From positions 416,001 to 480,000 of the forward strand of contig CAWIYV010000011.1 of assembly GCA_963840455.1 (NCBI GenBank): 64,000 bases of DNA, given 5' to 3'. Under the pieces are notes generated by a model. The model did no database searches. It was given only the letters and a program-made list of their open reading frames with translations, and was not told the DNA's origin. Shown piece after piece: positions 1 through 64,000 of the stretch (position 1 is the first letter of the stretch; every line of letters starts with the position of its first letter). The stretch is from Nitrospirota bacterium. GTDB taxonomy: Bacteria; Nitrospirota; UBA9217. Made by a program: the position numbers and the translations under genes.

Positions 1-356
1 GGCACCCCCCTCTGAGAACGACATAGAGATCCGCATGAACAGTTGGGATGAACCATTGTAAATATAGCACACCTTCTTCTCCTACGAAGGGACAAAAAGG
101 AATGGCACAGCCTGACATCCCAACGTGCCGGAAAGAACAAGTCATAGTGGTATATGGGATTATATGCGGTAAGACTTCGGAATTGACATGGCGCGAGCAC
201 TCAAGAGAGGTTAAAGACAATTTTTTTCATTGCAATTTCATATCCGTAGCCATGGGCTGATCACCGAGCAGTGAACCTTTTAGATAACGCGCTAGCTCGC
301 TATGATGATAGCCGTCGTCCATTCAGTCGCATCTCTTTTCTATCATGTCTTCGATT

Positions 357-2078
357 TCAATATATTTCGAGCTTCCACAGGGTCTCGAAGTTGCAGATAA
401 TGAGGTCCGTTTCCCCGGAGCGGTCCTTCACGATCTCTCCCCGCGCGTTCAGCGTCAATAACAGGTCATTCGCTTTGAGCAGCGATCCGTCATAGCCCGC
501 GTCCTTCAGCCGCGCGATGACCTGTGCCAGGTACTCCCTGCTTTGCTTCTCGTCGATGAGGCCCCGATGGACGGCCTTGACCAGGTCGACTGGCGTGAGC
601 AGCTGGTCCTCGTGTTCCGGCACCCACTCGTCCGGTCCGTTGTAGTATCCCCGGATGGTGATGTAGTTGTGCTCCGCTGCCAGCACGGGATCGCCGTCCA
701 TGTCCACGATGTCCCGGTGGGACTGGTACCGGCCGGGATCGACCGACATCTCCACCTTCAGGCTTCCGGTCACATAGATGGCGCGCACATTCACGGCATG
801 GATCCCCCGCCCGTTTAGGTCCTGGGAGACGGCGGCCTCTTCAAAGGGGCTGTTGACGCCGTGGCGCCTGATCTTTGCGATCTCCTCGGGGCTGAACTTG
901 CTGTCCGTGGGGAACTCGCCGACACGGGAGGTCTCCCAGACGAGGTGGATGTTGTCCTTCGTGACCGTGTAGAACACCTCGTTGAACTGCGACAGGCTGA
1001 GCGATGGCGTCTTCCGCCAGCGCTCCGGCAGGAAGTAATCGAAGAGCCGCCCGTTCCTGCCGACGACCCACATGCGGCCGCCGGTGCTTTCCGCGTGGCC
1101 GAAGACGTAAGGCACGCCGAGGATCTCCGTCCGCGATAGGTGGGACGGCAGGGGCGTGGGCTCCAGCCGGTCCTTCATGTCGTCCAGGTAGGAATGCCGT
1201 CGCGTCGCCTTGACCCGGTCCTCGTGCTCCGGCGTCCGGAAGAGCAGTTCATAGTCGATCACCGAGTACTTCCCCACCTCCAGCAGGTGGTAGATCAGAT
1301 CCACCTGCTTCCGGGCTGCGGCGGGATCGCCATTCGGGCCGGCCTGCTTGATCCGAACACAGTCGTCCTCCTCGATGATGACGTGCTCGGGCTTCATGTC
1401 AGCCATGAGGTATCCTTTGTGCGTCAGGTCGCCGAGCGCCTTCGTCTGCATGGTCTTGAGGTGATGGACGATATCCGGGATGTCGATCTTGATGTGCTCG
1501 AACAGCTCGACCAGGTTCTTGCCCCGGATCCACTCGTACACAAGCTTGTACTGCTTCAGGATGTCGAGGTCCACGCCGGGGTGGCGCGCCTGGATGCGGT
1601 TGATCTTGGACAGTGACCTGCCGCTCTGCCACACCTGCATCCGCTGAGGCGGCACGTAGATGGCAAGAGGCCGCTGCACCTTGACCCACTGGAGCTGCTG
1701 GCCGAAGTACTTGTCGCCCATTTCCATGACCAGGGCGAATTCTTCCCAGGGGCTGTTGAACTCGGCGCTCATGAACTCCTGCAGGGTGTGGGTGTTCAGC
1801 GGGACGTCCTCGCCGACCCGGTTGTGCTTCACCACCAGGTCAAGGCTCGTGCCGTTGATCTGCCGGGTCGGGACGCGGTAGACCGAGCTCGTCCCCAGCA
1901 GCCGTACGCGGTGCTTCGCGAACCAGCTTTCCTCGTACCAATTCTGGATCTCGAGGTGCTCCTGGTGGGGCTCGGCAAACCGGGTAAGATAGAGGTCGCC
2001 GCCGTCCTCAGTCTTCCGATGGAGGTATACGACGCCCAGGACGTTCACGAGGGAGGTATGTTGGGGGGTTGTTCGCAT
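357..2078 (-). CDS. Tandem protein-kinase-like (RIO/Kdo-like fold) protein: one intact-looking and one degenerate domain
   Basis: 573 aa ORF. VVK, ADMKPEH and IDYE motifs in the N-half. Internal duplication (RVGEDVP..NSPWEE vs RVGEFP..NSPFEE). Confidence 0.7.
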   Translation of the reverse strand: MRTTPQHTSLVNVLGVVYLHRKTEDGGDLYLTRFAEPHQEHLEIQNWYEESWFAKHRVRLLGTSSVYRVPTRQINGTSLDLVVKHNRVGEDVPLNTHTLQEFMSAEFNSPWEEFALVMEMGDKYFGQQLQWVKVQRPLAIYVPPQRMQVWQSGRSLSKINRIQARHPGVDLDILKQYKLVYEWIRGKNLVELFEHIKIDIPDIVHHLKTMQTKALGDLTHKGYLMADMKPEHVIIEEDDCVRIKQAGPNGDPAAARKQVDLIYHLLEVGKYSVIDYELLFRTPEHEDRVKATRRHSYLDDMKDRLEPTPLPSHLSRTEILGVPYVFGHAESTGGRMWVVGRNGRLFDYFLPERWRKTPSLSLSQFNEVFYTVTKDNIHLVWETSRVGEFPTDSKFSPEEIAKIRRHGVNSPFEEAAVSQDLNGRGIHAVNVRAIYVTGSLKVEMSVDPGRYQSHRDIVDMDGDPVLAAEHNYITIRGYYNGPDEWVPEHEDQLLTPVDLVKAVHRGLIDEKQSREYLAQVIARLKDAGYDGSLLKANDLLLTLNARGEIVKDRSGETDLIICNFETLWKLEIY

Positions 2079-2149
2079 CTCTTAAAAGGGTCTTCGCCGT
2101 TATGAGTGGGCATAGTATGCCCTACGCTGTTCTTTCTTCTGCGCCAACG

Positions 2150-2265
2150 TTGAAGCTCCGTGCAGCGCGCTGCAGTGAATCTTCGTTCCTCAAGGTAATT
2201 TAGTCATCCTAATCGCTCGCTAACCTCGCAGCAAGCTGCGGGGAATGCGCTCGCCTCTGGATTCA
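2150..2265 (+). mobile_element. Two-hairpin dispersed element, copy 1 (degenerate)
   Basis: TTGAAGCTCC..CTCAAGG..CTAATCGCTCGCTAACC..GCAGCAAGCTGCGGGGAATGCGCTCGC..TGGATTCA, matching five other full copies. Confidence 0.85.
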
Positions 2266-2597
2266 GGCATGCGGTGATGCAGGACCGGGTGAACACATGG
2301 CTGAAAGCTGCGTGTCCGTTAGGAAAAGCGCGGCCGAAACAGGAGATATGGTAAAGAACCTCGATGGTGAACTGGCATGCCAACAAGGCTGAGCGATGAG
2401 CCTCCCAAAAAAACAAATCCCATAGCCCGTTTGGCTGGCCTATGGGCTTACGCAACCCGCCGTTGGTGGAGAAGATCCCTTACAATAATATGGCCGCGAG
2501 GGCGTCAGGGACGGGGGGGCCTGCAGGACCACGGTGCTATCCCCTCAGCCGCTTTGCGCCTCTTGGTTCATGTGGTCCGATCGAACGGACGCCGAAG

Positions 2598-4385
2598 CTA
2601 CCCCAGCCGCTTCTTGAACTCATCCAGCTGTTTCCGGAGACGGGCAGGCAACCGGTTCCCGAAAGTCTTGAAGTGCTGCTCGATGTCCGGTACCTCGGCC
2701 TTCCACTCGGCAAGGTCCACCTGGAGGAGTGCCCGTAGATTTTCCTTCGGGAGATCGAGGCCCGTGAGGTCCAGATCGCCGTCCTTCGGCATCAAGCCGA
2801 TGGGGGTCTCCTTCGCGCCGACCTTCCCGTCCAGACGGTCGCACATCCACTTGAGCGCGCGGCTGTTATCGCTGAATCCGGGCCAGAGGAACCGGCCTTC
2901 CGGGCTCTTCCGGAACCAGTTCACGTAGAAGATCCGCGGGGCCTTCGCCCCGAGCGTGTCGCCCATGGCGAACCAATGGGTGAAATAATCGCCCATGTGG
3001 TAGCCACAGAATGGCTTCATGGCGAAGGGATCGCGCCGGAGATTGCCCACGGCGCCGATGTTCGCCGACGTGGTCTCCGACGCCGCAGTCGCGCCCAGGA
3101 ACACGCCGTGGTCCCATGAATATGCCTCGGACACCAGCGGCACCACGCTGCTCCTCCTGCCGCCGAAGATGATGATGTCGATGGGCACGCCCTCGGGGTT
3201 CTCCCAGTCCGGGCAGATGACCGGGCACTGCCGGGCCGGCGCGGTGAAGCGCGCGTTCGCATGGGCGGCGTCCTCGCGGTTCGCCGGCGTCCAGTCGCGG
3301 CCCTTCCAGTCGATCACGTGGACCGGCGTGGGTCCGCTTATGCCCTCCCACCATACGTCACCGTCGTCCGTAAGCGCGCAGTTCGTGAAGATGACATTCT
3401 CCTTCAGGGTGTCCATGGCCATGGGGTTGGTTTCGTAGGACGTACCGGGCGCGACGCCGAAGAAGCCCGCTTCGGGGTTGATGGCGTGCAGCCGGTCGTC
3501 GTTCCGGATCTTCATCCAAGCGATGTCGTCGCCGATGCACTCGCACTTCCAGCCCTTGAGGGACGGCTGCATCATGGCCAGGTTCGTCTTGCCGCAGGCC
3601 GAGGGGAACGCGGCAGCAATATGATAGCGCTTGCCTGCCGGGTTCGTAAGCCGCAGGATCAACATGTGCTCCGCCATCCAGCCTTCCCGCCGCGCCATGT
3701 TCGTTGCGATGCGCAGCGCCAGGCACTTCTTCCCGAGCAGGGCGTTCCCGCCGTAGCCCGAGCCGTAGGACCAGATCAGGTTCTCCTCAGGGAAGTGGCT
3801 GATGTACTTCTTCTCGATGGGCGCGCAGGGCCAGGCGCTATCCTTCTGCCCTTTCTCGAGCGGCGCCCCGATGGAATGCAGGCACGGGATGAACTCGCCG
3901 GTTGCTCCCAGCACCTCGAGCACCTTCGTCCCCACGCGCGTCATGATGTGCATGTTGCAGACCACGTAGGGGCTGTCGGTCAGCTCGACGCCGATCTTCG
4001 AGATCGGCGATCCGATGGGCCCCATGGAGAACGGGATGACATACATCGTCCTGCCTTTCATGCAGCCGGCATACAACCCCCGCATGGTCTTCTTGAGCTC
4101 GTCGGGATGGACCCAGTTGTTCGTGGGGCCTGCCTCGTCCTGGGAGCGCGTGCTGATATAGGTGCGGTCCTCTACGCGTGCCACGTCGCTGGGATCGGTG
4201 CGGAAGAGGTGGCTATTGGGCCGCTTCTTGAGCGGGATCGCCATGCCGCGCTCTGTGAGAAGCGCCATCATCCGGTCGTACTCGGCCTTCGATCCGTCGC
4301 ACCAGTAAAGAGAATCAGGCGTGCAGAGGTCGGCCACCTCCTTCACCCAGGTGTTCAGCTTCGCGTGCTTTGAACCATTCATCAT
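2598..4385 (-). CDS. pckG: Phosphoenolpyruvate carboxykinase (GTP)
   Basis: [18 protein letters not shown] and [12 protein letters not shown] motifs. Start trimmed to MMNGSKH. Confidence 0.96.
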
Positions 4386-4580
4386 GAGGGACTCCTTGTG
4401 TGCTTTACGGAAGCGCAATGCGCGGTCTTCCGAGAGGGATATAATAGGACATTCCTGCGAGCGCGTCAAGAGCTCAGGCAGGTGCGATCGGACGTGCTGA
4501 TGAGAGCGGGAAGGATATCAACCCTGTTGCGTCGGTCCCGCTGGGAGGGTATGATGGTGCCGAACGATAAGGAGGGCGCT

Positions 4581-4760
4581 GTGGGAGACCTACGGGAAAA
4601 GATACTGGAAGCGGTCAGGAATGCCGCGGTCGGCGGCAGGCTGTCATGCGACAAGGCCCACGAGCTGGGGACAAAGTTCGATATCCCCCTGCAGGAGATC
4701 GGAAGGGTCTGCAATGAGCTGAACATCAGGATCAAGGACTGCCAGCTCGGCTGTTTCTGA
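4581..4760 (+). CDS. Small conserved Cys-containing protein ending CQLGCF
   Basis: AAGGAGG RBS before GTG at 4581. 59 aa with LSC..A and C-terminal IKDCQLGCF. Confidence 0.75.
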   Translation: MGDLREKILEAVRNAAVGGRLSCDKAHELGTKFDIPLQEIGRVCNELNIRIKDCQLGCF

Positions 4761-4764
4761 CAGC

Positions 4765-5973
4765 CTAGGGAAGCCCCTTGCGATCTGTGGTGCTCACGGC
4801 GGGCATCCCGCAGCCTTCAGCGTAACAGACGACGCGGTTCTTGCCGGACGCCTTGGCTTGGTACAGGGCGATGTCCGCCTCGTTGATCAGCTCCGTGATG
4901 GACTTCTGCTTGTCCCCTGACATGCAGGATACACCGAGGCTGACGCTGACGATCTCCGTCGGGTGGCTGACCTTCACGGTAAAGGGATATTCGTCGACCG
5001 CCTTGCGGATACGTTCCGCGACGGCCTCGGCCTCCTCCATCGTGGTCTCGGTCAAGAGGATCGAGAACTCCTCCCCGCCGTACCGGAAGCAGATGTCGGT
5101 GCTGTCGGTACGGCATGCTGTCCTGAGCAACGGTCCCATCTGGGCGATCAGCCTGCTCCCCTCCAGGTGGCCATACCGGTCATTGACCCGCTTGAAATCA
5201 TCGATGTCGATCATGATGAATGAGAATGCCCTGCCCGTGCGGATCTTCCTCCGCACTTCTTCGGTCAGTTTTTCCATGAGCACCCGATAGTTCAGGAGGC
5301 CGGTGAGCTCGTCCACGCGGGACAGCTCGAGCGTCTTCCGGAAGAGCTCGGCCTTCTCGAACCCCGCCGAGATCAGCGGCGACAGCGTCCGGATGGTGTC
5401 GAGGTCATCTACCCGGAAGGCACGGGGTTCGCTATGGCTGAAGCCCATGACGCCGATCACGCGGCTCTCATTCTTGAGGGCGATGCCCAGGTAGCTGCCG
5501 GGTTTCTGCCGCTCCTCGGGATACTGGAGAAATCCTTCGTAGAGGGCCGCATCCTGCAGAAAGATCGACTCGCCGGTCGATGCGATGTTCCCCGGCGCGC
5601 CGTTGTCATAGTAGACCGTATCAAGCACGGCTTTCCGGAAACTCGGCCCACTATAATAGAACGGATCGAGCCCGGTCATGTCCTTCTTGACGGTATAGAC
5701 GGCGGCGTCCTCGAAGGGGACTTCCTTGTTGATGACAGAGATGATCTTCTTGATGAGTTCGAAGGGTTCGGTCTCGGAGGCGATGATCCTTCCCGCCTCG
5801 TAGAACAGGTGGTTCTCGGTCAGCTTCCGGTGAAAGAGGGCCTTGTAATCACGTCTTGCCGCCGTCTTCGGAGGAGCAGCGGCGGTCTTTTTCCGCGACA
5901 ATGCCTTGCTGGCCGCATTCTTCTTTGCTGCCGGTTTGCGGAGAACGGATTTTCTTCGCTTTTTCGTAGGCAT
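4765..5973 (-). CDS. GAF-domain diguanylate cyclase with Lys/Arg-rich N-terminal tail
   Basis: DELTGLLN, MIDIDDFKRVND and RYGGEEF. GAF region upstream. Confidence 0.92.
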   Translation of the reverse strand: MPTKKRRKSVLRKPAAKKNAASKALSRKKTAAAPPKTAARRDYKALFHRKLTENHLFYEAGRIIASETEPFELIKKIISVINKEVPFEDAAVYTVKKDMTGLDPFYYSGPSFRKAVLDTVYYDNGAPGNIASTGESIFLQDAALYEGFLQYPEERQKPGSYLGIALKNESRVIGVMGFSHSEPRAFRVDDLDTIRTLSPLISAGFEKAELFRKTLELSRVDELTGLLNYRVLMEKLTEEVRRKIRTGRAFSFIMIDIDDFKRVNDRYGHLEGSRLIAQMGPLLRTACRTDSTDICFRYGGEEFSILLTETTMEEAEAVAERIRKAVDEYPFTVKVSHPTEIVSVSLGVSCMSGDKQKSITELINEADIALYQAKASGKNRVVCYAEGCGMPAVSTTDRKGLP

Positions 5974-6101
5974 CTCGTCTCAGGTGCTCATGGCCGTAAT
6001 AGAACGATCCAAGGATATTTCAACATAGGACTTATTATATCACATATTATTTGTTTTTTACAACTATAGTTTTATGATGTGAGGCCTTCCAGTGAATCCT
6101 T

Positions 6102-8699
<2,598 letters not shown>

Positions 8700-8737
8700 G
8701 GCATCCTCCCAACGCCGAACTCCACACCTCGAATTTC

Positions 8738-9115
8738 CTACTCGCCCCGTTTCACCGTGATCCGCCGGACCGGCACGAGAGCATTCCGGGCCTCTTCTCG
8801 ACGGGCGATCTCGCGCTCGAGCTCCCCGCGGAGCTCGATGATGGCCTCCTCCATTTCGCGCTGCATCTGCTCCATCTTCTCGCGCATGGAAAGGATCACC
8901 TCCACCCCTGCCAGGTTCACCCCCAGCTCCCGGGTGAGCCGCAGGACCATTTCAAGTCGTTCCACATCCTCCTCGGAATACAAGCGGGTGTTCCCGCCGC
9001 TTCGCTTCGGCTTGATGAACCCTTCCCGTTCGTAGATCCTGAGCGTCTGGGGATGGATTCCCAGCATCTCCGACACGACGCTTATCATATACAGTTTATG
9101 TTCCCGCATAGCCAT
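8738..9115 (-). CDS. hspR: HspR-type MerR-family heat-shock repressor
   Basis: [22 protein letters not shown] and [12 protein letters not shown]. Lies between dnaJ and clpB. Confidence 0.9.
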
Positions 9116-9212
9116 ATCTGCAACCTCTGCGAATTGTCCTTACAATGCCGTTATTCTCATTATCGGACTTGATCAGATATTATCCTCGTTCCATTTGCTT
9201 CCGGCAGGCTTG

Positions 9213-9262
9213 TTGAATCTCGCCGCGGCAAGCTGCGGGGTTCGCGCTCGATCCTGGATCCA
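9213..9262 (+). repeat. Collapsed single-hairpin derivative of the dispersed element
   Basis: TTGAATCTCGCCGCGGCAAGCTGCGGGGTTCGCGCTCGATCCTGGATCCA = left end + one hairpin + right end. Confidence 0.7.
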
Positions 9263-9274
9263 TTCTTCTACCCA

Positions 9275-10423
9275 TTATCTTTTTCTGAATCCCCGGAACG
9301 TGACCTCCTGCCGCGGATTCATCGGATGCAGCCGGTCGAGCTCGAGCAAGAGCTCCTTGCCGCGTTCGGCAAGCCCCGTCGGGGTGACGACCTTGATCGT
9401 GACGTAATGGTCTCCCACGCCGGCTCCGCCGAAGTTCGGCACACCCTTTCCTTTCAGCTTCAACTGCTGGCCGGTCTGGACGCCGGGCGGAAGGCTCAAC
9501 ATGACCATGCCGTCAACAGTCGGCACCTCGACCTTCTCCCCCAACGAAGCCTCTTTCACCGTCACCTTAGCCTCGGAATAGAGATTGTCCCCCCTGCGTT
9601 CGAAGTAATGGTGCGGCCTCACCCGCGTGATGATATAGACATCGCCGGGAGGCCCGCCGCTCACACCCGCCGCGCCCATGCCGGCCATGCGCACCTTGGA
9701 CCCGTTGTCCACGCCCGGAGGGATCTTCACGTTAATGCGCTCCGACCGGGTGGTCACGCCGCTGCCGCTGCAGTTCGTGCAGGGATCGGCGTTGATGGTC
9801 CCGGCGCCCTGGCAGGCAGGGCAGGTCTGCGAAAAATGCATGAATCCCTTTCCCTGGGTGATGCTCCCGGCCCCGTTGCATGTCGGACAGGTGCGCGGCG
9901 ATGATCCCGGCTTGGCACCGCTCCCGCCACAGACAGCACAGCTCACCTCGCGCTGAAGGTCAACCTGCATGGTCCTTCCGAAGATTGCGTCCTCGAGATC
10001 GACCTCGACGGTATAGGTTATGTCCTCGCCCTTTTGCGGACCCCGCGGCCGCGCACCCCGTCCGCCGAAAAGGTCGGCAAAGATGTCCTCATACCCGCCC
10101 CCGCCGCGGCCGAACTGCTCGGCACCCGGGCCTCTGAATCCCTCGAACCCGAATCCCTGTCCTGGTCCGGGACCCTGTCCGAAGCCCTGCTCGAACGCTA
10201 CATGGCCGAACTGGTCGTACTGCTTGCGCTTCTTCGGATCGGACAGGACCTCGTACGCCTCGTTCAGCTCCTTGAACTTCTGTTCCGAGGTCTTATCTCC
10301 GGGATTCACATCGGGATGGAATTTTCGCGCAAGCTTCCTGAAGGCCTTCTTAAGCTCAGCCTCGGTCGCTTTCTTGTTAACCCCGAGAATATCGTAGTAG
10401 TCTCTTTTCTCTGTCGTTGCCAT
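9275..10423 (-). CDS. dnaJ: Chaperone DnaJ (class A)
   Basis: HPD J-domain, G/F region and four CxxCxGxG repeats. GAGG RBS before ATG 10423. Confidence 0.96.
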
Positions 10424-10449
10424 GGTTACCTCAATATGATAGTATTGCA

Positions 10450-10479
10450 ATTATAAAATATGAGCGCAACATTGTCAAG
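10450..10479 (-). promoter_or_regulatory. Consensus sigma70 promoter of dnaJ-hspR-clpB, overlapped by a HAIR-like operator
   Basis: Minus strand TTGACA-17nt-TATAAT. CTTGACA-N7-GCTCATA resembles HAIR (CTTGAGT-N7-ACTCAAG). Confidence 0.8.
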
Positions 10480-10507
10480 TTTATGATAAAAAAATATAAC
10501 ATATTGA

Positions 10508-11197
10508 TTATTTTATTATTTTTAGCATATCTTTTGCTTCATCGCCAATCTGCATGGAAATGAAGTTGTTCCCCTGATACACCCAGGCCTCTCCCTTGTC
10601 TGAAATCAGCTTATCCAGGGACAAGTTGATCCGCTCACCGTATTCACGGCTCCAGATACCGTTGCTATTCGCCCATGGCCAGAGCAGCCTGACAAGTCCG
10701 ATGCCCCGGACTTTGACCAGTGGGTCTCTGTCAGCAAGGGACATGATGACGATCTTCTGATAAGGCGCTGCCAGCTTCGGCGCTGTCTCGGCGACCCTGG
10801 CGAGCGCGTAGAGCACGCCGGCACGGAACACGTCCTCCTCCACGTCATAGGCCGACGCGATAAGCGGGATGAAATCCTTAAATCGCGCCGGATCGGCGCT
10901 CACGATCTCTCCGAGCATCTCAGGAGCTGACCATCCGATACCGCCGGACTCGTCCGTCAGCGACCACAGCAGCTTCCGGCAGGTCTCGCGCAGGAACTCG
11001 TAGTCGCTCCTGACCAGCACTCGCGCCACGAGCCCCATGGCCTTGATCGCCCGCCATCCAACCAGCGTCTCCTTGTCGTAGGCAAGACGGACGAGGCGGC
11101 TCAGGACCGTCCGGTCACTAGCAGCGAGGGCTACGACAGCATCGAGGTCATTGGACCCCAGGGCAAAAAGGATGTTCTTTTTTAATGCGTGAGGCAT
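10508..11197 (-). CDS. HEAT/PBS-lyase-like repeat protein (DVU0298-like)
   Basis: RKLLWSLTDESGGIGWSAPEMLGEI motif and helical repeats. Confidence 0.75.
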   Translation of the reverse strand: MPHALKKNILFALGSNDLDAVVALAASDRTVLSRLVRLAYDKETLVGWRAIKAMGLVARVLVRSDYEFLRETCRKLLWSLTDESGGIGWSAPEMLGEIVSADPARFKDFIPLIASAYDVEEDVFRAGVLYALARVAETAPKLAAPYQKIVIMSLADRDPLVKVRGIGLVRLLWPWANSNGIWSREYGERINLSLDKLISDKGEAWVYQGNNFISMQIGDEAKDMLKIIK

Positions 11198-11223
11198 AAG
11201 AGTGCTAACAACTGAAAACGTCT

Positions 11224-11252
11224 AAAAAAAATGCGCCCCAATGGGCGCATTT
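11224..11252 (-). terminator. Intrinsic terminator after the pil operon/lipoprotein gene
   Basis: AAATGCGCCC/GGGCGCATTT stem followed by a T-run on the minus strand. Confidence 0.8.
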
Positions 11253-11292
11253 GTGTACAAGCTGTGAATTCAATTGTTCTGGGCTTTTTTTA

Positions 11293-12138
11293 TCAAAAGT
11301 TTATAGTAAATTTACTGAAAGCGGACCCGGATGTGGCTTGCGCTGTGCCAATTACGCTGTTCAGGCTCAATCCAGTAGTATTGCATGCAGCTCCAAAGCA
11401 AGGTGCTGTGGTCGGCGTATTAGATCCTGTATCGACAAATGTCAATGGGTCCCCGCTCGGATTCAATATAGTGATGAGCGCTCCTACAGAACCGACTTTT
11501 CTCCCATATACCGTGTAACCCGTGGCCCCCGGTACAGCGGCCCAAGACACCGTCACACTCCCGGTTGCCGTCGTCGGCGTACTATTGGTCACTACAGCAC
11601 TGACCAGCGCCGTAGCTTCCGTTTCTCCAGCAAAATCCAAAGCAGTGACCGTATAAGAATACGTCCCATCAGCCAGCGTTCCACCAGTTGCCGAGCCGGT
11701 AGCTGTTTGGTTAAACGGTACATGAATCGGGTTGAAATCGAAATAAGGCGCGGTAATTGCAAAATCCATAAATCCAAAATCGCCCGTTTTCCGAGTAACG
11801 GAAATTGAATTTGGCGCCGACACTATTGCGCTTGGGTCCCCAAACTTAATGGATTGACCGCTTGTGAACGAGCCCAATATATTCACATTTAGATCGTTTA
11901 AGGGGAAACCGGCTTCGTCAGCAAGGGTAATACGATAGGTCTGCGTTTTTGTTGTAGTCGTTGTGACAGTTGGATTAGTTATCGGGCCATTTACAACAAG
12001 GCCTAATGATTCCACTTTTATGGTTGAATTACCCGGCGCGGTATCTGGGCCACACGCTGTAAGCTGGATAGTGGCAACTGCCATGAAGAGCAGCAGGACG
12101 AGCCGGAACATCGTCTTTTTGTTGATGGCCATGTTCAT
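11293..12138 (-). CDS. Thr-rich beta-sandwich (Ig/FN3-like) lipoprotein, lower GC than neighbours
   Basis: Lipobox LTAC. GTYSYTVTA..VTVSW..GATGYTVY pattern. AGGAGG RBS. Confidence 0.75.
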   Translation of the reverse strand: MNMAINKKTMFRLVLLLFMAVATIQLTACGPDTAPGNSTIKVESLGLVVNGPITNPTVTTTTTKTQTYRITLADEAGFPLNDLNVNILGSFTSGQSIKFGDPSAIVSAPNSISVTRKTGDFGFMDFAITAPYFDFNPIHVPFNQTATGSATGGTLADGTYSYTVTALDFAGETEATALVSAVVTNSTPTTATGSVTVSWAAVPGATGYTVYGRKVGSVGALITILNPSGDPLTFVDTGSNTPTTAPCFGAACNTTGLSLNSVIGTAQATSGSAFSKFTINF

Positions 12139-12277
12139 AACGTCATAACCTCCTTGCCTCTATGCTTTCCGAAAATACTGCGATAATTTACCACTTTCAA
12201 ATATGCGCAAGCTACATAAGAATGCAGCGGCCGTCTCTTTCCATTACCCGGTCAGTGGTCCTTCTGCTCCCCCGTGC

Positions 12278-14674
12278 TCAGATCACATCCTGCTTCACGA
12301 TCCTGGGGGTGACGAAGATCAGCAGCTCGCGTTTGTCCTCCGTAGTCGTGGTTGTCCTGAACATCCACCCGAGGAGCGGAATATCACCGAAGAACGGCAC
12401 CTTGGTTATCGTCTTGCCGCGGTCGAGGATCAGAATGCCGCCGATGACCGCGGTCTCACCGTCCGTCAGAAGGATCTCGGTGGTCGCTTCGTTCTTCCGG
12501 ATCGACGGCTGGCCGCCGGCGCCGAGAACAGAGTTGTCCGGTGCGTTCTTCGTGGCCTGGATCTTCATGAATATCCGGTTGTCCGGAGTGGCGTGCGGCG
12601 TCACCGTGAGCGACAGCTTTGCATCAACGAACTGTACGTTCGTGGCGCCGCCTGCCTGGGACGTTGCGTAGGGGATCGATATGCCCTGTTCGATCTTGGC
12701 TTCCTTATTGTCCAGGGCGCTCACCCGCGGTGTGGAGATCACTTTCCCTTCGCCGGTCGACTCCATGGCTGAAAGGACGATGTCGAGGTTCAGCGCCTTG
12801 TTCAACGAGCCGAACTGGAAGCCCATCGCTCCGCCTATGCCTGGGCCCACCGGAGCAGGCATGTTCACGAAGTAGGTCCCGTTGCCCGAGGCAACGCCGC
12901 CCATGTTCGGGCCGCCGGTCACGCCGATAGTGTTCGGGAACTTCAGTCCCGTCGCATTTCCGAAGGCGGGGCTTGCATTATAATTTCCGCCCCACTGCAC
13001 GCCGAGCGAACGGTTGAAGGTCAGGGAGGCTTCCACGATCCGCGCTTCGATCATGATCTGCGGCGTCGGCTTGTCAAGCTGCTTGATGAGTGCGACGACT
13101 TCGTCAACATTCCGGATAATGTCCTTGACGATGAGGGTGTTCGTCCTCGCGTCCACCACGGTCTCGCCGCGGGTGGAGAGGGACTTCTTGATCGTCGGCT
13201 CGATCGCGCTCGCTGTCGAATAGTTGATCGGGATGATGCGCGTGACCAGGTCCTCCGCTTTTTTCTTGGCTTCCTTGGCCCTCACTTCCTCGTCTGCCTC
13301 CTTCGCGAGGGCGCCCATGGACGCGATCCGAATGATATTATCCTCGATGGTGTAGCCCAGGCCGTTCATCTTTAGAATGATCTCCATGGCCTGGTCCCAG
13401 GGGATGTTTACGAGGCGGACCGTGACCTTGCCCTTCACGTCCGGCGCCAAGATCATGTTGAGATTCGCGAGCTCGCCGAACAGCCGGAGCACGTTCACGA
13501 GATCGGCGTCCTGCAGATCAAGGGATATGCGGCGTCCGCCGTATTTCTTTGCACCCACCACCATGGCCATGCTCTCGGCCTGGGGCTGCTGACGAGGTTC
13601 TGCTCGCTCCTGTGGGGCCGGGACCGCCGCCGTTTCCTGCGGAGCCGCCTGAGGCGCTTCCCTCTCAGCTTTCTCCGTCGCAACCAGGGCCGCTTCCTGC
13701 GGCTGGGCTGCCGCGCGCTCCTGCGGTTTTTCCTCAGGCTTCGGCGACGCCGCGATGGTCATGGCGACCACGAGGGTATTCCCCTCGGGGGTGACCGTAT
13801 AGTCCATGGGTTTCGTAAGATCAAGAACGATACGCACCTTCTGTTCGGGAGTCGTGTGCTGTCCAACGCGTACCTTGTCCAGGCCGCCTTTCCTGACCGG
13901 CACCACACTGGGCCGCACGCGGCTCTTTGCCCCGGGAACGTCGATCACGAGCCGTTTTCCCTCGATCATGAAGGAGTTCGGCTTCATGGTGCCGTCAGCG
14001 GTGATCACCACCTTGGCGCCCTGTTTGGTTGCGGTGGCCTTGACCGATTTCACGATCTTTGCCGTTCCGGCCTCTCCCCCGGCCACCAGTGCTGCGGCTG
14101 TCTCGGCAGCCGGGGCTGCCTGCTCTTTCGGGGCTTCGGGCGCCGCTACTGCTTCGGGCGCGGCCTTTGCCGCCTCGACGGGCTTCGCGAACTCTACCAT
14201 AAGCTTGCCGCCTGCCTGGTAGACCTTGGTGTCCACGGACTGGGAAAGGGCGATCTCGAGCCGTGCGATATTGTCGACCTGGCTGGGAGTGATGTCGATC
14301 ACGGGTTCCTTGTTCACCGTGATCTTGTCCTTGAACTTCGCCAGGTCCGCATCGGTGATATCAACGATCAGACGGAGCGGCTCGCTAAGCTGGAACGATG
14401 TGTACTGCAGGATTGGGTCGCTCCCCTCGATCACGATCTCGGTAAGCGTTTCGGTCTCCTGCGGGGTGATCGACTGGATGGCCACCCGCGGTACAGGCTG
14501 ACCGGCTTCGGGTCCCTTTTGGCCAGCGCAACCGGTGAACAGGAAGGACACGACCGTCAGGAGCACGATGCCCCATGCGCTATGCCAGTGACCGGCCCGT
14601 GCAGCGGCAGGCATTCCTGCGACCCCTTTTCTTCCCCAAATGCTGATGTGCTTAAGGGGTTGTATGGATTTCAT
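12278..14674 (-). CDS. pilQ: Type IV pilus secretin PilQ
   Basis: Two AMIN-like domains, ISLDLQDAD, QIMIEARIVE and VPFFGDIPLLGWMF..RELLIFVTPRI. Confidence 0.96.
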   Translation of the reverse strand: MKSIQPLKHISIWGRKGVAGMPAAARAGHWHSAWGIVLLTVVSFLFTGCAGQKGPEAGQPVPRVAIQSITPQETETLTEIVIEGSDPILQYTSFQLSEPLRLIVDITDADLAKFKDKITVNKEPVIDITPSQVDNIARLEIALSQSVDTKVYQAGGKLMVEFAKPVEAAKAAPEAVAAPEAPKEQAAPAAETAAALVAGGEAGTAKIVKSVKATATKQGAKVVITADGTMKPNSFMIEGKRLVIDVPGAKSRVRPSVVPVRKGGLDKVRVGQHTTPEQKVRIVLDLTKPMDYTVTPEGNTLVVAMTIAASPKPEEKPQERAAAQPQEAALVATEKAEREAPQAAPQETAAVPAPQERAEPRQQPQAESMAMVVGAKKYGGRRISLDLQDADLVNVLRLFGELANLNMILAPDVKGKVTVRLVNIPWDQAMEIILKMNGLGYTIEDNIIRIASMGALAKEADEEVRAKEAKKKAEDLVTRIIPINYSTASAIEPTIKKSLSTRGETVVDARTNTLIVKDIIRNVDEVVALIKQLDKPTPQIMIEARIVEASLTFNRSLGVQWGGNYNASPAFGNATGLKFPNTIGVTGGPNMGGVASGNGTYFVNMPAPVGPGIGGAMGFQFGSLNKALNLDIVLSAMESTGEGKVISTPRVSALDNKEAKIEQGISIPYATSQAGGATNVQFVDAKLSLTVTPHATPDNRIFMKIQATKNAPDNSVLGAGGQPSIRKNEATTEILLTDGETAVIGGILILDRGKTITKVPFFGDIPLLGWMFRTTTTTEDKRELLIFVTPRIVKQDVI

Positions 14675-15255
14675 GGCGTCCCCTCCTGTTTTTTACGGAG
14701 CTCGATAACGATTTCCTTGCGGTTGGTTTCCCCTTGCGGGTCCTTAAATTTTTCTTCGATGACCATCGTGTTCTGCGTGATCTTCTTCACAACACCCTGG
14801 TTCGGCCCGACCTTGGTGCCAACGCGGACGAAGTAGCCCTTTCCGTCGGGGCCTTCCAGCATGGCATGATAGCCGAGCCCGCCCCAGATGATGCCAGCCA
14901 GCTTGAACTCGCTGATGGGATACCGTTCCAACGGTGCTTTCGCGCCGGCCATGGACTTCTTCTCTTCCTTGATGATGATGGGAGTGAAAGGATCCCGCCG
15001 GCCTGCCGGGTTGTACGCGTAGATCGCAGCAGGCTTCTCTTCGGCCTTTGCCTGCTCCACGGTCGCCGTCGCCGCGGACTTTGGCTGTTGCGCCGGTGCG
15101 GGGGCCGTTGCCGTCGGTTTGGTCTTGTCCGAGCAGCCGGTCAGGCCGGCCGTGGCTAGAAGCAAGAGCGCCAGTGCCGCAGCGAACCGCTTACTTAACC
15201 TGTTTAGTTGCCGAAGGCGTTTTTGGTGTCTCAACTTTCTTCTCCACTGCTGCAA
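14671..15255 (-). CDS. pilP: Type IV pilus lipoprotein PilP (start uncertain, possibly TTG 15234)
   Basis: Lipobox LTGC, YNPAGRRDPF and PLERY motifs. Operon position. Confidence 0.9.
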   Translation of the reverse strand: MQQWRRKLRHQKRLRQLNRLSKRFAAALALLLLATAGLTGCSDKTKPTATAPAPAQQPKSAATATVEQAKAEEKPAAIYAYNPAGRRDPFTPIIIKEEKKSMAGAKAPLERYPISEFKLAGIIWGGLGYHAMLEGPDGKGYFVRVGTKVGPNQGVVKKITQNTMVIEEKFKDPQGETNRKEIVIELRKKQEGTP

Positions 15256-15820
15256 AGGTCATGGCCGTGCAGTCGATATTGATCTCCATGGTCCCGTTCT
15301 TCGCCAGCTTTGGTTGATCCATCTTGACGTTCAGCATGTTCACGATCCGGGTCAGCTTGCTCACGCTGTCGAAAAAGAGGGCAACATTATGGTAACCGCC
15401 GGTCAGCTTGAGCGAGATGGGGATCTCTTCGTACATACCGCTCGAATGGGGCCTGCGTCTGTCAGGCTTCCACAGCTTGAGCGACAGCCCGGCCTTGTTC
15501 ACCAATCCCTGGATCTGGCGGAGGAGGCCGGAGACCTCCGACTCGGGAGGCAGCTGCTCGGTCAGGACCTTGAGCCGCTCCTGAAGGGACTTGACTTCCG
15601 CTCGAAGCTGGTCGAGCTGCTTGATCTTCGCGTTGTTCTCCCGTATCTTTGCCTGCTGCTGCGCGATCTCGCCTTCCAGCTTCCGGATCTCGGCCGTCTT
15701 TGGAATATGGACCTGCCAAATGAAGAGGACCACTATAGCGATGATCAGGCCAACGAACGCCCCGGTGCGCGTTTTCGTCGGGATCTTCTGCAGTTTGTCG
15801 AGTATCGCGGGAGCAGCCAT
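15191..15820 (-). CDS. pilO: Type IV pilus assembly protein PilO
   Basis: TM helix plus coiled coil, QLPPESEVSGLL and GGYHNVALFF..LTRIVN. Confidence 0.93.
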   Translation of the reverse strand: MAAPAILDKLQKIPTKTRTGAFVGLIIAIVVLFIWQVHIPKTAEIRKLEGEIAQQQAKIRENNAKIKQLDQLRAEVKSLQERLKVLTEQLPPESEVSGLLRQIQGLVNKAGLSLKLWKPDRRRPHSSGMYEEIPISLKLTGGYHNVALFFDSVSKLTRIVNMLNVKMDQPKLAKNGTMEINIDCTAMTFAAVEKKVETPKTPSATKQVK

Positions 15821-16368
15821 TATAACCCCTTGTACTTGAACTGGAGCTTGTATTCGTAGATCTCGTACCCTTCCTTGTTCTTCTGGACCGTTTCCATGAG
15901 ATTGACGTCCGTGAAGTATGGCGACGCCTTCAGGTTGTCCACGAATTTCACCACGTCCTCGTTCGAGAAGGCCTCGCCGGCGAGATTGATGCTTCCGCTG
16001 CTCTCCACCATCGAGAGGAGGTCAACGCTGACGGGGATCGCTCGGCTGATCTCGTCAAGGAGCCGGACCGGGCCCTGCTGGTTCTTCTTGAGCTGCTCGA
16101 TGATCCCAATCTTGTCGGTGACCTTTTTGCGCTCATCCTCGACGTTCTTGACCTCTTTCAGCATATTTTCCTGCCGCGCGACCTCGGCCATCGCAGCGTC
16201 CCTCTCCTGGGTCCTCGCTGCAATCTTGCTGTTCAGGCTGATGAAATAGAAGGCCATACCGGCAATAACACCGCCAAACACCACGACAGCGATGATGAGC
16301 TGCTTCTGCAGCTCGGTGACCTTCCGGGCAGGCTTCCGCTTGGTCGGTAGGAGGTTTATCTTGATCAT
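15820..16368 (-). CDS. pilN: Type IV pilus assembly protein PilN
   Basis: MIKINLLP N-terminal motif, TM helix and coiled coil. Confidence 0.94.
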   Translation of the reverse strand: MIKINLLPTKRKPARKVTELQKQLIIAVVVFGGVIAGMAFYFISLNSKIAARTQERDAAMAEVARQENMLKEVKNVEDERKKVTDKIGIIEQLKKNQQGPVRLLDEISRAIPVSVDLLSMVESSGSINLAGEAFSNEDVVKFVDNLKASPYFTDVNLMETVQKNKEGYEIYEYKLQFKYKGL

Positions 16369-17417
16369 CGGTCGCTCGGCCTCCTCATCGCAAGACCTAC
16401 CGCAACGGCAGCAAGGGGCGCGGTATCGCTGATGAACCCTGCATCAAAATGCTTCGGGTCAACCTTGATATTTTTGAAGGGATTGATGACGTCCACGGGG
16501 ATCTCGATCCTCTCCGAAAGGACCTTGATGAATTGGGCGATCTTAGCACACCCGCCCGATACCAGCACATGATTGACCTTGTCGCTCCCGGTCGTGGAAC
16601 GGAAAAAATCGAATGACTGCTGGATCTGTGCCACGATCTCCTCGGTCACCGACGACATGATCCCGGAGAGCTGTTCCCGGTCGACCCCGCCCACGGCCTC
16701 GCCGCGCTTCACCTTCTCTGCATCCTCGTAGCTGAGGCTCGCATCGCGCTGCAAAGCTTCCGTATATTTGTTGCCTCCAACCGTGATATCGCGGGTAAAG
16801 ATGGAAACCCCGTCCCGCAGGATATTGATGTTCATCACCGACGCGCCGATGTTCAGGAGCGCCGTGATCCCCGCTTCCACCTCATAGTTCAGCTCGCACA
16901 TGTTGGCAAGAGCGAATGCGTCGACATCCACGATGACCGGCTCCAGTCCCGCATCCTTCACCAGGTTCACGTAATCGTTGATCTTGTCCTTTTTCACGGC
17001 GACCAGGAGCACATCGGCCTGCCCTTCGGCGGCACCCGGCCCGAGCTTCTGGAAGTCGACGTTCACGTCGTCGATGGAAAACGGGATGTACTGCTCCGCC
17101 TCCCACTTGATGGACTCGGCAAGCTCTTCCTCGGTCATGTCCGCGATGGAGATCCGCTTAATGATGACCGAACTCCCTGAGACCGAGAGTACGACCTCCT
17201 TGGTCTTGACCTTCTGAGAGTTGAGGAGCTCCTTGATTGCCTCGGACACGCGGTTCGCGTCCATCACCGCGCCTTCGACGATCACCTCGGCCGGCAGCGG
17301 GACCATCCCGTACTTGACCAGGCTGAAACTCTTCCCGGACCCCTTCAGCTGCACCAGCTTGATGTAGGTGGAGCCGATGTCGAGGGCGATAGGTTCTATC
17401 TTTCTGGAAAACAGCAT
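16365..17417 (-). CDS. pilM: Type IV pilus assembly protein PilM
   Basis: ALDIGS actin-like motif, EAEQYIPF and VDVDAFALAN. Confidence 0.96.
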   Translation of the reverse strand: MLFSRKIEPIALDIGSTYIKLVQLKGSGKSFSLVKYGMVPLPAEVIVEGAVMDANRVSEAIKELLNSQKVKTKEVVLSVSGSSVIIKRISIADMTEEELAESIKWEAEQYIPFSIDDVNVDFQKLGPGAAEGQADVLLVAVKKDKINDYVNLVKDAGLEPVIVDVDAFALANMCELNYEVEAGITALLNIGASVMNINILRDGVSIFTRDITVGGNKYTEALQRDASLSYEDAEKVKRGEAVGGVDREQLSGIMSSVTEEIVAQIQQSFDFFRSTTGSDKVNHVLVSGGCAKIAQFIKVLSERIEIPVDVINPFKNIKVDPKHFDAGFISDTAPLAAVAVGLAMRRPSDR

Positions 17418-17454
17418 GCTCACCCCGGATGCGGTTATGCCGCACAATTGATCG

Positions 17455-17652
17455 TCAGGCGTTCTTGCCCCTGATGATCTTTTCGATCACTTTCAGATTG
17501 TTCTCGTTGTAGATCCGCCAGCCGCGCCAGTCGCGACCAACCCCTGGGAGCAATCCTTCGCTCTCCCACCGGAAAAGCGTTGCCCGGGAAATGTCGAATC
17601 TGTCGCAGATCTCCTTGGTTTTATATATTCTCGGGTTTTTACGCTTGACCAT
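17455..17652 (-). CDS. Small MerR/BldC-like winged-HTH protein with no effector domain
   Basis: 65 aa with ISRATLFRWESEGLLP..RDWRGWRIY. GAGG RBS. Confidence 0.85.
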   Translation of the reverse strand: MVKRKNPRIYKTKEICDRFDISRATLFRWESEGLLPGVGRDWRGWRIYNENNLKVIEKIIRGKNA

Positions 17653-18224
17653 CGCAACCTCTCTGTCATGACTAGTGATACTATTTATAGTAAGTATAGT
17701 TACTATGATATCCAAATCATTCTGATTGTCAAGAATAATTAAAAAAATATTTCATTTTTTTCAAACACATACAGCATCTTGTATTTTATCAGCGCAAAAA
17801 TACAAGATTATGTGGCCCTCACGCATCATTTTTTTTCGCCACGGGGCCCGAAAAGACCGCATGCGATGCCCGAAGGGCTACGATCACCGTGCTGTGGAGC
17901 TGTTGCGATGCTGTTCCCGTGCAAGAAGCTTGGTAGTGTCCAGCCCTCGCGGCTCCGTCTCCTGTGCTCACGCGATCCTTCCTTCGACCCTCCTCAGGAA
18001 CGCTCCTCGCGTTTCCCAATCAGTGAACCTGGTGCCCTGTCCCAGCAGAACGAGCGAACAGTCCTGCCCTGCTTCCTGAACGAGGACCTGCGGTCAAACG
18101 TCGGTCCGCTGCAGAATAGGAGCACTCGGCAAAAAAACAAATGTGACGACCGGACAGGGATAACAGAAGGGGACACGAGAACGCACGCGAAGGATCTTTA
18201 CGCCGCAAGGAAGGTGTCTGAGAT

Positions 18225-18260
18225 AAAATAACGCCGGCAGGTCAGGGACCAGCCGGCGTT
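18225..18260 (-). terminator. Putative terminator after cooS
   Basis: AACGCCGGC/GCCGGCGTT stem, then ATTTT on the minus strand. Confidence 0.6.
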
Positions 18261-18308
18261 CAAGATTCCTTTTCTCAGGAAGAGAACAGCGAAGAGGTGT
18301 TTCCGACG

Positions 18309-20288
18309 CTACACATCCACCCCGTGCGGGGTGGCAAAGGAGCCGCGGCGCGCCTTCATGTCGAGGAGCACGCGCTCGGTCCCGAAAGCACCGGGCTCGT
18401 ACTTCCGGATCTTGAGCTTCTCGCGGGCGGAGTCGATGAGCTTCAAAGCGAGTTCGAGGATCTTGCCCGGGTCCTCCTCGAAGTAGAAGCCCGCGGTGAA
18501 CTGCTCCCACCACTTGTTCTCCATGATGTCCTTCAGCGTCTTGCTGGCGCTGACCGGGGAACCTGCTCCGAAGATGATCGGTACACCGGAGGCAACGAAG
18601 TAGGTTCCGATGGCGATGGCCTTTTCGCTCATCCACTCGGGGCCGATGCCCACGGCCGGGAGGCCGCCAATATCGTCGCCCAAGCCGCCTTCCTCGGCAA
18701 TGTGGGAGGCGATGGTCAGGATGCGCGAGTTGTCAACGCACGAGCCCAGGTGGAGGATAGGCGGGATGCCGATGGCCTCGCAGACCTGGCGGAGGCCCGG
18801 TCCGGCGTTCTCCATGGCGTTCTCCGGCGTCATATAGCCGGCCTTGGCCGACGCGTGCGCCGAGCAGCCGGTCTGGACCACGAGCACGTCGTTCTTGATG
18901 AACTCGCGGGACAGGAAGTTATGGATGCTGTCCTGGCTGATGCGCGGGTTGTTGCAGCCTGCAAGGCCAACCACGCCGCGGATGCGGCCCGAGATGATGG
19001 CGTCGTTCAACGGGCGGTACGAGCCGCGGTACTGGCCGCCCTGCATGTATTCGATGTACTCGTCCGAGAAACCGGCCACCATATTGGGCTGCTTTAACGT
19101 GGCATGGGTCACCAGTTCTTTCTTGCGGTTCGGGAAGTTGTCGATGGCGATCTTCAGGACCTTCTTTGCGATGTCCATGGCATGGTGTTCGTCATACTCG
19201 ATATGGGTCGCATCCACCATCTTGCCCTTGGGCGTCGTGGTGATGATCTTCGTATGGAACTTTTTGGCAAGCTGGCCGATCGCCGGCATGATGCACTGGA
19301 CGTCGACGGCCATGGCCTCGATCATGCCCGTGACCAGGCCGAGTTCCTGCTGCAGGAACCCACCGGCCGTGGCGATGCCGTGCCGGACCAGGATCTCGTT
19401 CGCGGTGCAGCACATACCCACGAGGTTCACGCCTTTGGCGCCCTTGGACTTGGCATAGGCGACGATCTCAGCGTCGTCCGTTGCCTCGACGAGCATCTCG
19501 GCGAAGGACGGCTCATGGCCGTGGACCACGAAGTTCACATAGTCTTCCTTGAAAACGTCGAGGCTCGCGGTCGCGGTGACCGGGTGCGGCGTGCCGAACA
19601 GGATATCCGAGATGTCCGTGCCGATCATGGAGCCGCCCCAGCCGTCGGCGAGGGACGTGCGCAGGGCGCCGAGCATGATGTTCTCCGGCTCCTGGTCTAC
19701 GCCCATGGCGGTCCGGTGCAGCATCTCGACGCACTCGCGGTCGATGCCGCGCGGCGCAATGCGGAACTTGCGCCAGATCTCCTGGCGTCGCTTTGGCGCG
19801 CGGGACAGATAGACCAGTTCGCCGTTCTGCTGGCCGAACTGCTCGATGAACTTGAGGGCCACTTCCTCGGCCACCTTGTTCACGGGCTTGCCTTCGATAT
19901 TGATGTTGAGGTACCCCGCAACACGGTTCAGCTTGCGCACGTCCTTGATCTTGAAGTCCTTAGCTTCGCCGCGTGCGGCCGCGAGGAGTGTGTTCGCCAG
20001 GTCGCGGGCATGGTCGGAGTGGGCTGCGGTGCCCGCGGCGACCATGCGGGCGAAGTTCCGCGCCGTCACTACCGGCAGCGTTGCGCCGCATACGCCCTGG
20101 GCCTCGTCTTCCTTGCCTACGAGGCGGCAGGGGCCCATGTGGCAGATCTTGCAGCAGGCGCCCTGGTGCCCGATCGGGCAGGGCTTGAGCTTTTCAGCGC
20201 GGTCGAACGACGTTGTTATGTTCTTCTGCCCGGCCACCTTCAGCAGCACCTGGGCAGCAGGGTCAACGGATCTCTGATTTTCCTTCAT
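18309..20288 (-). CDS. cooS: Anaerobic Ni,Fe carbon monoxide dehydrogenase catalytic subunit
   Basis: CCKICHMGPC, HSDH, HGHEP, MCCTANE, VDVQC, GCNN, TGC, GSCVDN and MSEKA. Confidence 0.96.
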   Translation of the reverse strand: MKENQRSVDPAAQVLLKVAGQKNITTSFDRAEKLKPCPIGHQGACCKICHMGPCRLVGKEDEAQGVCGATLPVVTARNFARMVAAGTAAHSDHARDLANTLLAAARGEAKDFKIKDVRKLNRVAGYLNINIEGKPVNKVAEEVALKFIEQFGQQNGELVYLSRAPKRRQEIWRKFRIAPRGIDRECVEMLHRTAMGVDQEPENIMLGALRTSLADGWGGSMIGTDISDILFGTPHPVTATASLDVFKEDYVNFVVHGHEPSFAEMLVEATDDAEIVAYAKSKGAKGVNLVGMCCTANEILVRHGIATAGGFLQQELGLVTGMIEAMAVDVQCIMPAIGQLAKKFHTKIITTTPKGKMVDATHIEYDEHHAMDIAKKVLKIAIDNFPNRKKELVTHATLKQPNMVAGFSDEYIEYMQGGQYRGSYRPLNDAIISGRIRGVVGLAGCNNPRISQDSIHNFLSREFIKNDVLVVQTGCSAHASAKAGYMTPENAMENAGPGLRQVCEAIGIPPILHLGSCVDNSRILTIASHIAEEGGLGDDIGGLPAVGIGPEWMSEKAIAIGTYFVASGVPIIFGAGSPVSASKTLKDIMENKWWEQFTAGFYFEEDPGKILELALKLIDSAREKLKIRKYEPGAFGTERVLLDMKARRGSFATPHGVDV

Positions 20289-20470
20289 GGTCGTTACGAT
20301 CTCCTTTCAGTCGACATGTATCAAAAAGGGGGCGAAAACCGCCCGATTTATTGGAGCGAGGTGCATTATACGAAAGAGCACAGAATAATGCTACAGGAAG
20401 TTACGCACTGACCCTTCAACAGCTAAAATCCTGGCTGAAGGATATCTGCCGCGCCGGCTTGAACCGCCGG

Positions 20471-22633
20471 TTATCGCTTCGTCACTGTTTCCTGAACCAC
20501 GAGCACCTTCTTGACCGCAGACTGCGCCAGCAGTCCGGCATTCAGTGCCATGAGGATTGCGGTCGTGGACTCCGATGCAGGCTTCCCGGCCTTCGCAGCT
20601 ACGGGCTTGAACGCCGCAACGTCGAGCTTCGCGGCCTTGGCCTTTTTCGCGTTAGCAGCAACGTCTTTCACCGTGAAGCCCTTGGCCTTGTTCATCACGA
20701 GCGACAGTTCAGCCGCGATGTCAGCCCCGTCCTTGGCCACGCCTTCGGGGTCCTGAGCAGCAGTAAACGTCTTCTGCTGCCCGTAGGTCGTGACGATGGT
20801 GCCGCCCCGCTCGTACAGCGCCGCCATGGGCAGCACCACGTCGGCCTTCTCCGCGAGGGCGGTCAGATGGCTCGTTTGAACAACGAGGAAGTCCGATTTC
20901 AGATCTGCATCGGGAACATTCCCGGCGACAAAGAGCGCCTTCATGCCGGCACTCATGTCCGCATATCCCTTGCCCGCCTTCTTGATCTTGGCAAAACCCG
21001 GTCCCAGGTCAGCGAGGCAACCCATCTGCATCACGCCAAGGGCGTTTGCCTCGGGCAGGAGCGGTAGCACGCCTGCGTCCTTCAACAGCGCCAGGTTCAG
21101 CGCCTGCGTCGATGCTTCCTCGCTGGCCGAGATGCCTGTGCCGATCACAATTACGGGATTCTTCGCCGCGGCATAGGCCTTGGCCGCCGCAAGGATCTGC
21201 TCTGCGGCAACACCGGACGCTGAGGCTGCAGCTTCGACGGTCACCAGCGACTTTTTCAGGGCATCAAGCCCCTTTGCGGACGGGGCAGCGCCTTCGGCGA
21301 GCGCCGCGGTCATGAGGCCCGCGAGCAGCGACGTATCGGTGCCGGCCTTGAGCTGGAGCAGGATGGCGTTCGCGTGATGGGCGAGGTCCGTCTTTTCCGT
21401 GCTCACCACGATCACCTTGGCGCCAGCCTGGGCGCGGCGGCGGATCATAACATCCGCTTCCTGCATGGTCTGCTTCTTCTGCGACGGATCGGCGCCGATC
21501 ACGACCACGGCGTCGGCAGTTTTCAGGTCGGCCCGAGACGCGATCCCGATGCCCGCGTCACCGTAGACCGCACGCAGGGCGCTGATCAGGCCGCCCGCAT
21601 AGGCCGAGGCCGGCGTGTCGATGTTGGCGCTCCCCGCCGCGTCGCGGGCCAGTGACTGCACCGCCATGGCCTCTTCGTTCGTGAGCGAGCCTGAAACGAT
21701 GAACCCGGCGTTGGCCCCGGCCTTCTTCAGGCCGTCGGCCGCGATCTTGAGCGCCTCGCTCCAGGTCGTCTGCACGAGCTTCTTGCCTTCCCGCTTCATC
21801 GGCGTGGTAACGCGGTTCGCCGAGCGGTGCACGTCGAAGCCGAACCGGCCGATCACGCAGATGTACCCGTTGTCTTCCTTCGCGTTCACCTTGACGATCT
21901 TCCCGTCCTTCTTGGAGACGACCACGCTGCAGCCGGAACCGCAGGCCGTGCAGACCGCGTCATGCTTTGCGAGGTCCCACTCCCGGCCGTGCTGCCACCG
22001 GTCGCGCTCCATGATGGTGTTCACCGGGCAGGCGTCGATACAGCTCCCGCAGAAGGTGCAGCCTGATTCGTGGAGCGGCTTATCCAGGGCCGTCGAGACC
22101 TTGGAGGTGATGCCGCGGCCCATGAAATCGAGCACGTTCGTATTCTGCTCCTTGCAGACCCGGACGCACCGGCCGCAGAGGATGCAGTAGTTGTTGTCGA
22201 TGGTGATGAAGGGGCTCCGGTCGTTCAGCGGGTAGTTGAAGCTCTTCCTGCCGAACGAGGATTCCTGGATCTTCAGGTCGGCAGCGTAACGCTGGAGATC
22301 GCAGGTGCCGGCCTTGGGGCAGGTCATGCAATCCAGGGGATGGAAGGAAAGGATCAGGTCGGTCACGAACTTCCGGATCTCCTCCACCTTGGGGGTCTTG
22401 GTCTGGACCTTCATCCCCTCCTTGGTGCGGGTGGTGCAGCCGGTGACCGGGGTCTTCAAACCCTCGATCTCCACCATGCACATGCGGCAGGCGCCCACGC
22501 CGCGAAGCTCCTTGATGTGGCAGAGGTTCGGGATATGTACCCCCACCGTCGCCCCGGCGTCCACCAGTGTCATGCCCTCGGGCACCTGGTAGGACTTACC
22601 GTCGAACTCCATGGTCACCATCTTCGTCGTCAT
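20471..22633 (-). CDS. NuoG/FdhA-like FeS subunit with degenerate molybdopterin domain (BfuA-like)
   Basis: 2Fe-2S (GACRMC), HxxxCxxCxxxxxC, two CxxCxxCxxxC and CxxCxxxC. No Cys/Sec-His at the Fdh active-site position (NIDTPASAY). Confidence 0.85.
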   Translation of the reverse strand: MTTKMVTMEFDGKSYQVPEGMTLVDAGATVGVHIPNLCHIKELRGVGACRMCMVEIEGLKTPVTGCTTRTKEGMKVQTKTPKVEEIRKFVTDLILSFHPLDCMTCPKAGTCDLQRYAADLKIQESSFGRKSFNYPLNDRSPFITIDNNYCILCGRCVRVCKEQNTNVLDFMGRGITSKVSTALDKPLHESGCTFCGSCIDACPVNTIMERDRWQHGREWDLAKHDAVCTACGSGCSVVVSKKDGKIVKVNAKEDNGYICVIGRFGFDVHRSANRVTTPMKREGKKLVQTTWSEALKIAADGLKKAGANAGFIVSGSLTNEEAMAVQSLARDAAGSANIDTPASAYAGGLISALRAVYGDAGIGIASRADLKTADAVVVIGADPSQKKQTMQEADVMIRRRAQAGAKVIVVSTEKTDLAHHANAILLQLKAGTDTSLLAGLMTAALAEGAAPSAKGLDALKKSLVTVEAAASASGVAAEQILAAAKAYAAAKNPVIVIGTGISASEEASTQALNLALLKDAGVLPLLPEANALGVMQMGCLADLGPGFAKIKKAGKGYADMSAGMKALFVAGNVPDADLKSDFLVVQTSHLTALAEKADVVLPMAALYERGGTIVTTYGQQKTFTAAQDPEGVAKDGADIAAELSLVMNKAKGFTVKDVAANAKKAKAAKLDVAAFKPVAAKAGKPASESTTAILMALNAGLLAQSAVKKVLVVQETVTKR

Positions 22634-22660
22634 AGCAGCCTCCGGAATACCAATTCGTTT

Positions 22661-22726
22661 GATTGTAAATTTGAGATTGGAGATCGAAAATTTTCAACCT
22701 TCACTTTTCAATTTCCAATATTCAAT
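22661..22726. repeat. Inverted arrays of degenerate heptamers in an operon spacer
   Basis: (GATTGTA)(AATTTGA)(GATTGGA)(GATCGAA)...(TTTCAAT)(TTCCAAT)(ATTCAAT). Confidence 0.65.
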
Positions 22727-22741
22727 AAGCGCTCTGTAGCT

Positions 22742-23413
22742 TTACTTCGCCGGCGATATGGTTTCCGCCATGTCGTGGATGGAGCAAACCGGGGCCTTGC
22801 CAGTCGGCCTGCCGCTGACATCGCAGGTGCAGACCAGTGTCCGCACGGGCTCCTTTGCCGCTTCCTCGCGAATCTTCTCCACGATGACCACGGCGCCCTC
22901 GGGGCAAACCTTGATGCATTCGCCGCAGTGAGTGCAGCGCCGCTGCCGAATGCGGTAGGGTGTGAACCCGCCCTTGAACCCCTCGGCCTTCTGGCCTTCG
23001 ATGGCGTTGTCTTTGCAGACCTCGCGGCACTTGTCGCACATGGTGCACTTGTCGGGGTCGATCTCGTAGATCACGAGGGCCGCGCACTCGCGGTGGCTGC
23101 AGACGCCGTCGATATGCCGCTGCAGGTCGTCCTTGTGCTGGGCGAGGAACGCGGCGAGGATGTCGGCGTGGTCCTTCCCCTTCTTGCACATACCGCCATC
23201 CTTCACGTCGGCGGCGATGCGCGCCAGCTGGGCCGCGTGCTTCGCGCTGCCGTGGCCCGACTGGATGGCCTCGAAGATCTTGATGGCATCAAAGATCCCG
23301 AGCTTGCAGGGGTGGCACTTGGAGCACATGCCGGTCTTCGGGTCGTCGTTGTAGAAGAACGCGAGCTTCAGCCGGGTGCTGTTTACGGGGCACTTACTTT
23401 CCTGCTTTGACAT
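22742..23413 (-). CDS. FeS protein resembling the NuoF/HydB C-terminal part (4Fe-4S helical domain + 2x[4Fe-4S])
   Basis: MCSKCHPCKLG..MCKKG, CTMCDKCREVC and CTHCGECIKVC. Start MSKQESK after a GGGAGG RBS. Confidence 0.85.
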   Translation of the reverse strand: MSKQESKCPVNSTRLKLAFFYNDDPKTGMCSKCHPCKLGIFDAIKIFEAIQSGHGSAKHAAQLARIAADVKDGGMCKKGKDHADILAAFLAQHKDDLQRHIDGVCSHRECAALVIYEIDPDKCTMCDKCREVCKDNAIEGQKAEGFKGGFTPYRIRQRRCTHCGECIKVCPEGAVVIVEKIREEAAKEPVRTLVCTCDVSGRPTGKAPVCSIHDMAETISPAK

Positions 23414-25292
23414 GGGCCCCTCCCTTCTCGACGACGATGGCCTGCGTGGGGCAGACGCCGTAGCATGCCTTGCACTTGGTGCAATAGTCCTGGTCGATGT
23501 AGAACCGGTCGCGGAGCTCAACGACGGCGTCAAATGCGCAGGCCGTCTTGCAGAGGCCGCAGAGGATGCAGTGCTCGGGCCGGATGCGGAACATGCCGAG
23601 GCCCTGGCAACGCTTGGCGCGGCAGAACTTGTCGCGCACGTGCTCCTCGTACTCCTCGCGGAAGTATTTGATGGTGGAGAGCACCGGATTCGGCGCACTG
23701 TTCCCGAGGCCGCAAAGCGAGGTGGATACGATCAACTTGCCCATCTTCTCCAGCCGCTCGATGTCCCCCTCCTCGCCCTTGCCCGAGGTGATCTTGTCGA
23801 GGAGCTCGTACATCTGCCAGGTGCCGACGCGGCAGGGCGGGCATTTGCCGCAGGACTCGCTCTTGGTGAAGGAGAGGAAGTACTTGGCCACGTCCACCAT
23901 GCAGTCGTCCTCGTCCATGACCACCATGCCGCCGGAACCCATGATGGAACCCACGGTCGCCAGGGTGTCGAAGTCCACTTTCAGGTCGAGGAACTGGGCC
24001 GGGATACAGCCGCCCGACGGGCCGCCGGTCTGGACCGCTTTGAACTCCTTCTCGGGGTTAAGCATGCCGCCGCCGATGTCGAAGATGATCTCCCGGAGCG
24101 TGATGCCCATGGGGACCTCGATGAGGCCGGTGTTCTTGATCTTGCCGGTGAGGGCGAAGACCTTGGTACCCTTGGACTTCTCGGTGCCGATGTTGATGTA
24201 GTAATCGAGACCCTTGGTGAAGATGGTCGGCACGTTCGCGAAGGTCTCGACGTTGTTGAGGTTGGTGGGCATACCCCAGAGGCCGCCTGCCGCTTCGGAG
24301 AGGCGTGGTGGACGGGGGCGCGGCATGCCGCGCTCGCCCTCGATCGACGCGACCAGCGCCGTGGACTCGCCGCAGACAAAGGCGCCTGCACCTTCCTTGA
24401 TCTCGCAGTCGAAGTCGAGGCCGCTGCCCAGGATGTTCTTGCCCAGGAGGCCGAGCGCTCGTGCCTGGCTGATGGCCACGCCCAGGTTCTTCACAGCCAG
24501 CGGATACTCGTGCCGCACGTAGAGGTAGCCGTGCTGGGCGCCGATGGCGTAGGCGTTGATGATCATGCCCTCGAGCACCGAATGGGGATCGCCTTCCATG
24601 AGCGAGCGGTCCATGAACGCGCCCGGGTCGCCTTCGTCGCCGTTGCACACCACGGCCTTGACCTTGGCGCCCGACTTTTTAGTATGCTCCCACTTAAGGC
24701 CCGCCGGGAAGCCGGCACCGCCGCGGCCCCGGAGGCCCGACTTCTTAACGACGTCGATGACCTCGTCGGGCTTGAACTCGGTCAGGACCTTTGCCAGGCC
24801 CTCGTAGCCGTCCTCGCGGACCGCGTCGTAGATGTTGCAGGGGTCCACCACGCCGTTCCGGTGGAGCGCCAGGCGCTTCTGTTTCTTATAGAACGGGATA
24901 TCGGTCACGGCAACGTTCGGGTCGGCAAGGGACTCTTCGCGGTAGAGCTTTTTGCGATACGGCAGGCCCCGGAGCACCGATTCGGAGAAGATGCCGGACA
25001 CATCGGGGACCTTCACCTTCTGATAGAAGATCTCCTGGGGGTCCTGGATGACCACCGGGCCACGCTGGCAGAAGCCCTGGCAGCCGGTCTTCACGATCTC
25101 GAGGGGAACGTTCTTCTTTTTCGCCTCTTCCTCGAACTGCTTGATCAGCTTGCCGGAGCCCGTGGCCTGGCAGGCCGTGCCGCAGCAGACGCGGACGCGG
25201 TGTGCGTCGTTCTCCTGGTGCTCCTTCTGAAGCTTCGCCCGGAGAGCCCTGAGTTCCTTGACGTTCTCGAGCCGCTTAAACGTGAGTTCCAT
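23394..25292 (-). CDS. NADH/FMN-binding HydB/NuoF-like subunit (BfuB-like)
   Basis: GLRGRGGAGFP, NGDEGDPGAFMDR, FVCGE, GGPSGG, SCGKCPPCR, N-terminal 2Fe-2S and C-terminal 2x[4Fe-4S]. Confidence 0.94.
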   Translation of the reverse strand: MELTFKRLENVKELRALRAKLQKEHQENDAHRVRVCCGTACQATGSGKLIKQFEEEAKKKNVPLEIVKTGCQGFCQRGPVVIQDPQEIFYQKVKVPDVSGIFSESVLRGLPYRKKLYREESLADPNVAVTDIPFYKKQKRLALHRNGVVDPCNIYDAVREDGYEGLAKVLTEFKPDEVIDVVKKSGLRGRGGAGFPAGLKWEHTKKSGAKVKAVVCNGDEGDPGAFMDRSLMEGDPHSVLEGMIINAYAIGAQHGYLYVRHEYPLAVKNLGVAISQARALGLLGKNILGSGLDFDCEIKEGAGAFVCGESTALVASIEGERGMPRPRPPRLSEAAGGLWGMPTNLNNVETFANVPTIFTKGLDYYINIGTEKSKGTKVFALTGKIKNTGLIEVPMGITLREIIFDIGGGMLNPEKEFKAVQTGGPSGGCIPAQFLDLKVDFDTLATVGSIMGSGGMVVMDEDDCMVDVAKYFLSFTKSESCGKCPPCRVGTWQMYELLDKITSGKGEEGDIERLEKMGKLIVSTSLCGLGNSAPNPVLSTIKYFREEYEEHVRDKFCRAKRCQGLGMFRIRPEHCILCGLCKTACAFDAVVELRDRFYIDQDYCTKCKACYGVCPTQAIVVEKGGAHVKAGK

Positions 25293-25764
25293 GTTCGCTC
25301 CTCACCGAGGCAATGATATCGTCCACCATCTTTGGCGTCAGTTCGCCGTACAGGTCCTGGTCATTGACGGTCAGCACCGGGGCAAGGGCGCAGCACCCCA
25401 CACAGCCGACGGTCTCGAGGGTCACGGCCCGGTCCGCGGTGGTCTCACCCTCCTTGATGCCGAGCTTGTTCTCCATCTCGGTCAGGACGGCTTTGCCGCC
25501 GCGCACGTGGCACGCGGTCCCGGCGCAGACCTTCACGATCTTCTTGCCGCGGGGTTTGAAATGGAAATGCTTGTAGAAGGAGGCGACGCCGTAGACCTGG
25601 GACAGGGACAGATTGAGCTGTTCGGCGATCATCTTCATCGCGTCCTCGGGAAGATAGCCAAGCTTTTCCTGGGACCGCTGAAGCACGGCGATCAGGATAC
25701 CGCGTTGGCCCTTCACGTCGCTCAGAATGGTGTCGATGGATTTGATCTCTTCCTGCTGAAGCAC
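25276..25764 (-). CDS. HydC/NuoE-like 2Fe-2S subunit
   Basis: YGVASFY, VCAGTACHVRG and GCVGCCALAP. Confidence 0.94.
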   Translation of the reverse strand: MLQQEEIKSIDTILSDVKGQRGILIAVLQRSQEKLGYLPEDAMKMIAEQLNLSLSQVYGVASFYKHFHFKPRGKKIVKVCAGTACHVRGGKAVLTEMENKLGIKEGETTADRAVTLETVGCVGCCALAPVLTVNDQDLYGELTPKMVDDIIASVRSEHGTHV

Positions 25765-25924
25765 GGTAGGAACCTCCCTCTCTTCCGATAGAGCAACAGT
25801 TGTCCCGGGGGCGGCAACGGTGCGTGTTGCTCTTCACGACGCTAGTATACTGATGATGTTAGAAGAGAAGCCAGAAACGACGGCAGGAACAAATACACTG
25901 CCAAGCAAGGCGCTCGATAAATTT

Positions 25925-25942
25925 TTGTTACGAAAATAACCA
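25925..25942. promoter_or_regulatory. Rex-like palindrome upstream of the nuoE-like gene
   Basis: TTGTTA-CGAAAA-TAACCA, an 18-bp imperfect palindrome similar to TTGTGAA-N4-TTCACAA. Confidence 0.35.
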
Positions 25943-26594
25943 CTAGAGTTGCGAAATCAATCAACAACAAAGTCCTCATACTTCGAAGGGTTAGTGATAT
26001 TAGCAATTGTTTTTTTAAAAATCAAGACAAAATTCACCAACAATATGGTGCAGAAAACGGCCTTATTTCCCGAAACCAGTCCGGATCTCTCTTCTCGCCT
26101 ATCGGCCCCTTGTCTCCCTTCACCCTCTGCACCCGTCCCCCAGACCTCTCGACATATCCCTCTTCTTTTTGTAATGTATGATTACCTATCGAGCTTTCAA
26201 TAACGGTAACATGAAATTGTTACCGATAGAGAATAACGACAGATTTGCCGTTATCATCAGGAATTATGTTCTGAACAAGGGCCTGGATACGACAGTTCAT
26301 CCGACGGCAGCGAGGCCCACGATGCCTCTTCCCGAACAGCCAGCCGCGCAGAATAACAGGAAGGACCGCGGGGAGAAACGCGATGGCCGCTGAGGGCAGC
26401 GACAGCGGATGATCCGAAAGCTTCGGGACAGGGCAGATAGGGGCAACAAAAATGCCGGCAGAAATTTTATCCTGCCGGCTTGTTTCTCTTTCCGATACGG
26501 GGGCGGTGCGTAACGGGTCCGCTCCTTCATCGGTGACTCAAAGCATCGACAAGAACGGAACGGACCCCCATTTTTTCCCTGACCACTGCTCGAA

Positions 26595-26657
26595 CTACTT
26601 CTTCTTGCTTTTCGGTTTTTTAACTTCCTTTTTCTGACCCTGCCGTGAAGCTGCCAT
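26595..26657 (-). CDS. 20-aa Lys-rich micropeptide MAASRQGQKKEVKKPKSKKK
   Basis: Strong SD (AAAGGGGTGA) shortly before ATG. Below the ORF-track cutoff, translated by hand. Confidence 0.55.
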   Translation of the reverse strand: MAASRQGQKKEVKKPKSKKK

Positions 26658-26705
26658 CGGTCATCACCCCTTTCGCCCAATCATTGCCTTTCTCGCGACG
26701 AACTC

Positions 26706-26820
26706 TTGAAGCTCCCTGCAGCATGCTGCCGGGAATCTTCGATCCTCAAGGAACTATCGTTATTCTAATCGCTCGCTAACCCCGCAGCAAGCTAGCGGGA
26801 TGCGCTCGCTCCTGGATTCA
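26706..26820 (+). mobile_element. Two-hairpin dispersed element, copy 2
   Basis: TTGAAGCTCCCTGCAGC...CGCTCCTGGATTCA. Confidence 0.9.
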
Positions 26821-26843
26821 ACAGGACCGCTGCGCCCACCGCA

Positions 26844-27017
26844 TCACTCATCCTGTTTTACCTCTGTTGCTTCCGGAGACTGTTCGGAAGCCGGGGTCTG
26901 GTCCTCAGCCGGCTTCTCGGCGTTCTTCCCCAGCTTGCGCTGCCTCTTTTCCTCGTTCTTTTTCTGTTTCGCGATCTCTCTCTGGCGCTTTTGAAAATTG
27001 AAGTTCGGTTTCCCCAT
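26844..27017 (-). CDS. 57-aa basic small protein MGKPNFNFQKRQREIAKQKKNEEKRQRK...
   Basis: AAGGAG RBS. Resembles the widespread small 'KPNYxFxKRQRExxK' proteins. Translated by hand. Confidence 0.75.
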   Translation of the reverse strand: MGKPNFNFQKRQREIAKQKKNEEKRQRKLGKNAEKPAEDQTPASEQSPEATEVKQDE

Positions 27018-27252
27018 CAGGCTGCTCCTTGTTAGACGGTAATTTTCGGACCGGGGGCTGCCGGACCCGGCGCGTAGGTAGTATGAATAACTGATGTATT
27101 ATACAGGGATGCAGGCCTAATGTACATACCAATGATAGAGAACCCCCTTCACCATAGGACCAGGACCGATGGTGTCTTGGACCTACTTCGCCTGTGCCAT
27201 ATCTGGTATAATGGAACCATATTTATATGCGAGAACATGGAGAATAGCCTTC

Positions 27253-28008
27253 ATGGCCGAGCAGACAAAGAGGGGAACCCCGGAGGGGTCCGCCAGAAAA
27301 AAACGTTTTGTCCTCGTTGTGGACAAAAACCAGCAGGACGCCAGCTACACTTCCATCCTGCTCCAGAACCTGGGATACTCCTCGACGATGGCAAGGTCCG
27401 GCGAGGAGGCCCTTGAGCTCCTTGCCGTTGCCACCGTATCGCTCGTCATCACGGAGCTGGTGCTCCCGGGCATGAATGGCATCGACCTGTACGAGCGCAT
27501 CACGCGCAATCCATCGATGCCCGCGGTCCCGGTCATCATCGTGACCAGGCTCGCGGACCTTGAGAGTGAGGACCGGTGCCGGCGGGTCGGTTGCGCGGGC
27601 TATCTGAACAAACCGGTGCAGTCCGAGGAGCTCTACCGGGCGGTCCAGCAGGCCTTGGAACCCACACCGCGCCAGAACATCAGGATCACCACCTCGTTGA
27701 AGGCGTCGATCGACGGCCTCTCGACGGGCACTGAATTCGTCACGGTGCTCTCCGACGCGGGCCTATTCGTGAGGACCCTTGAGCCCCGGTCGAACGGCTC
27801 GAAGCACACCGTGACCTTTCTCCTCGACAAGCGGATCATCCGCGCCGATGCCGTCGTACTGTACGCATACCGCTTTGACACCGACCCCCAGAAGGAGCCC
27901 GGCATGGGCATGAAGTTCCTGAACCTCTCGCCCATCGACAAAGACGTGATCCAGACCTACATCCGGGAGAATGTCAGCCCCGGCATCGCTCCCGATGTCA
28001 AGCACTGA
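27253..28008 (+). CDS. Receiver + PilZ-like domain protein
   Basis: VLVVD..LVITELVLP..YLNKP, then RQNIR and LSDAGLFV..GMGMKF. Confidence 0.85.
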   Translation: MAEQTKRGTPEGSARKKRFVLVVDKNQQDASYTSILLQNLGYSSTMARSGEEALELLAVATVSLVITELVLPGMNGIDLYERITRNPSMPAVPVIIVTRLADLESEDRCRRVGCAGYLNKPVQSEELYRAVQQALEPTPRQNIRITTSLKASIDGLSTGTEFVTVLSDAGLFVRTLEPRSNGSKHTVTFLLDKRIIRADAVVLYAYRFDTDPQKEPGMGMKFLNLSPIDKDVIQTYIRENVSPGIAPDVKH

Positions 28009-28125
28009 CCTTCGTCAGGCTCCCGCCCGTCGTTGTTCAGCCGGTTACCAGATGCAGTCCGGAACGGCATCGTCATCACCCGGAGATCCACTCCGGACAT
28101 CCGTTCTTCCGCGAGGTAACGCTCC

Positions 28126-28422
28126 TTGGAACAGACCAGCAGGACCCGGAAGAAAAACGCCGCTCTCGCGCTGCAGGAACTGGGTGAGCGGCTGGTGAAG
28201 CTGTCGAACGAGAATATCAAGCTCATCGATCTTCCGGCGGCCCTCCACCAGGCGGTCCTGCTGGCAAAAGCCCTCAAGAAGCACGGCCCCCGCGACCGGC
28301 AGATGCAGTACATTGGCGCGCTGATGCGGAAGTGCGACCCGCTGCCGATCCAGGAGGCCCTTCAGCGCATCGAACAACGGCTCCCCAAACGCACTCCGGC
28401 CCGCAGGAAGCAAGGACCATAG
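28126..28422 (+). CDS. Short YjgA/DarP (DUF615)-like ribosome-associated protein, N-terminal domain only
   Basis: SRTRKK..ALQELGERLV..RQMQYIGALMR. Only 98 aa. Confidence 0.75.
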   Translation: MEQTSRTRKKNAALALQELGERLVKLSNENIKLIDLPAALHQAVLLAKALKKHGPRDRQMQYIGALMRKCDPLPIQEALQRIEQRLPKRTPARRKQGP

Positions 28423-28453
28423 CAGCGGTTCCTGACGCGGACGCCGCAGAAGT

Positions 28454-29173
28454 TCACCCTACCTCCAGCTTCCGGACCTGCAGCCGCTTGTAGTAGAAGT
28501 TCTGGCCGTAGAGGACGCTCACCGGGTTGTGGCCCGTCACCCGGTCCTTCACCACGAGCGTCGTCACCGGCGCATCGGAATATTTCGAGAAGAGCATGTC
28601 GTGGCCCACGCAGAGGCCGACGATGATGTTCATGTCGGTCTTCGCGCCGTTCAAGAGCGTCGCCTGCGCCACAGGATTGCACGCGGGCTCGAAGGTCCCG
28701 GGCCGTATCTTCTCGCTATCCCGAAGGCCGAGCTCCTGCTTGTCGATGCTGCCGGTCTTGCAGCAGACGCTGACCGGTGTGAACCCCTGGGCCGCCAGAA
28801 TGAGGGAGAGCCTGTTCGTCTCGTCCAGCAGCCCGATGCATGTGGCGATCCCGATCTTCGCGTAGCCCATCAGCTTCGCGAAGGCGATCGTGTCCTCGAC
28901 GCGTGTCCACCTCGCGTTGATCGCGTCGCTGCCGGGGATCGGCTGGTAGCACAGGCCCTCGACCTGCGCCGCGACCTTGGCCATCTTCGCGTCGCCGCTG
29001 TCGCCCCGGTAGAGGTCGAAGCACTCACGGATCGCCGCCTCATGGTCCTGCATCGGGCAGTACGCCGGCTTGGCCGGCCGTTTCGACGGATCGCCGCTCC
29101 AGCAGTTCGTCGCCCCCGCCTTCTGCCACACTGCTCCGCAGAGACCACAGGAAAATTCATTTTTCTTCGTCAT
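28454..29173 (-). CDS. DUF1847 metal-binding protein
   Basis: TRVEDTIAFA..IGIATCIGL, CCKTG, CNPVAQA, GLCVGHD and KDRVTGHNP. Confidence 0.85.
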   Translation of the reverse strand: MTKKNEFSCGLCGAVWQKAGATNCWSGDPSKRPAKPAYCPMQDHEAAIRECFDLYRGDSGDAKMAKVAAQVEGLCYQPIPGSDAINARWTRVEDTIAFAKLMGYAKIGIATCIGLLDETNRLSLILAAQGFTPVSVCCKTGSIDKQELGLRDSEKIRPGTFEPACNPVAQATLLNGAKTDMNIIVGLCVGHDMLFSKYSDAPVTTLVVKDRVTGHNPVSVLYGQNFYYKRLQVRKLEVG

Positions 29174-29295
29174 GATGTTTCCTCCTCGCTCGTATGGCGG
29201 CGTACAGGACCGCTTTGGATCGTTGAACGAGGGTAGCAGGAGAGGCGGGGAAAGTCAATGATCAGGGGGCAGGCAGGTCCGCGACGTCGGGTATC

Positions 29296-29937
29296 TTAAA
29301 AAGCGACGTTCCCGTGGACAAGGGAGTAGAGGCCGAAGACGACGAGGACGCCGCCGGTGACGTACCGGAAAGCTGCCTCGTGCTGCGCCACGGCCCGGAG
29401 CTTGCGCTGGATGACATGGGAGGAATAAGCGACCATAAGCATGGGTATTGCCAGGCCGAGGGCGTAGAAGCCGAGCAGCACGACGCCCTGCATAAGCCTA
29501 CCGCTCGTCCCCACCATGGCAAGGATGCTCGACAGGAACGGCCCGATGCAGGGAACCCAGACCACACCCAGCGCCATGCCCAGGAGCAGCCCGCTCAACC
29601 TGCCCTCTCCCTTAACCTGGATGTTGGAGAGCCGGGTGAAGCGCTTGAAGATGCTCGCATCGAACAGCACCATGAGCCCCAGGAGCATGATGATCGCGGC
29701 GCCCGCTGCCTCGATCGTACGCGTGCGTCCTACCAGGAACGCGCCGAAGAGCGATGAGACGGCGCCCATTGCCATGAACGACAGCGTGAGGCCCAGAACC
29801 ACGATCAGCGGGCGAAGGCGGTCCTCCCGTTCTGCGCCCGCCATGATGACCGGCACCACAGGAAGGACGCAGGGCGACAGCACGCTTGCCAGTCCCGCGC
29901 CCGCGGCAAGGGCGATGTTCGTGAAGCCGAGGTCCAT
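29296..29937 (-). CDS. ccdA: Cytochrome c biogenesis protein CcdA (DsbD-beta)
   Basis: LSPCVLP and WVPCIGP, about 6 TM helices. Confidence 0.9.
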   Translation of the reverse strand: MDLGFTNIALAAGAGLASVLSPCVLPVVPVIMAGAEREDRLRPLIVVLGLTLSFMAMGAVSSLFGAFLVGRTRTIEAAGAAIIMLLGLMVLFDASIFKRFTRLSNIQVKGEGRLSGLLLGMALGVVWVPCIGPFLSSILAMVGTSGRLMQGVVLLGFYALGLAIPMLMVAYSSHVIQRKLRAVAQHEAAFRYVTGGVLVVFGLYSLVHGNVAF

Positions 29938-30335
29938 TACTTCGTACCGTCCAGCGTGACCGCCAGCGTCTCATAGCTCTGGATGCCCGGCGGGAAGAAG
30001 TGCGCGATCTTCCCCTTGCTGTCCACCAGCACCAGCTGCGGAAGGTTCCGGACGCCGTAATCGTAGAAGGCCTTCTGGTCCGCGGGGTTCATCGTGCTCA
30101 CGTAAGCGACGTTGAAGTTCGCCTTCCGGTCCTTCTGGAGCTTCTGAACGATCTCGTTCTGCGCCCGGCAGGGTCCGCCCTGGGGGTTCAGGAAGAACAC
30201 GATGGTCTTCTTGCCCGCACTGATGATCTGCTTCAGCTCGGGCGTGCTCTTCGGGGCGTCAGGATTTGCGGCAGCAACCGGGCCGGCCACGGCCAGCAGC
30301 ATGATCAAGGCAACGAACACAAGGACCCTACGCAT
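29937..30335 (-). CDS. Exported thioredoxin-fold protein with a single Cys (GGPC)
   Basis: Signal peptide, FLNPQGGPCRAQ and YGVRNLPQLVLVD. Coupled to ccdA. Confidence 0.8.
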   Translation of the reverse strand: MRRVLVFVALIMLLAVAGPVAAANPDAPKSTPELKQIISAGKKTIVFFLNPQGGPCRAQNEIVQKLQKDRKANFNVAYVSTMNPADQKAFYDYGVRNLPQLVLVDSKGKIAHFFPPGIQSYETLAVTLDGTK

Positions 30336-30446
30336 GAGCACCTCCCACGGAAATAGTTGCAAAACAGCGCAACATAGTACCACGGGGGCCGGACGCTGTC
30401 AATAAAGCTCCCTTTAGGAAACGCTTCTTCCATGCCCCGCCTTCCC

Positions 30447-30477
30447 AAAAAAAACCCTCATGGTGAACCATGAGGGT
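30447..30477 (-). terminator. Intrinsic terminator after the c7 cytochrome gene
   Basis: ACCCTCATGG/CCATGAGGGT stem plus T-run on the minus strand. Confidence 0.85.
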
Positions 30478-30500
30478 CCCTGCCGGAGAGTGCGGGCAGT

Positions 30501-30821
30501 TCAATTCTTATGGCACTTGGTGCAGCTCACCGCATCCTTGGCATTGAATGCCTTGGTGCCGTTGTGGCACGTTCCGCAGAACTTGCCCTCCCGGATGTCC
30601 TTCATGGTGATTCTATCTCCGTCCTTCTTCATCTTGAATACACCTGGATGGCAGTCCGCGCACTTGAAGCCCTTGTCGGCGTGCATCTTGCCGTCGAACA
30701 CCACCTTGCCGGCACCCTTCGGCTCGAGCACAACGGTCTTGCCCGACGGGACCGCAAATGCCGGCAGGGACAGTGCGAGCGCAACGATGACGATGACCGC
30801 AACGATGAAAACCTTTCTCAT
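30501..30821 (-). CDS. Periplasmic triheme c7-type cytochrome
   Basis: Signal peptide, CADCH, CGTCH, CTKCH and ITM..I..GK.C. True start 30821 (AGGAGG). The longer ORF call runs into the repeat. Confidence 0.92.
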   Translation of the reverse strand: MRKVFIVAVIVIVALALSLPAFAVPSGKTVVLEPKGAGKVVFDGKMHADKGFKCADCHPGVFKMKKDGDRITMKDIREGKFCGTCHNGTKAFNAKDAVSCTKCHKN

Positions 30822-30877
30822 TTTCTCTGTCACCTCCTTTCCTGCGTTAGGATATAAGCAGCAGTATCTGCCGCTGC

Positions 30878-30988
30878 TGAATCCAGGAGCGACCGCATTC
30901 CCCGTAGCTTGCTGCGGGGTTAGCGAGCGATTAGAATAAGTTCCTTGAGGATCGAAGATTCCCTGCAGCTTGCTGCCGGGAGCTTCAA
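30878..30988 (-). mobile_element. Two-hairpin dispersed element, copy 3 (reverse orientation)
   Basis: Plus strand TGAATCCAGGAGCG...GGGAGCTTCAA is the reverse complement of the consensus. Confidence 0.9.
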
Positions 30989-31070
30989 TATGGCCGCACA
31001 GGACAACTGTTGGATCACCCCGGCCTTTGGCCACGGACCTGCGGCCTCATCGTGATATTCCGCGCCCGAT

Positions 31071-31892
31071 TCAAACGTTCCTCCGGAGTTTTCTGACCCT
31101 TCTGGTGAAACGCAGCCAGATCCAGCGCATGATGCCCGGGCTGATCCGGTTAATCCGCCAGAACCACCAGGCCATGGAGGTGACGAGGATGATCGGCTTG
31201 TTCCGCTCCACGCCGCGCAGAATCTTCCTGGCGCAGTGCTCCGGCGCCATGAGCCCGGGCAGTATCTGCAGCAGCTGCTGCCGGTCGATCCCGATCAGCT
31301 TGATGTTCCGGAGGAACGGCGTGTCGATCAAGCCCGGGCAGACGACGCTCACCTTCACGCCCAGGTCCCTGGCCTCGATGCGGAGCGATTCCGAGAGTCC
31401 CACGACAGCGTACTTGCTTGCCGTGTAGGAGATCTCTCCCGGCGACGGGACCAGGCCCGCCAGGGACGCGGTGTTCACGATGTGTCCGAAGCCCTGCTTT
31501 GCCATGACGGGGTAGGCAGCGGCCACGCAATGGACCGTGCCGAAGAGGTTCGTGTCGACGACTGTTCGCCAGTCTTCGAGCGAAAGGTCCCGGGCATCGC
31601 CGACCACACCGATGCCGGCATTGCTAAAAAGATAGTCGAGCCTTCCGTGCCGGGCGACGGCGCCATCGATGAGATTTCGGACCGCCGCGGCGTCGGTCAC
31701 GTCGACGACGGTAGAAGATGCGCGCAGGCCGGCACCGCCCAAGGATGCGATCGCTGCTGCGAGCCCCGCTGCGTGCCTGTCCGCCATGACCACCACGGCG
31801 CCTCGCGCACAGAGCTCGCGCGACAGGGCGAGGCCGATGCCCGAGGCGGCGCCGGTGACGATCGCTATCCTATCTGAAAAGAGTGAGGTCAT
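31071..31892 (-). CDS. Short-chain dehydrogenase/reductase
   Basis: TGAASGIG, SNAG and YTASK. Confidence 0.92.
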   Translation of the reverse strand: MTSLFSDRIAIVTGAASGIGLALSRELCARGAVVVMADRHAAGLAAAIASLGGAGLRASSTVVDVTDAAAVRNLIDGAVARHGRLDYLFSNAGIGVVGDARDLSLEDWRTVVDTNLFGTVHCVAAAYPVMAKQGFGHIVNTASLAGLVPSPGEISYTASKYAVVGLSESLRIEARDLGVKVSVVCPGLIDTPFLRNIKLIGIDRQQLLQILPGLMAPEHCARKILRGVERNKPIILVTSMAWWFWRINRISPGIMRWIWLRFTRRVRKLRRNV

Positions 31893-31968
31893 TGCCGTGC
31901 ATGGCAGGACTGCTGGATCGATCCGGATCGATGCAGGGGGCATCGCAACGAACGACGCTGTTTCCCTG

Positions 31969-33456
31969 CTATCCCACCCTTCTGAAGTCAATATAGCCTC
32001 GCTCCACGTCAATGCTGACGAGCTCGACACGTACGCGGTGGCCCACGTCCAGGCCGATCAGACCGCTCGCCAGCCGTCCCTCGATGGGCGGATGGAAGAG
32101 CCTGACCCACGTCCCCTTGTCCGCTGCGCCTGTCACGATGGCGTCGAACTGCTCGCCGATCCGGTGCTCCAGGAGCATCGCTGCCGCGGATTTCCTGACC
32201 TGCCGCTCAACCTTCTTGGCCGCATCCTCTTTTTCAGTGCAATGCTTTGCGAGCGCTGAAAGCTCTTCATTGGTGTAGGGCAGCGTCCTGCCTGACAGCG
32301 CCGACTTCAGCAGCCGCTGGGTGAGAAGGTCCGGAAAGCGCCGGTTCGGAGCGGTCGAATGGGAATAGTCCCTGACCGCGAGTCCGAAGTGGCCGCTCGT
32401 TGCACCGCCCGGCACCTCGACAGCGTACTCGCCCGCGCCAAGGAGCTTGATGACCGAGAGGGAAAGGTCAGGGAACCGGAGCGGGTCCCGTTCCCGCGCT
32501 TTCGCAAGAAAAGCCTCCAACGCCCGCGCATCGGGCGCTTCCGGCAACGTGTGGCCTTGGTCTGCGGCGAGCTCCCGGATCCGGTCCCACCGCTGCGGCG
32601 TGCGCACCACACGCCGGAAGGACGGCAGACCCTTTGCCGCGAGGAAACGGGCGGTCACGCCGTTCGCCGCGATCATCAGGTCCTCGATGATGTCCTTGGC
32701 CCGGTTCTTCCTTTCCGCCTCGAGGTCCCGCAACGAACCGTCGTCGAACACGATGCGCGCCTCAATGGTCTCGAGGGTCAACGCCCCGTGCTCGTGCCGG
32801 AGCTTCTTGAGCTGCTGCGCAACGCCGTCCTGCAACCGGAGGTTCGCCTCGAGGCCGGGGACCGCGCTGACCTCCGCCGGCATCGGACCGCTGCCCTCCA
32901 GCCAGGCGGCAACGCTGTTGTAAGCGAGCTTCGCCTTGTTCCGGACCAGCGCCCGGTTCACATCGGACCGCAGCAGCGATCCGTCGCTGCCCAGGGCCAT
33001 CTCAACGACCATGGCGAAGCGGTCCGAGGCGAAGTTGAGCGACGTAAGATCCGTGGAGAGCTTCTCGGGCAGCATGGAAAATATCCTGGCTGCCGTGTAG
33101 ACCGATGTGGTGTTCTGGCGCGCGTGCTCGTCGATGGCTGAGCCCTTGGTGACCAATGCGTCGACATCGGCCACGGCGACCAGGACCTTCACGCTGCCGT
33201 CGGGCATTGCCTCGGCGACGGACAACTGGTCCAGGTCGCGTGAGTCGTCGTTGTCGATGGAGCACCACAGGAGGCCTCGGAGGTCGCGGACGCTGTCATC
33301 CGCCGCCGTTGCGGGCCCTTTCAGTCCGTCGAGCTCGGACAGCGCGCCGGGGGAGAAATCGGGGAGCAGGCCCCGCTCGAGCATGGCCCTGCGGGCGATC
33401 TTCGCCAGGATGGCGCGGTGCTGCCTGTCGTGGCTATCATGGGAAATATCGTTCAT
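31969..33456 (-). CDS. RNB-domain exoribonuclease (RNase II/R family) lacking N-terminal cold-shock domains
   Basis: SIDNDDSRDLDQ, HFGLA..YSHSTAPNRRFPDL and a C-terminal S1-like domain. Confidence 0.9.
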   Translation of the reverse strand: MNDISHDSHDRQHRAILAKIARRAMLERGLLPDFSPGALSELDGLKGPATAADDSVRDLRGLLWCSIDNDDSRDLDQLSVAEAMPDGSVKVLVAVADVDALVTKGSAIDEHARQNTTSVYTAARIFSMLPEKLSTDLTSLNFASDRFAMVVEMALGSDGSLLRSDVNRALVRNKAKLAYNSVAAWLEGSGPMPAEVSAVPGLEANLRLQDGVAQQLKKLRHEHGALTLETIEARIVFDDGSLRDLEAERKNRAKDIIEDLMIAANGVTARFLAAKGLPSFRRVVRTPQRWDRIRELAADQGHTLPEAPDARALEAFLAKARERDPLRFPDLSLSVIKLLGAGEYAVEVPGGATSGHFGLAVRDYSHSTAPNRRFPDLLTQRLLKSALSGRTLPYTNEELSALAKHCTEKEDAAKKVERQVRKSAAAMLLEHRIGEQFDAIVTGAADKGTWVRLFHPPIEGRLASGLIGLDVGHRVRVELVSIDVERGYIDFRRVG

Positions 33457-33516
33457 GGGGATGGGACTACTATAAAGGAAGACGAGATTTCCTGCAAGGG
33501 GGTCAAATGCAGCCGG

Positions 33517-34047
33517 TCACTGCGGGCAGCCGCGCGCTCGTTCCCCCAGTGCCGCGATGACCCGCGCGCAGACCGCTTCATGGGTAAGCCCGCCACAGTC
33601 GATCGTAATGTCGGCGTACTTCCGGTACAGGGGCGTCCGCTCATCGTAAAGGTCGCGGAAGCTCTGGTCCGGCCGCTTCGCGAGGCCCCGCGTGTCGATG
33701 TCCCGCACGCGCTCTTCCAGTGTTGCCAGGCCTACGTCGAGGAACACGACCGTGCCGTGCCGCTTCAGGTGCGCCATGGCAGCCGGGCTGTAGACCGCGC
33801 TGCCGCCTGTGGCGATGATGCAGCCCATGCAGCCGTGTCCGACAATGACCTGTTCTTCGATGGCGCGCAGGGCCAGGTGGCCGTCCTTGTCGACGATCTC
33901 CTGGAGCGGCCTCCCCTCCTGCGACTGGATCAGCACGTCGGTGTCGATGAAGCTCCGGCAGGTCAGCTTGGCCAGAAGGACGCCGACCGTGCTTTTGCCT
34001 GCGCCGGGCATGCCGATCAGGACGATAGAAGAGGAGGATGCGGTCAT
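33517..34047 (-). CDS. aroK: Shikimate kinase
   Basis: GMPGAGKST, IDTD, IATGGS and ERTPLY. Confidence 0.88.
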   Translation of the reverse strand: MTASSSSIVLIGMPGAGKSTVGVLLAKLTCRSFIDTDVLIQSQEGRPLQEIVDKDGHLALRAIEEQVIVGHGCMGCIIATGGSAVYSPAAMAHLKRHGTVVFLDVGLATLEERVRDIDTRGLAKRPDQSFRDLYDERTPLYRKYADITIDCGGLTHEAVCARVIAALGERARGCPQ

Positions 34048-34116
34048 GTACGCTTCCTCGTGCCGGCCCGGAGCACCTTGTCTGCTTTCAGTTCGACCGG
34101 CATGACGCACCTTCTG

Positions 34117-34656
34117 TCAGATAAAGAGTTGGACCCTGCTTGTAGTTGCTTCCGCCAGGAACGCCGCGACGCCGCATTGACTCATGTGCGGGTAGTCGAT
34201 CAGCTCCTCGCGCTTGAATCCCATGAGACCCATGGACATCTCGCAGACGCAGATCTCGACGCCCATCTGGCCGGCAAGGGTCAGCATCTCGCTGAGAGAA
34301 GCAACCTTTTTCTGTTTCATGAGCGTCTTCATCATAGCGGTCCCCATGCCGCCCATGTTCATTTTGGAGAGCTTCACCTTGGACGCTCCCTTCGGCAGCA
34401 TGAAGCCGAACATCTTCGACATCAGGTTCTTCCCTTCCACGCTCTTCCGGGCATCACGCAGCGCCGCTGTTCCCCAGAAGGTGAAGAAGAGTCTGGCCTT
34501 CATGCCCATGGCCACCGCCCCGGTCGAGAGGATCAGCGCCGCCAGCAGCTTGTCGAGATCACCGGAAAAAACAATGAGCGATATCTTGTTTTCCACCGGC
34601 AGGTTCACTCCTGCAGCATGCCGGGGCTGTTCCTTGGCCGCCTGTTCCGTCTCCAT
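34117..34656 (-). CDS. DsrE/DsrF/DrsH-like sulfur-relay protein
   Basis: FSGDLDK, FFTFWG and VCEMSM. Confidence 0.88.
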   Translation of the reverse strand: METEQAAKEQPRHAAGVNLPVENKISLIVFSGDLDKLLAALILSTGAVAMGMKARLFFTFWGTAALRDARKSVEGKNLMSKMFGFMLPKGASKVKLSKMNMGGMGTAMMKTLMKQKKVASLSEMLTLAGQMGVEICVCEMSMGLMGFKREELIDYPHMSQCGVAAFLAEATTSRVQLFI

Positions 34657-34685
34657 GGCCGTTCCCTCCTTGTGTGATGACTCCA

Positions 34686-34892
34686 TCATTCCTTCTCAAG
34701 CGTGTCCGTCGCGCGCTTGTACTGTTCCAGGGCCGCAACCAGCAGTTCCAGCGCCGGCAGGATCATCGTGCGCTTGTCATCGGGAATGTGCTCCAGGACC
34801 TGGTCATACACGCCCGCCTGCTCTTCGATGATCGCCTGCCGGATTTCCTGGCCACGCTCCGTAAGCTCGATGAGCGCTCGCCACCCATACAG
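34686..34892 (-). pseudogene. Start-less C-terminal half of a MarR-like regulator
   Basis: Open frame RALIELTERGQEIRQAII..LEHIPDDKR..LELL with gene-like codon usage. Begins right after the ychJ TAG. Confidence 0.55.
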
Positions 34893-35378
34893 CTAACCAC
34901 AGCATTTCTTGAACTTCTTCCCGCTGCCGCAGGGACAGGGACCGTTGCGGCCGGCCTTGGGTTCCTGGCGCACAACCGGCCGCGGCGGCAGTGCCTTTCC
35001 TGTCACGAAGTACCAGATGCCGCCGGTCTTCTGGAACGAGGACAGCTCGCGGTACTCCTGCCGGACCCCGTTCTCCGTGTAGGAGACCACGAACTCGACC
35101 GTGCCGTCCTTGTCGTCGGGTCCGCCCTTCACGGTACGCAGGATCCCGATGCCATGCCACTCCGCACGTTCTGCCCAGGCGCGGCTGCTCGCCTCATCGT
35201 AATCGGCGCGGTGTCCGGGATGCAGGGACTCGCGGAGCCATGCGAGCTCCTTCTTGACATAGGCGGTATACCGCGAACGCATGACCTGCTCTGCCCTGTC
35301 GGCTCGCTGTTCGCCGGCAATCACGGGGTGGCAGCATTCAGCATAGGGACGTTTTGAACCGCAGGGACAGATATTCAT
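34893..35378 (-). CDS. ychJ: YchJ (UPF0225) protein with N- and C-terminal SEC-C motifs
   Basis: [16 protein letters not shown] and [19 protein letters not shown]. Confidence 0.92.
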
Positions 35379-35512
35379 GGAAGGCTCCTTGCAAGGATTA
35401 TCGGGGCGAGAAGAACTTACAATAAAGAGGGGCTCAATGCAAGGATTTTGCGGCATCGCACAGAAGGACGGGGAGGAGCGCGGACCGCGCCCCTCCCCGA
35501 AGAATGTTCCGA

Positions 35513-36142
35513 TCAGTGACCGTGTTCCGGCTCTTCTTCGTAGCCCGTAAACATGGCCTTGATGTGCTCGAGCGGTGTGCGGCCGAGCGTGGTGAGGTAG
35601 ATATGGACGAAGAGGAAGGCCGCGAAGCAGATGGCCACGAGCAGGTGCGTGGTACTGACCGCCTTGATCCCCCCGATGACGTCGATGAACGCTGCGAACC
35701 GGTCGATGTCCCACAGCAGGATGCCGGTGGCGATCAGCAGCGGCATCAGGAAGAACATGATGCTGAAATAGGCGAGCTGCTGCATGGGATTGAACTTGTG
35801 GTCCAGTGTCGCGTGGTGGGGGTTCGGCTCACCCCTGAAGATGCCGTAACCGTAGTACACCGCCTGCTTCCAGGCATTCTGGACGAAGCGTTTGATGTTC
35901 AGGTCCGGAATGTACACCTTCATGTTGCCCGAAGCCGTATAGTACGCGGCCCAGAAAAGAAAAAGCCCGATCAGGGAGAACCCGACGAAATTATGGACGT
36001 CCACGGCGGTCTGGAAAGACATCAGGTTCAGAATGCCGCGGTATCTGATCTGCACGCCTGTGATGATCAGCACGACAAAGCAGAGAACGTTGAGCCAGTG
36101 CCACATCCTGACCGGCAGCGTATGAAGATAGATCCTGTTCAT
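35513..36142 (-). CDS. Di-heme cytochrome b subunit (Ni-hydrogenase/FdnI/CbcB-like)
   Basis: [22 protein letters not shown] and H..VHIYL. Confidence 0.92.
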
Positions 36143-37821
36143 GCTTTTCCCCTCCCTTCCGGCTTCTTTGTGCCCTTGCGCAGGCGCCTGGTCATGAACC
36201 GGGCAGTTCCATGCAGGACCGGGAACGCGATTCCCCCCAGGATGATCACGACCCCTGCGTAGTCCATGGCCGTCAGGCGGGTGCCGCTCATTACGTAAAA
36301 GCGCTTCAGCAGGATCACGCCGTACGCGGAGCCCAGTGCTTTTGGATCTACGTCATGCAGGACCTCCCGGCCGTCCGGACCGGCGGCAGCCACAGCCACG
36401 GTCTTAAAGAAGGAGGAATCCGCGGAATGGCATATGTCGCACCGTTTGACCGCAATGGCCTTCGGCGCCAGGTAATGGGCGTTCTTCCGGATATCCATGC
36501 TGACCGCCACTGCCACGTTCACGGCCTTTGCCGCGTTAAGGTCGCGGTAGAGCTGCCAGAGCTCCTTCGGCCCGATCTGTTTGGCGGTGACGCCGCGCGC
36601 CTTGAGGAGCGTCTGCACCTCGGCGTCATTCAAGAGCTTTCCTGTGGCAGCGTCGGTGAACCGCAGGTAGATGCTTCGCTTGTATTCGAGCGGCACATGG
36701 CACGCCGTGCAAGCAACCATTTCCAGGTGCGCCTTCGGGTTTGGCAGCCGCTGCCCGTGATCCTTCTCGAAGTTGGGATGGCAGGCGAGGCACATGTCCC
36801 GGGGTGAGCGCGAGGCCATCGCCGGCTTCACATCATGGGCGTTATGGCATTCCGCGCAGAGCGGCGGATGCGCCGTGGCGGTCGGCTTGGTCATGCCGTG
36901 GATGCTCGTACGGTAGGCATCATAGATGTCCACATGGCATTTCTTGCAGGGCACGCCTTCCTGGGTATCCGCCAGCGCACCGGGCCCGACCCGATGGGCT
37001 CCGTGGCAGTCCGAACAGCCCGGGGCCCGCTGGTCGCCCGCTGCGAGCAGGGCGGCATGGATGCTGTCCTTATGCTTGACCGCTTTCTCGAAATGGCAGC
37101 GCTCACAGGCCAACGACGCTGCGTGGGCGAGCTCGCGGCCGCTTGCAGAAGCCTTCGGTGGTGGATGACTCCCCTTCGAGTAGGCTGTGTGGCAGTCGGT
37201 GCACGCGTGCCCCCGGTGGACGGACCCTTTGATCCAAGCCTCGTCGATGGTCAGCGAGATCGTCTTGCCGTCGGTCGACCGCGTGAGCGGCTTGCTGTGG
37301 CAGGTGAGGCAGTACTGCGTATCGGTGCCTTTATCCTTGCGGGCGAGCGTCTTGACGATCGCGTGAGATCCGTGGCAGGTCGAACAAGGCTGCGCGTCAG
37401 CCCGGGAGATGGCGCGCTGGTGCACCGGGTTGGCCGTCAGCTGGCTGTCTGCATGGCACGTCCTGCAGGCCTTGACGACATGCAGCACGAACTGCTTCTT
37501 CGTGGCATACGTCGCCGAGGGATGATTATCGAGTTTCACGTCGGTATGGCAGCTGGTACAGCCGAGGGGGCCGTGCACCGAGCTTGCGAAGCCTTTGCCG
37601 TCAACCTGCACCGAGACCGTGGTCTTGTCGCTGAAGGTCTTCGTGCCAGGGCTAGCATGGCAGGTGAGGCAGGTCTCCGCTTCGTCGGAAAGCTTAGCAG
37701 GCGCTGACAGTGCGGCGCGTGGAACGAACAGGTACAGTATGAGAATGAGGATGAGCAGGACCGTTAACAGGTTGCCGGCTGCGTCCTTGCGGATTGCCGG
37801 CCCGCCGCTGGGAAAGAGCAT
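36139..37821 (-). CDS. Membrane-anchored multiheme cytochrome c (13 CxxCH, CbcA-like)
   Basis: 13 CxxCH motifs counted, N-terminal signal/TM and C-terminal TM with His. Overlaps the cytochrome b start. Confidence 0.93.
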   Translation of the reverse strand: MLFPSGGPAIRKDAAGNLLTVLLILILILYLFVPRAALSAPAKLSDEAETCLTCHASPGTKTFSDKTTVSVQVDGKGFASSVHGPLGCTSCHTDVKLDNHPSATYATKKQFVLHVVKACRTCHADSQLTANPVHQRAISRADAQPCSTCHGSHAIVKTLARKDKGTDTQYCLTCHSKPLTRSTDGKTISLTIDEAWIKGSVHRGHACTDCHTAYSKGSHPPPKASASGRELAHAASLACERCHFEKAVKHKDSIHAALLAAGDQRAPGCSDCHGAHRVGPGALADTQEGVPCKKCHVDIYDAYRTSIHGMTKPTATAHPPLCAECHNAHDVKPAMASRSPRDMCLACHPNFEKDHGQRLPNPKAHLEMVACTACHVPLEYKRSIYLRFTDAATGKLLNDAEVQTLLKARGVTAKQIGPKELWQLYRDLNAAKAVNVAVAVSMDIRKNAHYLAPKAIAVKRCDICHSADSSFFKTVAVAAAGPDGREVLHDVDPKALGSAYGVILLKRFYVMSGTRLTAMDYAGVVIILGGIAFPVLHGTARFMTRRLRKGTKKPEGRGKA

Positions 37822-37955
37822 ACTCTCGACCCTCCTTTTCGGACAATGGGAACGTCAGACGCACAATAGTTTAAACATAGATGAAAATGCTGAAATGTCA
37901 AGGGCGGGGGAGGGAAAAGAGCGCAACAATATGCACCGTAGGGGATACAAGGCCG

Positions 37956-38073
37956 TTGAAGCTCCCTGCAGCAAGCTGCAGGGGATCTTCGATCCTCAAG
38001 GTAGTACTATTTTATTCTAATCGCTCGCTAACCCCGCAGCAAGCTACGGGGAATGCGCTCGCTCCTGGATTCA
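37956..38073 (+). mobile_element. Two-hairpin dispersed element, copy 4
   Basis: Near-consensus copy. Confidence 0.92.
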
Positions 38074-38480
38074 TGCCCCTGTCCTCGGTTTGATCAACGG
38101 GGCGTTGATGCTTTCTGCATCAAGTTGCAGGGAATGTACTTGCTCCTGGATGTATGGGACCAAGAATAGGAAGGGCCCCGAAGGCCGGGGTCAGGTTCCG
38201 CGATGCTTCGTACTTCAGAACAGCTCCCCTGCCTTGACAGGGAAGATCAGGCGGCCATGGCCTTTGTCCACCCGTGCGGCCTCGGGACAGGGGCCTCGGC
38301 CGAACCAGGTAACGGCCAATATACGGTCCGGGAGAACGCGGGAGAATAGGAACAGTGCCGCAAGCACGTGCAGCGAGACAAGCATGAAGGTCCTGGAGAA
38401 CCTGCACCTGCGAGGCTTGAAACCTCTGCGTCAGTCATGCTCCCTTCCCTGCCCTGCAAAGGCCTTTGCTCCGCGCCCGG

Positions 38481-39896
38481 TCACGGCGTCATGAACTCCC
38501 CGGCACGCCGGCAAGCCGCGGCTGCTGCTTCGATCAGCTTCTGTTCCGTATCGATCTTTCGGTCCGGCAGCCCCGCAACACCGATGCTCATCGTGACCTT
38601 CGTTGAATCGGCCCAGGTGAACGGGTGGATTGCCACGGCATCGAGGACCCGCGCGGCCGCCTGCACCGCGTCGTTCTTCATGGTGTTCGGAAGCAGGACC
38701 ATGAGCGCCTCGCCGGACCACCAGGCGGCAGTGTCTACCTCCCGGATCGTATGCTGTATGAGCTGTACGATCGCCTTGAGCATTGACTTATCCGCCTGCC
38801 GTCCCAGCTTCCCGCCTTCCAGGTCGATCATCATGCAGCTCATCTGCTGTTTGAAGCGCACCACGCGCTTGAACTCCTTTGAGAACATTGTTTCGAACTG
38901 CCGACGGCTGAACAGGCCCGTTTCGTGATCGACGACCTCGTCCCCCATGACCGGGTCGGGAGGCTTTGCGGCCGTCGTCTGTCCGGGCTGCTGGTCCGTC
39001 TTTGGCTCTACCTGCTGCAGCCCTGCAGGCTTCGGCTCCGCAGCCGGCGCAGGTCCCGGTTCCTGCTGAGGAACAACGGTCCGTTCGGGCGTCGGCTGCG
39101 CTATCTGCACCGCTGTCATAACCGGTTCCGGCTGCGGCACAGCAAGCTTCGGTTCCGCTGCAGGCGCAGGTCCCGATTCCTGCTGAGGAACAACGGTCCG
39201 CTCGGGCGTCGGCTGCGCTATCTGCACCGCTGTCATAACCGGTTCCGGCTGCGGCACAGCAAGCTTCGGTTCCGCTGGCGGCGCAGGTCCCGATTCCTGC
39301 TGAGGAACAACGGTCCGCTCGGGCGTCGGCTGCGCTATCTGCACCGCTGTCATAACCGGTTCCGGCTGCGGCACAGCAAGCTTCGGTTCCGCTGCCGGCA
39401 CAGGTCCCGGTTCCTGAGGAACAACGGTCCGCTCCGGCATCGGCTGCTTTGCCTGCCCCACTGTCATAACCGCTTGAGGTGGCAGCGCTGGTGCTGCCGA
39501 CACTTCCGGTTGCACCTCTACTGCCTGCTTCCTGAGCGTCACAGCGATCCTGGCATCGAGTTCGCCCTCGCTGTAGGGCTTGACAAGAAAGTCATCGGGC
39601 CCGCCGTTGTTGCCGTCTGATCGCACCGGCGTGTACCCGTTCCCGGCGAGCAGGATGATCGGCACGGACTGCATGGCCTCGCGCGCTCGGAACCGCCTGC
39701 AGAGATCGCTCCCTTCGATGTCGGGAAGCGCTACGTCGATCAGAATAAGGTCCACGGACTGCCGCTTGGCGGCGGCGAGCGCCGCCACACCGGACCCGGC
39801 CCAGACAACTGCATAGCCCGCACCTTCCAGGTGACGCTTGGTGCTGTTGCCATGGGTATGCGCATTCTGAGCCAGCAATATTGTTGCCTTGGTCAT
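38481..39896 (-). CDS. Atypical receiver + Pro-rich tandem-repeat linker + degenerate GGDEF protein
   Basis: DLILID..LVKP, then DHETGLFSRR..REVDTAAWWSGEAL..VTMSIGVA. Confidence 0.88.
   Translation of the reverse strand: MTKATILLAQNAHTHGNSTKRHLEGAGYAVVWAGSGVAALAAAKRQSVDLILIDVALPDIEGSDLCRRFRAREAMQSVPIILLAGNGYTPVRSDGNNGGPDDFLVKPYSEGELDARIAVTLRKQAVEVQPEVSAAPALPPQAVMTVGQAKQPMPERTVVPQEPGPVPAAEPKLAVPQPEPVMTAVQIAQPTPERTVVPQQESGPAPPAEPKLAVPQPEPVMTAVQIAQPTPERTVVPQQESGPAPAAEPKLAVPQPEPVMTAVQIAQPTPERTVVPQQEPGPAPAAEPKPAGLQQVEPKTDQQPGQTTAAKPPDPVMGDEVVDHETGLFSRRQFETMFSKEFKRVVRFKQQMSCMMIDLEGGKLGRQADKSMLKAIVQLIQHTIREVDTAAWWSGEALMVLLPNTMKNDAVQAAARVLDAVAIHPFTWADSTKVTMSIGVAGLPDRKIDTEQKLIEAAAAACRRAGEFMTP
39029..39471 (-). 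repeat. Coding tandem repeat, 117-bp unit (39 aa), about 3.8 copies
   Basis: TCCTGCTGAGGAACAACGGTCCG recurs at 39061, 39178 and 39295, and lacking one codon at 39412. Confidence 0.95.
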
Positions 39897-40210
39897 TACA
39901 GGTTCACCTGTCCGGAGATCCGGTTGGTCAAGAAAGAAACATACTCTTCGAGGTGCAAAGGTACGGGCAGTGCGAACAGGGGGCAAGGATATCCGCACGT
40001 GTATGCAAAGTATTGCATATCTCGGTGCCGGGACGCAAGGGGTAATTTAGGGGCATGCTGATGACCGGATCGCAGGAGCAGGCGTACTCGTGTTCTACCA
40101 TTGATCGTTCGACGGAACTGCGGAGTATTCCTAGACAGGAGGCACGCGCTCGGTCATGCATCCGGAAAGAACCAGGGTGAGGGAATATGTTAGGACGGCC
40201 ACAGCTCTCA

Positions 40211-40368
40211 TTGAAGCTCCCTGCAGCAAGCTGCACGGAATCTTCGATCCTCAAGGAACTTTTATTATTCTAATCGCTCGCTAACCCCTGCACTCGCGGT
40301 TCCCCTCGTAAACGCTGGGGGCAAGACCCCGCAGCAATCTACGGGGAATGCGCTCGCTCCTGGATTCA
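40211..40368 (+). mobile_element. Two-hairpin dispersed element, copy 5, with a 42-bp internal insertion
   Basis: Consensus interrupted at CTAACCCC by 37 nt plus a duplicated ACCCC. Confidence 0.9.
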
Positions 40369-40396
40369 ATCCTTCCCCGCCAGAGGGGGGGGCGGC

Positions 40397-41545
40397 TCAG
40401 GCCTGTTTTTTCCTCACCAGCTCGATGACCGTTACTTCCGGCGGCGCGAGGAAGCGGATGGGCGGGCCCCAGGTGCCGGTGCCTCGGCTCACGTAGATGA
40501 TCGACCCCTTGCCGAGGTCGTATCGACCTGCGTGGAGCGGGTGGGCGCGCTGACTGAAGTAGCTGAAAGGCCAGATCTGGCCTTTATGCGTGTGACCGGA
40601 GAGCATGAGGTCGTACATGCCGATGGCATCGGGGTCCGGATGAGGCTGGTGCTTCAGGAAGAGAACGAACTTCTTGGACCGGTCGGTCTTTGCCAAAGCA
40701 ACGCGGTCAGGCGCAGGCGTCCCTGTCTTCGTCTGGACGGCTGCACGGTCGTCAACGCCGGCGATCTGGATGACGCCCAGGTCCCTTGACTCGCCCCGCA
40801 GCATGGTGAAGCCCCGAGTGCTGGATGAACTCGATCGCCTTGTCAAGGCCAGCATAGTACTCGTGGTTCCCGGTGATGGCGAACTTGCCGTACCGCGGCA
40901 GGCATCTCCTGTAGAAGTTCGCGCAGGCCCGGCAAGTGGTTGATCTGCGCGTCCACCAGGTCGCCGGTAACGACGAAGATGTCCGGCTTGGCCGCTTTCA
41001 CTGTCTCGAGCATAGCAACCAGCCGGTCGCATCGCACGATGAGGCCGAGATGGACGTCCGATATCTGGGCGATCGTGAGCCTTGTCCGTGCCCTTCGGCA
41101 AGCGATCCGTCTCGAACACAAGCCGCTCGGTCCGGATGTTCTGAGCGTCAAAGTAGCCGTAGACGCAGATGAGGAGCGAGAGCGCGAGCGAAACAGCGAA
41201 AGTGAAGCGCGGCTGCAGGGGCCTGATGAACACACCCGGGATGCCGAGCCAGGCCGGGACCCGGAGGAGCAGGTTCGCGATATCGAAGGCGAGGGAGCCG
41301 CAGAAGTAGAGGAAGATCGCCGCCATCCAGAGGTAGGTGACCCACGAAAGGGTCCGGGCGGTGAGCTCGAAATCGTGGCGTTCGAGCGTGCGGATCAGGA
41401 AGATCGCACCGACCATGGCGAGCATGAACAGGGCGAGCAGGGCGCCCGCTGCCCATCCGAACCCGAGTGCCTGCCGGGCCTTCAGGAAGGCATACACATG
41501 CACGCCGCCATAGACAAAAAAGATGAAGAAAAAGAACAGGGTCAT
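40397..41545 (-). pseudogene. Membrane-anchored metallophosphoesterase (YkuE/YaeI-like) with three +1 frameshifts; pseudogene or sequence error
   Basis: ISDVHLG/TGDLVD, GNHE and LSGHTH..RGTG motifs lie in three different frames. Confidence 0.8.
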
Positions 41546-42621
41546 CTGCCGAAGCTCACTCCGATGCCTTCCGACATCCTGACAAGGTCGCCGTTGGGGT
41601 CCACGAGTCGAAGCTGGTCAATCGCGCTCGCAAGCGGTACTGATTTGATGTCCGGCGGCTGGTAGGAGACCATCTGACCGTACTGTTTCTGCGCGAGCAG
41701 CTCGACCGCGGCCGCGCCGTAACGCGTGGCGAGGAGCCGGTCGAAGGGGCACGGGCTTCCGCCGCGCTGCAGGTGTCCGAGGACGGTGACGCGCACATCG
41801 AACCCGGTGCGTTTGCCGATCTCCCGTCCGACAATGTCGCCCATGCCGCCCAGCCGCAGCGCATAGCCGTCTGCCGCCTTCTCGAGCACCGACATCTGGC
41901 CGCCCACGGGCTTTGCGCCCTCGGCCACGACCACGATGCTCGACTTGCTCCCGCTCTTCTTGCGCTCGAGCAGTTTCTCCGCCACCTTCTCCATGCTGAA
42001 AGGGATCTCGGGGATCAGGATCACGTCGGCGCTGCCGGCGATGCCGGCCTCCAGGGCGATCCAGCCCGCGTACCTGCCCATCAGCTCGAGCACGATCACC
42101 CGCTGGTGGCTCTCGGCCGTGGTGTGCAGCTTGTCGAGCGCCTCGGTCGCCGTGTCCACGGCGGTCTGGAACCCGAAGGTGACGAATGTGGCGTCAAGGT
42201 CGTTGTCGATCGTCTTGGGAACGCCGATGACCGGCACGCCGAGCTTGTGCAGGCCGTTGCCGATCTTGAGCGAGCCGTCGCCGCCGATCACCACGAGGGC
42301 ATCGAGGCCCAGCTCTTGGATATTGGCGAGGACGAGGGGCGACATATCCTCGGTGATCTCCTTGCCGTTGACCACGGTCTTGTGGGCGAAAGGATTGCCG
42401 CGGTTCGTCGTGCCGAGGATGGTGCCGCCGACGAAGAGGATGCCACGGGTGTTCCATGACGTAAGCTGCCGCGTCTTGGTCGGCGAGAGAAGGCCCTCGA
42501 ACCCGTCAATGATGCCCGTCACCTCCCAACCGTACTTGAAGATGGCGGTTTTCGTGACCGCACGGATGACCGCGTTCAGCCCCGGTGCATCGCCCCCGCC
42601 TGAAAGAACGCCGATACGCAT
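41542..42621 (-). CDS. pfkA: 6-phosphofructokinase
   Basis: GGGDAPG, GGDGS, PKTIDND, ELMGR and LGHLQRGG. Confidence 0.95.
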   Translation of the reverse strand: MRIGVLSGGGDAPGLNAVIRAVTKTAIFKYGWEVTGIIDGFEGLLSPTKTRQLTSWNTRGILFVGGTILGTTNRGNPFAHKTVVNGKEITEDMSPLVLANIQELGLDALVVIGGDGSLKIGNGLHKLGVPVIGVPKTIDNDLDATFVTFGFQTAVDTATEALDKLHTTAESHQRVIVLELMGRYAGWIALEAGIAGSADVILIPEIPFSMEKVAEKLLERKKSGSKSSIVVVAEGAKPVGGQMSVLEKAADGYALRLGGMGDIVGREIGKRTGFDVRVTVLGHLQRGGSPCPFDRLLATRYGAAAVELLAQKQYGQMVSYQPPDIKSVPLASAIDQLRLVDPNGDLVRMSEGIGVSFGR

Positions 42622-42723
42622 GAGAACCTCCTGGGAAAAGACAAAGTACCGAGTCCCGGATCAGGACCATGAAACTGCAACCGGTCACTCCCTGACGCAT
42701 GCCCCTCGCTCCATGACCGGATC

Positions 42724-43569
42724 CTACAGTTGCAACAGCGCCCTGCCGCCTTCGCAGGCGATCCGCTCGACAGTATCCGCCGGGATGCCGGCCCCGCGGA
42801 AAAGTGCAAGCTCATCGTCATAATAGCCCCGGTAGCGTCGGTCCGGAAGAACGCAGTCCGTGCCGACCGCAAGGGGCACACCGGCGCGGAATGCTTTTCC
42901 GATCATGACGAGATGGCGGTCGATCTCCTGCTGAATGAAAGCCAAGACCTCGGTCCGAGCCTCCGCCCGCTCCGCTGCCCGTCGCAGGGCCCCTGCCGTC
43001 GGGACCCAGAATATCTTGCGCACCGCAAGGATATCAAGTGCCGCATCGGTCATGAAGAAACCGTGTTCGATGGAGCGGACGCCGGCCTCGGCAGCAGCTC
43101 GGATCGCCGCTTCGCCGTTCGCATGGGCCATCACCGACAAGCCATGCTTGCCGGCTTCCGCAACGAGGAATCGGATCTCGTCCGCGCCGAAGCCGCCGGC
43201 AGTGACCGTACCCGGCAGTTCGAAGCTCACCATTCCCGAGGCGATGATCTTAATTATATCAGCGCCGTCGTTCCTGAGCTTGAGTATTTCCGCGGCGATC
43301 TCCTGCCGCGTCCCGACCGGCGTGCCGAGGAACCCGCCATACCCTCCAGGCTTCGAAAGCGCCCGGCCGGAAGTGATGATCCGGGGAGGACTCCCCTGCC
43401 CCGGCGATCGCTTCAGCGCAAGACCGATCCCCTGGCGGGTGCCGGCATCGCGGACCGCAGCTATGCCTGCGCGGGCAAGGTCCGGAAGCGCTTCGGCATG
43501 AGTGAGATGCACGTGAGCATCGACGTAGCCGGCTCCGCTGCTTGTCTGCCTTGGATTTCCGTTGGACAA
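42724..43569 (-). CDS. Compact metal-dependent amidohydrolase
   Basis: DAHVH, IKIIA, MAHA, SIEHG and GTD. Confidence 0.85.
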   Translation of the reverse strand: MSNGNPRQTSSGAGYVDAHVHLTHAEALPDLARAGIAAVRDAGTRQGIGLALKRSPGQGSPPRIITSGRALSKPGGYGGFLGTPVGTRQEIAAEILKLRNDGADIIKIIASGMVSFELPGTVTAGGFGADEIRFLVAEAGKHGLSVMAHANGEAAIRAAAEAGVRSIEHGFFMTDAALDILAVRKIFWVPTAGALRRAAERAEARTEVLAFIQQEIDRHLVMIGKAFRAGVPLAVGTDCVLPDRRYRGYYDDELALFRGAGIPADTVERIACEGGRALLQL

Positions 43570-43594
43570 TGAAGGGATGGTTCTCTCCCGTCAG

Positions 43595-45154
43595 CTAAAA
43601 ATAGGCTGTCAGTCTGAACCCGACCTGATAATAATTGTACCCCGCAACCGCCCCGCCGGCGTAGTTGCCACCCTCGACGTAGATCTCGAATGCCGTGCAC
43701 TTCTTCATCGTCCAGCCCGCTGAGGCGAAGAGGCTGTAGAAGGTATCACTGACCCTGTCCCCGAACCGCGTGTATGACTGGTATCCGACCGACGGCTCCA
43801 GAAAGGCATAGTATCCGTTCTTCTCAGCGTATAGGGATGCATAGACCTGGTGGGAGGTGAAGTCTTCAGGATCGAAATACCCGCTCCCGCTCTGACGCCT
43901 GAAGTCCAGGTACCGGAACCGGTAGCCGGCGGCGATCTTCGGCGACAAGAGCGTGACCGCATATTTCGCGCCCAGCCATAGGTCCTCTGAGTTATTTCCA
44001 TCCGAGAAGCCTGAATAGATAAAGCGCTCAGTGAACGAAAGCCGCGGGGACACCGTTTCGGACAGGCTGAGCGTCCCGCTCGTCCGCGTGATCCGGTTCT
44101 CGATGAGCTGCGCCGTATCCGTGAGCATTTCCCTCGATGCGCTCACGCCGATGGCGCCCCAGGCCGTGTCCGACTGGGCCCTGGCCAGGCCGGTGACCAG
44201 GTTCCCGCCGCCGGTCTTGCTTATGCCCATCCCCGCGCCGGTGTCGAACCTGCCGACCTTCGCATGGGCCGTGATCCCGATATCTTCGGCGTTCTCGTGC
44301 CGCACGGGGTCCTTCGCATCCGTCAGCCGGTATGCAAGCTCTGTGTCCCAGCGTCCGGCCCGGAAGCCGTAAACAAGCGCGGCTCGGTTCACGGTATTCT
44401 TGTCGGAGTCATAATAATAGCTGTACGGAACGCTCAGATGCCATGTCTGTACGCCGCAGAGAGCGTCAGAGAACCGTGCCAGCTCTTTTTCCTGATAGGG
44501 ATACGCCGGTTTCAATGGCGCGCTGATCTCTTTCGCGGCCCCCTTCTCACCGGCACCGAGATGGGCATAGGCGAGGCCGATCCGTGCGTCGAAGTTCTCA
44601 CCCTGGGCAAGCGCTTTCTCATAGACCGGGATCGATGCCCTGGCGTCACCCCGCCATCTCAGCACGTTCGCCTTCACCAGCAGCGCGTCCTGATTCTCCG
44701 GGTACCTGTTCAGCACCCTGTCCGCTTCCGTCTCGGCCTCCTGCAGCTTGTCCGACCACGACAGCACCTTTGCGAGGTGAATGCGGGCATCGCGGTCATC
44801 CGGATCCTCGGCGAGGATCGACCGGAGGACCGTTGCCGCGTCATCGAAGCGGTCCGCCCAGGAGATCGCGATCGCCATCTGCAGACGCTCACGCATCGTG
44901 AAGGTTGACGGAGCAAGGGCGAGTGCCTGGAGGAACTCGGCGGCGGCCCGTGGATAATCCTCCTGTGCTGCGTACAGGTCCCCAAGCTCCTTTCTGAGGA
45001 CCGCCTCTTCCTTTTTGTCCGTCGCCCCGCTGATGGCCTTTTGGTATGACTCTATCGTCCCGGCCCCGCCGCTCCCCTCTGCCCGCGCGGCGGGCGGCAG
45101 GGCGCAGCAGATGCCGAGCAGAATACCGGCTGCCGCGATCCTTGTCCTGTTCAT
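43595..45154 (-). CDS. TPR + outer-membrane beta-barrel export protein (PgaA/YaiO-like architecture)
   Basis: Signal peptide, multiple TPRs, amphipathic beta-strands and a terminal Phe (GFRLTAYF). ATGA overlap with the upstream gene. Confidence 0.8.
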   Translation of the reverse strand: MNRTRIAAAGILLGICCALPPAARAEGSGGAGTIESYQKAISGATDKKEEAVLRKELGDLYAAQEDYPRAAAEFLQALALAPSTFTMRERLQMAIAISWADRFDDAATVLRSILAEDPDDRDARIHLAKVLSWSDKLQEAETEADRVLNRYPENQDALLVKANVLRWRGDARASIPVYEKALAQGENFDARIGLAYAHLGAGEKGAAKEISAPLKPAYPYQEKELARFSDALCGVQTWHLSVPYSYYYDSDKNTVNRAALVYGFRAGRWDTELAYRLTDAKDPVRHENAEDIGITAHAKVGRFDTGAGMGISKTGGGNLVTGLARAQSDTAWGAIGVSASREMLTDTAQLIENRITRTSGTLSLSETVSPRLSFTERFIYSGFSDGNNSEDLWLGAKYAVTLLSPKIAAGYRFRYLDFRRQSGSGYFDPEDFTSHQVYASLYAEKNGYYAFLEPSVGYQSYTRFGDRVSDTFYSLFASAGWTMKKCTAFEIYVEGGNYAGGAVAGYNYYQVGFRLTAYF

Positions 45155-45933
45155 GTTCTTCTCTCGATATGGTTCCGGAATGCAAGGAGATCGGCGTCGT
45201 GATTCACCGACCACCGGGGGACAGCGGAGCGATCGCCGCCTCTCTCGAGATATCCCCTGTTCGAGGTGAGGAGATAACGAAACCCCTCCTGCTTCGCGAT
45301 CTCGATGCTCGTGCTGTCGTATCTCCCGTAGGGCCACGCGAGCACGGTCGCCGGGCGGCCCAGTTCCCGGCGGTAGCGGTCCTGGAATGCGGCAAGGTCC
45401 TTCCCCAGTTTTTCATTGAACGCGGCAAGGGTGAGCGCCGGCGAGGACCCTCTTCCCCATACATGCAGGGCGTTGGTATGACACCCGATCTCCACGAGGC
45501 CGCTCTTCACGAGGAACCGGCATTCGTCCCAGCTCAGGCTCGGATCATGGCTGCTCGCGACGCTATCCACCTGGTTCCCGATGACCGTGACGGTCGCCTT
45601 GAACCTGTACTCTGCGAGCAGCGGGAACGCGTGGTCCATGAACGATGCCGGGCCATCGTCGAATGTAATGATCACGGCCCGCCCGGCACGGTCCACGTCA
45701 AGGGAGTCGATCTCTTCGAATGAGACGGCTCGGTACCCCATGCCATAGAGCCACTCCATCTGGGATGCAAAGGCCGACGGCATGACCGTTTCCTCTTCGC
45801 CCGGATGGATGGAGAGATCGTGGTACAGCAGCACGGGGATCCGCACCGCCTGCGCCTGTCCGTGCCTGGGGACGGCAAGCGACAGGACAGCCGCGCCGCT
45901 GAACTTCAGGAACTGTCTGCGTGTCAGGTTCAA
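45151..45933 (-). CDS. Tat-exported polysaccharide deacetylase (CE4, PgaB/IcaB-like)
   Basis: TRRQFLK signal, PVLLYH, ITFDDG, HT..LH and AWPYG. Confidence 0.92.
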   Translation of the reverse strand: MNLTRRQFLKFSGAAVLSLAVPRHGQAQAVRIPVLLYHDLSIHPGEEETVMPSAFASQMEWLYGMGYRAVSFEEIDSLDVDRAGRAVIITFDDGPASFMDHAFPLLAEYRFKATVTVIGNQVDSVASSHDPSLSWDECRFLVKSGLVEIGCHTNALHVWGRGSSPALTLAAFNEKLGKDLAAFQDRYRRELGRPATVLAWPYGRYDSTSIEIAKQEGFRYLLTSNRGYLERGGDRSAVPRWSVNHDADLLAFRNHIERRT

Positions 45934-48341
45934 CGTCCCTCCGGGATCCTCTTGAGGATCTTCTGATAGCGGAAGTAGCTTTCCTTCAGGAAGGTGTGGT
46001 AGAGAGGCGTCTCCCAGCCCTCCCAGGAATAGGACCTGATCGTCGATGCCGTGAGCTCGGCGGGAAGACTGTCGGCATGATTCTGGAGCATCCCCGTCCG
46101 GCGGGCCGTCACCCCGGCGTCATCCGGTTTGTACGAGACCGCCAGCACCCGGATGCCCTTTGTCCTTCTGGTCGTTCCATTCCGGTCCTTCCACAGGACC
46201 CGCTTCGAACTGGGATCGGTGATGTTGATGAGCCCCCAGGGGATGCGGAGCTCGATCGTCCGATCGCGGAAAAAGAAGTCCGCAAGGGAATGGTAGTCCG
46301 GGCTTTTCGAATCAAGGGTCCCGAACGTCAGCCTGCTCATCGAAAAATGGCGCGCCGGAAAGATGCGCTTCCCGTCCCTGCTGCTCCTCCTGATGTTCGG
46401 CTCATTCTGCATCATCACCCACGCCCCCTGGTCCGACTCACCGGGTGTGATCACTCCCGTATTCCCGTTCAGGTATTTATCATAGGACGCTGTCGTCAGG
46501 ATCCTGCTCCGCTCCTTCCCCGCCACGTGGATGAGGAACGTGAGGCCGACCGGGCTCATGACGTTCATACCGAAGGGGATCATCCGCTCCCCGGCCCCCG
46601 CCGAGCACGTGTCAAGCCCGATCAGGAAGTTCGCGCGGGTAAAATCGATCGCCCGGGCGGTCTCGAGCAGGATATAGAGAAAGCCCTCGTCATGCTGGAC
46701 ACACAGCCGCGTCAGTCTTCTCGCGCCGTCTGCGCCGTCAGGGAACTGGAAGGCCATGGTGTCCTCTTTTTTTTCGTACAGCACCACGGCGCTGGACCAG
46801 TCATCGCTCCGGCAGGCAAGTCTTACCTTCTTCCCCGGATAGCCGGGGTACGCCGCGAGAAGTCCGTAGTTCTGTTCAGGGTCCTGGAGATTGAACCAGT
46901 ACGGTTTTCGTTCAGCCGGAAGCTCATAGGGCAGGAACACCCAGTTCTTCTTGAACCACTCGTCGGACCAGCTGAACAGGATCCCGCCTGCCATGCCGGC
47001 CTTGTGGATCGCCCGCATCATCAGCCCGTTGATCTCGCCCTGCTCCCGGTCGCTGTGCCCCCCCTGATGCCAGCCGCCGCGATGCCAGTGCGCCGCTTCC
47101 CTGCTGCTGGGGACGCCGAATTCGGCGATCAGGACCGGTTGCCTCCCGTGGTATTCCTTCAATGCCGTGAGATAGGCGAGGTACGCGTTCTCCCGGTCCG
47201 GATAGTCATTGTTCATGAAATCGGGATAATAAGGGTACACATGGTACAGAGCAAAGAACCCGCTTCCGCTGTGCGATCTGATTTTTGTAAGATCAAGGGT
47301 CTCCGCATCTTCAATGGGCACACGGTCGCAGGCGGCCTGGTCGCTCTGCGGCCCCTGCGTCGGTGCTGCGGAAACATCCGCGTACGTCGATTCCGAGGGG
47401 TGTTCGAGAGGGTCAAGGGTCGGCCAATTGACGGTCGTGACGGGATGCGACAGGTGATACCGCTCATGTTCATAACGCTGCAGGAAATCACACATCTCCG
47501 TGATCCACACCTCGAACGGCGTGCCGTTCTGAATGCTCAGGAACGTCCCCTGATGACCGCTGACCCGCCTCCGATGAAGCTCGTTGAACCCTTTCACCGC
47601 ACAGGTCTCCCACTCCCTGCCCAGGATGAACCCCGCGACGTATGGTGAAACATCGAATGCATACGTGCCGTGAGCATGTCCCGGCCGCTCCGGCAGGACA
47701 GCGTTCCCGTACAGCACGTCCACAGCGTTCCTGATCTCGCTCCTGAGGCCCTCGAGGAACCGGCTGTCCCTGAAATCATTCCGCTCCGGCAGCTCGGTCC
47801 ATACTTCCTGGAAGAGATACAGTTTCCTCCCGGATGCGTTGAAGAGCGAGAGCGCCTCGTAGAAATCCGGCGGCAGGATCGTGTAGATCCTGACCGCATT
47901 AGCGCCGAGCTCGGATATCTGGGTGAACCATTTTTGATACGTCTTCTTTTTCACGGCGTACTCGCCGGGAAAATTTCCGGGCAGGCCGAGCCCGATGTTC
48001 ACACCCTTGACAAAGAACTTTTTCCAGACCCCGTCATGGACCTCCAGATGGTCCCTGACGGCCCGGAACGCGGCCCCCCTCATTGACACAGGCGTCTGCT
48101 GTTTCGATCGCTCGATGCGGCCAAGGTAATCCAGCGCGCGTGCGTGATGCCGCTCCAGTTCGAGCGCCTGGTAGAATGCCCACCTGGCCGTGGGAAGATC
48201 GCCCAGATGGTAGTGCGCGAGACCGAAGCCGAAGAACGTGTCGGCCTCCTTCCGCTGTTCGAGGGCCCGTTTGAAGATATTAACGGCCTCCTGATCATCG
48301 CCGCGCTCGATGGCGAGAAATCCGAGCTCCTGGGTGTTCAT
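45930..48341 (-). CDS. TPR + clan GH-A-like TIM-barrel glycoside hydrolase
   Basis: N-terminal TPRs, KGVNIG, GANAVRIYT, GREWE, YHVYPYYP, AEFGVP and FSWSDEWFK. Confidence 0.78.
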   Translation of the reverse strand: MNTQELGFLAIERGDDQEAVNIFKRALEQRKEADTFFGFGLAHYHLGDLPTARWAFYQALELERHHARALDYLGRIERSKQQTPVSMRGAAFRAVRDHLEVHDGVWKKFFVKGVNIGLGLPGNFPGEYAVKKKTYQKWFTQISELGANAVRIYTILPPDFYEALSLFNASGRKLYLFQEVWTELPERNDFRDSRFLEGLRSEIRNAVDVLYGNAVLPERPGHAHGTYAFDVSPYVAGFILGREWETCAVKGFNELHRRRVSGHQGTFLSIQNGTPFEVWITEMCDFLQRYEHERYHLSHPVTTVNWPTLDPLEHPSESTYADVSAAPTQGPQSDQAACDRVPIEDAETLDLTKIRSHSGSGFFALYHVYPYYPDFMNNDYPDRENAYLAYLTALKEYHGRQPVLIAEFGVPSSREAAHWHRGGWHQGGHSDREQGEINGLMMRAIHKAGMAGGILFSWSDEWFKKNWVFLPYELPAERKPYWFNLQDPEQNYGLLAAYPGYPGKKVRLACRSDDWSSAVVLYEKKEDTMAFQFPDGADGARRLTRLCVQHDEGFLYILLETARAIDFTRANFLIGLDTCSAGAGERMIPFGMNVMSPVGLTFLIHVAGKERSRILTTASYDKYLNGNTGVITPGESDQGAWVMMQNEPNIRRSSRDGKRIFPARHFSMSRLTFGTLDSKSPDYHSLADFFFRDRTIELRIPWGLINITDPSSKRVLWKDRNGTTRRTKGIRVLAVSYKPDDAGVTARRTGMLQNHADSLPAELTASTIRSYSWEGWETPLYHTFLKESYFRYQKILKRIPEGR

Positions 48342-49771
48342 CGCTTTTCGCCCTTCGGGCCGGACCGTGACCCCTTGTTCTCAACGTGTTCCCACCCCGT
48401 TCGTCCGGTCAGATATCTGACCATTGCCTGCAGTCTCCAGAACGAGTTGATCTGACGATAGCCGAAGTTCTCGAACACGCCGTAGAGCAGGAGCCGGAAC
48501 ATATGACCCCACGCTGGGTACCGCCGGTAGGTGAGCTCTTCGAGAAATATCCCCGCGGTCGAAAGGAAGATGCCGTAGAAAATGGCGAGCGTGATGAAAA
48601 GCATGAAGAACTTGAAGGCAAGGAGCCCCACGGCATAGGAGAGCAGCACAACGATGTATCCCAGGATCTCGATGAACGGCCCGATGATCTCGAACAATAC
48701 GTAGTAGGGCATCACGAGCATGCCGATCGTGCCGTAGCGCGGATTGAAGATCATCTCGCGGTTGTGGAAGAGGCTCTGGATCAGCCCGAGATGCCACCGC
48801 CGCCGCTGCCGGGCGAGCATCTTCATGTTCTCCGGCACCTCGGTCCAGCAGATGGGGTCCGAGATAAACCGTATCCGATACGGCTTCTTCTGGCTCCGCC
48901 TGACCTTATGGAGCCGGACGATCACTTCCATGTCCTCCGATACGTTGCCGACCTTGAAGCCTCCCGCCTCGATGACGGTCGCCTTATGGAAGAGCGAAAA
49001 TGTTCCGGAGATGATCAGCAGCGAGTTCAGTGCGTCCCACCCGACCCGTCCATAGAGGAACCCCCGGAGGTATTCGACGATCTGGAAGAGGATGATGGGT
49101 TTGTCCGGCAGGTCGATCTTCCTGATCGTAAGATCGTCCCCGAGCTGTACGCCGTTCAGAACGCGCACCACGCCACCGCACGCGATGACGGGAACGCCGC
49201 TTTCGAGTACGGGGGTCATGAGCCTGATGAGCGCGTCCTTCTCCAGGAGGGAGTCGGCATCGACCGAGCAGAAATAGGGGCTCAGCGATCCGTTGATGCC
49301 GCAGTTCAGGGCGTCGGCTTTGCCGCCCCGCACCTTGTCGATGACGAGGAGGTTCGGCGTCTCGTCGCTGTAGTAGAAACCTCTCACCGTTTCCGTCTTC
49401 AGGAAGTTCCGGTAAACGCGGTCGATCTTCTTCAGCCGGAAGGTGTCGATCACCGTCCGTAGCGTGCCATCATTGGAGCCGTCGTTGATAAGGATCACCT
49501 CGAACAGGGGATAATCGATGAGCAGCGCGGCCCGTATGCTTCGGATGACGACCTTCTCTTCGTTATAGACCGGCATCAGGATCGAGACCGGAGGGGTCTC
49601 GGGAGAGGCGCGGAAGTCCCTGATCGGAGAATATTTGACCCGGTGAATATGCCGGAGGATGGCGAAGAGAGAAATGATCAGGAGGCCGGCGTAGACCGTA
49701 TTCATGATGCCGAAGTAGGCGCCGACGAAGTAATTGAACCCAATGACGAAATAGATGATAGCTGTTCTCAT
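48338..49771 (-). CDS. Processive GT2 glycosyltransferase (PgaC/IcaA/NodC-like)
   Basis: PVYNEE, NDGS, GKADALN, VDADS, SEDME, QRRRW and flanking TM helices. Confidence 0.94.
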   Translation of the reverse strand: MRTAIIYFVIGFNYFVGAYFGIMNTVYAGLLIISLFAILRHIHRVKYSPIRDFRASPETPPVSILMPVYNEEKVVIRSIRAALLIDYPLFEVILINDGSNDGTLRTVIDTFRLKKIDRVYRNFLKTETVRGFYYSDETPNLLVIDKVRGGKADALNCGINGSLSPYFCSVDADSLLEKDALIRLMTPVLESGVPVIACGGVVRVLNGVQLGDDLTIRKIDLPDKPIILFQIVEYLRGFLYGRVGWDALNSLLIISGTFSLFHKATVIEAGGFKVGNVSEDMEVIVRLHKVRRSQKKPYRIRFISDPICWTEVPENMKMLARQRRRWHLGLIQSLFHNREMIFNPRYGTIGMLVMPYYVLFEIIGPFIEILGYIVVLLSYAVGLLAFKFFMLFITLAIFYGIFLSTAGIFLEELTYRRYPAWGHMFRLLLYGVFENFGYRQINSFWRLQAMVRYLTGRTGWEHVENKGSRSGPKGEKR

Positions 49772-51060
49772 GGTGTGCGTTCGTCCGTCAGGAAGCAACG
49801 GATCTCCTGTTTGATGCGCTCATCATCGCCCGTCTCCAGGTATGCGATGAGGGGGGTCGAGAAATGCAGCCCCTGCATGATCTTCAAAATATCCCGGGAT
49901 TTCGTCCGGAGCGGCCCGTCGACACCGCCGAGATTCGCGATCAGCCGGTCGCTGAAACCCGCCTTCTCGATCTCCTCGCAGATGCTCTCCTTCGCATAAC
50001 CGTCGGACGCCGAGAGCGCTTCGAGAAAGATGTCTATGGCGGTGTGACCGAACCCGGTGAGTGCCAGCGCCGCCTGTCTCCTCACGTGCCAGTTCTTGTC
50101 GAACAGGAGCTTCCCGAGCGGTCTTGCCGTCGCTTTGAGCACGAGCGCGCCTGCTGATTTTGCCGCCTGGAGCCTGACGAACCAGATGGGGTCCTCGAGG
50201 AGCGGCAGGACCAGCTCGTCCAAGTGACGGGGGATGTTCGCGTCGGCGCGTCCCAGCACCTTGAGCGCCTTGCTCCTCACCTCGGCATTCGGGCTTTGCA
50301 GATGTTCTATCGCCAGGGACACCGAACGTGCATCGGGGGCCAGGTGCGAGAGGGTTTCCAGAATGCAGGATGTGATCCAGGGATCGGCGCGTTCCCAGTG
50401 ATGCCCGATGAGATAGGGAATGGCGATCTCGCCGAAATTGAGCAGCGCTGTCTCCATGGCCTTGCGCGTCACGAGCGATCTGCCGAGGATATCCGGCAGG
50501 CGTCCGATGATCGCCGCGAGCGCTTCCTTCGTGCCGATCCTGCTGAGCGCCCGCACCGTCACGGACAGGATCTCCGGATCCCCTTCCTCAAGCAGCGGAA
50601 TGAGCTTCGGCGTTGATGCCGTGCACCTCATCCGGCCAAGCTTATCAATGGCCGATGCCCTGGCCAGGACGTTCCTGCCGGCGAGCTGCTCCTCATAGAA
50701 CGCCATGTACCCAAGCTTCTGGAACAGCGTTCTCCCTTTATCGGCGAATTTCCCTTCCGACACGACCGCGAACAGCACGTCCTCGACGGCCTGCCAGGCG
50801 AGAGAGCCCGGCTTGGTGAGGAACGCCTCCTTCTGCACGGCGATCCCCTCCAACTCGAGCGCCTGCGACAGGCGGCGCCCGTACTCATGCCGAAGGGCAT
50901 CCAGCTTCCCGTACATCCGGTCGTTCATGACCCGCCTCACGATGCTGGCGAGGAGGAGGGCCATGATCAGCAGCACCAGTGCCGCAATGGCCGTTGTGAT
51001 GAGAATGAGCATCAGATCAGCATGCATGGAGGTCGGGTGTTTCAGCATGGACCGGCTCAC
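49768..51060 (-). CDS. Membrane-anchored HEAT-repeat protein (start uncertain)
   Basis: N-terminal TM helix and repeated L.D....VR..A...LG units. ATGA overlap with GT2. Confidence 0.88.
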   Translation of the reverse strand: MSRSMLKHPTSMHADLMLILITTAIAALVLLIMALLLASIVRRVMNDRMYGKLDALRHEYGRRLSQALELEGIAVQKEAFLTKPGSLAWQAVEDVLFAVVSEGKFADKGRTLFQKLGYMAFYEEQLAGRNVLARASAIDKLGRMRCTASTPKLIPLLEEGDPEILSVTVRALSRIGTKEALAAIIGRLPDILGRSLVTRKAMETALLNFGEIAIPYLIGHHWERADPWITSCILETLSHLAPDARSVSLAIEHLQSPNAEVRSKALKVLGRADANIPRHLDELVLPLLEDPIWFVRLQAAKSAGALVLKATARPLGKLLFDKNWHVRRQAALALTGFGHTAIDIFLEALSASDGYAKESICEEIEKAGFSDRLIANLGGVDGPLRTKSRDILKIMQGLHFSTPLIAYLETGDDERIKQEIRCFLTDERTP

Positions 51061-51773
51061 AAAGTGTGCTGCATAAGTCCGCTGTCCCGAAAGCTGAAAT
51101 GGCCGCTGTCGCCGACAATGACATGGTCGAGGACCTTGATGCCGAGCACGTCGCCGGCCTGAACGAGCCGCCGGGTGAGCAGGATGTCCTCCTGGCTCGG
51201 TTTGATGTCTCCGCTGGGATGGTTGTGGACGAAGATGACCGCAGCGGCGGACTCACGCACGGCGGTCTTGAATGTTTCGCGGGGATGTACGAGGGAAGCG
51301 GTCAGGCTCCCGGTCGAGACCGTTTCCTCCCTGATAACACGATTCTTGGTGTCCAGAAGGACACAGCGAAACTCTTCCTTTTTACTGTCCCGGAGCCGGG
51401 GCTGGAAATACGCCGCCACGTCCTGGCTTGCGCACAGCGAAGCTCCGGCCAGAGTGGGCCTCTGGTGACGCCTGCCGAGCTCCATTGCCGCCTTGATCTC
51501 CGCTGCCTTGGCGGGACCGATCCCCTTGATCCCGCGGAGCTCATTGATCCCCGCGCCGGCAATGCCCGCGAGGCCGCGGAACCGTTCCAGGAGCTCGCGC
51601 CCAAGGTCAACAGCCGTGCGGCCGCCCTCGCCGGTCCGGAGGATGATACCAAGGAGCTGGGCGTCGGACAGTTTGTCCGCTCCCTGCTTCAGGAGCCGCT
51701 CCCGCGGCCGCTCGTCTTCAGGCCAGTTCTTGAGGTGTGTTCTTTTTTCGTCGGTCAATCGATGGTCCGCCAC
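51057..51773 (-). CDS. radC: RadC-family JAB-domain protein
   Basis: ERPRERL, GIGPAKA, VHPRE, HNHPSGD and LDHVIV. Confidence 0.95.
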   Translation of the reverse strand: MADHRLTDEKRTHLKNWPEDERPRERLLKQGADKLSDAQLLGIILRTGEGGRTAVDLGRELLERFRGLAGIAGAGINELRGIKGIGPAKAAEIKAAMELGRRHQRPTLAGASLCASQDVAAYFQPRLRDSKKEEFRCVLLDTKNRVIREETVSTGSLTASLVHPRETFKTAVRESAAAVIFVHNHPSGDIKPSQEDILLTRRLVQAGDVLGIKVLDHVIVGDSGHFSFRDSGLMQHTL

Positions 51774-51888
51774 GGAATCCAGGCGCGCGCGAGTTGATAA
51801 AGAATTATGAGATTATAGATGCTTACTGGTACCCTGTCAAACGGGAAAACCGGGGGCAGCCTGGCCGGGGAAATGATCCAGGAGCGGA

Positions 51889-52005
51889 TTGAAGCTCCCT
51901 GCAGCAAGCTGCAGGGAATCTTCGATCCTCAAGGTAGTACTATTTATTCTAATCGCTCGCTAACCCCGCAGCAAGCTGCGCGGAATGCGCTCGCTCCTGG
52001 ATTCA
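51889..52005 (+). mobile_element. Two-hairpin dispersed element, copy 6
   Basis: Near-consensus 117-bp copy. Confidence 0.92.
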
Positions 52006-52066
52006 CAAAATAAATTAGGGGCCAGGATGGCTGCAGGATCAAAGAGTTGCAAATATTAAATACTCA

Positions 52067-52095
52067 TTGACTTCCTGGTAAAACGATGTTACCTT
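52067..52095 (+). promoter_or_regulatory. Putative sigma70 promoter for the porin gene
   Basis: TTGACT-17nt-TACCTT with TG extension. Confidence 0.45.
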
Positions 52096-52131
52096 TGCTA
52101 TACTGTTGCAAAAAAGAAAGGGGGATTCTCT

Positions 52132-53568
52132 ATGAAATTCGCACACAAGTCAGCAGTAAGCATTTTCTCGTTCCTTCTCCTCTGCTCGCTCACCCTCGTC
52201 CCTGCAGCACATGCCACGAACGGTATGAATATGGAAGGGTACGGCCCCATCGCCACCGGCATGGGCGGCGCATCCATGGCCTATGACAACGGCACCGCGG
52301 CAATGATGAACAACCCGGCAACACTATCCCTCATGGAGTCGAAGGCCCGCCTCGATCTGGCGATCGGCTTCCTCGGGCCCGACGTCACTTCCTCCATGAC
52401 TGGGATGCCCGATTCCAAGTCTTCGGGGGACCTCTACATGATGCCGGCCTTCGGGTATGCACGCAAGGGCGGCCAGTTCACCTATGGATTGGGCGTTTTT
52501 GCTCAGGGCGGCATGGGAACGGAATATGATGCCAACTCGTTCCTTGCCGCGGGCTCGGGCGAAAAGGTCCGGTCCGAGGTCAGCATGGGCCGGGTTATTA
52601 TCCCGGTCTCCTATGATTTGAACAGCCAGTGGAAAGTCGCCGGCAGCGTTGATTTCGTCTGGGCGGAAATGGACCTCAAGATGGCGCTCTCCGGCGCACA
52701 GTTCGGCGATATGGTGGCGTCCCTCGGCGGAACCCAGACCTACGGCACGGCAAGCGGCTCCATGGTGAACACGCTGGCCGGAGCTTTTGGCAGCGGCGGG
52801 CTCACATCCATGAGCTGGGCTCGTTTTGATTTTTCCGATGGCAGCGATTTCTCAGGCAAGGCCAAGGGAACTGGCTTCGCCGGCAAGCTTGGCGCCGTGT
52901 ACCAGATGAACAAAGAGCTCGCCTTCGGATTCGCGTACCACAGCAAGACCTCGATCGGAGATCTCGAAGCAAACGGGGCCACTCTCTCCATGAACGTTTC
53001 GGGTCCCGGAGTAGGCGGAGGACCGGCGACTATTCCGGTCACCGGCAACATCAAGGTCAAGAACTTTCAGTGGCCCCAGATGCTCGGTCTCGGGACAGCT
53101 TATCAGGCCTCTCCCAAACTGATGCTCGTTTTCGATTACAAGTGGATCAATTGGGCAGACACAATGAAAAATTTCAAGATGACCTTTACGGCCAGCGCCT
53201 CGCAGCCGGATCCCCTCGCCGCTGGTTTCGGGCTGGGCGGCCAGGTCGTCGATGCGACCATGTACCAGAACTGGAAGGACCAGAACGTGTTCATGCTCGG
53301 GGCTGGATATAAATTCACCGAAGAGTTCACCGGCCGCATCGGCTTCGACATCGCCAACAACCCTATCCCGGACAAGTATGAGAATCCGCTGTTCCCGGCG
53401 ATCGTGAAGAACCATTATATGATCGGCGGAGGCTATGCCTTCAGCAAGGCAAGCAGCATCGATTTCTCGTTCACCTACGCCCCGGAGGTGTCAGCGACGA
53501 ACGGCCAGGGCGTGAAGACCACGCACAGCCAGATGAATGAGCAGATCATGTACAGCTACCGGTTCTAA
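52132..53568 (+). CDS. FadL/TodX/OmpP1-family outer-membrane transporter
   Basis: Signal peptide, GMGGA..NPA hatch motif and a terminal YSYRF. Confidence 0.92.
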   Translation: MKFAHKSAVSIFSFLLLCSLTLVPAAHATNGMNMEGYGPIATGMGGASMAYDNGTAAMMNNPATLSLMESKARLDLAIGFLGPDVTSSMTGMPDSKSSGDLYMMPAFGYARKGGQFTYGLGVFAQGGMGTEYDANSFLAAGSGEKVRSEVSMGRVIIPVSYDLNSQWKVAGSVDFVWAEMDLKMALSGAQFGDMVASLGGTQTYGTASGSMVNTLAGAFGSGGLTSMSWARFDFSDGSDFSGKAKGTGFAGKLGAVYQMNKELAFGFAYHSKTSIGDLEANGATLSMNVSGPGVGGGPATIPVTGNIKVKNFQWPQMLGLGTAYQASPKLMLVFDYKWINWADTMKNFKMTFTASASQPDPLAAGFGLGGQVVDATMYQNWKDQNVFMLGAGYKFTEEFTGRIGFDIANNPIPDKYENPLFPAIVKNHYMIGGGYAFSKASSIDFSFTYAPEVSATNGQGVKTTHSQMNEQIMYSYRF

Positions 53569-53586
53569 GCAGCTCCTGGACCAAAC

Positions 53587-53620
53587 AAAAAGCCGGAGGA
53601 TCTTATCCTCCGGCTTTTTT
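53587..53620. terminator. Bidirectional intrinsic terminator
   Basis: AAAAAGCCGGAGGAT-CTT-ATCCTCCGGCTTTTT between convergent genes. Confidence 0.9.
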
Positions 53621-53643
53621 CTTTCCCCTATTATCCGCTCCCC

Positions 53644-53772
53644 CTATATCCGCACAAAGGCGTCCTTCGGCGCGTTGCATACCGGGCACTTCCAGTCGTC
53701 AGGAAGCTCCTCGAACTTCTTCCCTTCCTTCGCTTCGTCATACACATACCCGCATACGGTACATCTCCACAT
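53644..53772 (-). CDS. Rubredoxin (42 aa)
   Basis: [22 protein letters not shown] with AGGAGG RBS. Missed by the ORF track. Confidence 0.95.
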
Positions 53773-53846
53773 GGTGGGCACCTCCTGATGAGAGTGGGAA
53801 CCGGGGCCGGCTGACCGGACCGGCAGTCATTTCTACCTGCAAATGG

Positions 53847-55091
53847 TCAAGGCTTGCACTGGGGCTGCTGCGCGCTGCCGAACTTCTTGTGGTACTCGAT
53901 GGTCTTCTCGGCGAACTGCTTCCCGAACTCGAAGCACTTCTTGTCATCGTCCAGGCTCGGCCGGTAGAGCACTTCAACGCCCGGTTCGACCACTTCAAGG
54001 CCCATCTTCTTGAAATGCTCATAGGCCTCACGCACCGCGCCGCCGCCCCAGCCGTAGCTGCCGAACGCGCCGGCCAGCCGGTTCTTCGGCCGCAGGCCGC
54101 GCAGATGGGTCAGGAACTCGGCGACCGCCGGGAACATGATGTTGTTCAGCGTCGGTGTGCCGACCAGCATGGCGCGCGACTCCCATACCCGCTTGATCGC
54201 CACGCTCATGGGCGTGGACCGGAGCTTGAGGATATCCACGTCCACGCCGGCCGCCTTGACGCCTTCCATGATGGGGATCGTCATGTGCTCGGTGCTGTGC
54301 CACATGGTGTCGTAGACGATCACGACCCGGAGGTCCGCCTTGTCGTTCGCCATGTCCAGGTACATCTGCAGGATCTTGCCGGGGTCGCGCCGCCATATGA
54401 TGCCGTGGTCCGGTGCGATCATGTCGACCTGCAGACCCAGCTTCTGGATGTCAGCGATCTTGGACTTCACGAGGTTGCCGAAAGGCATCAGAATATTGGC
54501 ATAGTAGTCACGCACCGCGTGCTCGAGCGCCGTCACCGAATACTGGTCGCAGAACTCGTCGTCGAACCGTGCCGACGACGCAAGATGCTGGCCGAAGGCG
54601 TCCTGGCTGATAAGGAGCTTGTCCTCCTTCACATAGCTCATCATCGAGTCCGGCCAGTGCAGCATGGGTGTCTCGATGAACAGGATCGTCTTCGTGCCCG
54701 TGGAAAGCGTGTCGCCGGTCTTGACGATCTTGAACGTCCACTTCGATGTGTCGAAGAACCGGTCGAGGGCCTTCTTGCCGCGCTCGGTGATATAGATCGT
54801 CGCTTTCGGCGTCAGTTCCATGATCTTATCGAGGCTTGAGACGTGGTCGTTCTCGATATGGTTGATCACGATGTTCTCGATCGACCCGGGGTCCACCAGG
54901 CCGAGGATGCTGTCGACGGTGTACTCGCTGAAGTCGTGCTTCACTGTATCCACCAGCGTCACATGCTTGTCAAGGATCAGATAGTTGTTGTAGGTGGTGC
55001 CGTTCGGCGTGATATAGCCGTGGAAATCACGAACGGCCCAGTCAATGGCACCGACCCAGTGGATGCCGGGTTTGATCTCTATTGAACCCAT
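53847..55091 (-). CDS. fprA: Flavodiiron protein (O2/NO reductase)
   Basis: NHIENDH, HWPDS, QDAFG, APDHG and flavodoxin GSYGW. Confidence 0.95.
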   Translation of the reverse strand: MGSIEIKPGIHWVGAIDWAVRDFHGYITPNGTTYNNYLILDKHVTLVDTVKHDFSEYTVDSILGLVDPGSIENIVINHIENDHVSSLDKIMELTPKATIYITERGKKALDRFFDTSKWTFKIVKTGDTLSTGTKTILFIETPMLHWPDSMMSYVKEDKLLISQDAFGQHLASSARFDDEFCDQYSVTALEHAVRDYYANILMPFGNLVKSKIADIQKLGLQVDMIAPDHGIIWRRDPGKILQMYLDMANDKADLRVVIVYDTMWHSTEHMTIPIMEGVKAAGVDVDILKLRSTPMSVAIKRVWESRAMLVGTPTLNNIMFPAVAEFLTHLRGLRPKNRLAGAFGSYGWGGGAVREAYEHFKKMGLEVVEPGVEVLYRPSLDDDKKCFEFGKQFAEKTIEYHKKFGSAQQPQCKP

Positions 55092-55243
55092 AAGAACCTC
55101 CTCAGGAAATGCACGATCTATTTGCCGACAGCGATCCCCGCGAGAGGATCCATGGCTTGTTCATCATCGCGGGGAGGTAGTGGTTTCGGAACGGGAACAA
55201 CTGATCGGCAGGCTTTGCTTTCAACGCCGCGGGAACCGTTGCC

Positions 55244-55660
55244 TCACCTTTTCGACTTCCCGCAGGGTGAGCAGATCCCGTAGAACTCTATATGATTGCC
55301 CAGGATGGAAAATTCCTTTGCCATGCCCCGGGGGACATCAACCGGGATATCACCGGGGATATCCACAACCTTCCTGCAGCCGAGGCAGATAAGGTGGTGG
55401 TGGCCGCTGGTATCAGGATCATAGCGCTTCCGGTCCGGATCGATCGTGAGCTCCCGCACCGCCCCCGCCTGTACCAGCGTGTTCAGCGTGTTGTACACCG
55501 TGGCGAAGGACATGGAGGGGTTCTTCCTCACGACGACCCGGTAGATGTCCTCCGCTGAAGGATGGGACTTGTTCCCGTCGAGGTGATCCAGGATCGCGAG
55601 CCGCTGGGGAGTTCGCTTGAACCCTTTGATCGTGCCTTTTTGTTGGAGTTTCTTGAGCAT
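55244..55660 (-). CDS. Fur-family repressor, PerR-like
   Basis: TPQR, HPSAE, ATVYNTL, HHHLICxxC and CxxC. Upstream of fprA and rubredoxin. Confidence 0.9.
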   Translation of the reverse strand: MLKKLQQKGTIKGFKRTPQRLAILDHLDGNKSHPSAEDIYRVVVRKNPSMSFATVYNTLNTLVQAGAVRELTIDPDRKRYDPDTSGHHHLICLGCRKVVDIPGDIPVDVPRGMAKEFSILGNHIEFYGICSPCGKSKR

Positions 55661-55673
55661 CGGACGGTACGAT

Positions 55674-55702
55674 ACTATAATTTAACGGCTGCTCCGTGTC
55701 AA
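55674..55702 (-). promoter_or_regulatory. sigma70 promoter giving a near-leaderless perR-like transcript
   Basis: TTGACA-17nt-TATAGT ending 13 nt before the ATG. No SD visible. Confidence 0.7.
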
Positions 55703-55746
55703 GTATAAGCTGTAGCAGACTGCGTTTGCCGGAACATCCCGCAAAT

Positions 55747-55777
55747 GGAAAAGGCAGCCCGTGAGGACTGCCTTTCC
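55747..55777 (-). terminator. Putative terminator of the atp operon
   Basis: GGAAAAGGCAG/CTGCCTTTCC stem-loop after atpC. Confidence 0.6.
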
Positions 55778-55822
55778 TGAACGACGCCCGGGAAGAAAAT
55801 CCTCTCCGTGCATTTCGTCTGC

Positions 55823-56248
55823 TTATTTTTGCCCGTGCTTCTCGGCCACCTGAATGCGGATCATGGCACGCATGAGGTCGATGCGGGCCTTCTCGTAATC
55901 TTTTTCCGAAAGCTTCTCGGCAAGCAGCCTCTCCGCCCGATCCTTCTCGATGCGCGCCTCGGACAGGTCGATATCGGCTGCCCGGTCCGCCCCTTCGGCG
56001 AGGATGACGACACGGTCGGGGCCCACCTCGGCATATCCCCACTCGACGGCAAGGTGATGCCACTCCCCTGCCTCGAGATACGACAGCATACCCACCTTGA
56101 GCGTGGCCAGAAAGGGTGTGTGGCCCGGGAGCACGCCGAACTCGCCCTCACTGCCGGGGGCGATCACTTCATCCACGTGCTCCGAACGGACCACCTGCCG
56201 GCTCGGGGCGACGATCTCGAGGAGCATTTTTCCTTTTTCAGCGACCAT
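55823..56248 (-). CDS. atpC: ATP synthase epsilon subunit
   Basis: GEFGVLPGH and C-terminal helices. Confidence 0.95.
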   Translation of the reverse strand: MVAEKGKMLLEIVAPSRQVVRSEHVDEVIAPGSEGEFGVLPGHTPFLATLKVGMLSYLEAGEWHHLAVEWGYAEVGPDRVVILAEGADRAADIDLSEARIEKDRAERLLAEKLSEKDYEKARIDLMRAMIRIQVAEKHGQK

Positions 56249-56309
56249 CTTTTTTTTCCAATCCTCGGCGTTCAATTTGGATCAACCGGAAAGAGCGTAT
56301 CCTGTCAGA

Positions 56310-57740
<1,431 letters not shown>

Positions 57741-57763
57741 CTATGCGGCATGAAATTCATGCC

Positions 57764-57857
57764 GATTGCAAATTTCAAATTGAAAAATGAAAATTGGAAA
57801 ATGAGGTGTTGGTTCTAAAATCTGATATTTTCAATTTCCAATCTTCAATTTTCAATA
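57764..57857. repeat. Inverted heptamer arrays between atpG and atpD
   Basis: (AATTGAA)(AAATGAA)(AATTGGA)...(TTTTCAA)(TTTCCAA)(TCTTCAA)(TTTTCAA). Confidence 0.75.
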
Positions 57858-57858
57858 G

Positions 57859-58725
57859 TTATTTTAACGCTTCCGCACCGCCCACGATCTCCGAGATCTC
57901 CTTGGTGATCGCTGCCTGGCGCGTCTTGTTGAACTTCAGGGTCAGCCTGCCGATCAGGTCCTTGGCGTTCCGCGTGGCAGAATCCATGGCCGTCATGCGC
58001 GCGCCCATCTCGCTGGCCTGGCTTTCGAGGAGGGCCCGGTACACCTGCACCTCGATATGCTTCGGCAGGATGGAGGTCAGGATCGCCACAGCCGACGGTT
58101 CGTAGAGATAATCGACGGCCGCCGTGAACGGGTCCGCTTCCGCTGGCGGTTCCACCGGCAGGAGTTTCTCCAGCGTCACATTCTGCAGCATGACGCTCTT
58201 GAACTCGTTGTACAGAAGATAGACCTCATCGGTCTCTCCGGCCGCGAACCTCTCGACGATGTTCTTCCCCACATCCGCGGCCTTCTCATAATCGATCATG
58301 CCGAGGTCCGACCAGGCCTGTCCCACGGTATAGGACGACCGCTTCCGGAAGAAGTCGCGGCCCTTTCGCCCCACGATATTGACCCGGACTTCCTTGCCCT
58401 GGGCCTGGAACTCGCGCACCGCCTCAACGGCCTTGCGCAGGATATTGGTGTTGTACGCGCCGCAGAGGCCGCGGTCCGACGTGAGGACGAGGAGCTTCAC
58501 CTTCTTCGGCTCCCGCTTGGCGAGAAGCGGATGCTGGATCCGTTCCACGCGCGAGGCAAGACTCGCGATGACCGACAGCATCTTGCGGGAGTAAGGCCGC
58601 GCAGCGATGACCCGCTCCTGGGCGCGCCGCAGCTTCGCCGCCGCGACCATCTTCATGGCCTTGGTGATCTGCTGCGTCTTCTTGATGCTGACGATCTTTC
58701 TTCGTATGTCCCGTAAGCTGGCCAT
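57859..58725 (-). CDS. atpG: ATP synthase gamma subunit
   Basis: ITKAMKMVAA, SDRGLCG and RQAAITKEI. Confidence 0.98.
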   Translation of the reverse strand: MASLRDIRRKIVSIKKTQQITKAMKMVAAAKLRRAQERVIAARPYSRKMLSVIASLASRVERIQHPLLAKREPKKVKLLVLTSDRGLCGAYNTNILRKAVEAVREFQAQGKEVRVNIVGRKGRDFFRKRSSYTVGQAWSDLGMIDYEKAADVGKNIVERFAAGETDEVYLLYNEFKSVMLQNVTLEKLLPVEPPAEADPFTAAVDYLYEPSAVAILTSILPKHIEVQVYRALLESQASEMGARMTAMDSATRNAKDLIGRLTLKFNKTRQAAITKEISEIVGGAEALK

Positions 58726-58734
58726 TCGTGATCC

Positions 58735-60246
<1,512 letters not shown>

Positions 60247-60256
60247 TTACTCCTTT

Positions 60257-60343
60257 GGAGTCAGGAGCCAGAATCCAGAGGCCAGAAGAACGGCAGCACA
60301 GCCTGCGTTTTCTCCTGACTCCTGACCCCTGTCTCCTGTATTC
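60257..60343. repeat. Inverted heptamer arrays between atpH and atpA
   Basis: (GGAGTCA)(GGAGCCA)(GAATCCA)(GAGGCCA)...(TGACTCC)(TGACCCC)(TGTCTCC)(TGTATTC). Confidence 0.75.
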
Positions 60344-60350
60344 TTGGCCG

Positions 60351-60887
60351 TTATTTTGCCAGCTTCTCGCGGATCTTGCCGAGCTGGTTCTTGATGGTGC
60401 CGTCGTAGATAACGCTGCCGATCTGGGCGCGGGCGCCGCCGATGACCGCGGGGTCCACCATCGCGTCGATCTCCACCTGCTTGCCTGTCACGGTCTCGAG
60501 CTTCCTCTTGATGCCGGCGAGCTCTGCGGGAGCCAGGGCCGCCGCCGTCGTGACCTTCGCCCGGGCGCGGTTCTGGCGCTCTGCCAGCAGCTCCTCAAAG
60601 CCCTGCTGCACGTCGCGGAACTGCCGGATCCTGCCGGCCTCGGCCAGATGGGAGAGAAAGCGCGTAGTGGACTGCTGGAGGCCGAGCTTTGCCGCCAGTT
60701 CGCCGATCACGACCTTCTTGGCATCGGGCGTGAACGCGGGACTCGCGAAAAGCTTCTGGACTGCCGCCTGGCCGTCCACGGCCGCCGCGAATTCCGCGAG
60801 GTCGGCACGGGTCTTGTCAACGATGTTCTTCTCGTGGGCGAGTTCCACGAGGGCCTTGGCGTATCTCTTGGCGACGATGGTGATCAA
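60351..60887 (-). CDS. atpH: ATP synthase delta subunit
   Basis: AKRYAKAL and VDPAVIGG..DGTIK. Confidence 0.96.
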   Translation of the reverse strand: MITIVAKRYAKALVELAHEKNIVDKTRADLAEFAAAVDGQAAVQKLFASPAFTPDAKKVVIGELAAKLGLQQSTTRFLSHLAEAGRIRQFRDVQQGFEELLAERQNRARAKVTTAAALAPAELAGIKRKLETVTGKQVEIDAMVDPAVIGGARAQIGSVIYDGTIKNQLGKIREKLAK

Positions 60888-61459
60888 CCGCGGCCTCCCA
60901 CGTTGGCGATGTAATCATTCACGATCCGCTCATGGTCCTGTTTCGTGATCGAACCCTTGATCTTGCCCTCGGCCAGGTCAACGGCAAGGACGGCCGCCTC
61001 TGCGGCCAGTTCGGCCTTGGCCTTCTGGACTTCGATATCGGCGCCGGTCTTGATCTGCTCCTGGATGTCCTTGACGATCTTCTTGCCCTCTTCAATGAGC
61101 GCCTGCTTGTCCTTCTCGCCGCGGGCCTGCGCTTCGGCGATCAGGGTGCGCGTTTCTGCCTCCATCTCCCGGGCCTTCCGCTCCATGTCGGTGAGCGCCG
61201 CGACGGCGCGTTCGCGGGCCTCCCGGGACTCCTGCATGGCCTTCGCGATCTCCGCGGAGCGGTTCCGGAACATGTCGCGGACGGGCTTCCGCAGGAAGTA
61301 CACAAGCAGCCCCACGATGATGGCAAAATTCGCCAGGCGAGGCAGCCAGTCGGCCATGAAGGTGTATTCCTCGGCGCCGTGCGCTGCTTCCGAAGCAAGG
61401 GCCGTTGCGGCGATCACAACGCCCATGATGCTGGTCAGTATGGATAAGGACTTTTTCAT
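60884..61459 (-). CDS. atpF: ATP synthase subunit b
   Basis: NFAI..LRKPV plus coiled coil. Confidence 0.92.
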   Translation of the reverse strand: MKKSLSILTSIMGVVIAATALASEAAHGAEEYTFMADWLPRLANFAIIVGLLVYFLRKPVRDMFRNRSAEIAKAMQESREARERAVAALTDMERKAREMEAETRTLIAEAQARGEKDKQALIEEGKKIVKDIQEQIKTGADIEVQKAKAELAAEAAVLAVDLAEGKIKGSITKQDHERIVNDYIANVGGRG

Positions 61460-61474
61460 GATCTTCCTTAAGAC

Positions 61475-61900
61475 TTAGACTGCCCTGCCGAGCAGCTTCG
61501 CGGAGATATCCTGCGAAAGCTTCTCCGCTTCCTTCCTGAGGTCGCCGCGCGCTGTTGCGGCGGCGGCGGCGATCTCTTTCCTTGCCTTGTCCAGCAGCTC
61601 GCTTGCCTTGGTGCGTTCGGCCGAGATCATGTCGCGCTGTACGTCAAGCCCCTGCTGGTACAGGGTGTTGTAGGCGGCGGCCGCCTTCTGCTTGGCATCG
61701 GCCAGCGAGATATTGTACTGTTCGAGAAGGCCCTGCATCCGTTCCTGCGCGGTCTTGGCGTCGGAAAGCGCGCCGCCGATCCCCTCCTCGCGTTCCCGCA
61801 TGATAGCGCGCATGGGCTTGAACAGGATGAAGTTCAGCGCGATGAGAAGAACGATGAAGTTGGCGAGCTGGATAAAAAAGGCGAAGTTGATGTCGATCAT
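61475..61900 (-). CDS. ATP synthase subunit b'
   Basis: QLANFIVL..LFKPM plus coiled coil. First gene of an operon that lacks atpB/atpE. Confidence 0.9.
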   Translation of the reverse strand: MIDINFAFFIQLANFIVLLIALNFILFKPMRAIMREREEGIGGALSDAKTAQERMQGLLEQYNISLADAKQKAAAAYNTLYQQGLDVQRDMISAERTKASELLDKARKEIAAAAATARGDLRKEAEKLSQDISAKLLGRAV

Positions 61901-61952
61901 GCGTGCGCCCCGCGAGAACGAGAACAGATGATTTCCCTGCTTAAGTTCGAAA

Positions 61953-61981
61953 AAATTAACATACCCCCCTGGCAATGTCAA
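61953..61981 (-). promoter_or_regulatory. sigma70 promoter of the atp operon
   Basis: TTGACA-17nt-TAATTT with TG extension. Confidence 0.65.
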
Positions 61982-62093
61982 GAATTTTGCCTATAAATAA
62001 TATAAATGGCCACACGGATTCCGATTATAGAAACCGCTGGAAAAATAGTTACACCCGAGCCGGCCTGCGACGCTTTCGCAGGCAACTCTCTCC

Positions 62094-62122
62094 TTGACAT
62101 GCCCGGTGCAAGTTGTTATGTT
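62094..62122 (+). promoter_or_regulatory. sigma70 promoter of prfC
   Basis: TTGACA-17nt-TATGTT with TG extension. Confidence 0.65.
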
Positions 62123-62215
62123 ACGGGGCCTTTGAGGAACAGGGGCAAGGGTTCAGGGGCCAGGGTCAAGGGTAAATCGAGACAGAAAGAGGAAGATCGG
62201 CAAACAGAACAAGCG

Positions 62216-63817
62216 ATGAGCTACGCGGAAGAGATAAGCAAGCGGCGGACCTTCGCCATCATCAGCCACCCCGACGCGGGCAAGACGACGCTCACGGAAA
62301 AGCTCCTGCTCTTCGGCGGGGCGATCCAGACCGCCGGCGCCGTGAAGTCCAACAAAATACGGAAGAGCACCTCCTCGGACTTCATGGATATCGAACGTCA
62401 GCGCGGCATCTCCGTGGCCACGTCGGTCATGGGCTTCGAGTACAACGGGCTCAAGATCAACCTGCTGGACACGCCGGGCCACAAGGACTTCGCCGAGGAC
62501 ACCTACCGGACGCTCACGGCCGTGGACAGCGTCATCCTGGTGGTGGACTGCGTCAAGGGCGTTGAGGAGCAGACCGAGAAGCTCATGAACGTCTGCCGCA
62601 TGCGGAACACGCCGGTCATCGTCTTCGTGAACAAGCTGGACCGCGAAGGCAAGGATCCCTTCGAGCTCCTGGACGAGCTCGAGACGAAGCTGAACATCCG
62701 CGTGCAGCCCCTGTCCTGGCCCATCAGCATGGGCATGTCCTTCAAGGGCGTGTACAACCTCTTCAACAAAAGCCTTCGCCTCTTCCGGCCCGGCGGCGTG
62801 ACCGTGGCCGAGGACGTGCTGGGGATCAAGGGCCTTGACGACCCCGTGCTGGACCAGCAGCTCGGCGACTATGCCGTGAAGCTCCGCGAGGAGGCGTCGC
62901 TCATCGAGGGCGCCTACGAGCCTTTTGATGTGCAGAAGTACCTGGACGGGAGCCTCGCGCCGGTGTTCTTCGGCAGCGCCATCAACAACTTCGGTGTGAA
63001 GGAGCTGCTCGACACCTTCACGCGCATCGCCCCACCGCCGCTCGGCAGGCCGTCCACCGTCCGAACCGTGACGCCTGACGAGAAGAACTTCACCGGCTTC
63101 GTCTTTAAGATCCACGCGAACCTGGACCCCCGCCACCGCGACCGCATCGCCTTTCTGCGCATCTGCTCGGGCCGCTTCGAGCGGAACAAGCTGTTCCACC
63201 ACGTGCGGCTGGACAAGAACATCCGGTTCAACAGCCCGGCCAGCTTCCTGGGCCAGCGAAAGAGCATCATCGACGAGGCCTTTCCCGGGGACGTGATCGG
63301 CCTGTACGACACGGGGAACTTCAAGATCGGCGACACCCTGACCGAGGGGGAGAACATCCAGTTCCAGGGCATCCCGAGCTTCTCGCCCGAGATCTTCAAG
63401 GAGCTGGTGAACCTGGACCCCGGAAAGTCCAAGCAGCTCGCCAAGGGCATCGAGCAGCTCACCGACGAGGGCGTGGCCCAGCTCTTCACCCAGCAGCAGG
63501 GGAATAGAAGAATTGTGGGTACCGTGGGCGAACTCCAGTTCGATGTGATCCAGTACCGGCTGGAGCACGAGTACAACGCCAGGTGCCGCTTCATGCGCAT
63601 GGATATCCACAAGGCCTGCTGGTTCACCGCCGATGACCCGAAGGTCATCGAGAAGTTCTGCCAATACCGGTGGGACCGCATTGCCATGGACAAGGACGGG
63701 AACCTCGTGTACCTGGCCGAATCTGCCTGGATCATCAAGAGCCTGCAGCAGGACTTCCCCGAGATCCACTTCCACTACACATCGGAGTTCAAAAGGGAGA
63801 TGCAGGAGGCGGGATAG
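62216..63817 (+). CDS. prfC: Peptide chain release factor 3
   Basis: [25 protein letters not shown] and NKLD. Confidence 0.98.
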
Positions 63818-63955
63818 GTCAGGGAACAAGGGACCAGGACGCGGCAGTACCGGTCAGACCCGCCCCCCATGTCCCCTTGCACTTCGTCCGGAGGCCGGGT
63901 AGAATGCTTTCCGGCCCCGGCAGGGGCCCTCATCGATCGTACAAGGAGGAAACCC

Positions 63956-64000
63956 ATGGTCAGAAGAACGTTCTTGATCGTCCCGGTCCTTTGCTTCGTC
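63956..64000 (+). CDS. Start of an exported protein, truncated by the window end
   Basis: AAGGAGG RBS, then MVRRTFLIVPVLCFV. Confidence 0.5.
   Translation, partial: MVRRTFLIVPVLCFV

What the first reader, a model, noticed from the sequence alone, without database searches (positions are those of the whole stretch)
18309..25764. Candidate electron-bifurcating CO dehydrogenase complex (HydCBA/Bfu-like module + extra FeS subunit + CooS)
Seen: nuoE-like, nuoF-like, FeS, nuoG/fdhA-like and cooS genes in series, with no acsB, cooC, cooF or hydrogenase adjacent. The NuoF-like subunit has the long architecture (N-terminal 2Fe-2S, C-terminal 2x4Fe-4S) and the AFM, FVCGE and GGPSG motifs associated with bifurcating HydB. 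Known: HydABC-type cores couple NAD(H) and ferredoxin to varied catalytic modules. I know of no biochemically characterised CODH-coupled version. Inference: CO/CO2 interconversion coupled to NADH + ferredoxin. The 182-bp gap before cooS leaves co-transcription unproven.
Basis: partly seen in the sequence, partly recalled or inferred. Interest (0 to 1): 0.7.

Follow-up and report, generated by a model that had tools for sequence, protein, structure and literature searches.

The report
Bifurcating-type NADH module linked to CO dehydrogenase
An anaerobic Nitrospirota bacterium keeps the only CO dehydrogenase of its carbon-fixing acetyl-CoA pathway next to a flavin/iron-sulfur module of the type that splits electrons between NADH and ferredoxin, which suggests an untested and cheaper way to power CO2 reduction.

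Summary
Five minus-strand genes lie in series: hydC-like, long hydB-like, a 223-aa Fe-S protein, a nuoG-like protein without a catalytic site, and cooS.

The HydCB core has every sequence feature of the bifurcating Bfu family. However, cooS is not a stand-alone CODH. It is the genome's only CODH, and acsBCDE and cooC lie on another contig. It is orthologous to the acsB-adjacent CODH of sister lineages.

Of 80 related loci, 66 link the module to cooS and/or acs genes in at least four different gene orders. The other 14 are cut by contig ends. In 251 Nitrospirota genomes, 97 Fe-S subunit orthologues occur only where AcsB is present. In one Brocadiia-labelled contig, cooS and the module appear to have arrived together.

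[quoted passage not shown] That makes it a variant of the "Codh-Bfu" predicted by Schut et al. 2022, which has never been purified. It differs in having no CooF, a long BfuA and an extra paralogue of the HydB C-terminal half.

Points against are that cooS carries its own conserved promoter-like element, that some lineages lack the module, and that a stand-alone fused paralogue exists. This scan found comparable modules earlier in other phyla.

The parts
25276..25764 (-). hydC / bfuC-like subunit (162 aa), thioredoxin-like [2Fe-2S]
   Evidence: PF01257 matches full length with E 1e-50. NCBIfam NuoE scores 152.3 against a cut-off of 141. It overlaps hydB by 17 nt, as in 33 related loci.
23394..25292 (-). 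hydB / bfuB-like subunit (632 aa). It has an N-terminal [2Fe-2S] domain, an FMN/NADH domain, an N3-type [4Fe-4S] and two C-terminal [4Fe-4S] motifs. It also has a Cys/Thr/His/Cys/Cys site like the B2 site of bifurcating enzymes.
   Evidence: The Pfam architecture is. It scores 735 bits end to end against the A. mobile NiFe-Bfu HydB (7t2r_B), and 706, 702 and 640 bits against other solved bifurcating HydB chains. The B2-site residues were read from that alignment.
22742..23413 (-). Extra Fe-S subunit (223 aa). It is a paralogue of the C-terminal half of HydB, without the FMN domain.
   Evidence: Its best PDB matches are residues of about 430-625 of HydB-type chains. C30, C33, C36, C76, H100, C105, C110, C123, C126, C129, C133, C160, C163, C166 and C170 are invariant in 54 sequences. 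It is fused behind HydB in an 897-aa protein in L105.
20471..22633 (-). nuoG / bfuA-like subunit (720 aa). All five cluster motifs (A1-A5) are present, followed by a degenerate, non-catalytic molybdopterin-oxidoreductase-like domain.
   Evidence: Domains are. The FdsA active-site Cys-His is replaced and the alignment ends before the cofactor-binding C-terminal domain. The best full-length structural relative is the NiFe-Bfu HydA, 7t2r_A.
20361..20406 (-). Conserved promoter-like element in the nuoG-cooS gap. It has the form AACTT..GTAGC..T-rich..TATAAT, with the TATAAT at 20370-20365, 76 nt before the cooS ATG.
   Evidence: A perfect TATAAT lies 55-78 nt before the ATG in 27 of 38 gaps. A PWM built from 20 loci of other genera scores this site 42.7, against 26.8 for the next best site in the whole genome. 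This is a sequence inference only.
20330..20344 (-). Terminator-like hairpin GGGCGGTTTTCGCCC followed by a T run, about 40 nt before the cooS start
   Evidence: Found in the scan, where such sites were no more frequent than in shuffles. My stricter search found it in L024 (same genus), but in the window itself that search returned a different hairpin. It was not found in the other gaps. Its significance is doubtful.
18309..20288 (-). cooS (659 aa), the Ni-CODH catalytic subunit and the only one in the genome. It is an orthologue of acsB-linked AcsA.
   Evidence: TIGR01702 scores 593 against a cut-off of 478. The only other Prismane hit in the genome is hcp. The best solved relative is the CODH chain of the C. 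autoethanogenum CODH/ACS, 6ytt_B, at 601 bits. The cluster-ligand positions are invariant in 54 sequences.

Best explanation
The four genes hydC, hydB, Fe-S and nuoG-like encode a Bfu-type (HydABC-type) flavin/iron-sulfur complex. It binds NAD(H) at FMN and has the full cofactor set of enzymes that split or merge electrons between NAD(H) and ferredoxin.

Its A subunit has no active site of its own. The catalytic partner is the neighbouring CooS, which in this organism is the CODH of the CODH/ACS of the Wood-Ljungdahl pathway. AcsB, AcsC, AcsD and AcsE are encoded elsewhere in the genome.

Proposed reaction: 2 CO2 + NADH + 2 Fd(red) <-> 2 CO + NAD+ + 2 Fd(ox), with protons and water omitted. 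CO is drawn off by, or supplied from, acetyl-CoA synthase. Because the steady-state CO level is kept very low, the CO2/CO couple would then lie between NADH and ferredoxin.

Shown here: the gene content, the cofactor motifs, the loss of the FdhA active site, the orthology of CooS with AcsA, and the linkage of the genes across rearrangements.

Inferred: physical docking of CooS to the module (through the extra Fe-S subunit or through BfuA), the use of ferredoxin, and the stoichiometry and direction of the reaction.
For: 1. Bfu core features are all present.

2. The A subunit is non-catalytic. Compared with R. capsulatus FdsA and the genome's own Sec-FdhA, the Cys/Sec-His is replaced and there is no Molydop_binding domain.

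3. In family f1, 22 genomes have both genes. In 20 of them the nuoG-like orthologue lies 96-430 nt upstream of cooS on the same strand. In the other two the genes lie on separate small contigs.

4. Of the 80 best loci holding the Fe-S subunit, 66 link the module to cooS and/or acs genes:
- 39 have nuoG>cooS.
- 22 have cooS>hydC, and 18 of those have acsB directly before cooS.
- 3 have the module between acsC and acsB-cooS.
- 1 has acsB>hydC.
- 1 has cooS-nfnBA-hydC.
The remaining 14 are cut by a stretch end on the side where cooS lies in other loci.

5. When the cluster left the acs operon in family f1, only cooS went with the module.

6. Phylogenetic profile in 251 Nitrospirota genomes that are at least 90% complete. 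The Fe-S search hit 98 genomes, and AcsB was found in 136. One Fe-S hit (G116) lies in a 606-aa HydB-type frame and is not an orthologue. G116 is absent from the AcsB list. By family tallies and my reading of the two lists, the other 97 all have AcsB. No Fe-S orthologue was found in the 115 genomes without AcsB.

7. Joint loss. The genus g11 genomes G073 (one contig, 98% complete) and G059 keep acsB but have neither cooS nor the Fe-S subunit.

8. In the Brocadiia-labelled L097, CooS nests inside the Nitrospirota clade (83% best identity). NuoG-like, HydB, Fe-S and HydC reach 76, 72, 70 and 65%. AcsB is a long branch outside, with a best identity of 55%. This suggests that cooS and the module were transferred as one block.

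9. The thermodynamic rationale for a low-CO Codh-Bfu is given in PMC9304861 (passages read).
Against: - No physical evidence of a complex exists.
- In family f1, cooS has a conserved promoter-like element of its own. The nuoG-cooS gap (median 146 nt) is the widest in the cluster.
- Many AcsB-positive lineages have the CooS orthologue without the module. These include families f2, f3, f7, f15 and f20, and genomes G027 and G082. CooS therefore does not need the module.
- A paralogous hydC-[hydB+Fe-S fusion]-nuoG-like module stands alone in L105, with no cooS within 18 kb. Similar frames of about 900 aa occur in four more f25 genomes. A module of this type can therefore exist without an adjacent CODH.
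- At standard potentials CO can reduce both NAD+ and ferredoxin directly, so bifurcation is not obviously needed (PMC9304861, Table 1 and text).
- The relatives are mostly one phylum, so the counts overstate independence.
Confidence: 0.55

Rival explanations
1. The module is an autonomous Bfu-type enzyme. For example, it could balance NAD(H) and ferredoxin with a diffusible third carrier, or work with the NfnAB-like pair. On this reading it is only co-located and co-regulated with Wood-Ljungdahl genes, and CooS exchanges electrons with free ferredoxin as in known CODH/ACS.
For: - A stand-alone fused paralogue without cooS exists in L105, and four more frames of about 900 aa occur in f25 genomes.
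- NfnAB-like genes flank the module in 12 of 80 loci, and also in G036.
- cooS has its own promoter-like element in family f1.
- CooS orthologues work without the module in several families.
Against: - The A subunit has no catalytic or nucleotide-binding domain that could serve a third substrate.
- Among the acs genes, only cooS moved with the module in family f1.
- cooS and the module were lost together while acsB stayed in genus g11.
- cooS and the module appear to have been transferred together in L097.
Confidence: 0.28
2. It is a monofunctional CO-oxidising Codh-Bfu that scavenges or detoxifies free CO, independent of acetyl-CoA synthase.
For: No acs gene lies within about 7-10 kb in the window, or in any of the 39 loci with the same gene order. 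Schut et al. 2022 propose such a role for the Firmicutes Codh-Bfu (PMC9304861, passages read).
Against: - It is the only cooS in a 100% complete genome that has acsB, acsC, acsD, acsE and cooC. ACS would otherwise lack a CODH.
- Orthologues at 58-66% identity sit directly behind acsB.
- The closest solved chain is the CODH of a CODH/ACS.
Confidence: 0.07
3. The nuoG-like protein is itself catalytic, for example a cryptic formate dehydrogenase, and cooS is an unrelated neighbour.
For: It has a Molybdopterin-domain hit, and its best PDB hit by score is a formate dehydrogenase alpha subunit.
Against: - The active-site Cys/Sec-His is replaced.
- A 12-residue deletion lies beside the active site in half of the family.
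- There is no cofactor-binding C-terminal domain.
- The genome has two complete Sec-FdhA genes elsewhere.
Confidence: 0.02

Closest known systems
Codh-Bfu / 'CodhABCSF', predicted by Schut et al. 2022 (PMC9304861) and discussed in PMC12318220. It has never been purified.
   Same: A BfuABC-type core is encoded with a Ni-CODH catalytic subunit. The proposed coupling is CO/CO2 to NAD(H) and ferredoxin.
   Different: The published examples are Firmicutes. The 2022 paper lists four sequences, and its data set excluded metagenomic data. They have a short Type 2 BfuA that lacks the A3 and A5 clusters, plus CooF-type subunits, and they are discussed as CO oxidisers. Here the host is Nitrospirota and BfuA is long (A1-A5 plus a dead molybdopterin-like domain). 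There is no CooF, and an extra paralogue of the HydB C-terminal half is present. The CODH is the AcsA type of CODH/ACS.
NiFe-HydABCSL of Acetomicrobium mobile (PDB 7T2R/7T30), a structurally solved Type 3 Bfu enzyme
   Same: It is the best PDB match for HydB (735 bits) and the best full-length match for the nuoG-like subunit. Its A subunit also carries a non-catalytic molybdopterin-like domain, and extra subunits bring the catalytic site.
   Different: Its catalytic partner is a NiFe hydrogenase, not a CODH. It has no extra HydB-C-terminal paralogue.
CODH/ACS of Clostridium autoethanogenum (PDB 6YTT) and Moorella thermoacetica (PDB 1MJG)
   Same: CooS here matches their CODH chains at 601 and 469 bits, with the cluster-ligand positions conserved. 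The genome encodes AcsB, AcsC, AcsD and AcsE.
   Different: Those enzymes are known to use free ferredoxin (recalled, not from a call), and no Bfu module is part of them. Here cooS is unlinked from acsB and carries a conserved 33-residue C-terminal tail.
WorABCSL, the bifurcating tungsten aldehyde oxidoreductase of A. mobile (PDB 9MQX)
   Same: It has the same BfuBC core (9mqx_B scores 697 bits against HydB). It also follows the principle that a low-potential third substrate at very low concentration is coupled to NAD+ and ferredoxin (PMC9304861).
   Different: It has a short BfuA and a polyferredoxin nanowire (WorS). Neither is present here.

Membership tests
Bfu (HydABC-type) electron-bifurcating family, as defined in PMC9304861 | BfuB with an FMN/NADH domain and an N3-type [4Fe-4S] cluster (B1) | tested here: met
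   Complex1_51K, SLBB and NADH_4Fe-4S domains are present. The protein aligns end to end with solved HydB chains.
Bfu (HydABC-type) electron-bifurcating family, as defined in PMC9304861 | N-terminal [2Fe-2S] (B5) and two C-terminal [4Fe-4S] clusters (B3, B4) in BfuB. These are absent from non-bifurcating homologues. | tested here: met
   PF01257 matches residues 27-101 and Fer4 motifs lie at 569-619. The Cys residues are aligned with 7t2r_B.
Bfu (HydABC-type) electron-bifurcating family, as defined in PMC9304861 | B2 site: Cys, Cys or Thr, His, Cys, Cys around the B1 motif | tested here: met
   In the alignment to 7t2r_B the query has C, T, H, C, C at the positions the paper names as C438, C476, H525, C531 and C536 (positions from the paper). 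Chain numbering is off by one at two of these positions.
Bfu (HydABC-type) electron-bifurcating family, as defined in PMC9304861 | BfuC with a [2Fe-2S] cluster (C1) | tested here: met
   PF01257 matches residues 10-154 of 162 aa.
Bfu (HydABC-type) electron-bifurcating family, as defined in PMC9304861 | Tightly coupled reduction of NAD+ and ferredoxin by a third substrate | not testable with these tools
   This needs an enzyme assay.
Codh-Bfu / CodhABCSF (predicted) | cooS encoded in one cluster with bfuABC | tested here: met
   The arrangement is conserved in relatives.
Codh-Bfu / CodhABCSF (predicted) | A CooF-type polyferredoxin subunit (WorS homologue) between CooS and BfuA | tested here: not met
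   No CooF-like ORF is in the cluster or its flanks. The extra Fe-S protein is a HydB C-terminal paralogue.
Codh-Bfu / CodhABCSF (predicted) | Type 2 BfuA that lacks the A3 and A5 clusters | tested here: not met
   All five cluster motifs are invariant, and a molybdopterin-like domain follows.
Codh-Bfu / CodhABCSF (predicted) | BfuB belongs to clade 49 of the published tree | tested here: inconclusive
   The best PDB hit is the A. mobile NiFe HydB, which the paper places in clade 49. No tree with the paper's sequences could be built.
Ni-CODH catalytic subunit (CooS/AcsA, TIGR01702) | Score above the curated cut-off | tested here: met
   593.1 bits against a cut-off of 478.
Ni-CODH catalytic subunit (CooS/AcsA, TIGR01702) | Ligands of the C, B and D clusters | tested here: met
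   H258, C294, C332, C445, C475 and C517, together with C37, C45, C46, C49, C54 and C67, are invariant in 54 sequences. They are aligned with 6ytt_B. Which residue binds which cluster is recalled from CODH-II structures and does not come from a call.
CODH component (AcsA) of bifunctional CODH/ACS | Encoded next to acsB | tested here: not met
   This is not met in the window or in the 39 loci with the same order. It is met for orthologues in G036, G027, G035 and G026, and in 18 of the 22 loci with the cooS>hydC order.
CODH component (AcsA) of bifunctional CODH/ACS | The only CODH in a genome that encodes AcsB, AcsC, AcsD and AcsE | tested here: met
   The genome is 100% complete.
CODH component (AcsA) of bifunctional CODH/ACS | Physical complex with AcsB | not testable with these tools
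   Not tested.
Catalytic molybdo/tungstopterin formate dehydrogenase (FdhA), considered for the nuoG-like subunit | A Cys or Sec metal ligand followed by His, and a Molydop_binding domain | tested here: not met
   The genome's own FdhA has both features.
Respiratory complex I NuoEFG | Short NuoF, membership of a nuoA-N operon, and scores above the NCBIfam cut-offs | tested here: not met
   NuoF scores 472 against a cut-off of 559, and NuoG scores 349 against 470. There are no nuo membrane genes nearby. The 426-aa NuoF paralogues lie elsewhere in the genome.

The most novel reading that the evidence does not exclude
The extra Fe-S subunit is a duplicate of exactly the part of HydB that forms the low-potential (ferredoxin) arm, and in some genomes it is fused to the end of HydB. 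If it extends that arm and plugs into CooS, then CODH replaces ferredoxin as the low-potential partner of the bifurcation.

A mid-potential donor entering through the nuoG-like subunit, for example ordinary ferredoxin, would then be split between NAD+ (downhill) and CO2 reduction at about -520 mV (uphill). This would explain how these bacteria reduce CO2 to CO with only moderately reducing ferredoxin. In reverse, CO and NADH together would generate reduced ferredoxin.
Probability: 0.12. Interest if true: 0.85.

Novelty: new variant of a known kind. Interest (0 to 1): 0.6.

Why it matters
How cells pay for the reduction of CO2 to CO (about -520 mV) is a central open cost item of the Wood-Ljungdahl pathway in organisms living near the thermodynamic limit.

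A Bfu module attached to the CODH of CODH/ACS would let NADH supply half of the electrons. In acetate oxidation it would recover NADH and reduced ferredoxin together. That would change energy budgets for anaerobic Nitrospirota, which are widespread in aquifers, sediments and soils.

In this sample the Fe-S subunit was found in 97 of 136 AcsB-positive genomes.

The work also gives a defined five-gene set, with natural variants (a fused form, forms with a CBS extension, and lineages with and without the module). These could be used to test the still unpurified 'Codh-Bfu' class.

Tried and rejected
- **Complex prediction of CooS with the Fe-S subunit.** The score was 0.00 and the tool gave no verdict. 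This is not evidence either way.

- **RNA evidence for co-transcription.** Four soil metatranscriptome runs from one study were laid on the window. They are kept only as short contigs (about 150-360 nt). These cover parts of all five genes, but no listed piece bridges the gap 20289-20470. Contigs also cannot show transcript starts, and DNA carry-over cannot be excluded. Co-transcription stays unresolved.

- **Rfam scan of 17300-26400 at E<=1.** It returned only a chance-level hit, so there is no known riboswitch or leader in the gap.

- **The gap motif as a shared regulon signal.** The PWM scores only the cooS site highly. The hydC upstream region did not rank among the top 30 sites, so the regulon idea was dropped.

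- **Terminator-like hairpin before cooS.** It was not found outside the genus, and such sites were no commoner than in shuffles.

- **sigma-54 reading of the motif.** It was rejected by inspecting the spacing in the output.

- **Literature searches.** None turned up a paper that describes this Nitrospirota module or the HydB-C-terminal paralogue. Inoue et al. 2019 (PMC6344411, passages read) note only that NuoEFG-type COGs occur in Wood-Ljungdahl contexts of Ni-CODHs. PMC13056359 (term search only) does not mention NADH or Nuo. PMC8671834 (passages read) remarks that nuo genes are often near Wood-Ljungdahl genes. Supplementary trees and tables of PMC9304861 were not opened and could hold related entries.
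Full report
**1. What is in the sequence**

On the minus strand of the window lie five genes in series:
- hydC-like, 25276-25764, 162 aa;
- hydB-like, 23394-25292, 632 aa;
- an Fe-S protein, whose likely start gives 22742-23413, 223 aa;
- nuoG-like, 20471-22633, 720 aa;
- cooS, 18309-20288, 659 aa.

HydB has the long architecture. cooS passes the curated CODH model at 593 bits against a cut-off of 478. The gap before cooS is 182 bp. Nothing related to acs, cooC, cooF or a hydrogenase lies between about 11.3 and 33.5 kb. By the names sources give to the closest CooS homologues, the organism is an anaerobic Nitrospirota. Its genome also has dsrAB and a NiFeSe hydrogenase.

**2. Anatomy of the module**

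HydB aligns end to end with the solved bifurcating HydB chains. The best is the A. mobile NiFe-Bfu at 735 bits. At the positions that Schut et al. 2022 give for the unusual B2 site, it shows Cys, Thr, His, Cys, Cys.

The nuoG-like subunit keeps all five cluster motifs. However, it has lost the Cys/Sec-His of formate dehydrogenases and lacks the cofactor-binding C-terminal domain. This holds against both R. capsulatus FdsA and the genome's own Sec-FdhA. It is therefore an electron-transfer scaffold like NuoG or the NiFe-Bfu HydA, and the module needs an outside catalytic partner.

The extra Fe-S protein is a paralogue of the C-terminal half of HydB. Conserved ligands for a B1-like, a B2-like and two ferredoxin-type clusters are present in 54 sequences. 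In L105 it is fused behind HydB in one 897-aa protein, which argues that it sits on HydB.

**3. What kind of CODH this is**

The genome is 100% complete and has only this cooS. The other Prismane hit is hcp. On contig C10 lies a Wood-Ljungdahl cluster. Its order is cooC, acsE, acsD, acsC, acsB, a second hydC/hydB-like pair, a Sec-FdhA, then fhs. An hdrA-like, mvhD and metF-like set lies upstream. That cluster has no CODH.

CooS orthologues at 58-66% identity in sister families sit directly behind acsB. The closest solved chain is the CODH of the C. autoethanogenum CODH/ACS. The cooS of the window is therefore most likely the AcsA of this organism's CODH/ACS.

**4. Linkage of the module with cooS**

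- *Family f1.* In 20 of the 22 genomes that have both genes, the nuoG-like gene lies 96-430 nt upstream of cooS. The other two are split over small contigs. The full five-gene order was seen in six fetched loci.

- *Genome collection.* A search with the Fe-S subunit found 280 relatives. The best 80 loci were kept and mapped:
  - 39 have hydC-hydB-FeS-nuoG-cooS with no acs gene within the stretch.
  - 22 have cooS-hydC-hydB-FeS-nuoG, and in 18 of these acsB directly precedes cooS.
  - 3 have the module between acsC and acsB-cooS.
  - 1 has acsB directly followed by hydC.
  - 1 has cooS, a reversed nfnBA pair, then hydC.
  - 14 are cut by an end on the side where cooS lies in other loci.

- *Phylogenetic profile.* The sample was 251 Nitrospirota genomes that are at least 90% complete. 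The Fe-S search hit 98 genomes and AcsB was found in 136. One Fe-S hit, G116, lies in a HydB-type frame and is not an orthologue. G116 is absent from the AcsB list. By family tallies and my reading of the lists, the other 97 all have AcsB, and no orthologue was seen in the 115 genomes without it.

- *Joint loss.* Genus g11 genomes keep acsB but lack both cooS and the Fe-S subunit.

- *Joint transfer.* In the Brocadiia-labelled L097, AcsB is a long outside branch with a best identity of 55%. CooS nests within the Nitrospirota at 83%, and the four module proteins reach 65-76%. This suggests joint transfer of cooS and the module. A chimeric contig cannot be excluded.

**5. Evidence that cuts the other way**

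- The nuoG-cooS gap in family f1 carries a perfect TATAAT 55-78 nt before the ATG in 27 of 38 gaps, with a conserved upstream block. A matrix built from other genera scores the window's site 42.7, against 26.8 for the next best site in the genome. cooS therefore probably has its own promoter, which fits its need to match AcsB made elsewhere.
- Several AcsB-positive families have CooS without the module. In G082 the module's place is taken by a TnpB-like gene and a DUF3786 gene.
- A fused paralogous module stands alone in family f25.
- Most loci come from one phylum, so the counts are not independent.

**6. Mechanism**

The best reading is a Bfu-type complex that connects NAD(H) and ferredoxin to the CODH of CODH/ACS. 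CO is held at a very low level by ACS, so the CO2/CO couple falls between the two carriers. This is the argument Schut et al. make for low-potential substrates (PMC9304861, passages read).

Where CooS docks is open. It could dock on BfuA, as the hydrogenase does in NiFe-Bfu, or on the Fe-S subunit, which extends the ferredoxin arm of HydB. The second option gives the more novel case, in which CODH takes the place of ferredoxin.

**7. Comparison with what is known**

A 'Codh-Bfu' was predicted in 2022 from four Firmicutes sequences and was still unpurified in 2025 (PMC9304861; PMC12318220, passages read). The present system fails two of its descriptive features, because it has no CooF and a long rather than short BfuA. 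It adds a new subunit and belongs to the acetyl-CoA pathway.

Earlier notes of this scan report Bfu modules, with CooF, inside CODH/ACS operons of a planctomycete, a spirochaete and another bacterium. The theme has therefore been seen before on other DNA. The Nitrospirota form described here is a further variant.

**8. Verdict**

This is a new variant of a predicted, uncharacterised enzyme class, of moderate to high interest. The decisive work is biochemical.

Noticed in passing
G000 contig C10, locus L022 6492-19639 (minus strand) and L023: This is the genome's Wood-Ljungdahl cluster. Its order is cooC-like, acsE, acsD, acsC, acsB, a second hydC-like and a 587-aa hydB-like gene, a selenocysteine FdhA with an intact cofactor domain, a cNMP-binding protein, then fhs. 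An hdrA-like (1087 aa), mvhD and metF-like set lies upstream. The genome therefore has a likely Fdh-Bfu beside acsB and the CODH-linked module elsewhere.
   Followed up: partly
L016 (G016:C2) 9526-11506; L106 (G143:C1) 2454-4431: In two related genomes cooS is read in two overlapping frames. This is an apparent frameshift, or a sequencing error, near residue 180-196.
   Followed up: no
L003 9425-11770, and HydB ORFs of 771-783 aa in 18 of the related loci: In the acs-embedded form, HydB carries a C-terminal extension of about 150 aa. In L003 this is a CBS-domain pair, which hints at control by adenine nucleotides. The window's HydB lacks it.
   Followed up: partly
L012, L059, L060, L068, L078, L082, L096: Two hydB genes lie in tandem before the Fe-S gene. 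In L012 there is also a second hydC.
   Followed up: no
L105 (G182:C3) 6390-12217: This is a stand-alone paralogous module in which HydB and the Fe-S subunit are one 897-aa protein. No cooS lies within 18 kb, and a 760-aa protein without any Pfam hit lies next to it on the other strand. Similar frames of about 900 aa occur in G186, G202, G228 and G248.
   Followed up: partly
G073, G059 (genus g11): These genomes have acsB but no CODH detectable with this CooS at E<=1e-30. G073 is a single contig and 98% complete. How their ACS would obtain CO is unexplained.
   Followed up: partly
L104 (G082:C9) 8886-11159: Between nfnB and cooS, where relatives have the module, lie a 511-aa protein with a Cas12f1-like/TnpB TNB domain and a DUF3786 protein. 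This looks like a natural replacement of the module.
   Followed up: partly
window 18309-18407 (CooS residues 627-659): CooS has a 33-residue C-terminal tail beyond the end of the solved homologues. Its positions Y630, G633, F635, G636, E638, L641, D643, M644, A646 and R647 are invariant in 54 sequences. Matches in module-free relatives extend to residues 648-652, so at least part of the tail is not specific to the module.
   Followed up: partly
L036, L050, L061, L065, L066, L076, L090, L101 and others; own genome C1:203392-205799: An NfnAB-like pair (a DHODB-type Fe-S/NAD-binding subunit plus a GltD-like subunit) flanks the module in 12 of 80 loci. In the window's genome the pair lies on another contig.
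   Followed up: partly
L056, L064, L103, L092: Loci almost identical in arrangement and similarity to the Nitrospirota ones come from records titled Betaproteobacteria, Deferribacteres or 'bacterium'. Mis-binning or recent transfer could explain this.
   Followed up: no
window 12278-17715: A pilM-pilN-pilO-pilP-secretin (pilQ) operon, preceded by an 86-aa MerR-type HTH protein, lies directly downstream of cooS on the same strand.
   Followed up: no
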